Of a stretch of 64,000 nucleotides of DNA, positions 1-64,000 are shown piece by piece. The notes under the pieces are model-generated. The model had not been told where the DNA came from, searched no databases, and saw only the letters and a program-made list of their open reading frames with translations. The stretch covers positions 16,482 through 80,481 of the forward strand of contig JAKLEH010000001.1 in the NCBI GenBank assembly GCA_022703155.1, read 5' to 3'. Origin of the DNA: Patescibacteria group bacterium (GTDB lineage: Bacteria; Patescibacteriota; Patescibacteriia; 2-12-FULL-60-25). The stretch's first letter is position 1, and each line of letters opens with the position of its first letter. Made by a program: the position numbers and the translations under genes.

Positions 1-3000
1 GCCGCTACCATGGGCGGCCGCGGACGATACCAGCTGATGTATTCGCCGTTGCTCAGATTGGTGTTGCCGCTGGAAATGTATCCGAACGCGTCCAAACCTC
101 CGGAAACGTCGGTGGCCGTGGGCGCCCAAGCCGGCTGCGGCGACTGTTCGCTTAAGACCGAAATATTGTTGACCGAAACCGGATTGGTCAGATCGTAGGA
201 CACCAAACAATGGTCACGACCGTCCTTGCACACGTCGTTGCGTGACATGTAACCAGGCGAATGAGTGCAAGCATTGTTGTCTTGGTCGGGATCTATGGTC
301 TCAGCGTTGCCGTAGGCTTGGTAACATTCGGGAATCGCGTCCACGCCCGGTTTGAGTTTATCCAGCTCGTTAATGTAAATCTGTGTCACGCCGTAACTCA
401 TCGGCATATCGATTTTATTGCCTTGAGCGTCCTTGCCCTTGACCGTTAGCGCCTTATTAGACTTGTCGACGACATTCTTGCCCACATAATAAGACATCGC
501 ATTCTTATAATCATCGCCCGGATAGGTCGCGGGTTTGCAGTACTGCCAATCTGGTCGCGTGTCGCCCTCGTCGAAGTTATCCGGGTTGTCAGAAGGTTGC
601 ATGCGCGGGTTGCACTGGCCTTCGCCTTCCACGATTTGGCCGTCCAAAGAACCGCCGACGCAACGGCACGGGGAGCGCGACACCTTCATGTTCGGATCCG
701 ACGGCCCCGGCAACTCCATGCTGCCGCCCGTACCATCAGATGCGATGTACGCAGGTATCCATTCGTAATTGTCCGGACTGATCAAACCTTTTTCACCGTA
801 ATATTCATCATGCGCGGTATTCCACTTATCCCACAATTCATCCAACGGAACCCAAGGGCTCATGAATCTATACACTTGTTCGTCCTTGACGGTCGGCGAA
901 CTGCTGAAAGCCCATTTTTCATCGTACATTCTGACGTTGGCGAGTTTACCCGTAACCGTATCGCTATCCGTGCCTCCGACCGGCGGTTCGCAATGGCCCG
1001 GCACGAAAACCTCGTATGGGCGCGTCCCTACGTTTTGCGAACGGTTCGTATCCTGATTCGGCGAAGCGACCTGCATAGCACCGGGGTAAAGCTTCAACCT
1101 CTCGTCCTTGGGATCCAAGAAAACGCCCCAACCAGTTTTGTCGAAGAATTCATCCCTCATTCCAAACCTATATGCCTTGTAGAAAGCCTTGAAATCTTCA
1201 AACGTGGCATAGTTTTTAGCTTGTATGGCCTTCAAGAATTCGTCAGTCGCGGCATACAGAGCCTCGGGCACGCCATAACCCTTCCAGTAATTGCTGTATT
1301 GCACAAAGCCCCAAGGCCAATACTGACCCTTCAGATACTGATAACCGCCACTACTCAATTGCCCCAAAGGCGGATAATCGCCGCCTAAAGCCAACGGGAA
1401 AATGGCTTGGCTGTATAAGGTAGGCGCCCATGGGAATGCCTCGTTGCCCTTGACCTGACCGTTATAGTAAAACGGCGTGCCATAGAGCATTCCTTCCATG
1501 TTGACGTAACCCTTCGACAAGTCTTGAAGAAGGTAGAGATACTTGTTCGCTTGCTGATACACCGTCCATCCGTCGTAACCACTTATTGCGAAGGCATGAG
1601 AGAAAGGCATCCGCGTAAACATTTCGCCGGTCAAATCCAAAGTTTCACCCATCGACCATTGTACGCCAACTTTATAAGACACTGCGCCGCTCCATTGAAG
1701 CAACTTGCCTTTCGCCCACTGTATGTAACTGTCCGCATAACCCACATCGCCATCTCCGCTTTTGTTCCAAAACCAGATACGGGCACCTAAAGACTGCAGG
1801 GTGCGCATGAGCGGATTTATTGCAAACGGAGCTACGGCCGCCATGCGCATCATCTTTTTACCCTTAGTGGAATCGTTTGAATTATTGGTCAAATTCTCTT
1901 TGTTCTTGATTCGATTTTCTCCCACGATCTTATCGAAATTATACGCGTAAGTATTGGGGAATTGGTACGCCACCGAATTGCAGGTCTGCAGGCAATACAT
2001 AAGCGCAATCAGGTGGGCTTTTTTAATGGCGTAAGCCATGTCATTATCGTCATTTGGATCCTCATTGTCCCCATCGTCATCCTTAACGAGATAATCCGCA
2101 TTATATCCGTGCTGAGCCAACGTCCTGCATATCCTGTAATAGGGTTTTATCGGGCAAAGGTATTCGCCCACCGTGCTGGGGTAAACCGGCGGATAATCCT
2201 TTGGACTGTCGAGTGTTTGCAGGATGCCATTGTTGTCGTCGTCGTGTTTCGGCTCACCAAAACCGCATTCTTTACACTCAAACTCGGTCCCATCCCCGCA
2301 ATCCGAAGCGTCGCATTGCTTAAGCACCCCAAATTTTTGCGCTTCGTTAAAATGCCACACCTTATCGTATGCAGATGTGTCCCCCCCCTTTGTAACGTCG
2401 TCACCGCCCCTGTAATTCACATCCACAAAACCCGCGTCATGACCGGCGACCGACAACACGCTGGCTTTAGAGTACTCCTCCGGCACTTCGGTCATGGCTC
2501 CGCCGTTTCCGTCGTCGAACAACGGCGTGGGCAGGTTACGGTCTTTCAACTTGACCTCGGAAAACGCGGGTTTTGCTCCGTTGAATAGGTCCAGATTGGA
2601 TACGATGAAATTGGGTTCGGCCGAACCGAATCTGGTGCCTACCCCCTTGCCCTTGTCGAATGCCCCCCAATATTCATATTCGGTGAAGCGACAATCCGAA
2701 TCCGTCTTGCAGCGTGACAAGGGATTGAAACCGAAACAATAACCCGTATCTTTAAAGCCTTCCTGAAAACGGTAAGGATCGAGTTCCTGATAGGTTTCCC
2801 TTCCCGTACCGCCTATGGTGCAAAATCCGCAACTGGGCACGCTATACCACACGCTTTGGCCGGTTTGCATGTTTGGCTTCGCCACCTGACGGTTGAAGGC
2901 TGGATTGTCGTATTTGTCTCCTGGCGTAATACCGCCCGTGCACGCTTCAATCTTGATAGGGCAATCCACGGATTCATCCGACTCGCCACCGCACCGAGCG

Positions 3001-6000
3001 CCAGGATTGACTACGGGTTTGCCCTGGGTGTCTTGGCAACGGAAAATCGCGGATTGTTCGACCAAACCCCTATTGAAAGGTCCAAAATTGAACGTGCCTT
3101 TGATTGGGGATTTGACGGCGTTCGGAATTTTAACATTACCTTCCGGCAAAATGATGCATTCGTTGTTGTTGGCCAGAGAATATGGAGTGCCGTTACCCTT
3201 AAATCCACCATATTGCCCCCAATAACGTCTTACCCCCTTAATGACCTGACTGCTTATCTTTACGTTTTTATTAGCCAATTCTGGAAAATCCGAAACAAGA
3301 TAGGCGTTTATCCAACTGGCTTTGTCACTCATGGGTTCGAAATTCCTGATGAAATCCGTAAAGCTAAAATCCTTTCCGCCTTCGCTGGCAGTGTTGCATA
3401 TGCCGCCGGACCCGTCTTGGCCGCCAGCTTGGACCGAGCCCCATTTGAGTGCCATGTACACCAAAGCCAAAACGGTCTGATCCTGTCTAATATAGCCGTT
3501 TGAGTCAAGATCAAAATTCAAACCATCCCGCTTTGGCTGGATGAACAAGGTATTGGGATTATTCTTGCATGCGGTGTATTTGAAATAGATACGAGGTCCA
3601 TTGTCCTGCCAGTCGTCTTCCGTCGTATAAACGCAATCGCTTAAGTGTTGGCTTGCGTTCGGTCCTGGATTATGACCTCCGGTTGACAAATCCGTCCGGA
3701 TCTGTTCAATCAACGGACTGCACAAGTCCTGGTAGTCAGAGCCTTGATTGGATTCGGAAACGCAGCTTCCAGTCAAGCCAATGTTGGCTGCGGAATTATT
3801 GGCACTGAACAACGTCAAGTAACATGCGTGGCTATTCGCGTAAGTTGTTTTGCAGACGCCCAAACCGCTCAAATCGGAAGGTGTCAAATAATAGTCCAAT
3901 TGCATTTCCGGCGAACACCGGCCATAAAGCGGCAAGGGAATGTGGGTTTTAAGTTTGGGATCGGTCTGTTGGTCTTCGGTATCGAACGGATAGGCCACTG
4001 GCCCATTATGGCAAATCGCGTCCAGATTCCTGGGCTGTTCCATCTCACCGCACCGCAAACCGCGGTTTACGCCCGAGAGCGTATTGCATCGCCAATTCTG
4101 ATTTTTGACGTCAACATCCAAATTGGGATCGCATTTGGCATAACCGGTACAAGTTTTTATAGCCTGATAATGATTGGTATATTGTTTGCCATCCGGCGGC
4201 GTGCAATTCTTGCCTTGGTTGTCTCCTCCAACGCACACCCAATCCAATTTATTAACCAAACTCGATTCCCAACGGTATATTTTATACACTTTCGCGAACA
4301 GATTGGTGAGCGGAGCCCAAGTGTTCTGCTGGGTCATGAGCAAAGGTTGGATTCCTTGTCCGGAATCCACAAAACCCGTACCGCCTTTTTGCGTGGAGAG
4401 CGGAACCGAAGCGCCCAAAACCATGGGGTCGTGTCCGATGCTGCCCGCGGCTATGGCCGAACCGAATGGCTGGTTGCGGACTCCGTAATCCATACCCAAA
4501 ATTGGCAACGCGAAGTTGCCGTTTGACCAAACGCGGTCCGCGAACGCCGCGCTCTCGCGCGTGTAGGGCGAGACAACCTGGCCAACTTGGCGGCACACGT
4601 CGGCCGTCACGATGTCCAATTGCATGTACAGCAAACCTGGATCCGTGGCCAAACCGTTTTGCGGCAAACACGTGGTGAACCAAAAACCCACGAACTGCCA
4701 GGGGCCTTTAAGCTGACGCGTAACGGCATCCTCCTCACTTAAATTATTTTCCGCGCGGTTCATGTTTTGGAACATGGCCCGGATGGCGAAATACGGCTTG
4801 TCCGATTGGCATTGCTTGGCCAAGGAATTACGACCTTTTACTTGCTTCCAGAAATTGAAATTCGTTTGACTGTCCGGGTTGGCCTGCTTGTATCTGTCGG
4901 CCCACACGAAAGCTTCCTGGCTGTTGTATTGAAAGCCGGTTTGCCAATATTTGAAATAACAATTTTGGCCAGAACCAACTTGCGGCTTTTCTTCCGGATT
5001 GTCCACGCAACCCAATCTAATGGGCTTGTTCTGCGAATCCGTCAACAAATTTTCGCTGCTTCGGTCCAACACTCCGGGGAAGGAATTTTTGAAACCGGTA
5101 TAGAAACCTTCTGACAACGAATTGATGCTGGAAAGGTAGGCTTGGCAGGTTGAGCCCAAATCCTGCTTGTCGGTTTCCTGATCGTTGCCATTCGCATCTT
5201 TCACTGTTTTCTTTTTATCTTGAACCGTAGGCAGAGACATGCCCAACCAAGCCACATTCCACTTGCAGGCCGAGCCGGCGGCATAAGGTTTGATGGAAAA
5301 TTTGAATAAACCGAACTTAAAATCGTACGAATCCTCATCGAGCTTATATCCCAAACCCGGGTTCCCTTTTTCGTCCTGTCGAATATATGGGATAAAATAT
5401 TCCATGTACGACTGACCGAATGTGCTGCCCGTTTGGATCCAACGCGCTTCGGTTTGGCTGTACAGATTTGCGTCCAATGGCCCACCGGAATCGAAAAGTT
5501 TAGCGGAAACGCCTTCGCAGATTGACGTACGACGACAAGCAAACATCATGCTTTGCGTTTTCGCGCCTACAATTTTATCCCCTTCCGAACTGTATGCCGA
5601 TGAATTGAGGATATCCGATGGGGCACGTTGGCTGAAACCGACAAAAGTGCGATCGAACTCGAAATGCCTCAAATAACCGGGCGACACGAAAAATTTGCCC
5701 AAATAATTTTGTCCTGAATTATTTTCCGTGGCTGGCGTAGGCGTAAACAACCTTTGCGAATTGGCGCCGGTCACGCAATAGAATTCGCCCGAACCTTGCG
5801 GCGGCAAATAACCGGCCGTTGGCGAATAATGCGTGGTGTCGTATTTGCCGCCCAAGACGTTAAGCGGGCTCCAGCTCAAACACGGCGCGATGGTCTGCGA
5901 AATTTCGCTGATGCGCGTTTTGTCGCGCTCCAAGCAATAGCCATAACGCCCATTCTGCACCACCACGTCCTGTAGCGCCATGCAAATGCCGCCTTTGCAG

Positions 6001-9000
6001 CCAGCGGTCGGATCGGTTGTGCCTTGGGCTTGAACCAAAACTTTGTTTTTTGAATCAACTGGAATGTAACCGCCGGGCACGCACGGCGAACCTTCGATTT
6101 CTCCGCCCACGCACACGCCTACGGACGGCGCCTTGCCGAACGCCGAATAATAACGCGGTTCACTGGCGTCATACCGCGCTTTGCGGTACGAACACGAACA
6201 ATCTTCGCCGTACACGCACGCCTTGGCGTTTTCGTAACCCGGTGCCATGGCCGTGGGCACGGGCGGTTCCACTTTGGTGTTCCACTCGGTCACGAACTCG
6301 TTGGGCACGGGCGAATCCTGTTCCGGATACAGCTGGCATTCGGGTTCGGGCATGGCGCTTTGCATGGTGGAGTTGCGCCGCGACACGTTTTGGTTTTGGA
6401 ATTCCTTGTACAACCGCTGGATGTCGCGCGAGGTATCGCCGCCGCCCGCGCCGCCCGCGGAGGCCGCCAACGATGCGGCTTCGGAAATGGGCAAATAACA
6501 GAACTTCCAATCTCCAGTCAGGTAGCCCCACCGGTTGGTGCGCCAATCCTTACACAACTTGACCGCGTCGAAAGTCGGGTCGTTTTCTTGGGTGACCAAC
6601 GGGCTCTTTACCGGCACCCGCGCCACCAAACGCTTATCCTGTTTATATACTCCGTTGTAGGCGTTCTTGAGCAAATCCGCACCTACGTTATGCGCTTCCA
6701 CGTCCGCCACTAAATAGGCGTCCGGCGCAATCAAACCCGAATAATCCATGGCCCCAAAGCCCACGCTGCGTCGGCTGTAGCTCTTTGCGTTGACGAACTG
6801 CCCGGGGAACAGGAAATTTTCCTTATCGCGATCCGTGAACTGGGCGCAATAAATGTCTTCGTTCTTGGAACCGTTCTTTTGGCACAATTGCATCTGCGAA
6901 CATTGCGTCACATATTTTTGTTGGGCCGAATCGAATACGGTCTCGCCCGTGCGGCAGCCCATCCAACGCGCGCACTCGCGCTCCAATTTGACTTTGACGA
7001 TGAGGTTCGCGTCGTTGCTGAACCGCTCTTTGTAGCACGTGCCGACCATTTGTCCGGGCGACGCGTCCGGATTGATGCCGTCCATTACGATCATCGCGCA
7101 ATTATCGTCTGACGCGCAAGACGAACCTTCCAAGCCGGAATCGGCGAGTTGCTTCTCCCACAAAACGTCGAAATGGCCGATCACGAGGGTTTTGTATATA
7201 ATGTCGCTCTCGCCTGGTTTTTGCGGACGGTATTTTTTTACGAAGTTCACGCACTTGCCCGACCCCATGCAGTACGGATTTTCCTTATCCGTGTCGCAAT
7301 TTATCGGACTTTGGGCCGCGCCTTTTTGCGCCACGACCTTTGAATAGGTGGCTTTGGACGACGCTTCGAGCGTGGATACGTTCTTGTTGTTGAACAGTAC
7401 GCAACCGGAGAGCGGGTCCACGGAACCGCCGCAGGTTTGGGTGTCGATTTGGTTGCTGTAGATCATGAAGTACGACCGGCCCGTGGGCATGGCGGGATCC
7501 GATAAATCATTGGGATCCACCAATTCCGTACATTCGCTCTGGTCGGCCGGGCACGCGCCCACCCAACCCGCGTACTGGTCCTCGCCCGTGTAATACGCGC
7601 CGTACGTATCGCCGTTCTTTTGGAAGCCCGGGTAACACGGGATGTCCGTACCTTTGCGGAACCAGCCGTTGTACGTGCCGTCCGACGGTATGCCCATGGC
7701 GTCGTTACGCTTCAGATCCTTGCCCGTCTGCCATTCGCACATGTGGTTTCCCGGGTCACGGAAGTACTCGGTCACGTTGCCGCTTTGGAAACGGTCGCAG
7801 AACAGCTCGTCCTTGCGGCAGGCCAATTTGGGGTTGCCGTTGTCGTCCATATACGCTCCCCAATCGTCCTTCATGAGCACGGTCTTGAACTGGTTGACGG
7901 TCTTTTGGTTGGCGTAAACGTCCGCGTCTTTTGGATTCACGGCATTGGTGGTGGTGGCCAAACCCAACCTGTCTTGCGCGAAAGCGGGTTGCCCGAAAGC
8001 GCGGCACATGGCTTGGCCGCTGTCGCAGCGTCCGCGGTCGTCGTCGATGGCGTAATAGTAACGGTACGCTTGGCTCACCACGTTCCAATCGCCCAAATAC
8101 TGCTCTTCGTAGGCGCGGGCGATGCCGTCCTGGCGCGTTGACGGGCCTTTGGTGCCCTTGACCGTGATGGTCTGCGGATAGGCGCTGGGCCGGTCATGCG
8201 TGTCGACGAAGGCTTTGCAACCGATGGCGTCCGTATTGCACAAATTGCCGAAATTACGCACATACACCGTATTGGAATCGCGGTCGTTATAGGCACGGCA
8301 ACCCACCATGGCGCGCGCTTGGGGTTCGCCTTCGGGGTACGTGGAATCGCACGCCACGGGAACGCTCCACAAGCCTTTGCGCACGAATTGGATGTCGTTC
8401 AATTGGTCCACGCGCAATGTGTCCAGATAGATGGCTTTACTGTTGGCCGGGGCGGTCCATTGCACCGAAGCCACGGCGCCCGTGAATCCGCATTTGCCGT
8501 TGGCCGTGCCCACCACCGTGGTGCCGTCAGAATCGTAAACCGGACGGTTTTGGCAAACCGTGTTGTCCGTACACGTGGCCGGTACGGCAGCCAAGTTATT
8601 GGTGATGAAGCCGTTATTCCACAAACTGGTCGCCTGCGTGGCGGCCAAAGCCGCTGCGTCCGCATCGCTTAATGTCGCGTTGGCGGCTTTGACTTTGGCC
8701 ACATAGCCGGCGTCGGGCGTGACCGTGAAATTGCCACAGGACTTTTGCACCTGTTGCGTGCCCTGCGTGGCCGCGCCTTTGGCGTAGAACGGGCCGAATT
8801 CGTAACGCTTCCACAACGGACTCAGGGAGAATTGACCCAAAGTCTGGCCGTCGACCACCACCGTGGCCGTGGTATTGGACGCGGCTTTGGCCCAGAAGGA
8901 CACGCGGTACAAGGTGCTGGTGCTGGGCAAAGCCAAAGCCATGTACGCGTTGATGGGGCCGGTGGCCGGCGTAGGTTCAAGCTTCATGGACTTGTCGCCC

Positions 9001-12000
9001 ACGATCACGGATTCTTTGGACAACGAAAACTTCATGGTTCCGGCCGTCACCGGGCTGAACCAACCAATGCTCGAACTGGCCGTGAACGCTTCGTTCATCA
9101 CATTGGCGGCGTTGCGGCCCGTGGGGCCCATGTAAGCGCGGCAACCGCCGGCTTCGGCCTTGCACGAGGCGCTCAAACCGGGCATGGCGTCGTACATGCA
9201 GGATTTGGTTTGGGGCACGAATTCCGTACCGCCCGTTTTGGCGCAGTCGGCCTGCGATGAATCGTCTTTGCGGAACCGCGTACACGAAACGTCAGAAGTC
9301 ACGGTCTGGGAATAATAACGGTAATAGGCCGTGCCGCGTTCGTCATAGAACTGGCGGCAATCCTGGTCCGCCCCGCTCTTCCACAACGCTTCGTCGCAAG
9401 TCGCGGGGTCTTTGATGATGCCGAGCTTGCCGCCGGTCAACACAACCTTGGGGCCGTTGCCCACGTCTTCGCGGATCAAGGCCCAAGTAACGAGTTGGTA
9501 ACCCGTGATGTCCGAACCTTCCCAAGTATAATAGGTGGTGGATTTGTCGTTGGGTTTTTGGCAATAGCGCAGGTCGTTGAAATACGAGACCTGTTCGCCC
9601 GTGCCCGTAGCCGACTCCATGCTGGTGAAGGCTTCGCAACCTACGTCTTCCATGTAGCAGGATTGGGCCAAATCCGGAATGAAGTATTCGGTGCTTTGGT
9701 CCTCTGGGTCGTCCAAACGCGGGTCCGCGTTGCGCACCAAATCGAAGGACGAGGCCATCTTTTCGTATTTGCCGTAACCCGCGCAGATGGCCGGGCACAA
9801 ATCCTTCTCCGAAAGCGTGGCCGGGATTTCCGGGGCCGAGGAATCCTCTACGTCTTTGTAACCTTGGCAACCCACGTCCAACTGGCGACAGACGCGAGCG
9901 AACCGCTTGCAGGCCGGATTGTCGGTCGCATCGTTACCCGTACATTTGTATTCGTCGGGCGCGATTTTGAGATATGTAGATTCCAAATCTTGGGCGGTCC
10001 CGTCCACGAATTGCGTGGAATACTCGCCTTCCTCCAATTGGACCGTGTCGTAAACCACCGGATTGTTGGTCGCTCCGCCCAAATCCAACATGACGAATTC
10101 CGCGTCCGGCGGGGTCACGAATTGGCAGATGAACGGGGAGAACTCGGGCGTGATTTTGATCGTGAACTTTAGGCTGTCGTCGTTCTTGTCCCAACCGTTG
10201 AGGCAGCCTTCGTATGAAGTGATCGTGTGGTCCGCATGGGTCAACAAAACGCCCGCGGGATTGGCCGGGTCCTTCTTGAAGAACTGCAATTTGACCGGCA
10301 CGTTGATGTCGGATTTGGATTTGGCGTCCAGAGTCAGCGTATAATTCCTGCCTCCGCCCACCTCGATGCGCTGGCCGTAGATTTCCGGCGGATTTCCCGG
10401 ACAGCCTGTCTGTGACGCCACAAACGACTGCAAACCGTCGACCGAGGTCGAGGTCACGTGCTTGTCGTAGTTGTACTGCAAGCCGCAATTCACTTGGCTC
10501 GTCCATCCGGTCAACCCCACGTTATTGGTCACGCCATTAGCTTCCTCCGTATCGATCAATTCGAAGGAACCGTTTTGCACCAAATTCAATGCCGTTTGTC
10601 CGGGGTTGAACTTGAGCATCTTGGTACAGCCTTCGGACGAACACGTTTGGATGTTCTTGTCCCAATACACGCGCGGACCGGACGTAACCGTGCCTACCCA
10701 TAAACCGTCCGGGGATTTGGTGCTGGTCACGTAACGTTGCGTGGCGAACCACTGGCAACCGACGTTCTCGTCCGCGCAATTGCCGCGTTCGGCCGTATAA
10801 CGCAAAGCCGAAAGTTGATCGCCATTTGATTTGGTCCAAGTGCGGCACGAGGCGTATTGGGATTCGCATTCGCGGGCCGTAAAACGGTAGACAGGACGTT
10901 CGGCCAAACAATATCCGAACCCGCCCGTGCATTCGCCTTTTTGGTTGGTCGAAAGGCAGCTGACCATGTCGCCGCACTCCTCCATGCGCGTGCCCAGTTC
11001 GGATGAAATGGCATCGCCATAACCCCTGGACCGGCATTGGAACTTGGGCGCGGTCAAAATCCAATTGGGATCGATCAGATGGCACCACGGGTGGTCCTTG
11101 TCTAGCTGGCCTTGGTCGTTGCAATTGTAGAAACCTCGGATAACGTCGCCTAACGTCACGTATTTGCCGTCTTTCTTGACGTTGTACGGAGAATTGGCCG
11201 CCATTTCCCAACCGACGGGCAAAATACGGGCTAAACGCATTTTCTTAAGGTTGCCGGCGCAGTAAGCCCGCGTATAACACGAGGGGTCGGTATTATTCTT
11301 GATGTCGTTTTCGGGTATAAGCTCCCATTCTGGATGCAAACCTTTAGCCGCTGGGCTAATTTTGGCGCTTTCGCTACCGATGCCAGACGCTTTGCCTACG
11401 GTCATGGCTCCTTCTTCGTTCAAACTCAGCGCCGTTACCAAACCCTCGTCCATGGCGCAATTCCAGCGCGTACGCGGCTCCGAACACTCGGACAATGCCG
11501 ACACCAAATCCTGTTCTTCGGTCACGCCAAAATTAGGTATCACGAAATCTCCCAAAGACTTGGCGAAATCCTGACGCTCGAATAGGTTTTGCGCATCCCC
11601 GGCCGCGTCCGCATTCTTCATGACCTCAAATTGAACTTCCGCTTGCCCCGGCGACGGTGCGACACCGACGCCGCTGGGTTTTTTGGGATCGAAAATCTTA
11701 TGCAAAATGCCCAAAGCCATGGTGTTCAAGAAAACCTTGAGCGAAATCCAACCCAATGCCTCAACGCCCGCCTGCCAAAACGTCTGCATCATGTAGGACT
11801 CCTGCTTGTCTTGTTGTTTTTGCGCCATCATGACCGGGTCCAGCTGCATCATGGAATTGTTGGCCAAAACGCTCGGATATTGCAGGGCGCCCGTAATCTT
11901 GTCCGCGATGGGCTTCATGCCTGCGGACTCTTTGCGCGCCAATTCGGCACCCGAAACCCGACCCGTACGATAATTTAAGTACGAGCTGTTGATTTGCAGG

Positions 12001-12827
12001 CCGGCTGAAAGGTCGTTGGCCGGACCGCCCTCGTAGAATTGCGGGCGTTGGATGGCCAACGCGTCGCCCGACTCCACCATGTCCGCAATGGCCTCGAAGT
12101 TGTCGGCGAGATTTGACAGCGTACACTGGCCGCGCGGGTTAAGCATGGCCAAACGTCCCATGCCCAAACTCATTTTGATGGTAAGGAGGCGCGATGGGTT
12201 GGGCCTACGACACAAGCTCAAACCTTCCAAGGGCGTACCCGCGGTCTGCTGTTGGACGAACTTATCCAAATTGTACAAAAATTCGGAACCGGCTTGGTTG
12301 GCCGTATTCTCCAACCATTTGCCGAACGGTTGGTTCCAAAACATGGGCTCTTGGCTGTCGCCGCCCGTCAAAATCAATTGCGCGGTTTCATACGCAACCT
12401 TCTGGGCGATCATGCCCAAAAAATCCAAAACGCCGCCGCCCACGGCAACCAAAATTTTGTTATACCATTTCTCGTTTATTTGCTTCTGCCGATAATACGA
12501 ATACGTGCGCGCCTGTTCATTGTAAATGTTCCATTGCAAGACGTACTTTTCCCTGCAGGCCACGGCTTCGTGCCTAAAAGTTTCACAAATGCCTGAACCG
12601 ATCGGAGGATAAGCCGATCTAGAAAGACAAGCCGCATAAGCGGTTGCGGCGTCAATACAGGTCTGGGCCATGGCATCGAATGGCAGAGTAGCCGGCTGGG
12701 TCAGCACTTGCGGCTCCGGGGGCGCCGCTTTGACGGCCGTTACGCTGACCAAAGAAGCTCCGACGGAACACAACATCCCTACGCAGAGTGCGGCTTTGGA
12801 CAAAAGGCATTTCCAATCTTTCACCAT
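1..12827 (-). CDS. Giant secreted cysteine-rich surface protein, at least 4275 codons in the window; the 5' end is complete and the 3' end lies beyond the left window edge
   Basis: In the minus frame with codon first base = 2 mod 3, ATG is at 12827 and the nearest upstream in-frame stop (TAA) is at 12893..12891. The track lists no minus ORF in this frame anywhere in 1-12827, so there is no stop before the edge. Hand translation is protein-like at every point checked: MVKDWKCLLSKAALCVGMLCSVGASLVSVTAVKA|APPEP (signal peptide), GECTGGFGYCLAERPVYRF (~10.9 kb), DGINPDASPGQMVGTCYKERF (~7.05 kb), TIDPDQDNNACTHSPGYMSRNDVCKDGRDHC (~0.27 kb), NLSNGEYISWYRPRPPMVA at base 3. Confidence 0.85.
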   Translation of the reverse strand, partial: MVKDWKCLLSKAALCVGMLCSVGASLVSVTAVKAAPPEPQVLTQPATLPFDAMAQTCIDAATAYAACLSRSAYPPIGSGICETFRHEAVACREKYVLQWNIYNEQARTYSYYRQKQINEKWYNKILVAVGGGVLDFLGMIAQKVAYETAQLILTGGDSQEPMFWNQPFGKWLENTANQAGSEFLYNLDKFVQQQTAGTPLEGLSLCRRPNPSRLLTIKMSLGMGRLAMLNPRGQCTLSNLADNFEAIADMVESGDALAIQRPQFYEGGPANDLSAGLQINSSYLNYRTGRVSGAELARKESAGMKPIADKITGALQYPSVLANNSMMQLDPVMMAQKQQDKQESYMMQTFWQAGVEALGWISLKVFLNTMALGILHKIFDPKKPSGVGVAPSPGQAEVQFEVMKNADAAGDAQNLFERQDFAKSLGDFVIPNFGVTEEQDLVSALSECSEPRTRWNCAMDEGLVTALSLNEEGAMTVGKASGIGSESAKISPAAKGLHPEWELIPENDIKNNTDPSCYTRAYCAGNLKKMRLARILPVGWEMAANSPYNVKKDGKYVTLGDVIRGFYNCNDQGQLDKDHPWCHLIDPNWILTAPKFQCRSRGYGDAISSELGTRMEECGDMVSCLSTNQKGECTGGFGYCLAERPVYRFTARECESQYASCRTWTKSNGDQLSALRYTAERGNCADENVGCQWFATQRYVTSTKSPDGLWVGTVTSGPRVYWDKNIQTCSSEGCTKMLKFNPGQTALNLVQNGSFELIDTEEANGVTNNVGLTGWTSQVNCGLQYNYDKHVTSTSVDGLQSFVASQTGCPGNPPEIYGQRIEVGGGRNYTLTLDAKSKSDINVPVKLQFFKKDPANPAGVLLTHADHTITSYEGCLNGWDKNDDSLKFTIKITPEFSPFICQFVTPPDAEFVMLDLGGATNNPVVYDTVQLEEGEYSTQFVDGTAQDLESTYLKIAPDEYKCTGNDATDNPACKRFARVCRQLDVGCQGYKDVEDSSAPEIPATLSEKDLCPAICAGYGKYEKMASSFDLVRNADPRLDDPEDQSTEYFIPDLAQSCYMEDVGCEAFTSMESATGTGEQVSYFNDLRYCQKPNDKSTTYYTWEGSDITGYQLVTWALIREDVGNGPKVVLTGGKLGIIKDPATCDEALWKSGADQDCRQFYDERGTAYYRYYSQTVTSDVSCTRFRKDDSSQADCAKTGGTEFVPQTKSCMYDAMPGLSASCKAEAGGCRAYMGPTGRNAANVMNEAFTASSSIGWFSPVTAGTMKFSLSKESVIVGDKSMKLEPTPATGPINAYMALALPSTSTLYRVSFWAKAASNTTATVVVDGQTLGQFSLSPLWKRYEFGPFYAKGAATQGTQQVQKSCGNFTVTPDAGYVAKVKAANATLSDADAAALAATQATSLWNNGFITNNLAAVPATCTDNTVCQNRPVYDSDGTTVVGTANGKCGFTGAVASVQWTAPANSKAIYLDTLRVDQLNDIQFVRKGLWSVPVACDSTYPEGEPQARAMVGCRAYNDRDSNTVYVRNFGNLCNTDAIGCKAFVDTHDRPSAYPQTITVKGTKGPSTRQDGIARAYEEQYLGDWNVVSQAYRYYYAIDDDRGRCDSGQAMCRAFGQPAFAQDRLGLATTTNAVNPKDADVYANQKTVNQFKTVLMKDDWGAYMDDNGNPKLACRKDELFCDRFQSGNVTEYFRDPGNHMCEWQTGKDLKRNDAMGIPSDGTYNGWFRKGTDIPCYPGFQKNGDTYGAYYTGEDQYAGWVGACPADQSECTELVDPNDLSDPAMPTGRSYFMIYSNQIDTQTCGGSVDPLSGCVLFNNKNVSTLEASSKATYSKVVAQKGAAQSPINCDTDKENPYCMGSGKCVNFVKKYRPQKPGESDIIYKTLVIGHFDVLWEKQLADSGLEGSSCASDDNCAMIVMDGINPDASPGQMVGTCYKERFSNDANLIVKVKLERECARWMGCRTGETVFDSAQQKYVTQCSQMQLCQKNGSKNEDIYCAQFTDRDKENFLFPGQFVNAKSYSRRSVGFGAMDYSGLIAPDAYLVADVEAHNVGADLLKNAYNGVYKQDKRLVARVPVKSPLVTQENDPTFDAVKLCKDWRTNRWGYLTGDWKFCYLPISEAASLAASAGGAGGGDTSRDIQRLYKEFQNQNVSRRNSTMQSAMPEPECQLYPEQDSPVPNEFVTEWNTKVEPPVPTAMAPGYENAKACVYGEDCSCSYRKARYDASEPRYYSAFGKAPSVGVCVGGEIEGSPCVPGGYIPVDSKNKVLVQAQGTTDPTAGCKGGICMALQDVVVQNGRYGYCLERDKTRISEISQTIAPCLSWSPLNVLGGKYDTTHYSPTAGYLPPQGSGEFYCVTGANSQRLFTPTPATENNSGQNYLGKFFVSPGYLRHFEFDRTFVGFSQRAPSDILNSSAYSSEGDKIVGAKTQSMMFACRRTSICEGVSAKLFDSGGPLDANLYSQTEARWIQTGSTFGQSYMEYFIPYIRQDEKGNPGLGYKLDEDSYDFKFGLFKFSIKPYAAGSACKWNVAWLGMSLPTVQDKKKTVKDANGNDQETDKQDLGSTCQAYLSSINSLSEGFYTGFKNSFPGVLDRSSENLLTDSQNKPIRLGCVDNPEEKPQVGSGQNCYFKYWQTGFQYNSQEAFVWADRYKQANPDSQTNFNFWKQVKGRNSLAKQCQSDKPYFAIRAMFQNMNRAENNLSEEDAVTRQLKGPWQFVGFWFTTCLPQNGLATDPGLLYMQLDIVTADVCRQVGQVVSPYTRESAAFADRVWSNGNFALPILGMDYGVRNQPFGSAIAAGSIGHDPMVLGASVPLSTQKGGTGFVDSGQGIQPLLMTQQNTWAPLTNLFAKVYKIYRWESSLVNKLDWVCVGGDNQGKNCTPPDGKQYTNHYQAIKTCTGYAKCDPNLDVDVKNQNWRCNTLSGVNRGLRCGEMEQPRNLDAICHNGPVAYPFDTEDQQTDPKLKTHIPLPLYGRCSPEMQLDYYLTPSDLSGLGVCKTTYANSHACYLTLFSANNSAANIGLTGSCVSESNQGSDYQDLCSPLIEQIRTDLSTGGHNPGPNASQHLSDCVYTTEDDWQDNGPRIYFKYTACKNNPNTLFIQPKRDGLNFDLDSNGYIRQDQTVLALVYMALKWGSVQAGGQDGSGGICNTASEGGKDFSFTDFIRNFEPMSDKASWINAYLVSDFPELANKNVKISSQVIKGVRRYWGQYGGFKGNGTPYSLANNNECIILPEGNVKIPNAVKSPIKGTFNFGPFNRGLVEQSAIFRCQDTQGKPVVNPGARCGGESDESVDCPIKIEACTGGITPGDKYDNPAFNRQVAKPNMQTGQSVWYSVPSCGFCTIGGTGRETYQELDPYRFQEGFKDTGYCFGFNPLSRCKTDSDCRFTEYEYWGAFDKGKGVGTRFGSAEPNFIVSNLDLFNGAKPAFSEVKLKDRNLPTPLFDDGNGGAMTEVPEEYSKASVLSVAGHDAGFVDVNYRGGDDVTKGGDTSAYDKVWHFNEAQKFGVLKQCDASDCGDGTEFECKECGFGEPKHDDDNNGILQTLDSPKDYPPVYPSTVGEYLCPIKPYYRICRTLAQHGYNADYLVKDDDGDNEDPNDDNDMAYAIKKAHLIALMYCLQTCNSVAYQFPNTYAYNFDKIVGENRIKNKENLTNNSNDSTKGKKMMRMAAVAPFAINPLMRTLQSLGARIWFWNKSGDGDVGYADSYIQWAKGKLLQWSGAVSYKVGVQWSMGETLDLTGEMFTRMPFSHAFAISGYDGWTVYQQANKYLYLLQDLSKGYVNMEGMLYGTPFYYNGQVKGNEAFPWAPTLYSQAIFPLALGGDYPPLGQLSSGGYQYLKGQYWPWGFVQYSNYWKGYGVPEALYAATDEFLKAIQAKNYATFEDFKAFYKAYRFGMRDEFFDKTGWGVFLDPKDERLKLYPGAMQVASPNQDTNRSQNVGTRPYEVFVPGHCEPPVGGTDSDTVTGKLANVRMYDEKWAFSSSPTVKDEQVYRFMSPWVPLDELWDKWNTAHDEYYGEKGLISPDNYEWIPAYIASDGTGGSMELPGPSDPNMKVSRSPCRCVGGSLDGQIVEGEGQCNPRMQPSDNPDNFDEGDTRPDWQYCKPATYPGDDYKNAMSYYVGKNVVDKSNKALTVKGKDAQGNKIDMPMSYGVTQIYINELDKLKPGVDAIPECYQAYGNAETIDPDQDNNACTHSPGYMSRNDVCKDGRDHCLVSYDLTNPVSVNNISVLSEQSPQPAWAPTATDVSGGLDAFGYISSGNTNLSNGEYISWYRPRPPMVA

Positions 12828-12829
12828 AT

Positions 12830-13615
12830 TTAAAATTGGTTGGCGCCGGCTTGTCCGGCTGTAGTACTGGCGGCTGTCCCGGTCCCGCCCTTATTCTTAA
12901 GCGCTTCGGCCGTATTTTTTTGCTGCTCCTCCGTTTCATTTATGGCCTGGTCCACCAGTTGCATCAATTGCTCATCTGTCAGTTTGTCCAAATCTTCTTG
13001 GGTGACTTTGCCTGAATCGATCAAAGCTTTACGCAGCACGGCCGGATCCTTAGGCACCTGGGAACGTAAATCCATATTCGCGCCCGCTTGCTCGGCGCCC
13101 GCCTTGAGCTGTTCGTTGTTGGTCAGATAAGCGTTCAAGTCCTGGGCTGTATTTTGTTGGTTGATCAAGTCCGTGTACGGCAAAGAGGTGGTCGCAAAAT
13201 CGAACCGCATGGGATTGGGCGTACATTTTTCTCCGTGTTTGCACCACGGGTTTTCACCCAAAGCGATTTTGACGTTATCCGGAACTTCGTCGCCGGCCGT
13301 ACTCCACAAGTATGGCGACGTTTTGTAGGTGTTGAGCTCTACCCAATCGGAAATCCCATCACCGTCCGTATCCGTACGTTTTTCGTATTCCTCTTGCACT
13401 TTAGTCGGGTCCTGAAGCAATTCCTTGTTCTTTATCAAATCCGCGACCTTGCCCTTGAAGGGCGCGTTGATGCCGTCCATGACGCTGGCGCCGGTCATGA
13501 ACAACAAAAATACTGCACCTACTACAAAAGCAATAAATGCGATTTTTTGGTTGCGTTTCAATTGTGTCCAAGCCCACCCTTCTGTCCCATTTGAAATGGG
13601 TTTGTCCTCCTGCAT
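12830..13615 (-). CDS. Membrane-anchored protein with a thrombospondin type-3-like Ca-binding repeat
   Basis: Track ORF of 261 aa. It has an N-terminal TM helix (IAFIAFVVGAVFLLFMTGASV), a DTDGDGISDWVE motif and a Q/E-rich tail. Its stop (12832..12830) is 2 nt from the ATG of the giant ORF, so the two are probably co-transcribed. Confidence 0.75.
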   Translation of the reverse strand: MQEDKPISNGTEGWAWTQLKRNQKIAFIAFVVGAVFLLFMTGASVMDGINAPFKGKVADLIKNKELLQDPTKVQEEYEKRTDTDGDGISDWVELNTYKTSPYLWSTAGDEVPDNVKIALGENPWCKHGEKCTPNPMRFDFATTSLPYTDLINQQNTAQDLNAYLTNNEQLKAGAEQAGANMDLRSQVPKDPAVLRKALIDSGKVTQEDLDKLTDEQLMQLVDQAINETEEQQKNTAEALKNKGGTGTAASTTAGQAGANQF

Positions 13616-13643
13616 AAATCGCTAAAATATCATATCACACAAG

Positions 13644-13667
13644 CAAAAAATCGGCCCTCGGCCGATT
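13644..13667 (-). terminator. Rho-independent terminator downstream of hsp20
   Basis: The minus strand reads AATCGGCC-GAG-GGCCGATT followed by a T6 run, about 40 nt after the hsp20 stop. Confidence 0.55.
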
Positions 13668-13683
13668 GTGGATATATAACCGC

Positions 13684-13712
13684 GTAGAGACGCCATCCGA
13701 TGGCGTCTCTAC
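13684..13712. repeat. Perfect 13-bp-arm palindrome GTAGAGACGCCAT-ccg-ATGGCGTCTCTAC overlapping the hsp20 stop
   Basis: Read directly from the sequence. It belongs to an ATGGCGTC/GACGCCAT palindrome family that also occurs at 14096, 14147 and 16804. Confidence 0.8.
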
Positions 13713-14095
13713 GCCCATTTGACCTTCACGCTCTTCCCGTCCTTGCGGATGGGTATTTTTACCTCCAAAACGCCATTCTGCAGCTGGGCTTGGGCAGCAT
13801 CCGTGGCCACGTGGTAAGGCAAGACCACGGACCGGCTGAACGAACCCCAATAACACTCGCGGTAATACCAATCCTTGTCTTGGTCTTCCTTGCTTTCCGA
13901 ACGCTGTCCCCGAATCGTCAGCAAATCCCCGTGGATGGCCACGTCCAAATCGTCGGGTTTGACCCCGGCAACCAACGAACGCACCACCAACATGTCGCCT
14001 TCGCGGAATACGTCCACGGACAATTGGCCTTCGTCCAAATTGGCCAACCAGTCGTTGTTCACGGGCATGTTCATACGCCACGCATTATAACACAA
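13709..14095 (-). CDS. hsp20: Hsp20/alpha-crystallin family small heat-shock protein
   Basis: Alpha-crystallin domain pattern: LSVDVFREGDMLVVRSLVAGVKPDDLDVAIHGDLLTIRGQR...GSFSRSVVLPYHV...LQNGVLEVKIP. The true start is probably ATG 14074 or 14068 (MNMPVNNDW), because a minus-strand TATAAT (14089..14084) lies inside the longest ORF. Confidence 0.9.
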   Translation of the reverse strand: MCYNAWRMNMPVNNDWLANLDEGQLSVDVFREGDMLVVRSLVAGVKPDDLDVAIHGDLLTIRGQRSESKEDQDKDWYYRECYWGSFSRSVVLPYHVATDAAQAQLQNGVLEVKIPIRKDGKSVKVKWA

Positions 14096-14118
14096 ACGCC
14101 ATCAATGGTTGATGGCGT
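14096..14118. promoter_or_regulatory. Candidate operator: perfect inverted repeat ACGCCATCAA-tgg-TTGATGGCGT just upstream of the hsp20 -10 box
   Basis: The 10-bp arms are read directly from the sequence. The repeat sits where a -35/spacer would lie relative to the minus-strand TATAAT at 14089..14084. Confidence 0.35.
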
Positions 14119-14146
14119 CGGATTTGCGGCTGTCGATCGTTGCGTT

Positions 14147-14172
14147 GAGACGCCATCAGATGTCGTCTCTAC
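14147..14172. repeat. Palindrome GAGACGCCATC-a-GATGTCGTCTC(TAC), related to the one at 13684
   Basis: Same core as the 13684..13712 palindrome with one arm mismatch. It lies between the VanW-like gene and hsp20. Confidence 0.7.
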
Positions 14173-14188
14173 CGGATATTAATATTTA

Positions 14189-16042
14189 TTAATCCCCCGA
14201 CGCGGCCGGGTCCGTGGCCGGGGTTGCGGCGTCGGTCGTGGCGGGCGCGTCCGTCTTCTTTTCCACGCCAACCAAACAAACCGCTTGCCACGGCCGATAA
14301 TGGCTGCGGAACGTCTCTTCGCGTTTGTTGCCGTCCGCGTAGGTCACGGCCGTGGAAAACTCGGCGTCCGCGCCCGCGTGTGCGGATTCGGTGCACTTCT
14401 TCTTGCCCGGTTCCAAATCCGTGCTCTCCACCAGCTTCATGGCCGGCGGCGACACGATGTTGTAAATCTTGGGCTTGGTGGTTTCCACCGTACGGCCGTC
14501 CTTGGTGCCCCACATCTCGAACGAAATTTCCGTGCCCACGATGTAGGCGTTCACGAAAATGTATTTGCCCGTGTCGTTCAGGAACTTCAAATCGGGCGCG
14601 GGGTCGTAAATGGTCGCGTCCGTGCCGGCCGGTTCGTAGTACGAGACGCGATACGAATGGTTGCGGCGCTCCACGATGGGCAAACCCGTGTCGATGGCCG
14701 CGCGGAACATGGTCGTTCCGACCTGGCACAGCCCTCCGCCGAATTCGGGCGTGGTCTTGTCGCCCTTGATCACCAACTCCGGCCACCAACCGTGCGCCCC
14801 GTCAACGGGCCCGAGGGACTTGAGCATGGAAAACGTTTCGCCGGGCGCGATAAGCGTGCCGTTGACCTTTTCCTCCACGGCTTTTTTGATGTTGCGGATG
14901 CGGTTGGTGGGCGAATTGCGGAAATTGGATTTGCCCACTCCGATCAATTCTTTGATGCCGAACTCGTCGAGTTCGCCGCCCGTAATCTGCCCGCGCTCCT
15001 CCTCCACCACCAAGGGAAAGGTAGACGAAGGCGGCCAGGAATCCAACAGCGGTTGCATGGTCTTGTCGATATTGACCTTGCGCCCCACGGTCCCGGCCTC
15101 AAATTTTTCAATTTTTCCGTCCTTGACTTCGATGGTGCCGCTCTTGCTCTCCACCTCAATGTCTTTGGCCAAAGCGTGCACGCTCGAGGCGAATGCCGCC
15201 TTGTCCAAAACCGCAGCCCCGTTCTCGGACGTGATCCAGGAGGCCAAAGTCGAAGTCGCGATGGGGTATGTTTTGTCGTCGTACGTAAAGACCAAGGACG
15301 GACGCGCCAAAATCGCCTTAACCTGATCGATCAGCGGCTGCAAATCCGCGGAGAGTTTGGCCGCTTTGGTCTTTTTTGTCTTGAGCGACAAGGGACTGAA
15401 GGAAGCCAAAGCCGCCTGTTGATGCAACTTATCGAACGTGCCGGCCAAATCCAATTCCACGCCGTCACGGTCCGGCACCACGCGCACCACGGGCTCGCCG
15501 CCTTTGGGCAAATCAATTTCATAAGTGGCGTCCGTGGGCGCGGGCAAATTGTCCGCGAATTGGCCCTTCAACGACTCGGCCAAACGCGCTTCGTCGATTT
15601 GCGCATCCACCGCGATTTTGATGGGACGGATACGCGCGCGCAAAAGCTCGTATGCGATTTTTTGGGTTTGGCGCTGTCTGCCTACGGAATACGCCGCGTC
15701 CGCGGCTTTGTCGATGTCGTACAAAATCAAATCCGGCGCATCGCTGTTAGAGGAAACCTGCAACGTCACGGTTTTGGAGTCCAACGAAAAAGTCAGCCCT
15801 TTGTCCAACGCATTGTCCGCGGCTTGGTTCAAAGCTTTTGTCGCCTCGTCTTTGGTCATGCCGTCCAACCGCACGCCCAAGGCGCTCACTCCGGGGTAAA
15901 TGCGGTTCTCGTACATTTTGACGTACGCATAACCGCCGCCGACCAGGCCGGCCGCGAACAACAACACCACGCCCAAGGTTATGCCCGCCCAAATCAACGC
16001 CGGTTTTTTGAGGCTGGTCTCTGACTTTTTTTCTTTTCCCAT
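14189..16042 (-). CDS. VanW/YoaR-like membrane-anchored protein
   Basis: 617 aa with an N-terminal TM helix (ALIWAGITLGVVLLFAAGLVGGG). C-terminal VanW-domain motifs are present: GTLIAPGETFS, GGGLCQVGTTMFRAA, RRNHSYRVSYY. Confidence 0.9.
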   Translation of the reverse strand: MGKEKKSETSLKKPALIWAGITLGVVLLFAAGLVGGGYAYVKMYENRIYPGVSALGVRLDGMTKDEATKALNQAADNALDKGLTFSLDSKTVTLQVSSNSDAPDLILYDIDKAADAAYSVGRQRQTQKIAYELLRARIRPIKIAVDAQIDEARLAESLKGQFADNLPAPTDATYEIDLPKGGEPVVRVVPDRDGVELDLAGTFDKLHQQAALASFSPLSLKTKKTKAAKLSADLQPLIDQVKAILARPSLVFTYDDKTYPIATSTLASWITSENGAAVLDKAAFASSVHALAKDIEVESKSGTIEVKDGKIEKFEAGTVGRKVNIDKTMQPLLDSWPPSSTFPLVVEEERGQITGGELDEFGIKELIGVGKSNFRNSPTNRIRNIKKAVEEKVNGTLIAPGETFSMLKSLGPVDGAHGWWPELVIKGDKTTPEFGGGLCQVGTTMFRAAIDTGLPIVERRNHSYRVSYYEPAGTDATIYDPAPDLKFLNDTGKYIFVNAYIVGTEISFEMWGTKDGRTVETTKPKIYNIVSPPAMKLVESTDLEPGKKKCTESAHAGADAEFSTAVTYADGNKREETFRSHYRPWQAVCLVGVEKKTDAPATTDAATPATDPAASGD

Positions 16043-16127
16043 AAATGTTTAAAAAACCAAATTCCAAACAACAAACAGCAAACAGTAAAACTGAATTACC
16101 AATGACCAATCACCAATAACCAAAGGA
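16043..16127 (-). repeat. Heptanucleotide tandem array in the 5' region of the VanW-like gene (sense strand: TTTGGTT ATTGGTG ATTGGTC ATTGGTA ATTCAGT ... TTTGCTG TTTGTTG TTTGGAA TTTGGTT)
   Basis: The 7-nt periodicity is read directly from the sequence. It is homologous to the arrays at 25807-25894, 41441-41549 and 44978-45012. Confidence 0.75.
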
Positions 16128-16165
16128 CCAGTGCTCAGTTCCCGGTGGCAGCTACCGTCTACCGT

Positions 16166-16390
16166 CTACAAGCTACCGTCTCCCCCTCCCATCACCTCGT
16201 TCAAAATCTCCTTGGCGAACTTTTGGCGTCCCGCGTCTTCGCTGCCCGGCGCCACCAAAATTACGTGAACGGTCGAGCCCACGGTCGGCGTACCTTCAAA
16301 ATCCTCGACCGGAGCGTTAAACGTTTGGCCGTTGGACAACGCGACGGCCACCGCGCCGTTCGTAATTTGCGAAACCGTTCCTTTAAGCAT
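16166..16390 (-). CDS. Small hypothetical protein (74 aa)
   Basis: Track ORF with balanced composition (MLKGTVSQITNGAVAVALSNGQTFNAPVEDFEG...). There is no clear SD. Its 3' end and stop lie inside a CTACCGT heptad array (16152-16186). Confidence 0.5.
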   Translation of the reverse strand: MLKGTVSQITNGAVAVALSNGQTFNAPVEDFEGTPTVGSTVHVILVAPGSEDAGRQKFAKEILNEVMGGGDGSL

Positions 16391-16523
16391 ATTTGACGGT
16401 ATTCAACCACGAAACCACGCACCGGGTCAAAGGTCGGACGTCATTATCAGGAAGTCGGAAGGAATTAGCATCTCTTGGACTTATGACTTTCCGACTTACG
16501 ACTTTTCCATAACAAACAAAGAC

Positions 16524-16631
16524 CTTAAACAATCCGCATCCAAGAAATCTATTTATAGGGGAAAGCGAGTCGAAACCAGCTTTAACCTACGAAGAGATCC
16601 CATGCTTGTCGTGGATGCAGATTGTTTAAAG
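16524..16631 (-). ncRNA. Candidate structured RNA closed by a ~19-bp helix; unclassified
   Basis: CTTAAACAATCCGCATCCA (16524-16542) is complementary to TGGATGCAGATTGTTTAAAG (16612-16631). The single substitution gives a G-U pair only in a minus-strand transcript. It lies in a 506-nt gene-free spacer. Confidence 0.3.
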
Positions 16632-16896
16632 CCTCTGTAATTTGGCTTTGATGGAATGTAAAAATGCGTTTTTCGGTATCAGGATTGTGTTTTATACCAC
16701 ATTCCGTAAAACTTGTCAACCCTCTAACCGGTCCGTACTTTGCTTTTTTGGCTTAAATCGGCTCTACATAATCGACAACGCGATTAGTGGCCGTAGATGA
16801 CAAATGGCGTCTCTCCATTTCGGGGACGCCTCTCAAGGTACGTTTTGATTATTACACGGCCCTAAACCTTCGTCAAGAGTCGTATTTTAGCTTGTT

Positions 16897-19107
16897 TTAG
16901 CCATTTTTTAAAATGTCTTGCAATTTAACCGAAAGCAATTGCGAGACGCCGTCGCTGCCCATGGTCACGCCGTACAGAATATGCGCCCGGCCCATGGTGG
17001 CGCGGTTATGGGTCACGATGATGAATTGCGTACGGTCGGAAAGTGAACTCACTATCTCCGCGAACTTGGCCGAATTGGATTCGTCCAACGCCGCGTCCAC
17101 CTCGTCCAAAACCACGAACGGCGACGGGTTGGTTGCCATGATGGCGCAAATCAACGCAATGGAAGTAAGCGCACGCTCCCCGCCCGAAAGCAAAGCGATG
17201 GATTTAAGGCGTTTACCCGGTGGCGTGGCTTGGATTTCGATGCCCGTGGGCCCGGCGTTCGGATCCACGTCCTTGACCAACTCACCTTGCTCATTGAATT
17301 CGGGCTCGGGGAAGACCTCCAGGATTTTGGCTTCGCCGCCCACGAACAGTTTTTTGAAATACAAACCGAATTCGCGGTCTAGGTTCCTGAAAGCCAATTT
17401 GCTGCGTTCGGCAATGGTCTGGTCCAGCTCTTTGACGATGGTTTCGAGCGACGCGATGGCTTGGGTCAAATCCTGGACCTGGACGTTGAGTTCGTCGTAG
17501 CGCTTTTTGGTTTCGCCGTATTCCTTGAGCGTCTCCGGGTCGATGCCACCGATCCACTCCAATTGTGCGCGCAATTTGGCGATGCGCGGCAAATGCGCTT
17601 CAGGCTGGGCTTCGGCGCCGCTTTTTTCGGCTAGCCTTTCCAGCGCGTCAGGCTCTTGGCCCACGTGCGCGTAAGCGTCCTGCAGAAACGCGTCGCGCCG
17701 CGTTTCCACGCGCGCCAGTTCCACGGCCGCTTCCGACACGCGCCGTTCGGCCGTGTGCTGTTCTTGCCGCAGGCGCGAAAGTTCGCGTTGCACATCGAAC
17801 AGGTGCGCGCGTTTCTTCTCTTCCTGCTTGTTCCATTGGTCCATGGCCTGTTGGGCTTCGAACGCCTTTTTATTAAGCTCGGACATGGACGACGCGATGT
17901 CCGCCATTTCCTTCACGATTTCCGGATCGATTTCCGGCGCCTGTTCTGGCTCGGGCGCAGGCCGCTCGAGTTTGGACACCAAATCCGCAGTGCGGCCGTG
18001 CAAATCCGCGACCATTTTTTTGACCTTCTCGATATCCGGCTTTTCCTGCTCCACCGCCTTAAGCAGTTCGGCGTGCCGTTTTTGCACGTCGTCGATGGCT
18101 TCGATGATTTTGGTAAGGGGTAATGGGGCCCAAGGCTTTTCCGCCCTGACCTTGGCCACTTCGCGTTTGGTCTCGAGCCGCATCTGGCGTTCGCGCAATC
18201 GCGATTTTTCCTCGTTCAGCCTGTCCATGGCCTCGCGCAGTGCGCCAAAACCTTCCGATTGGGGCACGGCTTTTTCCATGGCCGTGAGTTCGGCCTCAAG
18301 CTTCACCGATTCTTCCGCATGTTTGGCCGCGGCCGATGACGCGTCTTTGTGGTTCTTGTCGGCTTTGGACAAAGCGTCGCGCAAATCGCGCCACGTGCCG
18401 CCGTAATAGCGAGTCTCCAAATCCTTGAGTTCGGCTTCCAGGGCTTCGCGCTGCTCCAAACGCTTCACTTGACGTTCGAGCGAGGTCAGGCGCGGGCTGA
18501 TTTCGCGCAGCAGCGCCTCGGTCTGGCGCAAGTTGTCGTGCGAGGCTTCGAGTTTGTTGACGCTGGCCTGGCGTTTGAGCTGAAACGGCCGCAAACCCGC
18601 GGCTTCGTCAAAAAACACTTTGCGTTCCGTGGGCGATGACGAAAGCACCTCGTCCACCATGCCTTGGCCGATGACGCTATAAGTGCGTTGGCCGATGCCG
18701 CATTGCGCGAGCAAAAGCGTGACGTCGGTCAGGCGCGCGGCCTGACGGTTGACTTCATATTCTGATTGGCCGTCGCGGTACAACCGGCGCGTGATTACGA
18801 TTTCCGAGAGGTCGAGATCCGGCTTGTCGTCGTTCTCCATGTACATGGTAACTTCCGCGAATCCGGAACGCGCCTTCTTTTCCGTGCCCGAAAAAATCAC
18901 GTCCTCGGATTTCTTGCCGCGCAGCAATTTCATGCTCTGTTCGCCCATGACCCAGCGGATGGCGTCGGCCACGTTGGACTTGCCCGAACCGTTGGGTCCG
19001 ACCACGGCCGTCAAACCGCGTTTGCCGTCCGTGTCGGGTTGGAATTCCAACACCGTCTTGTTGGCGAAGGTCTTGAAACCTTGGATTTCTAGGCGCTTGA
19101 GGTACAT
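16897..19107 (-). CDS. smc: SMC-family chromosome segregation ATPase, unusually short (736 aa)
   Basis: Walker A head (VVGPNGSGKSNVADAIRWVMGEQS), long heptad-rich coiled coil, signature motif LSGGERALTSIAL and Walker B FVVLDEVDAALD. Confidence 0.9.
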   Translation of the reverse strand: MYLKRLEIQGFKTFANKTVLEFQPDTDGKRGLTAVVGPNGSGKSNVADAIRWVMGEQSMKLLRGKKSEDVIFSGTEKKARSGFAEVTMYMENDDKPDLDLSEIVITRRLYRDGQSEYEVNRQAARLTDVTLLLAQCGIGQRTYSVIGQGMVDEVLSSSPTERKVFFDEAAGLRPFQLKRQASVNKLEASHDNLRQTEALLREISPRLTSLERQVKRLEQREALEAELKDLETRYYGGTWRDLRDALSKADKNHKDASSAAAKHAEESVKLEAELTAMEKAVPQSEGFGALREAMDRLNEEKSRLRERQMRLETKREVAKVRAEKPWAPLPLTKIIEAIDDVQKRHAELLKAVEQEKPDIEKVKKMVADLHGRTADLVSKLERPAPEPEQAPEIDPEIVKEMADIASSMSELNKKAFEAQQAMDQWNKQEEKKRAHLFDVQRELSRLRQEQHTAERRVSEAAVELARVETRRDAFLQDAYAHVGQEPDALERLAEKSGAEAQPEAHLPRIAKLRAQLEWIGGIDPETLKEYGETKKRYDELNVQVQDLTQAIASLETIVKELDQTIAERSKLAFRNLDREFGLYFKKLFVGGEAKILEVFPEPEFNEQGELVKDVDPNAGPTGIEIQATPPGKRLKSIALLSGGERALTSIALICAIMATNPSPFVVLDEVDAALDESNSAKFAEIVSSLSDRTQFIIVTHNRATMGRAHILYGVTMGSDGVSQLLSVKLQDILKNG

Positions 19108-19269
19108 AAAATCGTCATTAGCATAAAGCCAAAACTGGCCGTTTACAAGGGGAAAAAGTACCTCTCCCCCACCCCTCCCTTACAAAGGGAGGGGCTTAAT
19201 TCACACCCTCCCTCGTTAAGGGAGGGTAGGGTGAGTTGACGTTATAAAAAACGGCCATGTAGCAGCCGT

Positions 19270-19581
19270 CTAACGAGTCTTGCGCGGGCCCATAGTCGGA
19301 CGCCGTTTGGCCTTTGTTGTTCGGCACGCCTTGTGCGTGCGAGAAAGTTCCTCGAGCGTAGGGTACTTGCGTTTGAGTTCAGATATGCTCATCGGACGAT
19401 CGAGCTGGAAACGGGAATCCTCCAACTCGAGACCCATGACGCCAAGCCCCCGGCCGGCCAAGGCAGTCCGAACCTCATCCAGGTCTTCCGAGTCCACCCA
19501 TAGGACTTCTCTGACGCTTTTGCCTTCGTTCTGTTCTGGCAACAACACCTTAACGAATGAACGCTGATGCTTGTCGGCCAT
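19270..19581 (-). CDS. Small hypothetical protein (103 aa) with a basic C-terminus
   Basis: Track ORF with a strong SD (AGGAGG, 5-nt spacer) upstream of ATG 19581. The terminator-like hairpin ACGGC...GCCGT plus a T run lies just downstream. Confidence 0.7.
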   Translation of the reverse strand: MADKHQRSFVKVLLPEQNEGKSVREVLWVDSEDLDEVRTALAGRGLGVMGLELEDSRFQLDRPMSISELKRKYPTLEELSRTHKACRTTKAKRRPTMGPRKTR

Positions 19582-19700
19582 CTGCTCCTCCTTACGTGGC
19601 GTTAGATTACATTCCTAGATCAAAATGTCAACCGGGACGATCCGACTTCCGACTCGATGCACTTGAAGGACCTGACGGACCTGATAGACTTGATGGACAC

Positions 19701-20269
19701 ATGGCGAGTTACGTCAGCCGCGCCGGCGAAAAACTTCAAGGCGCTTTGGAGCATTTCAAAATCGACCCAACCGGCCTGACATGTTTGGACGTGGTTTATT
19801 CCACGGGCGGCTTCACGGATTGCCTACTGCAGCGCGGCGCCACGCATGTCTATGCCGTGGATACAGGCTACGGTTTGCTGGACTGGAAATTGCGCAACGA
19901 CCCGCGCGTAACCGTGCTCGAACGCACCAATATCCTGCACGACGTGCCGGAGTTGGATGCGGCCAAAGACACGATTAAGCTGGCCGTGGCCGATACGAGT
20001 TGGACCAGATTACAAAAATCCGTGCCCGCGACCCTGCGCTTCCTTGCCCTGGCGCCCGTCTGCTTGCCCTCATCAAACCCCACTACCAAGTGGCTCCGGC
20101 CGATCTGGTCAAAGGCATCCTACCTGACGAAAAATCCGAAAAGGTCGCCGAACGCGTCCGCTCCGAGCTCCGTGATTCGGGCTTCGCGCTCAGACCCCTC
20201 TACGAATCCCCCATCCGCGGCGGCAAAGGAAATAGGGAGTTTTGGGTGCTAATCGATAAAAGTTCATAA
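19701..20269 (+). pseudogene. tlyA: TlyA/FtsJ-like rRNA 2'-O-methyltransferase split by a -1 frameshift near 20046-20050
   Basis: Frame A (from ATG 19701) reads MASYVSRAGEKLQGALEHFKIDPTGLTCLDVVYSTGGFTDCLLQRGATHVYAVDTGYGLLDWKLRNDPRV...VADTSWTRLQKSVPATLRFLA. Frame B continues PGARLLALIKPHYQVAPADLVKG...SPIRGGKGNREFWVLI. Both halves match the TlyA family in order, and the join falls at a CCC run. Confidence 0.75.
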
Positions 20270-20318
20270 TGTTGATAAAGTTTATAATGTTCGTAAAGTT
20301 CATAGCGTTGGGCGACTC

Positions 20319-20347
20319 TTAACAAAAAGCTCAATATATGCTAACTT
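20319..20347 (+). promoter_or_regulatory. Candidate promoter for rbfA-nrnA (TTAACA-17-TAACTT, with TG one nt upstream of the -10)
   Basis: The hexamers and 17-nt spacer are read from the sequence, 37 nt upstream of the rbfA ATG. Confidence 0.35.
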
Positions 20348-20383
20348 TATGAACATTACGAACGTTAAAAACGTTCAATCGCT

Positions 20384-20725
20384 ATGACCTCCCGCCCCCA
20401 ACGTTCCGAACACTTCCGCCAGGACATGGCCGATATTTTGGCGCGCCGCGCCGAGTTCCCCAATGCCTTTGTGACCGTGGTCGACGCGCACCTGACCGAC
20501 GACCAACAGTTCGCCACCATCATCCTAAGCGTCATGCCGGCTTCGGCCGAAGACTCGGTGCTGGAAGCGCTTAAAATCTACAAACGCGACATCGGCAAAG
20601 ACATGGCCAAAACGCTGAAGCTGCGCCGCATGCCCATCTTAAATTGGAAATTCGATTACACGGAAGAAAAGGCGCAACACATCGAGGATTATATGGAGGA
20701 TTTGAAAAGGAAGGGCGAGCTGTAA
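20384..20725 (+). CDS. rbfA: Ribosome-binding factor A-like protein
   Basis: 113 aa. The size and the pattern FVTVVDAHLTDDQQFATIILSV...LRRMPILNWKFDYT fit RbfA. The family call is from memory. Confidence 0.6.
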   Translation: MTSRPQRSEHFRQDMADILARRAEFPNAFVTVVDAHLTDDQQFATIILSVMPASAEDSVLEALKIYKRDIGKDMAKTLKLRRMPILNWKFDYTEEKAQHIEDYMEDLKRKGEL

Positions 20726-20793
20726 CCAAAGCGTTCGCCTTCCCAACCCCTTGACCAAACCCTAAATTCGGGTTAATTTGTCGCATTGGTTTT

Positions 20794-21756
20794 ATGGAAC
20801 TGACCCATCGCTACAAACGGCTTCACGACCTGTTGGCGAACGCCCAGCGGGTGCTTGTAATTGCCCATAAAAAGCCGGACGGCGACGCGTTGGGTTCCAC
20901 GACCGCCATGCACCTGTGGCTCAAGCGTTTGGGCAAAGACGTCGCTTTGTTTTGCGCGGACAAACCCGGCCCGTCATACGCCCATCTCGCGAGCTCCATG
21001 GATTATTCCAACGACCCGGCGGTTTTCGACCAGCCGTACGACGCGGTCATGGTTTTGGATTCCGGCGATCTGCGTTACGCGGGCGTGGACCAATTCATGG
21101 CGCGACTTCCCGGCAAGCCCACGCTCGTGGACATGGACCACCACGCAACCAACCAGTTCTTCGGCGACGTGAACGTGGTTAGGCCTGACGCCAGTTCGAC
21201 GTGCGAGGTGGCTTATGGATTTTTCGAGGCCAACGGCGTGTTCATCGATCCGGAAATTGCGACCGCCTTGCTCACCGGCATCCTCACGGACACGTCGCAT
21301 TTTTCCAATGCCGCGACTACAAGCCGAGTTTTTGACGCGGCCGGCAAACTGATCTCGCTTGGCGCCGATACTTCTGCCATTACGCGCGGCATTCTGATGA
21401 ATAAGGAAGTTCCGCTGTTGCGCCTGTGGGGTACGGCCTTCTCGCGTTTGCGCCATAACCCCAAATACGACATCACGTTCACTTACCTCTTGCCCGAGGA
21501 TTCCAAAGCCGCAGGCGTGGCCCCGCAAACCACCGAAGGCTTAATCAATTTTTTGGCCGCCGTGTGCGGTAGCGCGGACGCGGTCATGGTCGTGCAGGAT
21601 ACGGGCACGGGCACGGTCAAAGGCTCGTTCCGTTCCGTGCGCCGCAACGTCGCGGCCGTGGCCAAACTCATCGGCGGCGGCGGCCACGTCAAAGCCTCGG
21701 GATTCGCCATCGACGGCAAACTCGAAATGACGACGGACGGGGTGAGGGTGGTTTAG
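20794..21756 (+). CDS. nrnA: DHH/DHHA1 phosphoesterase (NrnA-type oligoribonuclease/pAp phosphatase)
   Basis: DHH motifs HKKPDGDALGS, DSGD and DMDHHATN, plus the DHHA1 motif GGGGHVKASGF. Confidence 0.85.
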   Translation: MELTHRYKRLHDLLANAQRVLVIAHKKPDGDALGSTTAMHLWLKRLGKDVALFCADKPGPSYAHLASSMDYSNDPAVFDQPYDAVMVLDSGDLRYAGVDQFMARLPGKPTLVDMDHHATNQFFGDVNVVRPDASSTCEVAYGFFEANGVFIDPEIATALLTGILTDTSHFSNAATTSRVFDAAGKLISLGADTSAITRGILMNKEVPLLRLWGTAFSRLRHNPKYDITFTYLLPEDSKAAGVAPQTTEGLINFLAAVCGSADAVMVVQDTGTGTVKGSFRSVRRNVAAVAKLIGGGGHVKASGFAIDGKLEMTTDGVRVV

Positions 21757-21871
21757 CACTCTCCACATTTGACTGCCAAATATGTTTGGTTTATCATTGC
21801 CTACGTCATCCCGAACTTGATTCAGGATATCAATTAACAACAATCGATCGAGATGCCGAAATAAATCCGGC

Positions 21872-22516
21872 ATGACCATAGCGATAAAATTTATAAAAAT
21901 TATGAGCAACCGATATACGATAACCTCCCAAATGCACGGCAGCTTTTTGGTCCCGACAGTCATCGAAAAGACGCATCAGGGCGAACGCGCTTATGATATC
22001 TACTCGCGTCTCTTGAAGGACCGCATCATTATGCTGGGTTCGCCCATCGACGACGACGTGGCTAATATCGTGGTCGCGCAAATGCTGTTTTTGGAAAGCG
22101 AAGACAAGTCCAAGGACATCAAACTTTACATCAACTCCCCGGGCGGTTCGGTGAGCGCGGGCTTGGCCATATACGACACCATGCAGACCGTGGCCTGCGA
22201 CGTGCAGACCATTTGCATCGGCATGGCCGCGTCCATGGGCGCTGTGCTGCTTGCGGGCGGCAAGCCCGGCAAGCGCATGGCTTTGCCCAACTCGGAAATC
22301 ATGATCCACCAGGTGCTGGGCGGGGTGGAAGGCCAAGCCACGGACATCAAAATCCGCGCCGAGCGCATCCTCAAAATGAAGGACCAGCTCAACAAGATTC
22401 TGTCCAAACACACGGGCAAGAACTTCAAGCAGGTGGAGTTGGACACGGACCGCGACAACTTCATGGATCCCAAGCAGGCGAAGGCTTACGGGTTGATAGA
22501 CAAGATTCTCGAATAA
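21872..22516 (+). CDS. clpP: ATP-dependent Clp protease proteolytic subunit
   Basis: [16 protein letters not shown], the active-site Ser in [11 protein letters not shown] and the His in IMIHQ. The real start may be ATG 21902. Confidence 0.92.
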
Positions 22517-22590
22517 ATGGTCCTGGGTCCTAGGTGCTTGGTCCTGGTCGATGAACAAACCCAGACCCCGGACCAAGGACGAAGGACCAA

Positions 22591-22614
22591 AAATCCGGCC
22601 TCGCGGCCGGATTT
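22591..22614. terminator. Bidirectional terminator between the convergent clpP and gyrA genes
   Basis: AAATCCGGCC-tcgc-GGCCGGATTT, flanked by an A run upstream and a T-rich stretch downstream. Confidence 0.6.
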
Positions 22615-22673
22615 ATGTTATCTTAAATTCCGACTTCCTGTTTAATGACCTCCGACATGATACATGTCCGCGG

Positions 22674-25166
<2,493 letters not shown>

Positions 25167-25281
25167 ATCGATGGTGTCTGATGTCGGATGTCGGAAGTCA
25201 AGTCAAGGAAATCGCATTTCGGATTCTGATTTTATGCTTCCGGAATTACCTGTGGCTGATGAATCTTACAAATCTTATGAA

Positions 25282-25833
25282 TCACTTTAAGTCCTCGGTC
25301 ACACCCGCGGGCAAGGCCGGTTTGGCCGTAGCGTCCGCCGTCTCAGCCTGGGCCCGGGTGCCGCTGGCCGCGGCTTTAACCGCTTGGGTCAAAACTTGTT
25401 GGAAATTCACGTTCGCGCCTTGGGCATCCTGCAGTTGCCGGAGTTGGGTTTGGGCTTGCTGGATGTTTTGCATCAGCCCGTCCTCGTTTTTCTTGTCTTC
25501 GAAAGTTTGTTTGACCTGGCCCGGCAAATCCTTAAGTTGGTTCGTGATTTCCGCCGGGGGTTGGATGGCGTTCGCGATTGACTGGCGCATGGCATAGACC
25601 CAGCCCGCGCCGATGGCTACCACGCATATCATCACCCCGGCCCACAACGATGCCATTTGGCTTCGGTTCATGGGCACGCGGCGCGCGGCATGGGCCTCTA
25701 TGACCTGCCGCTTCTCTTCTTCGCTCATGAGCAGCGTGCGCGGCGGCGGTTTGACCTCGGTTTGGGGCCTAGGCGGCGGCGCGTCGAATGTGCGTTTGCG
25801 GGGCATAATTTTTATTGAATTGCCAATATCCAA
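25282..25833 (-). CDS. Hypothetical single-pass membrane protein
   Basis: Track ORF with a TM helix (LWAGVMICVVAIGAGWVYA) and a Q-rich coiled tail. The likely start is ATG 25806 (MPRKRTF), because the longer N-terminus overlaps a heptad-repeat element. Confidence 0.6.
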   Translation of the reverse strand: MDIGNSIKIMPRKRTFDAPPPRPQTEVKPPPRTLLMSEEEKRQVIEAHAARRVPMNRSQMASLWAGVMICVVAIGAGWVYAMRQSIANAIQPPAEITNQLKDLPGQVKQTFEDKKNEDGLMQNIQQAQTQLRQLQDAQGANVNFQQVLTQAVKAAASGTRAQAETADATAKPALPAGVTEDLK

Positions 25834-25894
25834 TAGCCAAGATCCATTTCAACCCTCCTGCGTTTGGTCATTGGTATTTGGTTATTGGTTATTC
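25807..25894. repeat. Inverted pair of TTGGNNA/TNNCCAA heptad arrays upstream of the 25806 start codon
   Basis: Plus strand: AATTGCCAATATCCAATAGCCAAG (25818-25841) and TTTGGTCATTGGTATTTGGTTATTGGTTATTC (25863-25894). The sense strand just 5' of the ATG reads TTGGCTA TTGGATA TTGGCAA TTCAATA. Confidence 0.75.
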
Positions 25895-25903
25895 TTATGA
25901 GAT

Positions 25904-26548
25904 TCACGTCCTTTCCACCACCATAACCACCAAATCTTCGGCCGGCAATTCCTTTTTGGCGATCTTCAGGCGATTGGCGTCCTGGCGTTTGCAGACTCCC
26001 ATGGCGCCACAGAACTGCTCCACGGTTCCGAGTTGGGTTTTGATGCCCGGTACGTGGTAGTGCATAGGCAAAACCATGCGCGGTTCGATCATGGAGATGA
26101 CGCTGGCCGCGGTCTTGCCGTCCATGACTTCGCCGCCGCCCACGGGCAGGATGAGCACGTCCACGTTGCCCAAAGCCTCGATTTCGTAATCCGTGGGCTT
26201 GCGTCCCAATTGGTCCAAAAAAGCCACGTTCATGTCTTCGGCTTGGATGCTGAAGATGAGCGGACGCTTGAGGCCTTCCTCGGCCGCCGGATCCTGGATG
26301 CCGTGCACGAACACGCCGCGTACTTCGTATTCCCCCGGATCGGAAATCACGAACGGAGAACCGGCCACGCCTTCCACGTTGAACTTCTTGCGGTCTTGGT
26401 GGGACAGCAAAAGGATGTCCGGTTCGATGGTCCGGGGAAAGCGGATGGCCTGCTCGTTTTCGTACGGGTCGGTCATGATGGTGACCGTCTTGTCGCCGTA
26501 TTTCGCCTCGATGCGCACCGAGGAATAACCATGCCAGAAAATTTGCAT
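25904..26548 (-). CDS. MBL-fold metal-dependent hydrolase (UPF0173-like)
   Basis: 214 aa: MQIFWHGYSSVRIE...LLLSHQD...VLILPVGG...LPMHYH. The family call is from memory. Confidence 0.7.
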   Translation of the reverse strand: MQIFWHGYSSVRIEAKYGDKTVTIMTDPYENEQAIRFPRTIEPDILLLSHQDRKKFNVEGVAGSPFVISDPGEYEVRGVFVHGIQDPAAEEGLKRPLIFSIQAEDMNVAFLDQLGRKPTDYEIEALGNVDVLILPVGGGEVMDGKTAASVISMIEPRMVLPMHYHVPGIKTQLGTVEQFCGAMGVCKRQDANRLKIAKKELPAEDLVVMVVERT

Positions 26549-26643
26549 AATCTAGAGCAATTTTGATGGCCAAAGATTACCATATTTACGGCCTCCGGAC
26601 AAGCCAAAAATCGGGGCGTGTCAATCCCCCGGACCATGTCCCG

Positions 26644-26691
26644 CGTCGCACGTCCCACCGTCCTAAAACCTGCGACGCGGGACGTGCGACG
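26644..26691 (-). terminator. Strong hairpin (13-bp perfect stem, 22-nt loop) immediately 3' of ruvC
   Basis: CGTCGCACGTCCC (26644-26656) pairs with GGGACGTGCGACG (26679-26691). There is no adjacent U run, so its role as a terminator is uncertain. Confidence 0.35.
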
Positions 26692-26701
26692 ATGCGACGT
26701 T

Positions 26702-27187
26702 TTACCGCATTCTTTGTTGCGTCTTGAACGCAAACCCGCCCGCAATGGCGATGCCGAGCGCGTCGGCCGCGTCGTCGGGTTTAGGGATTTCTTTAAGCTT
26801 CAACAGCCGCGCCACCATCTGTTCCATCTGCTTTTTGTCCGCGCCGCCGTACCCGGCCACGGCTTGTTTGATTTCGTTTGGCGTAAGTTCGACCAAGGGC
26901 AAACCCGCGTCCGCGATGGCCAACAGAATGACGCCGCGCGCCATGCCGACCTTGAGAGCGGTTTTGACGTTGGTTTGGAAAAACAATTTTTCCACGGCCA
27001 CGGCGTCGGGCTTGAAGCGCCGGATGGCTTCAGCCACGTCGTTCCTGACGGTTTGGAGGCGTTCGGAAAAATCCGACTCCGCGTCGGTTTCGATGCACGA
27101 ATGCCAAACATGTTTTGCGTCCGTTCCCGTGAACTCAACAACGCCGAGACCCGTACGTCCGAAGCCAGGATCGATGCCGAGGACCAT
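26702..27187 (-). CDS. ruvC: Holliday junction resolvase RuvC
   Basis: MVLGIDPGFGRTGLGVVEF...VAVEKLFF...DAADALGIAI. The start is set at ATG 27187, with SD AAGGAGGGG 7 nt upstream. The 51-aa track extension overlaps the yebC 3' end and looks non-coding. Confidence 0.9.
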   Translation of the reverse strand: MVLGIDPGFGRTGLGVVEFTGTDAKHVWHSCIETDAESDFSERLQTVRNDVAEAIRRFKPDAVAVEKLFFQTNVKTALKVGMARGVILLAIADAGLPLVELTPNEIKQAVAGYGGADKKQMEQMVARLLKLKEIPKPDDAADALGIAIAGGFAFKTQQRMR

Positions 27188-27287
27188 TAACTTTCCCCTC
27201 CTTGATGAGGAGGGGTTAGGGGTGGTGTCGTTTAATTTTTCTCCCACCCCCTCTTGCTCCCCCTCTGGCAGGGGGAGAACGGCGTTA

Positions 27288-28007
27288 TCAATTGGCATTC
27301 GTAAACACGTTCTGCACGTCATCGTTCTCCTCCAATGCATCCACCAATTTGGCCACGGATTCGCCTTCGGTTTCGGTGAGCTCGACCGTATTCTTGGGCA
27401 GCCATTCGAACTGCGCAGACGCGACCGTAAGGCCGGATTTGGCGGCCGCGTCGTTGATTTTTGAGAGGTCGGACAAGGCGCAAACGATCATTGTCTCACC
27501 GTCTTGTTCTTTGATGTCCTCGGCTCCGGCTTCGATGAGCGCCATCTCGACGTCGTCTTTTTTGTCGGCCGGGATGGCGTTGGCGCGCACCACGCCTTTA
27601 TGGTCGAATTGGAAAGCCACGGAACCGGGCGTAGCCAAAGTGCCGCCGTTTTTGGACAGTATGATTTTGACGTCATTGGCTGCGCGGTTGCGGTTGTCGG
27701 TCAGGCATTCGACGATGTAGGCCGTGCCCGCCGGACCGTAAGCCTCGTAACGCAAGCTCTCGACCTGTTCCTCGCCGTTCGCGCCGGAACCGCGCGTGAC
27801 GGCGCGTTCGATGCTGTCCTTGGGCATGTTGGCCGCGCGTGCGCGGTCGATGGCCATGCGCAACATGAAGTTCATGCCCGGATCCGGGCCTTTTTCGCGA
27901 ACCGCAACCACGATCTCACGCGCGAGTTTGGTGAAGGAAGCCGAACGCTTGGCGTCGACGGCCCCCTTGAACTGTTTGACTTTGCTCCATTTGGAATGGC
28001 CAGACAT
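27288..28007 (-). CDS. yebC: YebC/PmpR family transcriptional/translational regulator
   Basis: MSGHSKWSKVKQFKGAVDAKRSASFTKLAREI...; the start is set at ATG 28007. Confidence 0.9.
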   Translation of the reverse strand: MSGHSKWSKVKQFKGAVDAKRSASFTKLAREIVVAVREKGPDPGMNFMLRMAIDRARAANMPKDSIERAVTRGSGANGEEQVESLRYEAYGPAGTAYIVECLTDNRNRAANDVKIILSKNGGTLATPGSVAFQFDHKGVVRANAIPADKKDDVEMALIEAGAEDIKEQDGETMIVCALSDLSKINDAAAKSGLTVASAQFEWLPKNTVELTETEGESVAKLVDALEENDDVQNVFTNAN

Positions 28008-28133
28008 ATTTCGTAAACATGTAACTTGTAGCATGTATCAGGCGGCAACGAACGGTACGTTGCTTCAAGTTACATAATACATGCTACATGATATGCCCGA
28101 TGTTACCCTCCCCTTCCGCGTTTGTCGAGAAGC

Positions 28134-28185
28134 AAAAAGCGGCGTCCCGCTTGGCCAAGGCTTCGTGGGATACGCCGCTTTTTTT
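28134..28185. terminator. Terminator downstream of rpoC (bidirectional design)
   Basis: AAAAAGCGGCGT...ACGCCGCTTTTTTT: an 8-bp GC stem, a structured ~25-nt loop, and A/T runs on both sides. Confidence 0.55.
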
Positions 28186-41550: not shown

Positions 41551-43830
41551 TCATTCTTCCTCAATCTCCGGAATTTCCCGATTCACCTGATCCAAAACCG
41601 GATGCGAAGCCATGGGCGGTCCCGGAATCTGATCCAAACCCTTTGAGAATTCAACCTTGAGTATTTCGCGCGGTTTGGCGCCGTCTGCCGGGCCGATAAA
41701 GCCTTCAGCCTCGAGCAAATCCAAAATGCGGGCGGCACGCGCGTATCCGACCTTGAGGCGACGCTGCAGGAGCGACGCGCTGGCCTTGCCCGCCCGAATG
41801 ATCTCTTCTTTGGCCGAAGGCAGCATTGGGTCAGCGTCGCTTTCGTCGATGCCGCCTCCGCCTTCGCCAAACTCGGTCGGGCCGCCTTGGCGTTCGACCA
41901 CGGACGTGTCGTAGTCCGCGGGTTCGTATTTTGACTTGAGGTATTCGACCACGCGCCCGATTTCGTCGTCGGCCACGAACACGCCTTGGATGCGGCGCGG
42001 CGATGCCATGTCCGCGGTCTGGAACAGCATGTCGCCGCGGCCGATGAGTTTTTCCGCGCCCGACTGGTCCAAGATGGTGCGCGAATCCATGAGCGACGCC
42101 ACGGAAAACGCGATGCGCGCCGGGATGTTGGCCTTGATCAAGCCCGTGATGACGTCTACGCTCGGGCGTTGCGTGGCCAACACCAAATGGATGCCCACGG
42201 CGCGCGACATCTGGGCTAGGCGCACGATCTGCCCCTCCACTTCCTGCTTGGCCGTGACCATAAGGTCGGCCAATTCGTCCACGATCATGACGATGTACGG
42301 CAACTTGTCCTGGCAGCGCTGGTTATAGCTCGCGATGTCGCGGGCCTGCATTTTGGAGAGCAGATCGAACCTCCGGTTCATCTCGCGGATGGCCCACTTC
42401 ATGGCGTTGACCGTCTTGTCCACTTCGGTGATGACCGGCGTAATCAAATGCGGCACGCCGTTATAGACCGGGAATTCCACGCGCTTGGGGTCCACCAGAA
42501 TCATGCGCAGATCGTCCGGCCCGTTGTTGAACAGGAGCGACATTATGATGTCGTTCAAACACACGGATTTGCCCGAACCCGTGGCGCCGGCCACGAGCAG
42601 GTGGGGCATTTTTGCGATGTCGGCCAGCCACGGCTTGCCGCTCACGTCGCGGCCCAAAGCGAACGACAGGTTTTTGCGGTCTTTCCATTCGCGCGCTTCG
42701 AACATCTCGCGCAGGCCCACGATGGCCACGCTTTGGTTGGGCACCTCGATGCCCACCAGAGACTTGCCCGGAATCGGCGCCTCGATGCGGATGGGATGCG
42801 CGGCCAATGCCAAAGCCAAATCGTTGTGCAAAGCCGTGATGCGCGTGAGTTTGATGCCGTCTGCCGGCTTGAAGGTGAACTGCGTGATGGTCGGTCCGAC
42901 CGAAACCTCGCCCATTTCCACGGGTATGCCGAATGTTTCGAGCGTGCGCTGGATGACCGCTTGGCGCGCCGCGATATCGCCGCTCGTGGGTTTTTGGTCG
43001 TGGCGGTTCAAGAGTTCGAACGGAACCTCGATTTTGGGATTGCGGCGCCGCGGCTTGGCGGGCGGCTCTTCGGCCGGATTGAGCGTCGCGGCCGAAACCA
43101 AATCCGGTTTTTTATGCTCGAGTTTGCTGACGTCGACCGTGGCCGACGCGGCGGACGCCTTTTCATCCTCGTCCGTGTCGTCAGTTTCTTTTGAATCAGA
43201 CGGCGCGGTTTGCAGAGCCTCGAGTTTGCGCCGTTCCGAACGCTCGCGCAGGGCGCGGAAGATGCCGATGAACGGGCCGGCCAACAACATGGCCGCGCGC
43301 TTGAGGACTTCGACCACGCGCCATACCTGTTTGACGATGTCGCCGAACGACGCGTTGAAGGTCAGCACCAACGACACGCAAAACACGGCCGCGAAAAATA
43401 TGGCCGCTCCGGCTACGCCGAAGATGGGCAAAAAAGGTTCGGCCAACATCAATCCCATCTTGCCGCCGGCCGCGTCTATGGCCGCGCCTTCGGCCGGTTG
43501 GCCTGCGAAGGTCAAAACGTGAACCAATGGGTTCAGGCCCACGAAAAACAACAGAAAACCAGCCCCGTTGGACCACTTGAGCGGCAACCTTTCGGGTGAC
43601 ATGAGCCAGATGGCCACGGCCAGCACGAAAAACGGCGCCACTATCTTGTCCCAACCGAAAACGTGGGACATGGCCTGGTCCATGGCCGCTCCCAGCGATC
43701 CCGCAAGGTCGAACAGCGACAGCAGCATGAGCAACGCCAAGGCGAAACACAAAACGGTCGCGATGCCGCGCCGCGTGTGTTCGTCCAGCTGGAAATTGAA
43801 CGAGGCCTTGTGTTTGCGTCTTGGTGACAT
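41551..43830 (-). CDS. ftsK: DNA translocase FtsK/SpoIIIE
   Basis: N-terminal TM helices, Walker A VAGATGSGKSV, Walker B IVMIVDELADL and the gamma winged helix ASLLQRRLKVGYARAARILDLLEAEG. Confidence 0.95.
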   Translation of the reverse strand: MSPRRKHKASFNFQLDEHTRRGIATVLCFALALLMLLSLFDLAGSLGAAMDQAMSHVFGWDKIVAPFFVLAVAIWLMSPERLPLKWSNGAGFLLFFVGLNPLVHVLTFAGQPAEGAAIDAAGGKMGLMLAEPFLPIFGVAGAAIFFAAVFCVSLVLTFNASFGDIVKQVWRVVEVLKRAAMLLAGPFIGIFRALRERSERRKLEALQTAPSDSKETDDTDEDEKASAASATVDVSKLEHKKPDLVSAATLNPAEEPPAKPRRRNPKIEVPFELLNRHDQKPTSGDIAARQAVIQRTLETFGIPVEMGEVSVGPTITQFTFKPADGIKLTRITALHNDLALALAAHPIRIEAPIPGKSLVGIEVPNQSVAIVGLREMFEAREWKDRKNLSFALGRDVSGKPWLADIAKMPHLLVAGATGSGKSVCLNDIIMSLLFNNGPDDLRMILVDPKRVEFPVYNGVPHLITPVITEVDKTVNAMKWAIREMNRRFDLLSKMQARDIASYNQRCQDKLPYIVMIVDELADLMVTAKQEVEGQIVRLAQMSRAVGIHLVLATQRPSVDVITGLIKANIPARIAFSVASLMDSRTILDQSGAEKLIGRGDMLFQTADMASPRRIQGVFVADDEIGRVVEYLKSKYEPADYDTSVVERQGGPTEFGEGGGGIDESDADPMLPSAKEEIIRAGKASASLLQRRLKVGYARAARILDLLEAEGFIGPADGAKPREILKVEFSKGLDQIPGPPMASHPVLDQVNREIPEIEEE

Positions 43831-43879
43831 GACCCGCCTATTTTAGCCAATCGTACGATTGGAGTCCAACGCAGTTGGG

Positions 43880-44968
<1,089 letters not shown>

Positions 44969-44977
44969 ATATGTATT

Positions 44978-45012
44978 GAATAACCAATAATCAATTACCA
45001 ATAAACAAAGGG
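44978..45012 (-). repeat. Heptad array immediately upstream of the recA start (sense: ATTGGTA ATTGATT ATTGGTT ATTCAAT)
   Basis: Read directly from the sequence. It belongs to the same family as the arrays at 16043-16127, 25807-25894 and 41441-41549. Confidence 0.75.
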
Positions 45013-45174
45013 AATTACGACCTTCAAACACTCTGACGTTGCGCGTTGCACGATTCGCGTTTCACGTCCCTGTTCTATATTTGTTCTATATCAAAACATA
45101 CATTACCAAAGAGGTAACAAATCGTCATTGGGGATAAGTTTTTCGCTTCTTGCGGCGCTTAAAGCACGACAGTT

Positions 45175-45498
45175 TTACGCTTGAACGGGCTCAAGCCTTT
45201 GATGTCTGAGGCGGTTTTCGAATCCAACACCTTTTTTAGAATGCAATACGTCAACCAACGCGTCAGTTTTGGCGTCCGCCATCTTGTCGTAGCCGACCAA
45301 GTCACCGCGCAATTGGAGCATCCTGGTGTCCAAATAGTCTTTGGTCACCATGGTGGCTTTTATTTTGCCTACGTCCGATTCCAGCCGATTGAAACGCTGA
45401 TTGATGCCGGTGAAGCGCTCCTCAACGCGCTCTGCAAAATTGTTGATCGCATCCAGCACGTCTTGCGTGGACGGATCCTTATGGTTTCTCTCCTCCAT
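45175..45498 (-). CDS. Hypothetical coiled-coil protein (107 aa)
   Basis: Track ORF with protein-like composition (DVLDAINNFAERVEERFTGINQRFNRLESDVGKIK...). There is no clear SD. Confidence 0.5.
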   Translation of the reverse strand: MEERNHKDPSTQDVLDAINNFAERVEERFTGINQRFNRLESDVGKIKATMVTKDYLDTRMLQLRGDLVGYDKMADAKTDALVDVLHSKKGVGFENRLRHQRLEPVQA

Positions 45499-45589
45499 AT
45501 ATAGCCATGCTAACAGCGAACGTGAACCGAGGCAAATGCGCTAGGTTGAGATATATTTAAGCGATTTGCACATTTGCAGTTATGCACAA

Positions 45590-45615
45590 ATAAAATCCCG
45601 GCCAGAAGGTCGGGA
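45590..45615 (-). terminator. Terminator downstream of the M23 peptidase gene
   Basis: The minus strand reads TCCCGACC-ttct-GGCCGGGA followed by TTTTATTT, starting 4 nt after the stop. Confidence 0.5.
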
Positions 45616-45618
45616 AGG

Positions 45619-48066
45619 TCACGGCAAAGCCGGGACGTAAGCGTTGAAATACGGATGGTCGGCCGCGCCGCACCACACGCCATTGTGGTTGGGGTCGGGC
45701 AGGCCGTTGTCGTGGAGCTGGAACGGAAACGGTTGGCCGTTCACGAACAATTTAACCGTGCCCAAGATGGCCATGCCCGTGCCGTTCATGGTTTGGGCGG
45801 TCGCGGCCGGAATGCACGGCGCGGGCGCCAAACCCGACGTGTCGCCCCAATAACGGTTGGCTCCAAGCGAGATTTGGAACTCCAGCTCTGCCGCGTGCGG
45901 CGCGTGGAATTCGCACACGATGTCTTTGGCCGACATGGCCAGGCATCCTGCGAACATGGACCAAGCGTGGCCGGTAAACCAACCGTCCACGCGTTTGGGC
46001 AGGGTCGCGAAGTCGTCCGTGCCGTAATACTCGATGCGGACCAGGTCGTCGCCATTCGTGTCGCCGGCATCCGGGCTCTCGTCCGAGCCGGACGATCCAC
46101 CGGACCCGCCTGCTGCAGGGGCGCCTGACGAACCTCCGGTGCCCGTCGCGCAATCCCAACAGTCGGACATGACGCCCTGGTTGGTGCAGGCCTGCTTGCC
46201 CATGGCTCCGCCCGGACAACACGGAAGGTCCACGATTTGGCCGGCATGGTACGGACCGCAAGTCGCCTGCGGCGAACCGCCGGACCCTCCGGTCGACGAC
46301 GAAGCGCCCGAACCTCCAGCACCCGAATCGGCGGACGTGCCGCCTGCGCCAGACGCGCACCCGTAACAGTCAGAGAACACGCCGTTGGCTTGGCAAACTT
46401 GATTGCCCGTCGAAAGGTCGGGACAACAAGGCGTCTGGATGACGTCGCCCACTGCGTACGTGCCGCACATCTTCGGCTCTCCTCCTCCCCCACCTTGGCA
46501 CACGCACGCGCCATAAGCTTTGCCCGCCGCATCACACGACTGCGTTCCCGGTTTGTTGCCCACGCAGCCGCACGGCACCGTCGTACCCGGCGTGCAAACT
46601 TGATTTTGCCCGTTGGCCGAACATTCGACCGTATCGGCCAAGGTGATCAGTTCGTCGCTGCGCGGGCCGGCCACCGCATCCAACGTGGACGCTTCGATGC
46701 CGTAGATGCACGCGGGGTCGTAGCCCAATTGCGTGAACACGTCCCAATTGAACAACGGACGCCGCACGCCGTGCTGGTCCGCGACCGCGACTTCGCTTTG
46801 GCCGTTGCCTTTGGCCAACGCCCCGGGCATGAAACCGACCATGCCTTCGTCGGATAAAAATCCGAACGTGGCGGACTTTTCCGACAACGCACGATGCTCG
46901 ATGTCCGTATCCGCGAATCCCCATGACAGGAACGAATCGTACGAAAGGAACGTACGGTACGCGGTCGGCGCGTTCGCGGGATACATCTGATACACCTGCG
47001 GTTCGCCGTCGAACTTCACGGCCTTGGAATCCAAGTAGCGCGTGAACGCGTGGGCCGACTTCTGCCAGTAGCAGGCGATTTCTTCGTCCGTGGCCACGAC
47101 CGCGCATTTTTTGGGCAAGGTCTTGGCCGCGGTGACGTTGACGACCGCGTCGTCCTCCACCACCAGCCACAGCGTGCCGTCGCCCTGTCGCGCGAGCAGC
47201 GTGCCGAGCGGATGGCGGTTTGTTTTGAGCGGCATGGCCTGGTTGCCCGGGTCGGTTTGCGATGCTTCGCCAAACGCCGCGATGAGCGCGGGGATGAACA
47301 CGGCCGGGTCGGCGTAATATTTTTTGTACGCGCCTTCGCCCGCCGTGTCGTAGCCGCGGAACCACGCGCTGTCGTCGTTTTGCGCCTGGGCGGCGCCCTG
47401 CAAACGGATGCCGCTATGCAGATGTTCGGGGCCGTCGCCGTTCTTGGCGTCGCTTTGCACGAAGCCTATCACGTCGTCCGGTCCGACCGTGTCCCCGACT
47501 TGCCACGGAAGCTTGTTTTGTCCGTTCCCGAGCTCGCTATCGCGCAAATGGCCGTAAATGGATAGGAAACGCGAGACGTTGACCTTTTGCCCGTCGCCGT
47601 TCACCGCCGCAAGCGGCGCGGCGAGCGCGTGCTCCACCACGGCCACGAGCGTGCCGTAACCGTTGGCCGGTCCGTAAAAGCGGAGCGTGCCACAAGCGAT
47701 GGGGTGGATGGCCATGCCTTCCGCGTACGCAACGTCGCGCCCCAAATGTTTGACGTTCTGGTAAACGTCCAAAAATCCGCGGTGCCCGTAGAGCAGATGC
47801 GCGTCGGAAAAATCCGCAGCCGTGGTCGGATAGCGCGCGGCCGAAACCGTACACGCCACCGGATCGTCGTGCACCACGGGTTGGATGTAGCGCGCGGATT
47901 GATCGTCGACCACGCCTTTGGCGCAACCCAAGACCAAACCGCAAACGGCCAAAACCGCGATGCCAATCAATAAAAACACGAAAGCGTTCAGATCCGAACG
48001 CGTTTTGCCGCCGATTCGCACATATTCTATTTTCGAAAGATCCCGCCGTCGCATGTCATCCTCCAC
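45619..48066 (-). CDS. Secreted/membrane-anchored M23 (LytM) peptidase-domain protein with duplicated Cys-rich modules
   Basis: 815 aa with an N-terminal TM helix. M23 motifs are HRGFLDV and GDTVGPDDVIGFV...GPEHLHSGIR. Two ~37-aa six-Cys modules follow (CGTYAVGDVIQTPCCPDLSTGNQVCQANGVFSDCYGC and CGPYHAGQIVDLPCCPGGAMGKQACTNQGVMSDCWDC), separated by G/S linkers. Confidence 0.85.
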   Translation of the reverse strand: MEDDMRRRDLSKIEYVRIGGKTRSDLNAFVFLLIGIAVLAVCGLVLGCAKGVVDDQSARYIQPVVHDDPVACTVSAARYPTTAADFSDAHLLYGHRGFLDVYQNVKHLGRDVAYAEGMAIHPIACGTLRFYGPANGYGTLVAVVEHALAAPLAAVNGDGQKVNVSRFLSIYGHLRDSELGNGQNKLPWQVGDTVGPDDVIGFVQSDAKNGDGPEHLHSGIRLQGAAQAQNDDSAWFRGYDTAGEGAYKKYYADPAVFIPALIAAFGEASQTDPGNQAMPLKTNRHPLGTLLARQGDGTLWLVVEDDAVVNVTAAKTLPKKCAVVATDEEIACYWQKSAHAFTRYLDSKAVKFDGEPQVYQMYPANAPTAYRTFLSYDSFLSWGFADTDIEHRALSEKSATFGFLSDEGMVGFMPGALAKGNGQSEVAVADQHGVRRPLFNWDVFTQLGYDPACIYGIEASTLDAVAGPRSDELITLADTVECSANGQNQVCTPGTTVPCGCVGNKPGTQSCDAAGKAYGACVCQGGGGGEPKMCGTYAVGDVIQTPCCPDLSTGNQVCQANGVFSDCYGCASGAGGTSADSGAGGSGASSSTGGSGGSPQATCGPYHAGQIVDLPCCPGGAMGKQACTNQGVMSDCWDCATGTGGSSGAPAAGGSGGSSGSDESPDAGDTNGDDLVRIEYYGTDDFATLPKRVDGWFTGHAWSMFAGCLAMSAKDIVCEFHAPHAAELEFQISLGANRYWGDTSGLAPAPCIPAATAQTMNGTGMAILGTVKLFVNGQPFPFQLHDNGLPDPNHNGVWCGAADHPYFNAYVPALP

Positions 48067-48805
48067 TTCCCTCCGTTACTAGTCGCGAAGGGAAAAGAAG
48101 AGGCATGATCTTGGTCCTTCGGGTCTGTCAGGTCGGGGGTCGGACGATCGGACCTGATGGACTTGATGGACCGCATCCACTCCACGACCCGTCCAGAACA
48201 ACCTATCGATATTGCGCTTGCCGGGCGCATTGGCTTAGGCGCCGCGTCCCTGTCGCCGCAAGGGCTGGGACTTTGGCCGCGCGCACATCGCTGTGGCGCG
48301 GTTGCGTATGCCGTCCGCTCTCCGTTGTTCGCCCCGGTCTCTCCTCGCCTTTCTGGCCTGGACCGTTACGGTCGCCGCTTCGAAAGGCCCTGGCCCGGCG
48401 GATTGGACCCGCTAGGCCCGCAACCGCGTGGGCGATTGCGTGTGTTCCGCGATCCTTTTGGTTCATGAAAAACTTTTTGGTCCGCGGTCCGCCATCTCCG
48501 GACCAGTTGGCTCACCGGTCCGGGGTCGCGCTCCAAGGCCCGTGACCTCCTTGGGACGACCCGACGGAATAAAAGTTGGGGCGGGTTGTTCTGAACTGCG
48601 TCGTGTTGTGTAGGTGCGGGCTCGTAAGCCTCATCTACAGTGTCAGGCTAGCCACGCTTGGCGTCAATTCAAATGTATTCTGGACAACGGACACTTTTTC
48701 TTTGGCGCGTCTCTCAACATTTTTATTAACCGCAAATAAATAAAATTTTTTTGTCGTGCACGTCATGACATGCGCCGTTTTGTAAATCCGAAACCGACAA
48801 AATGC

Positions 48806-50317
48806 TCATTTTCCTGTGGAAAACCGCGATTTGCGGCTCAAACAAAACCAAATCCAGCCCAACAACGCGTAAGTCGCGAGGCATAAGGCGAAGTCCATGC
48901 GCGCGATGTGGATATCGAGCCACGGCAAAACGTCGGCCAACTTGGCGGACAAAAAAACCGTCTTGGCCAAACCCATGGCCGGAGCGCTGACCAACGCCGA
49001 ACCGACAAAACCTCCCCAAGCCGCGGCCGCGGCGCCGAACAACATGGCGTACGGCACGAGCGGCACGGCCACCACGTTGGTGAACAGACCGGCCAAGGAC
49101 GCGCGTTCGAACGCGAACGCCATGTACGGCAAGGTCATGAGCGTGGCGCCACACGTCGTGGCCACGGTTTCGCGCAATCCCGCGACTTCGGGGATGATTT
49201 TAAAACGTTCGGTAAATATAGGCGTCCAAACCATCAAACCCACGGTCGCCAAAAAAGACAGCGCGAAACCCGCGTCGTACGCCAACATCCACGGGTCGAT
49301 CAGGTTGAGAGCCGCGGCCGAAACGAGCAGCACGTGCCACGTCCGGTGCGGCCGGCCCACGTGCCGCGCGAGCAACACCAGCCAACCCATGGCCGCGGCC
49401 CGCGCCACGGACGCGGAAAATCCGGTGAACGAAACGTAAGTGAACAGAGCCGCGGACGTGGCCCAAAACGCCTGCCGTCGCCACAAGCCCAGTCCCATGA
49501 GCAACGCGAACACGACCGACGCCACGATGGTGATGTTGGAGCCCGAGACCGCGATGAGGTGCGTGAGTCCGGCGCGGCGAAACCGGTCTTGCGCCTCTTT
49601 GGACATGCCGCGTTCGCCGTACAACATGCCCGCGATGAGCGCGCCTTCGTCCCCGGGCATGGCCGATGAAATGCGCGCCGTGGTCCAACTCCGCAAGTCC
49701 GCGAACGTTTGACGCGCGTCCCACCACGCGGGCTGAGCGGCCACGGTCAAATCCTTGGCCGAACACCTGGCTTGCGCTCGATGGTAATTGGCCGCATACC
49801 GCCGGTCCAAATCCTCTTCACCTTTCTCCAAACGCTTGAACGCGCAGGTGAACTCGATTTTTGAACCGATGGGAACCGGCTGTTTAAGGTTGATTTGCGC
49901 CACAATGCCCTCGATCGCAACCTTGGCCTGCAAACCGTACATGCCGGACTGCACGTCCGCGACCGTTCCGACGTACCGATTCTCACCGGACGGAATCTCC
50001 GACGGAGGCACCGTAAGGTCAAAACGCAAAATGCCGACCGCGCACGCCAATGCGAAGAAAAACATCCGACGCGCCCTAGCCTCGCTCGCGGACAAAACGC
50101 TCAAACCCAAAACCAACGTCGCCATGCCGCACCACACCCACGTAGGCGTGGACGCGAGCGGATAGAACGAATGGATGGCGACGCCGGCCAAAAATCCGGC
50201 CATGATTAAAACAGGCGTTTGCCCAACGCAAACCGCAATTCCGTCGCGCACGCGTTTCCATGTTTCCGATAACATAAAACCCCACTCAAAACAGTGAGGC
50301 TTTGCGTTCGCTCGCAC
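48806..50317 (-). CDS. comEC: ComEC/Rec2 family competence channel protein (no C-terminal MBL domain)
   Basis: 503 aa and polytopic, with the motif RRAGLTHLIAVSGSNITIV typical of the ComEC competence domain. Confidence 0.85.
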   Translation of the reverse strand: MRANAKPHCFEWGFMLSETWKRVRDGIAVCVGQTPVLIMAGFLAGVAIHSFYPLASTPTWVWCGMATLVLGLSVLSASEARARRMFFFALACAVGILRFDLTVPPSEIPSGENRYVGTVADVQSGMYGLQAKVAIEGIVAQINLKQPVPIGSKIEFTCAFKRLEKGEEDLDRRYAANYHRAQARCSAKDLTVAAQPAWWDARQTFADLRSWTTARISSAMPGDEGALIAGMLYGERGMSKEAQDRFRRAGLTHLIAVSGSNITIVASVVFALLMGLGLWRRQAFWATSAALFTYVSFTGFSASVARAAAMGWLVLLARHVGRPHRTWHVLLVSAAALNLIDPWMLAYDAGFALSFLATVGLMVWTPIFTERFKIIPEVAGLRETVATTCGATLMTLPYMAFAFERASLAGLFTNVVAVPLVPYAMLFGAAAAAWGGFVGSALVSAPAMGLAKTVFLSAKLADVLPWLDIHIARMDFALCLATYALLGWIWFCLSRKSRFSTGK

Positions 50318-50436
50318 CTGCTTAAACTATACATTTATTCATCCAACTGGCAAGATGTGCATATCTATCCGCGATGTTTGCGTATAGAAGAGAGTTAGGC
50401 GAAATAGTAAAATTTATATTTTTTTAAAAGTAAAGT

Positions 50437-51123
50437 ATGAGCACAATTCAAAAATATTATGGGAAAGGTGGCACATATTTAAAAGACCACAAAGATTATT
50501 TTTCTGATCAAAATTTAAAAAGAGATTCAGAATTTATTATTCAATCACTTAAACTCACCAAACAGGAAAAGTGTTTGGAATTACAATGTGCCCACGGAAG
50601 ATTGACGGTTGAGTTAAAAACAAGAGGATATGATATTGATGGATTGGATTTTTCAACCCACATGATTGATTTGGCAAAAAAACTAGCAGAAAATAATAAA
50701 TTAAAAATTAATTTCTTTATTGAAGATCTGAATAATTTTAAATTACCTACAAAATACTCAAAAGTGTTTTTATTTTTCCCTGATTGGACAGACTTAAATT
50801 TTGAAAAAGTACTTCCGAATATCAGCAAGATCATAAAAAGAGGAGGACTTTTTCTATATGATCATGACAATCTTTTCAGGATCTGGAATTATCTTGAAAA
50901 AAATCCAAAAGAAAAAAATAAATTTATTTTTAATCCCATAGCCATGACCCTTAAAGAAAAGGAAGGTGAAATGGGTGATAGATATTATACTTATCCAGAA
51001 TTAGAAAACATTTTTAGACAGAATGGATTTAAAATTGTTGCCACTTATGGTAATTGGACAGTAGAAAATAGCGAGTATAATTACAATAGCCCAAGATTGA
51101 GAATTGTAGCTAAAAAAATATAA
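50437..51123 (+). CDS. Class I SAM-dependent methyltransferase (cassette 1)
   Basis: 228 aa with a Rossmann-type motif region: KCLELQCAHGRLTVELKTRGYDIDGLDFSTHMIDLAKK. Confidence 0.7.
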   Translation: MSTIQKYYGKGGTYLKDHKDYFSDQNLKRDSEFIIQSLKLTKQEKCLELQCAHGRLTVELKTRGYDIDGLDFSTHMIDLAKKLAENNKLKINFFIEDLNNFKLPTKYSKVFLFFPDWTDLNFEKVLPNISKIIKRGGLFLYDHDNLFRIWNYLEKNPKEKNKFIFNPIAMTLKEKEGEMGDRYYTYPELENIFRQNGFKIVATYGNWTVENSEYNYNSPRLRIVAKKI

Positions 51124-51136
51124 ATTTTACTACATC

Positions 51137-51214
51137 GCCTAACACTGGATATGCGGCTTCGCTTCGCTTCACCCATATCGCTAATACAACATCGCATATC
51201 CAGAAACGTTATGC
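51137..51214 (+). repeat. attC-like site 1 (78 nt)
   Basis: GCCTAAC-a-CTGGATATGCG...CGCATATCCAG-aaac-GTTATGC. The inner arms are 11 bp and perfect, with an asymmetric spacer as in attC R/L boxes. Confidence 0.55.
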
Positions 51215-51377
51215 GCAATTCAAAAAATATTTTACTAACGGGGAATCAAAATGACAGGCTTTCAAAGGGGAATGGATTTGATTTTTTCTTTATTTGAAGA
51301 GTGGGGATAATACGGTGTTTTCTCCACTCCGTTCCGAAAACGATTGATAAAAGATTTTAATCACTAACTTCACTACT

Positions 51378-51920
51378 ATGCAAAAGACAAAAAGATTCAT
51401 AGTTTGGACGATTATTTTAGTTCTTGCACTAACTATTCTTATAGCGACGCAATTCACCAACGAAGTGCAATGGAATGAAGTTATTGCTTACATAGTCATA
51501 CTGCTGATCGTTGGTGGCGTTTACGAATTGTGGCGATGGCTGAAGACTCGCGAGAAAACATATCGTATCGCTTTCGGCGTTGGGCTTGCGGGAGTGTTTC
51601 TGCTCGGCTGGGTTAGTGGCGCTGTTGGTATTATTGGAAGTGAAAACAACTCTGTAAATTTGATGTATTGGGCAATACCTATCATCGGATTTATCGGCTC
51701 TCTTATTTCACGCTTCAATCCGCGCGGAATGGCGCTTACATTGTTTACGATGGCACTTGTTCAATTCTTGGTTCCAGTAGTTGCATTGATTATCTCGCCT
51801 GAAGTTAGCTGGGGCGATGCGGGAGTTATTGGCGTGTTTGCTGTTAATTCCATTTTTGCTGCGCTGTTTGCCGGTTCGGGTTTACTGTTTCAGCGTGCAG
51901 ATAAATTTGAAAACCGATAA
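51378..51920 (+). CDS. Hypothetical polytopic membrane protein
   Basis: 180 aa with about 5 hydrophobic helices. I recognise no family. Confidence 0.65.
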   Translation: MQKTKRFIVWTIILVLALTILIATQFTNEVQWNEVIAYIVILLIVGGVYELWRWLKTREKTYRIAFGVGLAGVFLLGWVSGAVGIIGSENNSVNLMYWAIPIIGFIGSLISRFNPRGMALTLFTMALVQFLVPVVALIISPEVSWGDAGVIGVFAVNSIFAALFAGSGLLFQRADKFENR

Positions 51921-52172
51921 CCCGAAAAAATACATTTAAATTAGGAGTTTTGAAAAATGAAATTCATCCCTACCCCTCTTTTGACTCGCCAATATGGAAA
52001 ATCAAATTTAGAAGAATTGAGGAAAGCCTATCATGATGAGTAAGAACGAAAAAAAAATTGAATTTTGTTTTTTGTTTATTAAAAAGCTGTATAAGATGTT
52101 TTCTCTACCTCGCTACGAAAACGGTTAATTATATTAATGACCTGAAAGCAATTTAGAAAGAAATAATCTATT

Positions 52173-52949
52173 ATGATTTTTGAGCTTTCTTCAAAAAATA
52201 AAATGGTTTTGCTTATTACCTCGCTCATTGTTTTAGCGTTAGGTGTTTTTATAATTTTTTACTCCTCAATTATTTTTCAGGAAGGCAATCCTTGGCCACA
52301 AATGAAAGGGATAGCCCAATTAACTTTTGGTAATAAGGCTGTCGTAAAATTAGATATTGGAGAAAACAAATATATTACAAAAAGCGATAATCCGGAAATC
52401 ATTAAAACTTTTATGAAAGATAAGGGCTACGAATTCACGGAACAAATGGGAGCAGGCTATCTTTTTGAATCAGGCTCCGGAACAAGCGCGGTTGCCGTCC
52501 ATAGATATTACAGCCGTTATTATTCTTTATGGAGTATTGGTGAAAATTTAACCGCTAAAGACACTGCCTTGGCCGACGAATTAAGAGAATGCCTGCCCAA
52601 AAGCGATATGGCGAGTCATGAGAGATGCAAAGAACTGTTGGCTACAATTAAAAATTTTGACAATTGCGTTGAGGCGGGTTTTCCCGTTATGAAGTCTAAT
52701 CCGCCGCAATGTGCTACTCTTGATGGCCGTAATTTTACAGACGAAAGCAACGGCGACTGGAATATGGCTCTAATAGCTCTTAAAAATTGTGAAGTGGAAA
52801 GAGTATTTCAAAGTCATAGCAAATTGGTAACTCTTAGGCTTAAAAATGGCGATAAACTCACAACTTATGAGCCAAGAATTGATGATGTTATGAAAGCGGT
52901 AGAAAGTTTGAATGGTAAATGTGGCACTATTATATTGAGTACAGAATAA
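52173..52949 (+). CDS. Hypothetical protein with an N-terminal TM anchor
   Basis: 258 aa track ORF with AT-rich codon usage matching the island. Confidence 0.65.
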   Translation: MIFELSSKNKMVLLITSLIVLALGVFIIFYSSIIFQEGNPWPQMKGIAQLTFGNKAVVKLDIGENKYITKSDNPEIIKTFMKDKGYEFTEQMGAGYLFESGSGTSAVAVHRYYSRYYSLWSIGENLTAKDTALADELRECLPKSDMASHERCKELLATIKNFDNCVEAGFPVMKSNPPQCATLDGRNFTDESNGDWNMALIALKNCEVERVFQSHSKLVTLRLKNGDKLTTYEPRIDDVMKAVESLNGKCGTIILSTE

Positions 52950-52989
52950 AATGAATACTTTATAAACTTTTAATTTGTAAAGGAATATT

Positions 52990-53472
52990 ATGAAAATCAA
53001 TTCAAAATACATCAACGAGTATAAAAACATTCTCCAATCTACCGACTTGCAAAAAGGATATCAAGAATTTGTTAAATTCTTTAGAGGATTTAGGACTTAT
53101 TTAGCAGAGAATTTGCCCGAATATAAATTTACAGGGAACATTGTTGAAAATAATATGGATTATTCTTACTTTCAGTTTTCTAATGATGACTTGCAATCAA
53201 AAGGCTTAAAATTTGTTATCGCTTTTACACATAATAAATTTGAATATGAGATATGGTTATCTGGAATGAATCGCAAGATACAAATCAATTATCATGGTAA
53301 ATTAGGTAAAGCGAAACATAAATACATAATGTCTCCAGATCCAAATAGATTTGATTATATCTTAAAAGAAAAGTTATTTGATGAAGTAAATTATGATGAT
53401 TGTGAAAAACTTTTTGATACCGCAATAACCAACATTAAAGTATTCTCGGAGAAAGTAAGCAAAATGGTATAG
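52990..53472 (+). CDS. Hypothetical protein (160 aa)
   Basis: Track ORF 40 nt after the previous stop. I recognise no family. Confidence 0.6.
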   Translation: MKINSKYINEYKNILQSTDLQKGYQEFVKFFRGFRTYLAENLPEYKFTGNIVENNMDYSYFQFSNDDLQSKGLKFVIAFTHNKFEYEIWLSGMNRKIQINYHGKLGKAKHKYIMSPDPNRFDYILKEKLFDEVNYDDCEKLFDTAITNIKVFSEKVSKMV

Positions 53473-53508
53473 TTTTTGTATAAGTGAATTTTTGAAAACT
53501 GAAAGAGA

Positions 53509-53583
53509 GGTTCGCCCCTCGGCTCGGAGCTCACCCAAACTGTTCCCTACGGTCGCAGCTTCTCATATCCGCAAACGTCAGGC
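53509..53583 (+). repeat. Degenerate attC-like remnant (right half retained)
   Basis: GGTTCGCCCCTCGGCTCGGAGCTCACCC...CTCATATCCGC-aaac-GTCAGGC matches the centre and right arm of sites 1 and 3. The left R''/L'' arm is missing. Confidence 0.4.
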
Positions 53584-53710
53584 GACATATCTCCAAGTCC
53601 TTTTTTTAAAATAAGGAACGAGTGAAAAATTTTATTAATTTTAATGAGGGGAAAATAAGGAGTTTTCTCCGCTATCGCTACGAAAACAATTTATATATAA
53701 TTAGAGTATT

Positions 53711-54430
53711 ATGAAAAATCTCAAGAAATATGCAAAAGCCATTATTTTACTAACAGTTATTATTTTGTTAGTCTGCTTTTCATTTTATAAGATCAGTAAA
53801 TCAAGAAGTTCTCAATTTTTTGGTGGTCTTACAAGTCATGTAAACACGGAAGAAAAAATAATTGCCCTGACATTTGATGACGCTCCTACTGAATATACAA
53901 ATGAAATCTTAGAAATTCTTGATGATAAAAACGTTAAGGCAACATTTTTTGTCGTTGGGAAAAATTTCGAAAAATATCCCCTTGAAGGAGAGGCAATAAT
54001 TGAAAATGGGCATGAAATTGGGAATCATTCGTATTCACATCAACGTTGTATATTTAAATCACAAACATTTATTGAATCAGAGATTGAAAAAACAAATACG
54101 CTTATTCATGACCATGGCTATAAGGGAGAAATCACATTTCGCCCTCCAAATGGGAAAAAATTATTCGGTTTGCCCTATTATCTGAATAAAAATAATATCA
54201 AGACTATCATGTGGGATGTTGAACCCGATACATATGTTTCAGGTGATGCCGATGCTATTGTAAAATATACAGTAGAGAATACAAAACCCGGATCAATAAT
54301 TCTACTTCATCCGCTTAATGGCACGGCGGGTGAAGCAGACAGAGAAGCATTACCTAAAATAATTGACGAACTAAAAGCAGGCGGATATTCCTTTGTTACA
54401 GTATCTCAATTATTAAAATACGAAAACTAA
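53711..54430 (+). CDS. Polysaccharide deacetylase (CE4/NodB domain) with an N-terminal TM anchor
   Basis: NodB motifs IALTFDDAPT, HEIGNHSYSH and ILLHP. Confidence 0.85.
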   Translation: MKNLKKYAKAIILLTVIILLVCFSFYKISKSRSSQFFGGLTSHVNTEEKIIALTFDDAPTEYTNEILEILDDKNVKATFFVVGKNFEKYPLEGEAIIENGHEIGNHSYSHQRCIFKSQTFIESEIEKTNTLIHDHGYKGEITFRPPNGKKLFGLPYYLNKNNIKTIMWDVEPDTYVSGDADAIVKYTVENTKPGSIILLHPLNGTAGEADREALPKIIDELKAGGYSFVTVSQLLKYEN

Positions 54431-54486
54431 ATTAATTACGTTAAAGACACGTTGCACTCTCACTTCGCTATCGCTCCGTTCGGCTC

Positions 54487-54584
54487 GCCTAACACAGTAT
54501 ATGCGGTTCGCTCGTCGCACTTCGCTTTCCCATATTTTGCTCCACTACGCTCCGCAAAACATCGCATATACTGGAACGTTATCT
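54487..54584 (+). repeat. attC-like site 3 (98 nt)
   Basis: GCCTAAC-a-CAGTATATGCG...CGCATATACTG-gaac-GTTATCT; homologous to sites 1 and 5. Confidence 0.55.
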
Positions 54585-54658
54585 GAAATAATTAAAAGTT
54601 TTTTCGCCTTCGGCGGAATTATTTGGGGCTATTTTTATTTAAATTATGAAAATTAATT

Positions 54659-55213
54659 TTGTACGCCTGGGAAAAAGATGGTCTGGCTGCTTTTACTCAA
54701 GCAAAGGATTGGATTGATATAAAAATTAATTATCAGCAATTTTTTTATAAAGGAAAGATAGATAAAAATTTACTTGATCAGTTGGTTTATATTATTTATC
54801 ATGAGATGCACCATGCCTGTCGGGGATATGCTGGAATTTTGCCAAAAAATAAAGAACATATTTTGATTAATTCTGTTATTTCCGAGGGGCTAGCGGATTA
54901 TTTTGCATTAGAACAATATCACAGTAAATTTTTAACTGAGACAAAAAGTTTTGATTTTTCAGAAATTAGTCAATGGATTAACAAGTTTGGCAAGGTTATG
55001 TGGAATAAAGAAAGCGCTGATGATTCTTGGTTGTACGGAGGGCGGGAAAAACCAAAAATGCTTGGATACAAAATTGGCAGATATATAGTTCAACAGATTG
55101 AAGAGAAAAATCCAAAATTCAACCCCGTTAATTTAGTTAAATCAACCCCTGAAAAAATTCTTGAACTAAGCGAGGTTAATTTTTTTAATTTAAATAAAAA
55201 TAGCCCCAAATAA
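54659..55213 (+). CDS. DUF2268-like putative Zn-metallopeptidase (HExxH), possibly 5'-truncated
   Basis: 184 aa with a TTG start in the track and an IIYHEMHHACRG motif. The family call is from memory. Confidence 0.55.
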   Translation: MYAWEKDGLAAFTQAKDWIDIKINYQQFFYKGKIDKNLLDQLVYIIYHEMHHACRGYAGILPKNKEHILINSVISEGLADYFALEQYHSKFLTETKSFDFSEISQWINKFGKVMWNKESADDSWLYGGREKPKMLGYKIGRYIVQQIEEKNPKFNPVNLVKSTPEKILELSEVNFFNLNKNSPK

Positions 55214-55255
55214 TCCGTTTTGCCTAATCGGTAAAACAAAACTTTTAATTACATC

Positions 55256-55332
55256 CGATAACACGGCATATCTGCAAAGGCTAAAGCCACATCCGCCCAG
55301 GGCGGACGTCAGATAATGCCGATACGTTAAGT
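55256..55332 (+). repeat. attC-like site 4 (77 nt, divergent sequence)
   Basis: CGATAAC-a-CGGCATATCTG...CAGATaATGCCG-atac-GTTAAGT. There is one extra unpaired A in the right arm, and the right end fits GTTRRRY. Confidence 0.45.
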
Positions 55333-55389
55333 GCAAATTGAATTTTGGTTTATACTCTAATCAAATATTTACTTAATAACAAAAAGTAT

Positions 55390-55779
55390 ATGAAAGTTTT
55401 TGCACAATTTGTTTCAAGTCTTGTGGGCGGTATATTACTAGGAATCCTTGGCCTGATAGTCGGTGCTACAATAGGCGGCAATTTTGGCTTCCCTGAATTT
55501 GGCGGTAATGCTGGCTATGAAGCAGGTGGCGTATTTTTTGCAATCGTCGGAATATCTGCAGGCAGCCTTCTTGGCATTATGACTGCTAAAAAACTACAAA
55601 AAGAAACTCAAAAATATCTGACCGCCTCAATTGCCGCCACGGTCGTCATGGTTGTCATTGGAGTAATTCTCTTTGATTACAATATGCCGCCGGCAATTGG
55701 TCTCACGATACTTCTTATGCCACCGGTCGTGCTAACACTAATCACAAATTGGCAAAAATTATCCCAAGCCAAAAATTGA
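55390..55779 (+). CDS. Small hypothetical membrane protein
   Basis: MKVFAQFVSSLVGGILLGILGLIVGATIGG... with 4 TM-like segments. ATG 55390 is preferred over the track TTG at 55345. Confidence 0.6.
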   Translation: MKVFAQFVSSLVGGILLGILGLIVGATIGGNFGFPEFGGNAGYEAGGVFFAIVGISAGSLLGIMTAKKLQKETQKYLTASIAATVVMVVIGVILFDYNMPPAIGLTILLMPPVVLTLITNWQKLSQAKN

Positions 55780-55803
55780 TGGTTCTAACCAAAATTCAAC
55801 ATC

Positions 55804-55925
55804 ACTTAACACAGAATATGCGGTTTCGCTCGGTTGCGTCTCGCTACACCCATATTTGGCACTGGTGAGTCGCCTTGCTCCAAATTATACCAGTGCCAAA
55901 CATCGCATATTCTGGAAAGTTATAC
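55804..55925 (+). repeat. attC-like site 5 (122 nt), right end of the AT-rich island
   Basis: ACTTAAC-a-CAGAATATGCG...CGCATATTCTG-gaaa-GTTATAC; homologous to sites 1 and 3. Confidence 0.55.
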
Positions 55926-56045
55926 GATGTTCTAAACGAAAAAAATATTTGAATACGTTTAGTTTTGGCTTCTCCATTTTTTATTGAAAAAACGCGCCTT
56001 CCGAGGAATCTCGAACGACGCGTGATAAGCGAAGCGGGAGTGCCC

Positions 56046-56258
56046 TTACTCCACCTTGATGATCGGCATGGAATCGGGCATGCACGAGAGGATGCCATCC
56101 TTCTGACGCATCGCGTTGTCGCGACCGGCGCCTTCAATCTTCTGGAAGATGTAGTGCGGACCCTTGAAGCCGCCGTGTCCGCCGTCGTCTCCCGGCTGCG
56201 GCAAACCGATGAACCGATCCCCGGCATTCAGTTCCCCGAACGTGAGATATGCGCTCAT
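56046..56258 (-). CDS. Small hypothetical protein (70 aa), stand-alone transcription unit
   Basis: Strong SD (AGGAGG, 5-nt spacer), its own TTGACA-17-TAGGGT promoter and a downstream hairpin plus U6 terminator (~55985-56020). Confidence 0.6.
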   Translation of the reverse strand: MSAYLTFGELNAGDRFIGLPQPGDDGGHGGFKGPHYIFQKIEGAGRDNAMRQKDGILSCMPDSMPIIKVE

Positions 56259-56291
56259 GTCGGAACCTCCTATGGTGATTTGCGTCTTGCG

Positions 56292-56320
56292 ACCCTAATC
56301 GATCGCGAACCGTCTGTCAA
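56292..56320 (-). promoter_or_regulatory. Promoter of the 70-aa ORF (TTGACA-17-TAGGGT)
   Basis: Minus strand: TTGACA is the reverse complement of 56315-56320 and TAGGGT is the reverse complement of 56292-56297, with a 17-nt spacer. Confidence 0.45.
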
Positions 56321-56341
56321 GAATTGAAAGAAGTAAAATAT

Positions 56342-56365
56342 AAAAAAGAGGCTAGGCCTCTTTTT
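56342..56365. terminator. Terminator downstream of trxB
   Basis: AAAAAAGAGGC-tag-GCCTCTTTTT, about 20 nt after the trxB stop. Confidence 0.6.
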
Positions 56366-56383
56366 CGATTCTCGTCTTTTGGT

Positions 56384-57331
56384 TTACGCCTTGCTTTCCA
56401 AATACTTCTTCGCGTCCAGTGCGGCCATGCAACCGGTTCCCGCTGACGTGATGGCTTGGCGGTACACGCGGTCGGCCACGTCGCCGGCGGCGAATATGCC
56501 TTCCACGTTGGTTTTGGTGCCTTGCGCTTTGATGTAACCTTCCTCGTCACATTCGATGAGATCGCGGAACGGCTCCGTATTGGGCCGGTGTCCGATGGCG
56601 ATGAACGCGCCTTCGACCGCGATTTCCGTGGACTCCCCGGTGACGTTGTTCTTGGCGCGGATGCCGGAGAGCTTTTGGTCGCCCAAGAATTCGTCCACTT
56701 CGGTGCTGAACATGAACGTGATTTTGGGGTTGTTCTTGGCGCGTTCGAACATGGCGCGGCTGGCGCGCACCCCACTCTCCGGCTTGCGGACCAGAACGGT
56801 CACGGATTCGGCGAATTTGGACATGGTCTCCGCGTCTTCCATAGCCACGTCCCCCGCGCCGATGACCGCCACCTTCTTGCCGCGGAAAAAGAAACCGTCG
56901 CACGTGGCGCAACCCGAGATGCCGCGGCCTTTCAGCTTCTGCTCCGACGGGATGCCCAGCCACTTGGCCACCGCGCCCGTGGCGACGATGACCGCGCGCG
57001 CTTGGCCCGGTTGGCTGTCCGATTCCAACGCAAAGCCGTTTTCGTTCTTCACGATTTTGGTCACGGATCCGCTGATCAGTTTCGCCCCCAGTCTTTCGGC
57101 TTGCTTCTTGCTCCTTTCCATCAGTTCCGGCCCGAGGATGCCCTCCGGGAAACCGATGAAATTCTCGACCTCGTTGGTCGTGGTCAGTTGGCCGCCCGGC
57201 TCCGGACCCATCCAAAGGGCCACGGAAAAACCGGCGCGCACGGCATAAACCGCGGCGCTATATCCGGCCGGACCCGCGCCGATAACGGCGATGTCGCACT
57301 TGATCGTTTCGTTTGGCATAGCGCTCATCAT
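56384..57331 (-). CDS. trxB: Thioredoxin-disulfide reductase
   Basis: FAD motif GAGPAGYSAAVYA, redox-active CATCDG and NADPH motif VIGAGDVAMEDA. Confidence 0.95.
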   Translation of the reverse strand: MMSAMPNETIKCDIAVIGAGPAGYSAAVYAVRAGFSVALWMGPEPGGQLTTTNEVENFIGFPEGILGPELMERSKKQAERLGAKLISGSVTKIVKNENGFALESDSQPGQARAVIVATGAVAKWLGIPSEQKLKGRGISGCATCDGFFFRGKKVAVIGAGDVAMEDAETMSKFAESVTVLVRKPESGVRASRAMFERAKNNPKITFMFSTEVDEFLGDQKLSGIRAKNNVTGESTEIAVEGAFIAIGHRPNTEPFRDLIECDEEGYIKAQGTKTNVEGIFAAGDVADRVYRQAITSAGTGCMAALDAKKYLESKA

Positions 57332-57632
57332 GCTATGCCTGTGTCAGCCGCTTGGCAACCCTTTCGTTAACAACATTCGTCATTCCTGCGAAAGCAGGAA
57401 TCCAGAAAAACCGCCTTGACCTTTTTGTGATACGGCCTTGACACAAAACCATTGACCGCCCCTGAACCAGCGTACGCAAACGCGATATAATATTGGGGAA
57501 GGTTGCTTGTACTACAAGCATGGAGGTAGCCTTCCCAATTCATACCCGCTCACGTAAAAACGCCCAGTGCGAGGTGCTTTTTGAGGCCGCACCAAAGACT
57601 GAGGTCGCTATGCGGAGACCAGTAAAATCTGG

Positions 57633-57893
57633 ATGATTTGGATAAAAACTATGGCTGGCCCAGAATTTATGCAACAACCAAAATGGCACGTAACACCACA
57701 TGGTGAGGAATGGAAAGTGCAGCGCAGTGGTTCAGAACGCGCTACCGCGATTGTTGAGACCAAGAAAGAGGCTATCGAAATTGGCCGTGAGACTGCTAAA
57801 AACGGCCAAGGTCAGTTAATTGTTCACGGTAAAGACGGCATCATACAATTGGAATGGACATACGGTCCCGACCCTAGGGACATTAAAGGCTAG
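57633..57893 (+). CDS. DUF2188-like small protein
   Basis: WHVTPHGEEWKVQRSGSERATAIVETKKEAIEIGRETAKNGQGQLIVHGKDGIIQLEWTYGPDPRDIKG matches my memory of the DUF2188 pattern. The start is probably ATG 57651. Confidence 0.7.
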   Translation: MIWIKTMAGPEFMQQPKWHVTPHGEEWKVQRSGSERATAIVETKKEAIEIGRETAKNGQGQLIVHGKDGIIQLEWTYGPDPRDIKG

Positions 57894-57913
57894 TTTTAAG
57901 TAAAGGCCTCGAC

Positions 57914-57943
57914 AAAAAACCACCAAAAACAAGGTGGTTTTTT
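57914..57943. terminator. Bidirectional terminator between the DUF2188 gene and the RM gene
   Basis: AAAAAACCACC-aaaaacaa-GGTGGTTTTTT. Confidence 0.7.
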
Positions 57944-57976
57944 GTAAAGCTATTTGGGATACACCACCTAATTAAC

Positions 57977-60763
57977 TTACGCCATTCGTTTCAGTGGTCG
58001 ACTATTTTCTTTATTCTGCTCGCGATGCGATGCTTCCACCAACTCCATATACACCCCAAACAAAAACTCCAGCCTCTGCGTTTCATTTTCGAATTTCTTG
58101 GTGCCGTAGCAACGGTCAACGACCTTATCCAATGTCTGATGCGCCTTCACCAAATCCGGTGGCATGGAATTCGGGTCATACAAATCCGCGAGCGTGGCGC
58201 CTTGATGTTTGGCGCGCGTATCCAATACGCCTTGTGCCGCAACCTCAACGGCTTTGACCCTTTCCGCGCTCGGACTTTGTGGCCATGGGAAATTATTGTA
58301 AACGATATCTTTTGAATAGCGGTAGCGACTCTCTAAACGACCACAGACTTGTCGCACCCAAGCCATGTGCATTTCAGAGGTCAAGATGCCGAAATGATAC
58401 ATGGTAGCATCCGGAACAATGTGCACCGAATCGCTCGACAGAGTGTCTTTACCGATAAAGCCAATCGGGATGAACCTTCTGCGCTCCGAAGATACGCGCG
58501 GCACAAGCAAATATTCATGCTCGGGGATATTCTCCACGTGAAATCTCGTGGGTGTTTCGGCTAATTTTTGCGTGGGCCTGCTTTTACTTGCCAACCTGAA
58601 TTTTTTTACCGCTTCGACGCGCTTCATGGCCTCCGGCATTTTGCGCAATTGTTCGGGCGGGCAATCACCGAGCCACAAACACCAACGCTCATATCCGTTG
58701 ATGAATTCGTCCGATCCTAGCCAGCGGCGGAAATACGGTTTGGCTTGCGGCTCCTTTTTTAAAAATTCGGCTTTTTCTTCTGGGGTGAACAGATAGCTCC
58801 CGTCATCAATCGGCTTGTTGCCGATGCCGATTAACGGTACGTCGCACAACGGTTTGCTTCTTGATTCAATAAGCACGCTCGGCGCGTCCACCAAATACGG
58901 ATTGATGTTCTGCGCAGTCAGTTTGTGCGGCTCGCCGCGTACGTCCTCGTATTCAAAAATATATTTCTTGGCGCTGTCCAGCAAGGCGAAACCTATAATC
59001 ACGCAAAAAACTGCCGCACGGCCCGGGGCTTCGTTGGTCCACTTGAAGGTTCGGTGCGCGAATTGGATACGGATGCCGTAGTTCTCCAGCAGGGGTTTCC
59101 AAAGAATCCCGACCTGTTCGCCCTGGGTGATGGAATTTGTGGAAACAAATGCCACGCGAACAACCGTTCCTTGTATATATTCCGCGGCTTTGATGTACCA
59201 GCCTGTCACGTAATCCAATACGCCTGCTCCGTGTATGTCTTTAAACAAACCAGCGAGTTCGACTCGTTGTTCGTCGGACATGATTTTTGAACCGACAAAC
59301 GGTGGATTGCCCAAAATGTAACTCACCCTGTCTTTGGTTATCACGTCGTTCCAATCCAATTTGAGCGCGTTATCGATATGGATGTTGGGATGGGCCTTGA
59401 GCGGCAAACGAACAAAATTCTCGCCAAACTCGGCGCTCAATTCCATGTTCATTTGGTGGTCCGTGAGCCACAAAGCCAACTCGGCCACGCGCGCCGGGAA
59501 TTCTTCGATTTCTATGCCGTACATCTGGTCCACGTTGACCTGCGAGAAGGTGCCGAACTGCAAAACCGTGGCTTGACGCTGGTTGGTGTCGACCACGATC
59601 TTCATGCGCTTCAAAGCCTCAAGTTCCAAACGGCGCAGCTCCCGGTAAGTCACGACCAAAAAGTTTCCGCACCCGCAGGCCGGGTCCAAAAACTTCAAAT
59701 CGGCTAGTTTTTGCTTGAACTCCGCAAGCTTCTTTTTGTTGTTGCCCGCGGCTTCCAATTCGGCCTTCAAATCATCCAAAAACAACGAATTGATGACTTT
59801 CAAAATGTTGGTTTCCGAGGTGTAGTGCGCACCCAAATCGTGCCGTGCCTTTTCGTCCATTACCGACTGGAACATGGAACCGAAGATGACCGGCGAAACC
59901 TTGCCCCAATCGAACGCCGAACATTCGAGCAGGGTTTGGCGCATGGCCGAATCGAAAGCCGGGAATTCCAAAGTCTCATGGAACAGGTGGCCGTCGATGA
60001 ACGGCAATTTGGCCAAATCCTCGTCCAAGGTCTTTTGGCGCTGGTCCGGCGGCGTGTTGAGCACTTGGAATATCTGCGACAGCACCAAACCAGTGTCCGT
60101 ACCGTCTTCATTCGTGCGGTTGGTGATGTAAGATTCGAATGATTCCAATTCGTCGAAAATGCCCGTATCGTCGGCGAAAAAACAATACACCAAGCGCGTC
60201 AGCAAAACTTCCAGCTTATGGCCCGCATAACCCACCCTTTTCAAGGCGTCATGCAGCTTGGCTATGGCCTTGACGGCCTTTTGGTTGACCGGATCCTCGG
60301 GTTTAACCTCCACGGTCTGGTAGCCCATCAAGAATCCGAAAAGTCTGACGTGCTTGGGGAGGTCCTTAAGTTCGAACTCATACTTTTTTACTTCTTGAGG
60401 ATTCTCCAAAACGTAAACGTGGAAATGCGCAAAATCCGAGACCACGATGTGCGTTGGCGCGACTTTTTCCGGCAAACCCATGGCATACTCGACGGCTTGC
60501 TGGTAGGCGTCTTCCAGATTCTTACCCGCGGATTTATGTTCGACTATCAACTTACCCGGATACAGCAAATCGATACTGCCGTTTTCGCCCTCATATTTTT
60601 TGACGCTTTCCTCAAAAGTCGCGACCCGTTTGCGGCTAATGCCGAAAATCTCAAAAAACTCGTTCCAAAAGGTCTGTTTTTCACTGGCTTCTTTTTTGGC
60701 GCCAGCCCAATCTTTGGAAAAAACCAAAGCCCTATTCTTAGCCTCGTTCCAGCTTATTGGCAT
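57977..60763 (-). CDS. MmeI-family (Type IIL/IIG) single-chain restriction-modification enzyme
   Basis: 928 aa. N-terminal nuclease-like D...EHK (GSIDLLYPGKLIVEHKSAGKNLEDAYQQAVEY), SAM motif I FLDPACGCGNFLV, N6-adenine motif IV NPPFVG and a long C-terminal target-recognition region. Confidence 0.85.
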   Translation of the reverse strand: MPISWNEAKNRALVFSKDWAGAKKEASEKQTFWNEFFEIFGISRKRVATFEESVKKYEGENGSIDLLYPGKLIVEHKSAGKNLEDAYQQAVEYAMGLPEKVAPTHIVVSDFAHFHVYVLENPQEVKKYEFELKDLPKHVRLFGFLMGYQTVEVKPEDPVNQKAVKAIAKLHDALKRVGYAGHKLEVLLTRLVYCFFADDTGIFDELESFESYITNRTNEDGTDTGLVLSQIFQVLNTPPDQRQKTLDEDLAKLPFIDGHLFHETLEFPAFDSAMRQTLLECSAFDWGKVSPVIFGSMFQSVMDEKARHDLGAHYTSETNILKVINSLFLDDLKAELEAAGNNKKKLAEFKQKLADLKFLDPACGCGNFLVVTYRELRRLELEALKRMKIVVDTNQRQATVLQFGTFSQVNVDQMYGIEIEEFPARVAELALWLTDHQMNMELSAEFGENFVRLPLKAHPNIHIDNALKLDWNDVITKDRVSYILGNPPFVGSKIMSDEQRVELAGLFKDIHGAGVLDYVTGWYIKAAEYIQGTVVRVAFVSTNSITQGEQVGILWKPLLENYGIRIQFAHRTFKWTNEAPGRAAVFCVIIGFALLDSAKKYIFEYEDVRGEPHKLTAQNINPYLVDAPSVLIESRSKPLCDVPLIGIGNKPIDDGSYLFTPEEKAEFLKKEPQAKPYFRRWLGSDEFINGYERWCLWLGDCPPEQLRKMPEAMKRVEAVKKFRLASKSRPTQKLAETPTRFHVENIPEHEYLLVPRVSSERRRFIPIGFIGKDTLSSDSVHIVPDATMYHFGILTSEMHMAWVRQVCGRLESRYRYSKDIVYNNFPWPQSPSAERVKAVEVAAQGVLDTRAKHQGATLADLYDPNSMPPDLVKAHQTLDKVVDRCYGTKKFENETQRLEFLFGVYMELVEASHREQNKENSRPLKRMA

Positions 60764-60805
60764 ATTGTACCTATTCTAAAACAAGAACCGGCTGGGGTCT
60801 AACCC

Positions 60806-62113
60806 TTGAATCTTGAAACTTCGGCCATGCGTATGTATTATGACATGACCTGTATGAAAATATCGCGGACCGCTTGGATTTTGGCTGGCGCCTGTTTTTT
60901 TAGCGCTTTTTTTGGTTTGTTGCGGCCCTGCCAAACGTTGGCCCAAGACATGCCCGACGGCGGCGATGACGATGTCGTCGTATCGACCACGGGCACGACC
61001 CCGAACGCGGCGACTTCCACGTCCGCAACCAGCTCGACCGGCGCGACCGCGGAAAATCCTGCCGACGATGAAGAATCTTTCGAGGCGCGGGTCATCCAAG
61101 TTCTGGACTCGCGCGATGTGAACAAAGACGGCGTCAGCCTCACGCAACAGAACCTTAGACTCAAAGGCTTGGACGGCAACTGGCGCGACAAAGAAATCGA
61201 ATACCACGGCATCGGGGATGTGGAGGTTTTCGGCAACAATATTTACGCCGTGGGAGACCGCGTATTGGTCCAACGTTCGCACGACCCAGAAACCGGAGAA
61301 GACCTGTTTTTCGTGATGGATTACGTTCGCCGCGGTTGGCTTTACGCCTTGGCCGCGCTGTTCGTCTTTTTAATCATCGTCATCGCTGGCATCAAAGGCC
61401 TGCGCGCGCTATTGAGCCTGCTCGTGAGTTTCGCCATCATCATGGGCGTACTCGTACCGCTCATCCTGGCCGGTTGGCCGCCCGTGCCCGTGGCCGTAGT
61501 GGTTTGTACGGCCATGTTCGTGGGCATGGTCTACATTACCGAAGGCTTCAACCGCAAATCGCATTTGGCCATCGCCTCAATCGGGTTAAGCCTGTTGTTG
61601 GTCGGGTTGCTCTCGCTGTTCTTCACGTGGATCACGCGGCTGACCGGCACGGCGCAAGAGGAAACCATGTTTTTGACCGGACTCACCAAACAAGCCATCA
61701 ACTTCCGCGGTCTGTTGTTGTCCGGCATACTCCTCGGAACGTTGGGCGTGCTCGACGACGTGGTCATCGGGCAAATAGAATCCGTGTCGCAAATCAGACA
61801 AGCCAATCCGTACCTGCCATGGAAAAAAGTTTTCGCCATGTCCATGGAAGTGGGCAAGGCGCATCTCGGGTCCATGGTCAACACGCTCTTCTTGGCCTAC
61901 GCCGGCGCGGCCATGCCCTTGCTTCTGCTCTTCAGCATCAAACAACCGCCGTTCGTGACGTTTTCGCAAGCCATCAACAACGAAATGATGGCCACGGAAA
62001 TCCTGCGCACTCTGCTCGGCGGTTTGGGCATCGCGCTTTCCATGCCCGTGGCCACATACCTCGCGGTCAAACACATGCCGGCGCCCAAAACCCCAACCAA
62101 AAACGCCCCGTAA
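60806..62113 (+). CDS. YibE/F-like polytopic membrane protein (tentative family)
   Basis: 435 aa with an N-terminal signal/anchor, a soluble domain and then ~6 TM helices. The family call is from memory. Confidence 0.55.
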   Translation: MNLETSAMRMYYDMTCMKISRTAWILAGACFFSAFFGLLRPCQTLAQDMPDGGDDDVVVSTTGTTPNAATSTSATSSTGATAENPADDEESFEARVIQVLDSRDVNKDGVSLTQQNLRLKGLDGNWRDKEIEYHGIGDVEVFGNNIYAVGDRVLVQRSHDPETGEDLFFVMDYVRRGWLYALAALFVFLIIVIAGIKGLRALLSLLVSFAIIMGVLVPLILAGWPPVPVAVVVCTAMFVGMVYITEGFNRKSHLAIASIGLSLLLVGLLSLFFTWITRLTGTAQEETMFLTGLTKQAINFRGLLLSGILLGTLGVLDDVVIGQIESVSQIRQANPYLPWKKVFAMSMEVGKAHLGSMVNTLFLAYAGAAMPLLLLFSIKQPPFVTFSQAINNEMMATEILRTLLGGLGIALSMPVATYLAVKHMPAPKTPTKNAP

Positions 62114-62128
62114 AAGGGGCGGTTTTTT
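62104..62128 (+). terminator. Rho-independent terminator of the YibE/F-like gene
   Basis: CGCCCC-gtaaaa-GGGGCG followed by T6. The loop contains the stop codon. Confidence 0.75.
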
Positions 62129-62146
62129 GTGTTCAACCCTTCCGTC

Positions 62147-62216
62147 ATGCCGAACTTGATTCGGCATCTCGATTGACGATTGGCCAACTATTGAGATCCT
62201 GAAACGAGTTCAGGAT
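62147..62216. repeat. Two perfect 8-bp hairpins in mirror orientation (GTCAT-GCCGAA-cttga-TTCGGCAT ... ATCCTGAA-acgag-TTCAGGAT-GAC)
   Basis: Read directly from the sequence, between convergent genes. The same hairpin family occurs at 21808-21828 and 57382-57401. Confidence 0.7.
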
Positions 62217-62234
62217 GACGGACAGATGTTTTAA

Positions 62235-63521
62235 TCATTGTCTCCCCACGGACAGGTGCCTCCAGCCGTGTTCCTGCGCGCGGTTCGTGTCGTACAGGTT
62301 GCGCGCGTCGACCAATAAATCGCCGGCGGCCATGTCTTTGAGTTTTTTGAGGTCGAGCGTGCGGAACTGCTCCCATTCGGTCGCGACCACGACCGCGTCC
62401 GCGCCGCGCGCCGCTTCGTACGGGTCGTCGTGGTGCGGGACCTCTCCCCCGACTTCGTGCGCGTGGACTTTGGCCACAGGATCATGGGCGCTGACGATGG
62501 CGCCGCGCTCGCGCAAGAAGCGGATAAGGTCCAACGCAGCGGATTCGCGCGTATCGTCCGTATTGCCTTTGAAAGCCAACCCTAACAGCGTGATGTTTTT
62601 TCCCTGCAAAGATCCGAGCGCTTTTCCAACGCGTTCGACCAGCCGCAGTCGCGCCTGTTTGTTCATGTCGAACGCCGCGTTCACGATTGGCAGAGGCACG
62701 CCCAGCTTGTCGCCCATAAAACGGATGGCGCGCACGTCCTTGGGGAAGCAACTGCCGCCCCAACCCAGGCCCGCGCGCAAAAATTCCTTGCCGATGCGCG
62801 GGTCGCTGCCGATGCCGCGCGCCACGTTCTCCACGTCCGCGCCCACTTCCTCGGCCAGCGCCGCCATTTCGTTGATGAAACTGATTTTGGTGGCCAAAAA
62901 CGCGTTGGCCGCGTACTTGGTCAGTTCCGCGCTGCGCCGATCCATGACCAACTTGGCGCAATCCACGAAATCATAGGCGCGGAGCATGCGTTCGGTGGCG
63001 CGCGACGAAACCGAACCGATGACGATGCGCGCGGGTTTAAGAAAATCGTAGACCGCATGGCCTTCGCGCAAGAATTCCGGGTTGGAAACCACGTCGACTT
63101 CGATGCCGCTCGCCGTGCGGATGATGGCTTCCACGCGTTCGGCCGTGCCGACCGGCACCGTGCTCTTGTCCGCCACCACGACGTATTCGGTTATGTATTT
63201 GCCGATCATTTCCGCGGCCGCATCCACATACCGCAAATCCACGGACCCGTCCTCGGCCGACGGCGTGCCCACGGCGATGGACACGAGTTCCGCGCCCGGG
63301 ATGGCCTGCTCGTACGAAGTCGTGAACGACAACCGTCCGGCCTGCATGTTGCGTTTGACCACCTCTTCCAAACCCGGCTCGTAAATGGGCATCACGCCTT
63401 GGTTCAAAAGGTCGATTTTTTCCTGCGACACGTCCAACCCCACGACTTGGTGGCCGAGTTCGGCCAAGCAGGCGCCGGACACCAAACCCACGTATCCGGT
63501 ACCAATGACGGTAATGCGCAT
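62235..63521 (-). CDS. ugd: UDP-glucose 6-dehydrogenase
   Basis: MRITVIGTGYVGLVSGACLA Rossmann start and the catalytic region GLGWGGSCFPKDV; 428 aa. Confidence 0.93.
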   Translation of the reverse strand: MRITVIGTGYVGLVSGACLAELGHQVVGLDVSQEKIDLLNQGVMPIYEPGLEEVVKRNMQAGRLSFTTSYEQAIPGAELVSIAVGTPSAEDGSVDLRYVDAAAEMIGKYITEYVVVADKSTVPVGTAERVEAIIRTASGIEVDVVSNPEFLREGHAVYDFLKPARIVIGSVSSRATERMLRAYDFVDCAKLVMDRRSAELTKYAANAFLATKISFINEMAALAEEVGADVENVARGIGSDPRIGKEFLRAGLGWGGSCFPKDVRAIRFMGDKLGVPLPIVNAAFDMNKQARLRLVERVGKALGSLQGKNITLLGLAFKGNTDDTRESAALDLIRFLRERGAIVSAHDPVAKVHAHEVGGEVPHHDDPYEAARGADAVVVATEWEQFRTLDLKKLKDMAAGDLLVDARNLYDTNRAQEHGWRHLSVGRQ

Positions 63522-63575
63522 AGTCAGATTACATTAAACTCGCGGCATGGGGGAGTAAAGTGCCTGGAATGTCTT

Positions 63576-64000
63576 TCATACGACAAAACTCACGATTTTG
63601 CCTTTTACGTAAATGGCTTTTTTCACGTTTTGCCCTTCCAGATATTTTTTGACGTTGGGTTCATTTTTAGCCGCGTCCAACACCGTCTGTTCGCCCGCAT
63701 CAATGGCAACTTCAATTTGCCCGCGCACTTTGCCGTTCACCTGGACCGCAACCGCGACTGTGTCCGCGACGATTTTCGATTCGTCGTACTTGGGCCAAGG
63801 CGACCGATGGATCGAATCCTCGTGTCCGAGCCTATGCCACAATTCTTCGGCCAAATGCGGCGCGAACGGCGCCAGGATTTTCAGATAAGCTTCGTAGTCT
63901 TCCTGCGACGTTGGGACGTGCGACGATGCGGCGAAATTGGACAGCTCGTTCGTCAGAATCATCAGCTGCGACACGGCCGTGTTGAAATGCATGCCATCGA
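63576..64000 (-). CDS. leuS: Leucyl-tRNA synthetase, C-terminal part (the gene continues beyond the right window edge)
   Basis: HFNTAVSQLMILTNEL...PWPKYDE...VQVNGKVRGQIEV...YVKGKIVSFV is the typical LeuRS anticodon-binding/C-terminal region. The frame is open to base 64000. Confidence 0.88.
   Translation of the reverse strand, partial: DGMHFNTAVSQLMILTNELSNFAASSHVPTSQEDYEAYLKILAPFAPHLAEELWHRLGHEDSIHRSPWPKYDESKIVADTVAVAVQVNGKVRGQIEVAIDAGEQTVLDAAKNEPNVKKYLEGQNVKKAIYVKGKIVSFVV

Follow-up and report, generated by a model that had tools for sequence, protein, structure and literature searches.

A conserved giant cysteine-rich protein with a predicted carbohydrate-binding-type module and a membrane partner in Patescibacteria

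Introduction

How the ultrasmall bacteria of the CPR/Patescibacteria recognise and hold their hosts is little understood, except for type IV pili. Giant proteins of several other kinds offer points of comparison. RTX/Bap-type adhesins such as LapA, SiiE and FrhA consist of tens of tandem Ig-like repeats, leave the cell by type I secretion with a C-terminal RTX signal and are nearly Cys-free. The SPEARE-type giants of DPANN Nanohaloarchaea are secreted proteins of several thousand residues from an obligate episymbiont, for which host contact has been proposed; they are archaeal, and protease, adhesion and restriction-like domains have been reported in them. Among the CPR, the predator Vampirococcus lugosii encodes giant membrane or surface proteins of 1,392-4,163 aa with WD40, PKD, integrin, fibronectin, DUF11 and saposin domains, which have been proposed to act in host recognition and attachment (PMC8080830). 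Omnitrophota are reported to encode gigantic multi-enzyme proteins (West-Roberts et al. 2023; Lipocone paper, PMC12419801), mosaics 10-fold larger than the protein described below that join many known enzymatic and signalling domains with TM segments.

Here, we describe a giant protein encoded at one end of a 64-kb stretch of patescibacterial DNA (hereafter the window, meaning the whole stretch analysed), together with its family and the small membrane protein encoded next to it. In this family, one gene takes up 1-2% of a genome of about 1 Mb.

Results

A genuine and conserved giant gene on the minus strand

An earlier sequence-only reading of the window had claimed that a minus-strand frame stays open from an ATG at 12827 to the window edge. 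Re-translation from 12827 to 3 gave 4,275 codons with 0 stops, and the remaining five frames of 1-12827 contain 43-160 stops each. Given the base composition here, a stop-free run of 4,275 codons has a probability of about 10^-75. The frame also looks coding by the two statistics named in that reading: its GC1/GC2/GC3 is 0.51/0.44/0.66, and when all six frames were scored for codon usage against rpoB, rpoC, gyrA, SMC and FtsK of the same window, it alone scored positive (+0.04 bits/codon, against -0.45 to -1.29 in the five others). The stop at 12893, 22 codons above the ATG, is indeed the nearest one upstream in frame, but not the only one as had been claimed. Collinear full-length orthologues of 4,160-4,400 aa, with conserved Cys and synteny, are present in at least six independent genomes; in five genomes besides this one, orthologues of 4,160-4,310 aa run through to their stops. 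The 12.8-kb frame is thus a genuine, conserved gene.

The same reading had noted that the gene is missing from the ORF track and had placed it among genes that are often mis-annotated or missed. Its absence from the track is an edge artefact, because the listing rule omits frames that extend past the source at either end, and public annotation does not support the second point. JGI contig Ga0116241_10000669 already carries the gene, called from the same ATG with a product of 4,620 aa, so the window lacks only the final ~345 codons, and some 1,035 nt separate its left edge from the stop; NCBI relatives are called too, under the annotation 'hypothetical protein'. ORF tracks that omit edge-truncated frames conceal just such giant genes.

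A mosaic of conserved and variable regions

Conservation along the giant forms a mosaic from the N-terminus to the C-terminus (Table 1). Several further claims of the sequence-only reading were borne out at this level. The product is very Cys-rich (139 Cys in the window part, 3.25%); its putative Sec-type signal peptide, as judged heuristically, combines a basic n-region with a hydrophobic core and a V-K-A/A site, and orthologues share the A-x-A pattern; no catalytic domain could be recognised in Pfam, NCBIfam and PDB searches, profiles included, with about 50 family members scanned; and the small membrane protein encoded alongside, which bears a repeat of Ca-binding type, proved to be a conserved partner in 5/5 lineages.

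Table 1. Features of the giant gene and its surroundings, in window coordinates (slash, putative cleavage site).
Feature	Position	Strand	Basis
Giant Cys-rich, putatively secreted protein, first 4,275 of 4,620 codons	1..12827	-	Open frame, codon statistics, JGI call, orthologues
Putative signal peptide, residues 1-34, MVKDWK...SVTAVKA/APPEP	12726..12827	-	Kyte-Doolittle ~2.0 core; A-x-A site in orthologues; heuristic
N-terminal long-helix domain, residues ~36-440 (predicted)	11508..12722	-	AF2 pLDDT 55-73
Most conserved core block, residues 441-745	10593..11507	-	61-68% interspecies identity
Hypervariable CBM4/9/16/22-type beta-jelly-roll, residues ~746-940 (predicted)	10008..10592	-	Pfam in orthologues, PDB profile, Foldseek
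Conserved Cys-stapled scaffold, residues 941-2300	5928..10007	-	48-66% identity; Cys conservation
Lineage-specific indel-rich region, residues 2301-4275	3..5927	-	Leads to family-wide C-terminal module beyond the window
Partner gene, 261 aa	12830..13615	-	Weak TSP3_bac match; homologue upstream of the giant in each locus examined
Two terminator-like hairpins, HSP20/partner intergenic	13649..13714	-	Consensus matches only

The N-terminal domain has no Pfam or PDB match and is 35-44% identical across species. It contains only four conserved Cys, carries the family motif AY(D/E)AA..I..GG.GQ.P.F and is predicted to be built of long amphipathic helices, with moderately hydrophobic segments. The core block that follows has serial C-x5/6-C pairs (NLKKMRLARILP.GWE.AA...DKDHPWCHLIDPNW...GGYGYC), with Cys that are invariant among 113 long family members and with invariant charged residues at N526, K529, R531, R534, E541, R614 and E643. 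It is modelled by AF2 at pLDDT 76-96 over residues 436-595 and has no sequence relative in the PDB, profile search included. The scaffold of residues 941-2300 is the HMM stretch common to every length class of the family, with pLDDT 70-92 over residues 1045-1185. Within it, residues ~1241-1490 are, by their sequence pattern, a candidate second jelly-roll, which holds an insertion specific to the window protein of about 110 aa with four extra Cys. These AF2 models used a 42-sequence MSA.

Identity falls to 41-45% over residues 2301-2900 and to 26-39% over residues 2901-4275. The last 345 residues lie outside the window. Orthologues have a C-terminal module and a terminal (R)PW[VI]x[YF]xGx[IV] motif, and full-length ones finish with a Gly/Ser/Gln-rich tail and '-TP'. 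The C-termini of the full-length orthologues have no LPXTG motif, TM helix or hydrophobic segment, and no RTX repeats or Pfam match. Two by-eye or marginal assignments in the C-terminal part were rejected, namely a PKD-like reading of 'IDWGDG...FxHxY', which neither Pfam nor a PDB profile supported, and a MltA match at E=1.5, which is noise.

No internal TM segments were found in the giant, and it is not repetitive by the comparisons made: self-BLASTP was empty, segment-against-segment hhalign reached at best a probability of 26% over 26 residues, the DNA has no tandem repeats, and Ig, cadherin and RTX matches in Pfam are absent from the window protein and the scanned orthologues. More than 90% of the giant has no match in Pfam, NCBIfam or the PDB, so it may carry an enzymatic activity that goes unrecognised.

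A hypervariable module of predicted CBM type

Residues ~746-940 are predicted to adopt a CBM4/9-type jelly-roll, the only recognisable domain in the giant. The window protein itself falls short of the 25.9-bit cut-off of Pfam CBM_4_9 (PF02018), with a score of 12.9 bits (E=0.15), and the aligned block of relatives matches the same model in 7/11, 15/23 and 8/14 members, with a best E of 1.2e-14. A family profile searched against the PDB found the CBM chains 4d0q (E 8e-4) and 1gui (1.4e-3). The block is modelled at pLDDT 75-92 as a beta-sandwich that superposes on solved CBM4/16/22 modules; Foldseek gave an E of 3.4e-7 to 2y6k (CBM4-2) and, for CBM4 and CBM16 entries, TM values normalised to the target of 0.56-0.76. 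With the multi-domain model as query, CBM entries were the only acceptable matches among the top 50 listed. Foldseek also links the module to CenC modules of phage receptor-binding and tail-fibre proteins. CDTb and the norovirus capsid came up as fold relatives and were rejected at rmsd 18-26 Å. Between species, the block is 25-34% identical, its flanks are 61-68% identical and SMC is 64-69% identical.

Cysteines with the pattern of local pairs

Of the 139 Cys, 115 are conserved among orthologues that share only ~46% identity overall, and the core Cys are 90-100% conserved across the 113 members. Neighbouring Cys are lost jointly, C1601/C1608 in 19/24 cases and C781/C809 in 47/56. This pattern suggests that the Cys form structural, mostly local disulfides. 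Many CPR inhabit anoxic settings, and the formation of extracellular disulfides there is not guaranteed.

The partner gene and the locus

Only 2 nt separate the stop of the partner gene from the ATG of the giant. In the partner, a single TM helix (KD 2.5) follows a short cytoplasmic N-terminus; the protein also has a C-x5-C pair and an acidic helical tail, and its putative Ca-binding motif is of TSP3 type (DTDGDGISDWVE...SPYLWSTAGD). Pfam TSP3_bac (PF18884) scores 19.8 bits against a curated cut-off of 25 (E 7e-4), and weak or faint matches to it were obtained for the partners at loci L020 and L025. The acidic loop pattern D-x-D-x-D-G-x-x-D-x-x-E is matched by DTDGDGISDWVE in the window partner, and every other partner read carries DTDGDGLSDW(D/A)E or DTDLDGMNDYDE. 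In all five lineages compared, a homologue with the TM helix and the D-x-D-x-DG motif lies directly upstream of the giant, in wider neighbourhoods that differ.

Terminator-like hairpins occur only upstream of the partner: the one at 13714-13682 has a stem of 15 bp, and the one at 13667-13649 has a stem of 8 bp with a T-run. They likely mark the upstream boundary of a partner-giant transcription unit. The locus lies among housekeeping genes. A VanW/PG_binding_4 protein adjoins it in this subfamily, a neighbourhood that is lost in divergent family members, and the genes downstream of the giant vary between lineages; at L022 and L018, a gene for a secreted Cys-rich protein lies there. No repeat of at least 40 nt that involves 1-13615, as DGR template and variable repeats would, was found within the 64-kb window.

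A large family of hypothetical proteins

An exhaustive HMMER search of cluster representatives returned 1,263 family members at E<=1e-3 and at least 926 at E<=1e-30, mostly of 2,700-4,460 aa. The organism of the window is a patescibacterium close to Ca. Uhrbacteria, and the records that hold relatives are titled as Patescibacteria group, Ca. Uhrbacteria and Parcubacteria; members are annotated 'hypothetical' throughout, and a secretion-type signal peptide is present in all those read. Conservation of the core equals that of SMC and VanW. Neither Pfam nor NCBIfam has a family model for the giant and no description was found in the literature searched; the family appears to be undescribed so far. 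A role in surface recognition would justify new family models, as such genes are still called 'hypothetical'.

Discussion

We propose, at somewhat short of an even chance, that the giant and its partner form a Sec-exported, disulfide-stapled and partner-tethered surface complex that shows variable binding modules to other cells. In this scheme, the two-gene module at 1-13615 of the minus strand would encode the 261-aa membrane partner, with its Ca-binding-type motif outside the cell, and then the 4,620-aa giant, which would be exported by Sec, with cleavage of its signal peptide behind residue 34. The exported giant would fold into a rigid, non-repetitive structure of ~0.5 MDa with ~55-65 mostly local disulfides, many of them in C-x5/6-C hairpins. 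The partner ectodomain would hold it at the surface, and the N-terminal helical domain of the giant is the most plausible site of contact. The fast-evolving CBM-type jelly-roll and the variable C-terminal third would face outward, where their targets would be glycans or further ligands on the surface of a second cell, presumably the host on which the episymbiont lives. Disulfide formation, partner tethering, a place at the cell surface and the binding of glycans or of a host are inferred elements of this proposal, and the suggested adhesion or host contact gains a degree of indirect support from a hypervariable CBM-type module set within a highly conserved scaffold. A wider claim, that the pair is the core of an undescribed, Patescibacteria-wide surface organelle of ~0.5 MDa, with a Ca-binding anchor and a conserved 2,200-residue core of folds lacking solved relatives, and that it serves host recognition and contact, we regard as rather doubtful. 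If the complex is a surface recognition device, its CBM-type module and variable C-terminal third are testable candidates for host specificity, and the family would add several thousand residues of apparently new folds.

Housekeeping-level conservation of the core is fitted equally well by a structural role in the CPR envelope, in which the membrane partner would hold the giant in place as a scaffold, for example one that spans the wall or is associated with an S-layer. The jelly-roll would then attach to wall polysaccharide of the same cell, and the giant would have no specific part in host recognition. CBM-like jelly-rolls are also found as purely structural modules. The very wide spread of the family, the housekeeping surroundings with the adjoining VanW/PG_binding_4 protein and the rigid, disulfide-rich, non-repetitive build would all suit such a structure. 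A binder of the cell's own wall, however, should not be the fastest-evolving part, as the CBM-type block is; the VanW neighbourhood is absent around divergent members, and the indel-rich, lineage-specific C-terminal third resembles an exposed, diversifying surface. We consider this envelope role unlikely on balance.

Less probable still is that the giant acts as a secreted effector. As a lytic enzyme or toxin complex, it would attack the envelope of a host or prey, targeted there by the CBM-type module, with the core as an unrecognised catalytic or membrane-active domain. CBMs usually go with glycan-active enzymes, the core has invariant charged residues, and the N-terminal region has long amphipathic helices and moderately hydrophobic segments; in other bacteria that are ultrasmall or predatory, giant proteins have been proposed to breach prey envelopes (PMC12419801; West-Roberts et al.). 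Yet neither the ~50 members scanned nor the profile searches yielded a catalytic or toxin family, the C-terminal module is conserved family-wide where a variable C-terminal toxin with an immunity gene would be expected, and HPWCH (H-x3-H) is not invariant, for which reason it was also dropped as a candidate metal site.

That the Cys bind metals or do redox chemistry, in an extracellular metalloprotein or electron conduit, is very improbable. The high Cys content, the likely anoxic habitat of the organism and clusters of four Cys within ~25 residues (for example 618/624/633/640) would fit it; against it, the giant has no CxxCH, two CxxC and 0.73% His, CxxCH occurs in only 1/113 family members, and neighbouring Cys disappear in pairs. 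As for a chance ORF, assembly chimera or pseudogene, the orthologue is broken into several ORFs in the L018 long-read assembly and ends at 1,732 aa, close to a contig end, in L002, but the stop-free probability, the codon usage and the collinear full-length orthologues in at least six independent genomes effectively refute this already and leave it a negligible chance.

Compared with known systems, the surface complex proposed here stands apart from several classes of protein. Polymorphic toxin and CDI systems differ in that the variable part of the giant is internal, its C-terminal module is conserved family-wide and no toxin family was detected in the members scanned; its full-length orthologues have neither the sortase (LPXTG) signal nor the C-terminal TM helix of anchored proteins; no template/variable repeat pair of DGR-diversified surface proteins lies within the 64-kb window; and the CxxCH or regular CxxC/CxxH motifs of multihaem cytochromes and Cys-ligated metalloproteins are absent from the giant. 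RTX/Bap-type adhesins, which serve attachment, resemble the proposed complex in their very large size and extracellular place, in their Ca-dependent elements and in the ligand-binding modules embedded in them. The giant differs from them in its N-terminal Sec signal, lack of detectable repeats and 3.25% Cys, and has neither tandem Ig- or cadherin-like repeat arrays nor a C-terminal type I signal or RTX nonapeptides. The Omnitrophota giants are also giant genes of ultrasmall or predatory uncultivated bacteria with a proposed action on other cells; the present family is without a recognisable enzyme domain and without internal TM segments.

Closer likenesses are found in single modules and in the CPR themselves. 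Residues ~746-940 are predicted to have the same beta-jelly-roll as CBM4, CBM9, CBM16 and CBM22 modules and, as in phage RBPs with CenC-type modules, form the variable part of an otherwise conserved protein, although the module makes up less than 5% of the giant and has no glycoside hydrolase or tail-fibre context. Compared by description, the present family differs from the V. lugosii giants in having one CBM-type module as its only recognisable domain, in its non-repetitive, Cys-rich build and in its dedicated TM partner, and resembles them in belonging to the CPR, in being among the longest proteins of a tiny genome and in its inferred place at the membrane or surface.

Results

An open giant frame that is a real gene

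The sequence-only reading had proposed that a minus-strand frame beginning at ATG 12827 stays open to the left edge of the window, and re-translation bore this out: the frame is stop-free over 4,275 codons to base 3, and across this 12.8 kb the remaining five frames are interrupted by 43-160 stops. Because the base composition of this region predicts one stop per ~25 codons, a run this long would arise by chance with a probability of ~10^-75. The nearest upstream in-frame stop lies, as had been read, at 12893, 22 codons above the ATG. Codon and GC statistics, set beforehand as a possible refutation, also favour this frame: GC per codon position is 0.51/0.44/0.66, and its codon-usage score against rpoB, rpoC, gyrA, SMC and FtsK of the same window is +0.04 bits/codon, the sole positive value among the six (others -0.45 to -1.29). 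That the frame is an artefact is effectively excluded. The claim of a missed gene, in turn, had to be given up, as JGI calls a 4,620-residue product from the same ATG (contig Ga0116241_10000669, 74,272 bp, metagenome 3300010429), and therefore only the last ~345 codons fall outside the window. The ORF track lacks the gene because the lister omits ORFs running off the source; the "missing ORF" is an artefact, and the gene is already called in public data. GC3 is 0.66 in the giant gene and 0.60 in its upstream partner (window 3-13615) versus 0.72-0.83 in the housekeeping genes of the window, and it drops to 0.56-0.60 across the variable C-terminal half of the giant; the reduction could stem from weaker expression, other constraints or a distinct history.

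Features of the window and parts of the giant protein
Feature	Location	Strand	Description
Partner gene	12830-13615	-	261 aa; stop 2 nt before the ATG of the giant
N-terminal core of giant	~2,200 residues		common to all length classes (full-length-alignment HMM)
Middle of giant			lineage-specific (full-length-alignment HMM)
C-terminal module of giant			family-wide; ends (R)PW[VI]x[YF]xGx[IV] (full-length-alignment HMM)
43-nt element, two copies	36173-36215, 37091-37133		TTGACA ... TAAAAT/TATATT; flank small gene upstream of rpoB
815-aa ORF	45619-48066	-	weak sub-threshold Peptidase_M23 match; adjoins ComEC, FtsK
Low-GC island	50300-56000	+	small genes; GC 0.33-0.39 vs 0.55-0.63 around
MmeI-family type IIL restriction-modification fusion enzyme	57977-60763	-	complete, 928 aa; all five MmeI Pfam domains

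A large family in Patescibacteria

A scan of GTDB species genomes found 14 loci with homologues of the giant, five of which hold complete collinear ORFs with stops (4,160-4,310 aa); a sixth complete orthologue has 4,400 aa. When a profile of residues 1-1000 was run in an exhaustive HMMER search, 1,263 representatives of 50%-identity clusters reached E<=1e-3 and 926 reached E<=1e-30; the majority are 2,700-4,460 aa long. Modelled as a local HMM, the family's full-length alignment divides into three parts (table). Every member looked up is annotated "hypothetical protein", and a literature search found no description of the family. Named homologues all come from Patescibacteria (CPR) MAGs, including "Candidatus Uhrbacteria" and "Parcubacteria group". 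Four loci (L005, L009, L010, L013; GTDB CAZPAP01, CAZXFK01, CAZLVV01, CAYOMV01) are titled "uncultured Gammaproteobacteria bacterium" yet carry the Patescibacteria-type gene pair, likely a taxonomic mislabel of TPA assemblies. Assemblies frequently break up giant genes of this family, which adds to the number of "partial" entries. At locus L018 (8907-21743 of a 542-kb ENA contig) the orthologue is broken up into five ORFs in succession (349, 1365, 1232, 62 and 1133 aa), probably by long-read frameshifts; at L002 (9412-14610) the ORF ends at 1,732 aa, with 27 nt left to the end of the contig.

A cysteine-rich mosaic with one recognisable domain

The giant begins with a Sec-type N-terminus (basic n-region, hydrophobic core, V-K-A|A), orthologues having A-x-A sites at the same position, and no second strongly hydrophobic segment follows. 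It is non-repetitive: self-BLASTP gave zero matches, segment-versus-segment profile comparison reached at best a probability of 26% over 26 residues, and the gene contains no DNA tandem repeats.

Cysteines number 139 (3.25%), and histidine makes up only 0.73%. At 43-53% overall identity, 115/139 cysteines are kept in at least 80% of orthologue sequences, and among 113 long family members the core cysteines are 90-100% conserved. Consecutive cysteines are spaced C-x5-C or C-x6-C in 24 pairs, often followed by [RKEQ]-[AW]-[FY], and neighbours are lost jointly in the 113 members (C1601/C1608 in 19/24 cases, C781/C809 in 47/56). CxxCH is absent and CxxC nearly so. Spacing, joint loss and the lack of CxxCH suggest many local structural disulfides and speak against metal clusters, the basis of a rival metalloprotein reading.

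As a single sequence, the protein has no match above threshold in Pfam, NCBIfam or PDB. The sole recognisable domain is a jelly-roll of the carbohydrate-binding module (CBM) 4/9 type at residues ~746-940. Among the members scanned, 7/11, 15/23 and 8/14 match Pfam CBM_4_9, with a best E of 1.2e-14; the copy from the window reaches E=0.15 only. A family profile matches CBM chains in PDB. In an AF2 model of residues 96-1200 (42-sequence MSA, mean pLDDT 67.9) this block has pLDDT 75-92, and Foldseek pairs it with CBM4-2/CBM16 structures (E ~3e-7, TM to target 0.56-0.76) and with CenC-type modules of phage receptor-binding proteins. Residues ~96-440 are modelled as long helices (pLDDT 55-73), and blocks 436-595 and 1045-1185 are confident, without structural match; profiles of the conserved core and C-terminal module matched nothing in PDB or Pfam. 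A ~110-residue insertion (residues ~1350-1460, window ~8450-8780) within a second jelly-roll-like region carries four extra cysteines (1364, 1419, 1425, 1446) and is unique to this protein among 11 aligned orthologues.

Compared with seven orthologous loci, blocks 441-745 and 941-1240 show 61-68% identity, against 64-69% for SMC and 58-65% for VanW; the CBM block between them shows 25-34%, and residues 2901-4275 show 26-39% with many indels. This pattern is that of a strongly constrained scaffold with fast-evolving modules. The 64-kb window yielded no DGR-type (template/variable) repeat.

A conserved partner gene

The partner has a short cytoplasmic N-terminus, one strong TM helix and an ectodomain with a DTDGDGISDWVE...SPYLWSTAGD motif, whose match to TSP3_bac (E 7e-4) falls short of the curated threshold, together with two paired cysteines and an acidic, helical tail. 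At all close loci, and in four further lineages (P0010, P0019, P0043, P0126; BLASTP E 1e-11 to 3e-74), the gene directly preceding the giant is a homologue of the partner. Two of these four lack the VanW-HSP20 neighbourhood. Terminator-like hairpins are present upstream of the partner and absent between the two genes. This constant order in varying neighbourhoods, uninterrupted by a hairpin, indicates that the pair is a conserved functional unit. At L022 (23207-24712) and L018 (21803-23227), a 474-501-aa gene directly follows the giant (3-nt gap in L022); its secreted, extremely Cys-rich product, 46% identical between the two, has repeated C...YCN..T.EW.W..C units and no Pfam match, and may be a third module component in the close-relative subfamily.

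Other features of the window

The window represents part of a bacterial chromosome and encodes rpoB, rpoC, gyrA, ClpP, DHH, RbfA, FtsJ, HSP20, FtsK and ComEC, as well as a short SMC (736 aa) and a VanW/PG_binding_4 protein. The low-GC island, bordered by ComEC and the MmeI-type enzyme, encodes a methyltransferase, two unknowns, DUF7000, a polysaccharide deacetylase and a DUF2268 Zn-protease-like protein; three copies of a 46-nt repeat (AACATCGCATATCCAGAAACGTTAT...) lie inside it, at 51188, 54558 and 55899, and its appearance suggests a cassette array gained by horizontal transfer. The 815-aa ORF may encode another large envelope-active protein, and the two 43-nt elements look like paired sigma-70-type promoters. 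Rfam gave no family at gathering score over the full 64 kb, hence no tRNA, rRNA, riboswitch or leader, the region upstream of rpoB/rpoC included.

Discussion

The best-supported reading is a Sec-exported, partner-retained surface structure showing variable binding modules to another cell. The giant would leave via Sec, fold outside into a rigid, disulfide-stapled structure of ~0.5 MDa and be retained at the surface by the putatively Ca-binding membrane partner; there it would expose its variable CBM-type and C-terminal modules, which would bind ligands, possibly glycans, on another cell, possibly a host. Alternatively, the protein may be an envelope-structural scaffold or, as a further rival, an unrecognised lytic or toxin effector. 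The surface-binding reading agrees with the like role proposed for giant CPR surface proteins of Vampirococcus (PMC8080830). For all its size of at least 926 clusters, the family seems to have escaped both curation and description. Giant surface proteins are already known from episymbiotic ultrasmall prokaryotes; the present family differs from them in being non-repetitive and, as its cysteine pattern suggests, Cys-stapled, in having nearly no recognisable domains, and in being coupled to a dedicated membrane partner.

Follow-up and report, generated by a model that had tools for sequence, protein, structure and literature searches.

Sedentary chromosomal integrons and CALINs, as defined by Cury et al. 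(2016) and Neron et al. (2022; PMC9024848) and exemplified by the Vibrio superintegron (VCR), are made up of small cassettes that share one orientation, mostly carry a single ORF and are foreign in composition; each is terminated by a hairpin site with AAC...GTT cores that resembles the other sites of its family. Crossover takes place in the right box, hence the box of site n matches site n + 1; at one end lie an attI site and the gene of a tyrosine recombinase in divergent orientation, and integrase-less clusters are common. In archaea, integrons have been described from MAGs of uncultivated lineages including DPANN (Nanoarchaeota), mostly as CALINs and with attC shared between domains at 95–100% identity; that study counted a protein as IntI only if it had the additional domain, which gave 6 in 75 genomes, and contains no mention of CPR (Ghaly et al., 2022, Sci Adv; PMC9668308). 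The locus analyzed here, considered together with its homologs in other genomes, resembles both groups in these traits. We regard it as probable that it is an integron-type cassette cluster without a recombinase in 64 kb (a CALIN), situated in a hypervariable comEC–trxB spot of an Uhrbacteria-like CPR bacterium; the core of this reading, an integron-type array without an integrase, was proposed in an earlier note on the same DNA and is borne out by complementarity between neighboring boxes, stem covariation, homologous arrays flanked by a recombinase, and the different cassettes of a relative.

The window (the whole 64-kb stretch of DNA that was analyzed) contains an AT-rich island of 5.6 kb (~50330–55990; ~32% GC) between flanks of 55–65% GC. 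In the GC profile of the window, values fall from 0.58–0.67 to 0.28–0.44 over ~50.3–55.9 kb and then rise again, in agreement with the earlier claim of a dip after comEC and a recovery near 55.95 kb. The left host flank carries comEC (48806–50275, − strand; gene call of 489 aa; Pfam Competence, 2.6e-50), the start codon of which is 118 nt from the first crossover point of the array. On the right, a short AT-rich tail past the last crossover point (55926–55990, + strand) gives way to host GC and to a 70-aa ORF and a TrxB-like reductase (56046–57331, − strand; Pfam Pyr_redox_2). All seven island ORFs of at least 129 aa are on the + strand (ORF list), as had been stated, and the Pfam-assigned cargo comprises a SAM methyltransferase, a DUF7000 protein, a CE4 deacetylase and a 5′-truncated DUF2268 (HExxH) protein; the methyltransferase, the deacetylase and the HExxH protein had been recognized from sequence alone. 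The Pfam search gave no significant family for three island proteins, at least two of which are membrane-protein-like by sequence. RpoB places the host in the Patescibacteria near Uhrbacteria, in agreement with the CPR-type affiliation that had been raised conditionally, and the reported lack of a tyrosine recombinase holds across the 64-kb window.

Four solid, co-oriented attC-like sites (+ strand) were identified when the 64-kb window was scanned with R1, a covariance model built from related sites. Site 1 (51137–51214, 78 nt; match 51131–51220) scores 82.0 bits and has the arrangement GCCTAAC-A-CTGGATATGCG ... CGCATATCCAG-AAAC-GTTATGC; site 3 (54487–54584, 98 nt; match 54481–54590) scores 104.8 bits; and site 5, the last of the array (55804–55925, 122 nt; match 55798–55931), scores 115.8 bits. 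The divergent site 4 (55256–55332, 77 nt; cGATAAC ... GTTAAGT; match 55250–55338) was outside the seed and scores 37.0 bits (E = 2.6e-7). On the reverse strand, the same sites reach merely ~17–22 bits, and beyond these four R1 gave zero significant matches over the whole 64 kb. Sites 1, 3, and 5 have both ends in common (repeat families D1–D3), as claimed in the earlier note, and the right-end motif is present in three copies in the window vs 0.02 expected, all of them in the island. The extended upstream flank of site 3 (54448–54486) is 97% identical to the flank at 23 other loci. The earlier note had listed repeats in five spacers; the fifth, a degenerate right-half remnant with the end GTCAGGC (53509–53583, + strand), scores 11.9 bits with R1 (E = 1.3), below significance, and folding gave no stable structure for it, and we therefore count four solid sites (R1 37–116 bits) and one remnant. 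The remnant retains ..CATATCCGCAAAC-GTCAGGC, of which six of the seven final positions pair with the next R″ box, GCCTAAC.

The bottom-strand fold of site 1 contains a TTT bulge and has a free energy of −15.4 kcal/mol, that of site 4 has z = −4.75, and the fold of site 5 has z = −4.9 to −5.3. As a canonical control we used the attC of the aadA1 cassette (In2, plasmid R100; class 1 integron), which likewise follows its ORF on the same strand and folds well as the bottom strand; its R box of 7 bp contains AAC/GTT, and the hairpin also includes another paired box and a loop at its tip. However, the bottom strand of the control has single-base bulges on the 3′ arm and an approximately symmetric spacer, whereas in the window sites the 5′ arm is bulged by 3 nt and the L stem runs uninterrupted for 11 bp. 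The bottom-strand folding called for in the earlier note yields hairpins, with a conserved 3-nt bulge on the cleaved arm in place of canonical extrahelical bases.

Cassette 1 (50395–51208, + strand) comprises an ORF for a SAM-dependent methyltransferase (50437–51123; Pfam Methyltransf_25) and its own site; its outer stem (50401–50426/51111–51136) is within the inverted repeat I2, and the reconstituted site folds at −37.3 kcal/mol vs −20.1 in array context. The composite “cassette 2” (51209–53577, + strand) consists of a leader module (51215–51350) and ORFs at 51378–51920 (membrane protein), 51958–52053 (31-aa remnant), 52173–52949, and 52990–53472 (DUF7000; Pfam). The conserved leader and the small-ORF module are each common to 16–17 other arrays, R1 has zero matches inside the composite, and three ORFs within a 2.4-kb stretch lack sites; this unit likely represents fused cassettes that have lost their own sites. 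Cassette 3 (53578–54578, + strand) encodes a CE4 polysaccharide deacetylase (ORF 53711–54430; Pfam Polysacc_deac_1, 2.6e-31). Cassette 4 (54579–55326, + strand) carries the 5′-truncated DUF2268 ORF (54659–55213; profile positions 62–194 of 195) and long terminal inverted repeats (I4, 54578–54602/55238–55262; I1, 54618–54656/55176–55214), and its reconstituted site folds at −40.2 kcal/mol vs −24.8 in array context. Cassette 5 (55327–55919, + strand) encodes a small membrane protein (55390–55779; ORF list), begins with GTTAAGT, the exact complement of the R″ box ACTTAAC at 55804, and shows an outer stem (TGAATTTTGGTT/AACCAAAATTCA) on folding.

At the left junction (50380–50405, + strand), GCGTATAGAAGAGA and GTTAGGCGAAAT meet at an attI-like site in which crossover would fall between G50394 and T50395. 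The lone GTTAGGC at 50394–50400, already taken to mark this junction, pairs without mismatch with the R″ box of site 1 (GCCTAAC at 51137), as part of a longer complementary stretch of 36 nt with 92% match (I2). The junction matches a pattern of ..ATAGAAAnGA followed across the crossover point by GTTAnnnGAAAT, located 41–149 nt from the recombinase start in most related loci examined. In a position weight matrix it ranks first among the 866 GTTR sites of the window, and its attI score of 5.7 bits vs a median of ~10.5 for recombinase-adjacent junctions is a modest match. Given this resemblance to attI, the array appears to be the integrase-proximal part of an integron, the integrase having been lost or never present here, and not like the “distal part” of a sedentary integron that the earlier note had offered as one option.

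The R′ box of each site and the R″ box of the next pair in the window as GTTAGGC/GCCTAAC, GTCAGGC/GCCTAAC, GTTATCT/cGATAAC, and GTTAAGT/ACTTAAC. Across loci, the boxes of adjacent sites are fully complementary in 53 of 95 pairs, vs 22 of 206 (11%) within sites and 9.7% at random; such pairing between the right box of one site and the left box of its successor is what cassette insertion leaves as its signature. In 189 pairs the site interior is linked to the left (upstream) flank, and in none to the right flank alone, which places the crossover in the right box (R′), as in integrons. Pairing in the L stem reaches 97%, with covariation (column pair 18/127: UA in 35 sequences, AU in 27, GC in 6, CG in 3), and the variable-region hairpin covaries too.

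The site family is present in >100 public genomes, mostly of CPR bacteria with some DPANN; a 24-nt motif search recovered 110 loci in species-level genomes vs ~4 by chance, the majority in CPR. Arrays, which also occur in complete CPR genomes such as CP060226.1, contain up to nine sites, which are 54–213-nt hairpins in a single orientation; the ORF is co-oriented with the site in 84 of 90 cassettes (median 806 bp, 35% GC). An IntI-like recombinase is encoded at 18 of the 110 loci, upstream of the sites and divergent at 17, and in the reciprocal test all four recombinase loci picked by protein search have upstream, divergent sites; the association between arrays and recombinase is therefore two-way. 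This enzyme is an IntI/XerA-like tyrosine recombinase of ~270 aa with an attI-like site alongside, in which the IntI-specific domain was looked for and is absent. It resembles archaeal XerA and bacterial XerC/D in size, in the order Phage_int_SAM + Phage_integrase and in lacking the IntI insertion, and scores 212–232 bits with NCBIfam XerA and 149 bits with PDB 4A8E. Unlike these, it best matches integron integrases (TIGR02249, 205–233 bits; VchIntIA, 2A3V, 153 bits), has the IntI-like C-terminus ..KSPL, and its gene, accompanied by an attI-like site, diverges from neighboring cassette arrays instead of occupying a dif locus. The designation of the sites as integron-type stands as regards attC-like arrays with an IntI-like recombinase; the system is non-canonical in having neither the IntI-specific domain nor canonical extrahelical bases. 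In the literature searched, we found no description of this system, which CPR bacteria and DPANN archaea have in common and the recombinase of which lacks the defining domain of integron integrases.

It is possible, although we consider it unlikely, that the island is an inert relic, built as an array in a low-GC donor and delivered as one block by ordinary horizontal transfer, with fossil sites. The missing recombinase, the 32% GC of the island vs 58% in the host, and the presence of one degenerate site and several fused cassettes in a row are all consistent with this, as is the 100% identity of the island among four independent metagenome assemblies, such that no ongoing shuffling was seen. 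However, relatives share the flanks of the island and differ in content between trxB and comEC, and the comparison of cassettes that the earlier note had proposed revealed in the closest relative (RpoB 94% identical, ComEC 69%) a low-GC mini-array that occupies the same comEC-adjacent spot and differs in both its cassettes and its site, which suggests turnover at the locus. Furthermore, the four sites have remained intact, outer stems and perfect own-box complementarity included, and the left end resembles attI more than a random breakpoint.

We consider it improbable that the island belongs to a canonical integron as its distal or an orphan part, served by a standard IntI with the additional domain that is encoded elsewhere, the short recombinase being a bystander. 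The sites do keep AAC/GTT cores and the R-L-variable-L-R layout, and bacteria are reported to have attC in common with archaea, among them some DPANN, and bacterial IntI to be able to use the archaeal sites (PMC9668308). Nevertheless, the short type accounts for all 17 array-adjacent and all four reciprocal recombinases, which take the divergent position that is canonical and have an attI-like site alongside, and a long IntI is absent from the ~120 related loci retrieved from public genomes and assemblies. The unpaired bases also depart from the canonical extrahelical-base layout: in contrast to sedentary integrons, the CPR-type sites have a 4x1-nt spacer between R and L, the unpaired bases of which are invariant and lie on the cleaved arm, and an L box without an extrahelical base. 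Further differences from sedentary integrons are a recombinase without the IntI-specific insertion of ~43 aa, site sequences conserved between phyla and even domains, a cassette-specific outer stem beyond the R box, and hosts that are CPR bacteria and DPANN archaea; unlike the archaeal integrons, the system has a recombinase that would fail the IntI filter applied to those (PMC9668308).

The sites are intergenic hairpins, GC-richer than the AT-rich island that holds them, in keeping with REP, MITE, or terminator-type repeats that are intergenic by chance, but this reading is very improbable: the sites are confined to the island, so that the dispersed family named in the earlier note as fatal to the cassette reading is excluded, all copies are co-oriented and are recombinase-adjacent in other genomes, there is no T-run, a terminator scan was at chance level, and neighbor-box complementarity and one-sided linkage are unexpected for such repeats. 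Despite the nearly equal scores of the recombinase for archaeal XerA and IntI, Xer/dif-type modules moved by the housekeeping Xer recombinase, such as the pdif modules of Acinetobacter plasmids, are hardly credible, given hairpins in one orientation in place of 28-bp sites in alternating orientation, and a separate XerC/D-like gene that in these genomes is outside the array position (L057).

For the integron-type cassette cluster, we propose that a tyrosine recombinase would insert cassettes of this family in tandem, with strand exchange between G and TT in the right box of a folded hairpin site, each cassette having the layout TTAnnn, leader, ORF, nnnTAAC, L″, variable hairpin, L′, RAAC, and G. 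The first insertion point would be the attI-like site upstream of comEC (..ATAGAAGAGA, then GTTAGGC), and the partner enzyme would be the short recombinase found beside homologous arrays in other CPR genomes. We infer recombination of a folded single strand, the strand used, present-day activity of the array, and the mode of cassette expression. Since the window lacks the partner recombinase, its cassettes would be frozen unless a copy encoded elsewhere in the genome moves them in trans. Judged from sequence comparisons, the site family appears to be an integron variant with a short recombinase, widespread in CPR bacteria and DPANN archaea.

GC content in the window is 0.58–0.67 up to ~50.2 kb, 0.28–0.44 over 50.3–55.9 kb and 0.56–0.63 thereafter, a drop and recovery that agree with the AT-rich island recognized after comEC in an earlier note on this DNA. 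The island (~50330–55990) lies between comEC (48806–50275, minus strand) and a 70-aa ORF followed by a TrxB-like gene (56046–57331, minus strand), and all seven of its ORFs are on the plus strand. Pfam assigns a SAM methyltransferase (50437–51123), a DUF7000 protein (52990–53472), a CE4 deacetylase (53711–54430) and a 5′-truncated DUF2268 HExxH protein (54659–55213), three of which (methyltransferase, deacetylase and HExxH protein) had already been named as cargo; no significant family was assigned to the remaining three, at least two of which have membrane-protein-like sequence. The host RpoB is 80–86% identical to proteins named Patescibacteria, Uhrbacteria or Magasanikbacteria, which identifies the host as a high-GC CPR bacterium and settles a proviso of the earlier note.

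Both ends are common to the sites at 51137–51214, 54487–54584 and 55804–55925, and the 24-nt right-end motif AACATCGCATATnnnGnAAnGTTA is present in three copies in the window (0.02 expected), in the island only. The site layout is nnnTAAC-A-[C nnn ATATGCG]-variable-[CGCATAT nnn G]-RAAC-GTTAnnn, with outer boxes (R'' and R') enclosing the two arms (L'' and L') of an 11-bp inner stem, in which three variable positions compensate between sites (TGG/CCA, AGT/ACT, AGA/TCT). Under R1, a covariance model derived from 79 aligned sites, these three window sites score 82–116 bits as members of the seed alignment, and the divergent fourth site (55256–55332), which is outside the seed, scores 37 bits (E = 2.6e-7); on the reverse strand the window sites reach only about 17–22 bits. 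R1 detected nothing significant over the 64 kb beyond these four island sites; of the five repeat-bearing spacers proposed earlier, four are therefore recovered and the right-half remnant (53509–53583) is non-significant (11.9 bits, E = 1.3). The window sites are 77–122 nt long, within the size range of canonical attC sites (about 57–141 nt) as previously suggested, and they share with the latter a second paired box and a variable terminal part. Rfam gave no match at any site and no relevant family in the island at E up to 10, and zero families at gathering score in the whole 64 kb, so the window has no tRNA, rRNA or riboswitch calls. A second GC dip (0.47–0.49) at 44750–45500 contains a weak, non-significant R1 match (45017–45150; 12.2 bits, E = 1).

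G-T pairs make the minus (bottom) strand of the sites fold better than the plus strand, and the folded bottom strand has a 3-nt TTY bulge between two stems. In these bottom-strand folds the bulge is on the 5′ arm and the L stem is without one. In the aadA1 attC of R100, used as a control and confirmed in its intI1-aadA1-qacEdelta1 context, bulges of one base each are on the 3′ arm of the bottom strand and the spacer is roughly symmetric, whereas the family sites have an uninterrupted 11-bp L stem and a 4x1 spacer, with the extra bases, invariantly AA when read on the top strand, on the 5′ (cleaved) arm. The layout of extrahelical bases in canonical attC sites (on the R''–L'' arm, which is the 3′ arm of the bottom strand) is not matched by the window sites.

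In the window, a right box complements not the left box of its own site but that of the site after it: GTTAGGC (50394) with GCCTAAC (51137), GTCAGGC (53577) with GCCTAAC (54487), GTTATCT (54578) with cGATAAC (55256), and GTTAAGT (55326) with ACTTAAC (55804). This complementarity continues outward over 25–36 nt as inverted repeats, and a site rebuilt as in an excised circle folds at −37.3 kcal/mol for cassette 1 (−20.1 in array context) and −40.2 kcal/mol for cassette 4 (−24.8 in array context). Such pairing of a right box with the left box of the following site is a cassette signature, and it can be read straight from the window. The same pattern is found in related loci fetched from public genomes and assemblies: of 95 pairs of neighbouring sites, 53 show complementarity at all three variable bases between R'(n) and R''(n+1) (mean 2.29 of 3), whereas within sites complementarity is full in 22/206 (11%; mean 1.29), with 9.7% for random pairs. 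Between loci, the left flank and site interior are shared and the right flank differs in 189 pairs; interior and right flank are shared with a different left flank in 0 pairs, and identical right flanks are found after different site types. As linkage of the interiors is confined to the left flank, each site goes with the ORF upstream of it, and the right box (G|TT) holds the junction. These comparisons place the crossover in the right core, with the core of site n forming part of cassette n+1, as in integrons.

The position of the bulge on the “wrong” arm could instead be taken to mean that the opposite strand, or the left box, is used for crossover. Site interiors linked only to the upstream flank speak against this, as do the complete last site (55804–55925) and the left junction, where R1 finds no site interior. 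The outer stem might alternatively be the true L box, but cleavage takes place at the AAC end of the R box, and that end faces the inner 11-bp stem. Xer/dif (pdif-type) modules would be flanked by 28-bp XerC/XerD sites of alternating orientation, and the actual sites are long hairpins in a single orientation. A dispersed REP/MITE family, which the earlier note had set against its own proposal, is at odds with the confinement of all window copies to the island and with a motif scan of viral contigs that gave 0 matches. A reading of the sites as terminators is unsupported, as promoter and terminator scans both gave chance level only.

The site family extends well beyond this host. The right-end motif has 19 specified bases, for which about 4 chance matches are expected in a one-genome-per-species collection of 1.2e12 nt; it was matched in 110 stretches. 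By database label the hosts are overwhelmingly Patescibacteria/CPR (Magasanik-, Uhr-, Peri-/Peregrini-, Dojka-, Kerfeld-, Woese-, Shapiro-, Gracili-, Berkel- and Saccharibacteria), with one single-cell genome (L008) and one complete chromosome (CP060226.1, L092) among them; further carriers are several Woesearchaeota and scattered MAGs under other labels, some clearly mislabelled. Array-bearing MAGs L059, L010, L013, L017 and others are labelled Gammaproteobacteria or Pseudomonadales, labels that look wrong because isolate names (e.g., HK-STAS-PATE-16) and gene content point to Patescibacteria.

Conservation spans the entire site, beyond the motif. Across the 79 aligned sites the 11-bp L stem is 97% paired, with covariation at two positions (column pair 18/127: UA 35, AU 27, GC 6 and CG 3 sequences), and 8/10 pairs covary in the variable-region hairpin. 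R1 identified 241 sites in the related loci, mostly co-oriented within a locus and up to 9 per 8 kb; site length in the family is 54–213 nt (median 113). For the 206 of these that contain both AAC and GTT, the core consensus is RYMTAAC/GTTRKNY, compared with RYYYAAC/GTTRRRY in canonical attC sites; the strict forms RYYYAAC and GTTRRRY occur in 41% and 27% of sites, respectively. The longest ORF is on the top strand of the site in 84/90 cassettes, and the median cassette is 806 bp with 35% GC. Past the R box are conserved unpaired pentamers (ACATC left, GAAAT right), followed by a cassette-specific stem of 10–20 bp; duplexes between the 35 nt that follow R'(n) and the 35 nt that precede R''(n+1) average −13.4 kcal/mol, compared with −7.2 kcal/mol for mismatched cassettes (Mann-Whitney p = 3e-19). 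No equivalent of this outer stem is known to us among described attC sites. In nearly every variable region there is also a near copy of the L' box CGCATAT, namely CCCATAT (alignment columns 60–66; e.g., 51173–51179), which could pair with L'' to form an alternative, shorter hairpin.

An IntI1 query (validated at 799 bits against NCBIfam NF011946) identified a homologue by tblastn in 18/110 loci, and in 17 of these 18 the recombinase is upstream of the sites and transcribed away from them, the classical intI-attI-cassettes layout. Near the recombinase start is a conserved junction, ..C[AG][GC]ATA[GA]AAA[CA]GA|GTTAnnnGAAAT, 41–149 nt downstream of that start in 12/14 loci examined. Reciprocally, when four recombinases were taken from a protein search in which the DNA motif was disregarded, their contigs carried upstream, divergent R1 sites in 4/4 cases, with five sites at one locus. 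These short recombinases (269–296 aa) show all catalytic residues (R, K, HxxR, H, Y) in their sequences. Their best NCBIfam model is the integron integrase TIGR02249 (205–233 bits, below the cut-off of 265), matched in two stretches that skip model positions ~180 to ~225–230; the archaeal XerA model scores about as high. The best solved relative is VchIntIA (2A3V), to which the alignment jumps from residue 201 to 245; residues 202–244 are thereby skipped, which indicates that the IntI-specific insertion is absent from the short recombinases. In public databases they are named only “tyrosine-type recombinase/integrase” or “XerD,” and at least 6,199 protein clusters match a short recombinase at E up to 1e-40. 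At locus L120, a 6.4-kb block of defence-type genes (1520–8000; RadC-methyltransferase fusion, AlwI-type endonuclease, N4/N6 methyltransferase and OLD-like ATPase) lies between the short recombinase and the first site, and may be a giant cassette.

In the window itself, tblastn with IntI1 and 16 array-associated recombinases detected no tyrosine recombinase in the 64 kb, in accord with the initial reading of the sequence; canonical integrons differ in having intI, usually divergent, beside the array. The left junction, GCGTATAGAAGAGA|GTTAGGC (GCGTATAGAAGAGA|GTTAGGCGAAAT), resembles junctions beside 14 recombinase genes. It ranks 1/866 among GTTR sites of the window, but its score of 5.7 bits is at the low end of recombinase-adjacent junctions; right boxes of attC sites are strongly negative in the same test. 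It is the GTTAGGC (50394) that the earlier note gave as left junction. The junction is 118 nt from the comEC start, approximately where the recombinase gene begins in complete elements. Based on this position and the attI-like junction, the array is read as the putative integrase-proximal end of an element without its integrase, in preference to the distal part of a sedentary integron that had been suggested before.

Within the array, the interval 51209–53577 has no site and ends in the degenerate remnant; it contains three ORFs and a 31-aa ORF remnant, along with conserved non-coding modules also present in 16–17 other arrays. It probably represents several cassettes merged through site loss. 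The 31-aa ORF remnant and its surroundings (51943–52053) are 92–96% identical to segments of 16 other arrays, where the segment is usually ~140 nt upstream of a 110-nt site type; it resembles a widespread mini-cassette whose site has been lost in this array. A cassette leader of ~150 nt at 51215–51350 has the form GCAATTCAAAAAATATTTT ... GGTGTTTTCTCC-n-CGCT-n-CGAAAAC, ending in a 6-bp hairpin. Partial copies are found at 52070–52125 and 53625–53685, and three ORFs start 26–48 nt downstream of leaders. By blastn the module occurs in 17 loci; in L037, L077, L017, L033 and L030 it comes directly after attI. It has no Rfam match, and candidate roles are promoter, 5′ UTR element and protein-binding site. 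A 39-nt inverted repeat (54618–54656/55176–55214; 95% complementary) surrounds the truncated DUF2268 ORF, overlapping its start and stop, and its left arm also lies within a leader common to the first cassette of L089.

Across four independent assemblies, of which two come from JGI samples, one from ENA and one from an SRA run, the island is 100% identical, and no within-strain variation is visible among them. The closest relative (RpoB 94%, ComEC 69% identical) has a different low-GC mini-array in the same position beside comEC, comprising a 54-bit site, a 38-nt mini-site (ACTTAAC..GTTAAGT) and outer stems, which disfavours a single fixed block at the lineage level. The strain comparison called for earlier thus shows differing cassettes in the closest relative but identity among the four assemblies. 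The trxB–comEC interval is completely different among relatives, with distinct gene sets in three Patescibacteria genomes (L115, L117 and L118), and it is a hypervariable hotspot independent of the cassette array; the interval contains no sites in L117 and L118, so a simple “empty site” was not recovered. By tblastn, the seven cargo proteins have no homologues in ~114 related loci, and the same cassettes are therefore not traceable elsewhere. Adjoining trxB is a lower-GC stretch (57333–60763; GC 0.46–0.52) with a complete MmeI-type restriction-modification gene (928 aa, all five MmeI Pfam domains) and a DUF2188 gene, the latter annotated at the corresponding place on L111, an identical contig; this stretch may be a further acquired segment.

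In the general view, integrons are rare or absent beyond a few bacterial phyla, and the additional domain of IntI is treated as essential for attC recombination. Canonical integron integrases carry this domain near patch III (Messier and Roy, 2001, as cited in PMC9668308). Archaeal integrons, some in DPANN, have been described in which six IntI were found in 75 genomes, all with the additional domain; most are CALINs (clusters of at least two attC sites without an integrase nearby), with attC sites common to both domains (Ghaly et al., 2022; PMC9668308). The short recombinase, being without this domain, would fail the IntI filter of that study. The literature searched yielded no paper on integrons in CPR bacteria, on attC in DPANN beyond Ghaly et al., or printing the motif.

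With four sites within 4.8 kb and no recombinase in 64 kb, the island is a CALIN, provided that the sites count as attC-type. The family fails two canonical integron tests, the IntI-specific domain (present in canonical integrases, absent from the short recombinases) and the layout of extrahelical bases. In every other comparative respect it behaves as an integron, with a predicted mechanism: window and family share with canonical integrons co-oriented tandem cassettes, each ORF followed by its own site, and the G|TT crossover in the right core indicated by box and flank comparison. The initial proposal of an integron-type cassette array without integrase in a CPR host is essentially right, given the sites, the box complementarity and the missing recombinase. 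We consider it fairly probable, from comparative sequence data, that the island belongs to a large CPR/DPANN integron lineage of which we found no description, with a minimal ~270-aa IntI/XerA-like integrase that does without the “indispensable” IntI-specific domain and attC sites that combine an invariant cleaved-arm bulge with a cassette-specific outer stem.

If so, integrons would be a leading means by which ultra-small symbiotic prokaryotes exchange genes. Such a lineage would also explain the apparent absence of integrases from most “archaeal integrons,” and, were the system functional, standard tools that require an IntI-specific profile would systematically under-call such integrons as CALINs. 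A functional system would also offer a natural “minimal” integrase–attC pair for questions of strand choice and hairpin recognition. The window array marks a hypervariable locus adjoining the DNA-uptake gene comEC. If functional, the family would mean that CPR and DPANN, with their tiny genomes and symbiotic lifestyles, draw on a shared cross-domain cassette pool.
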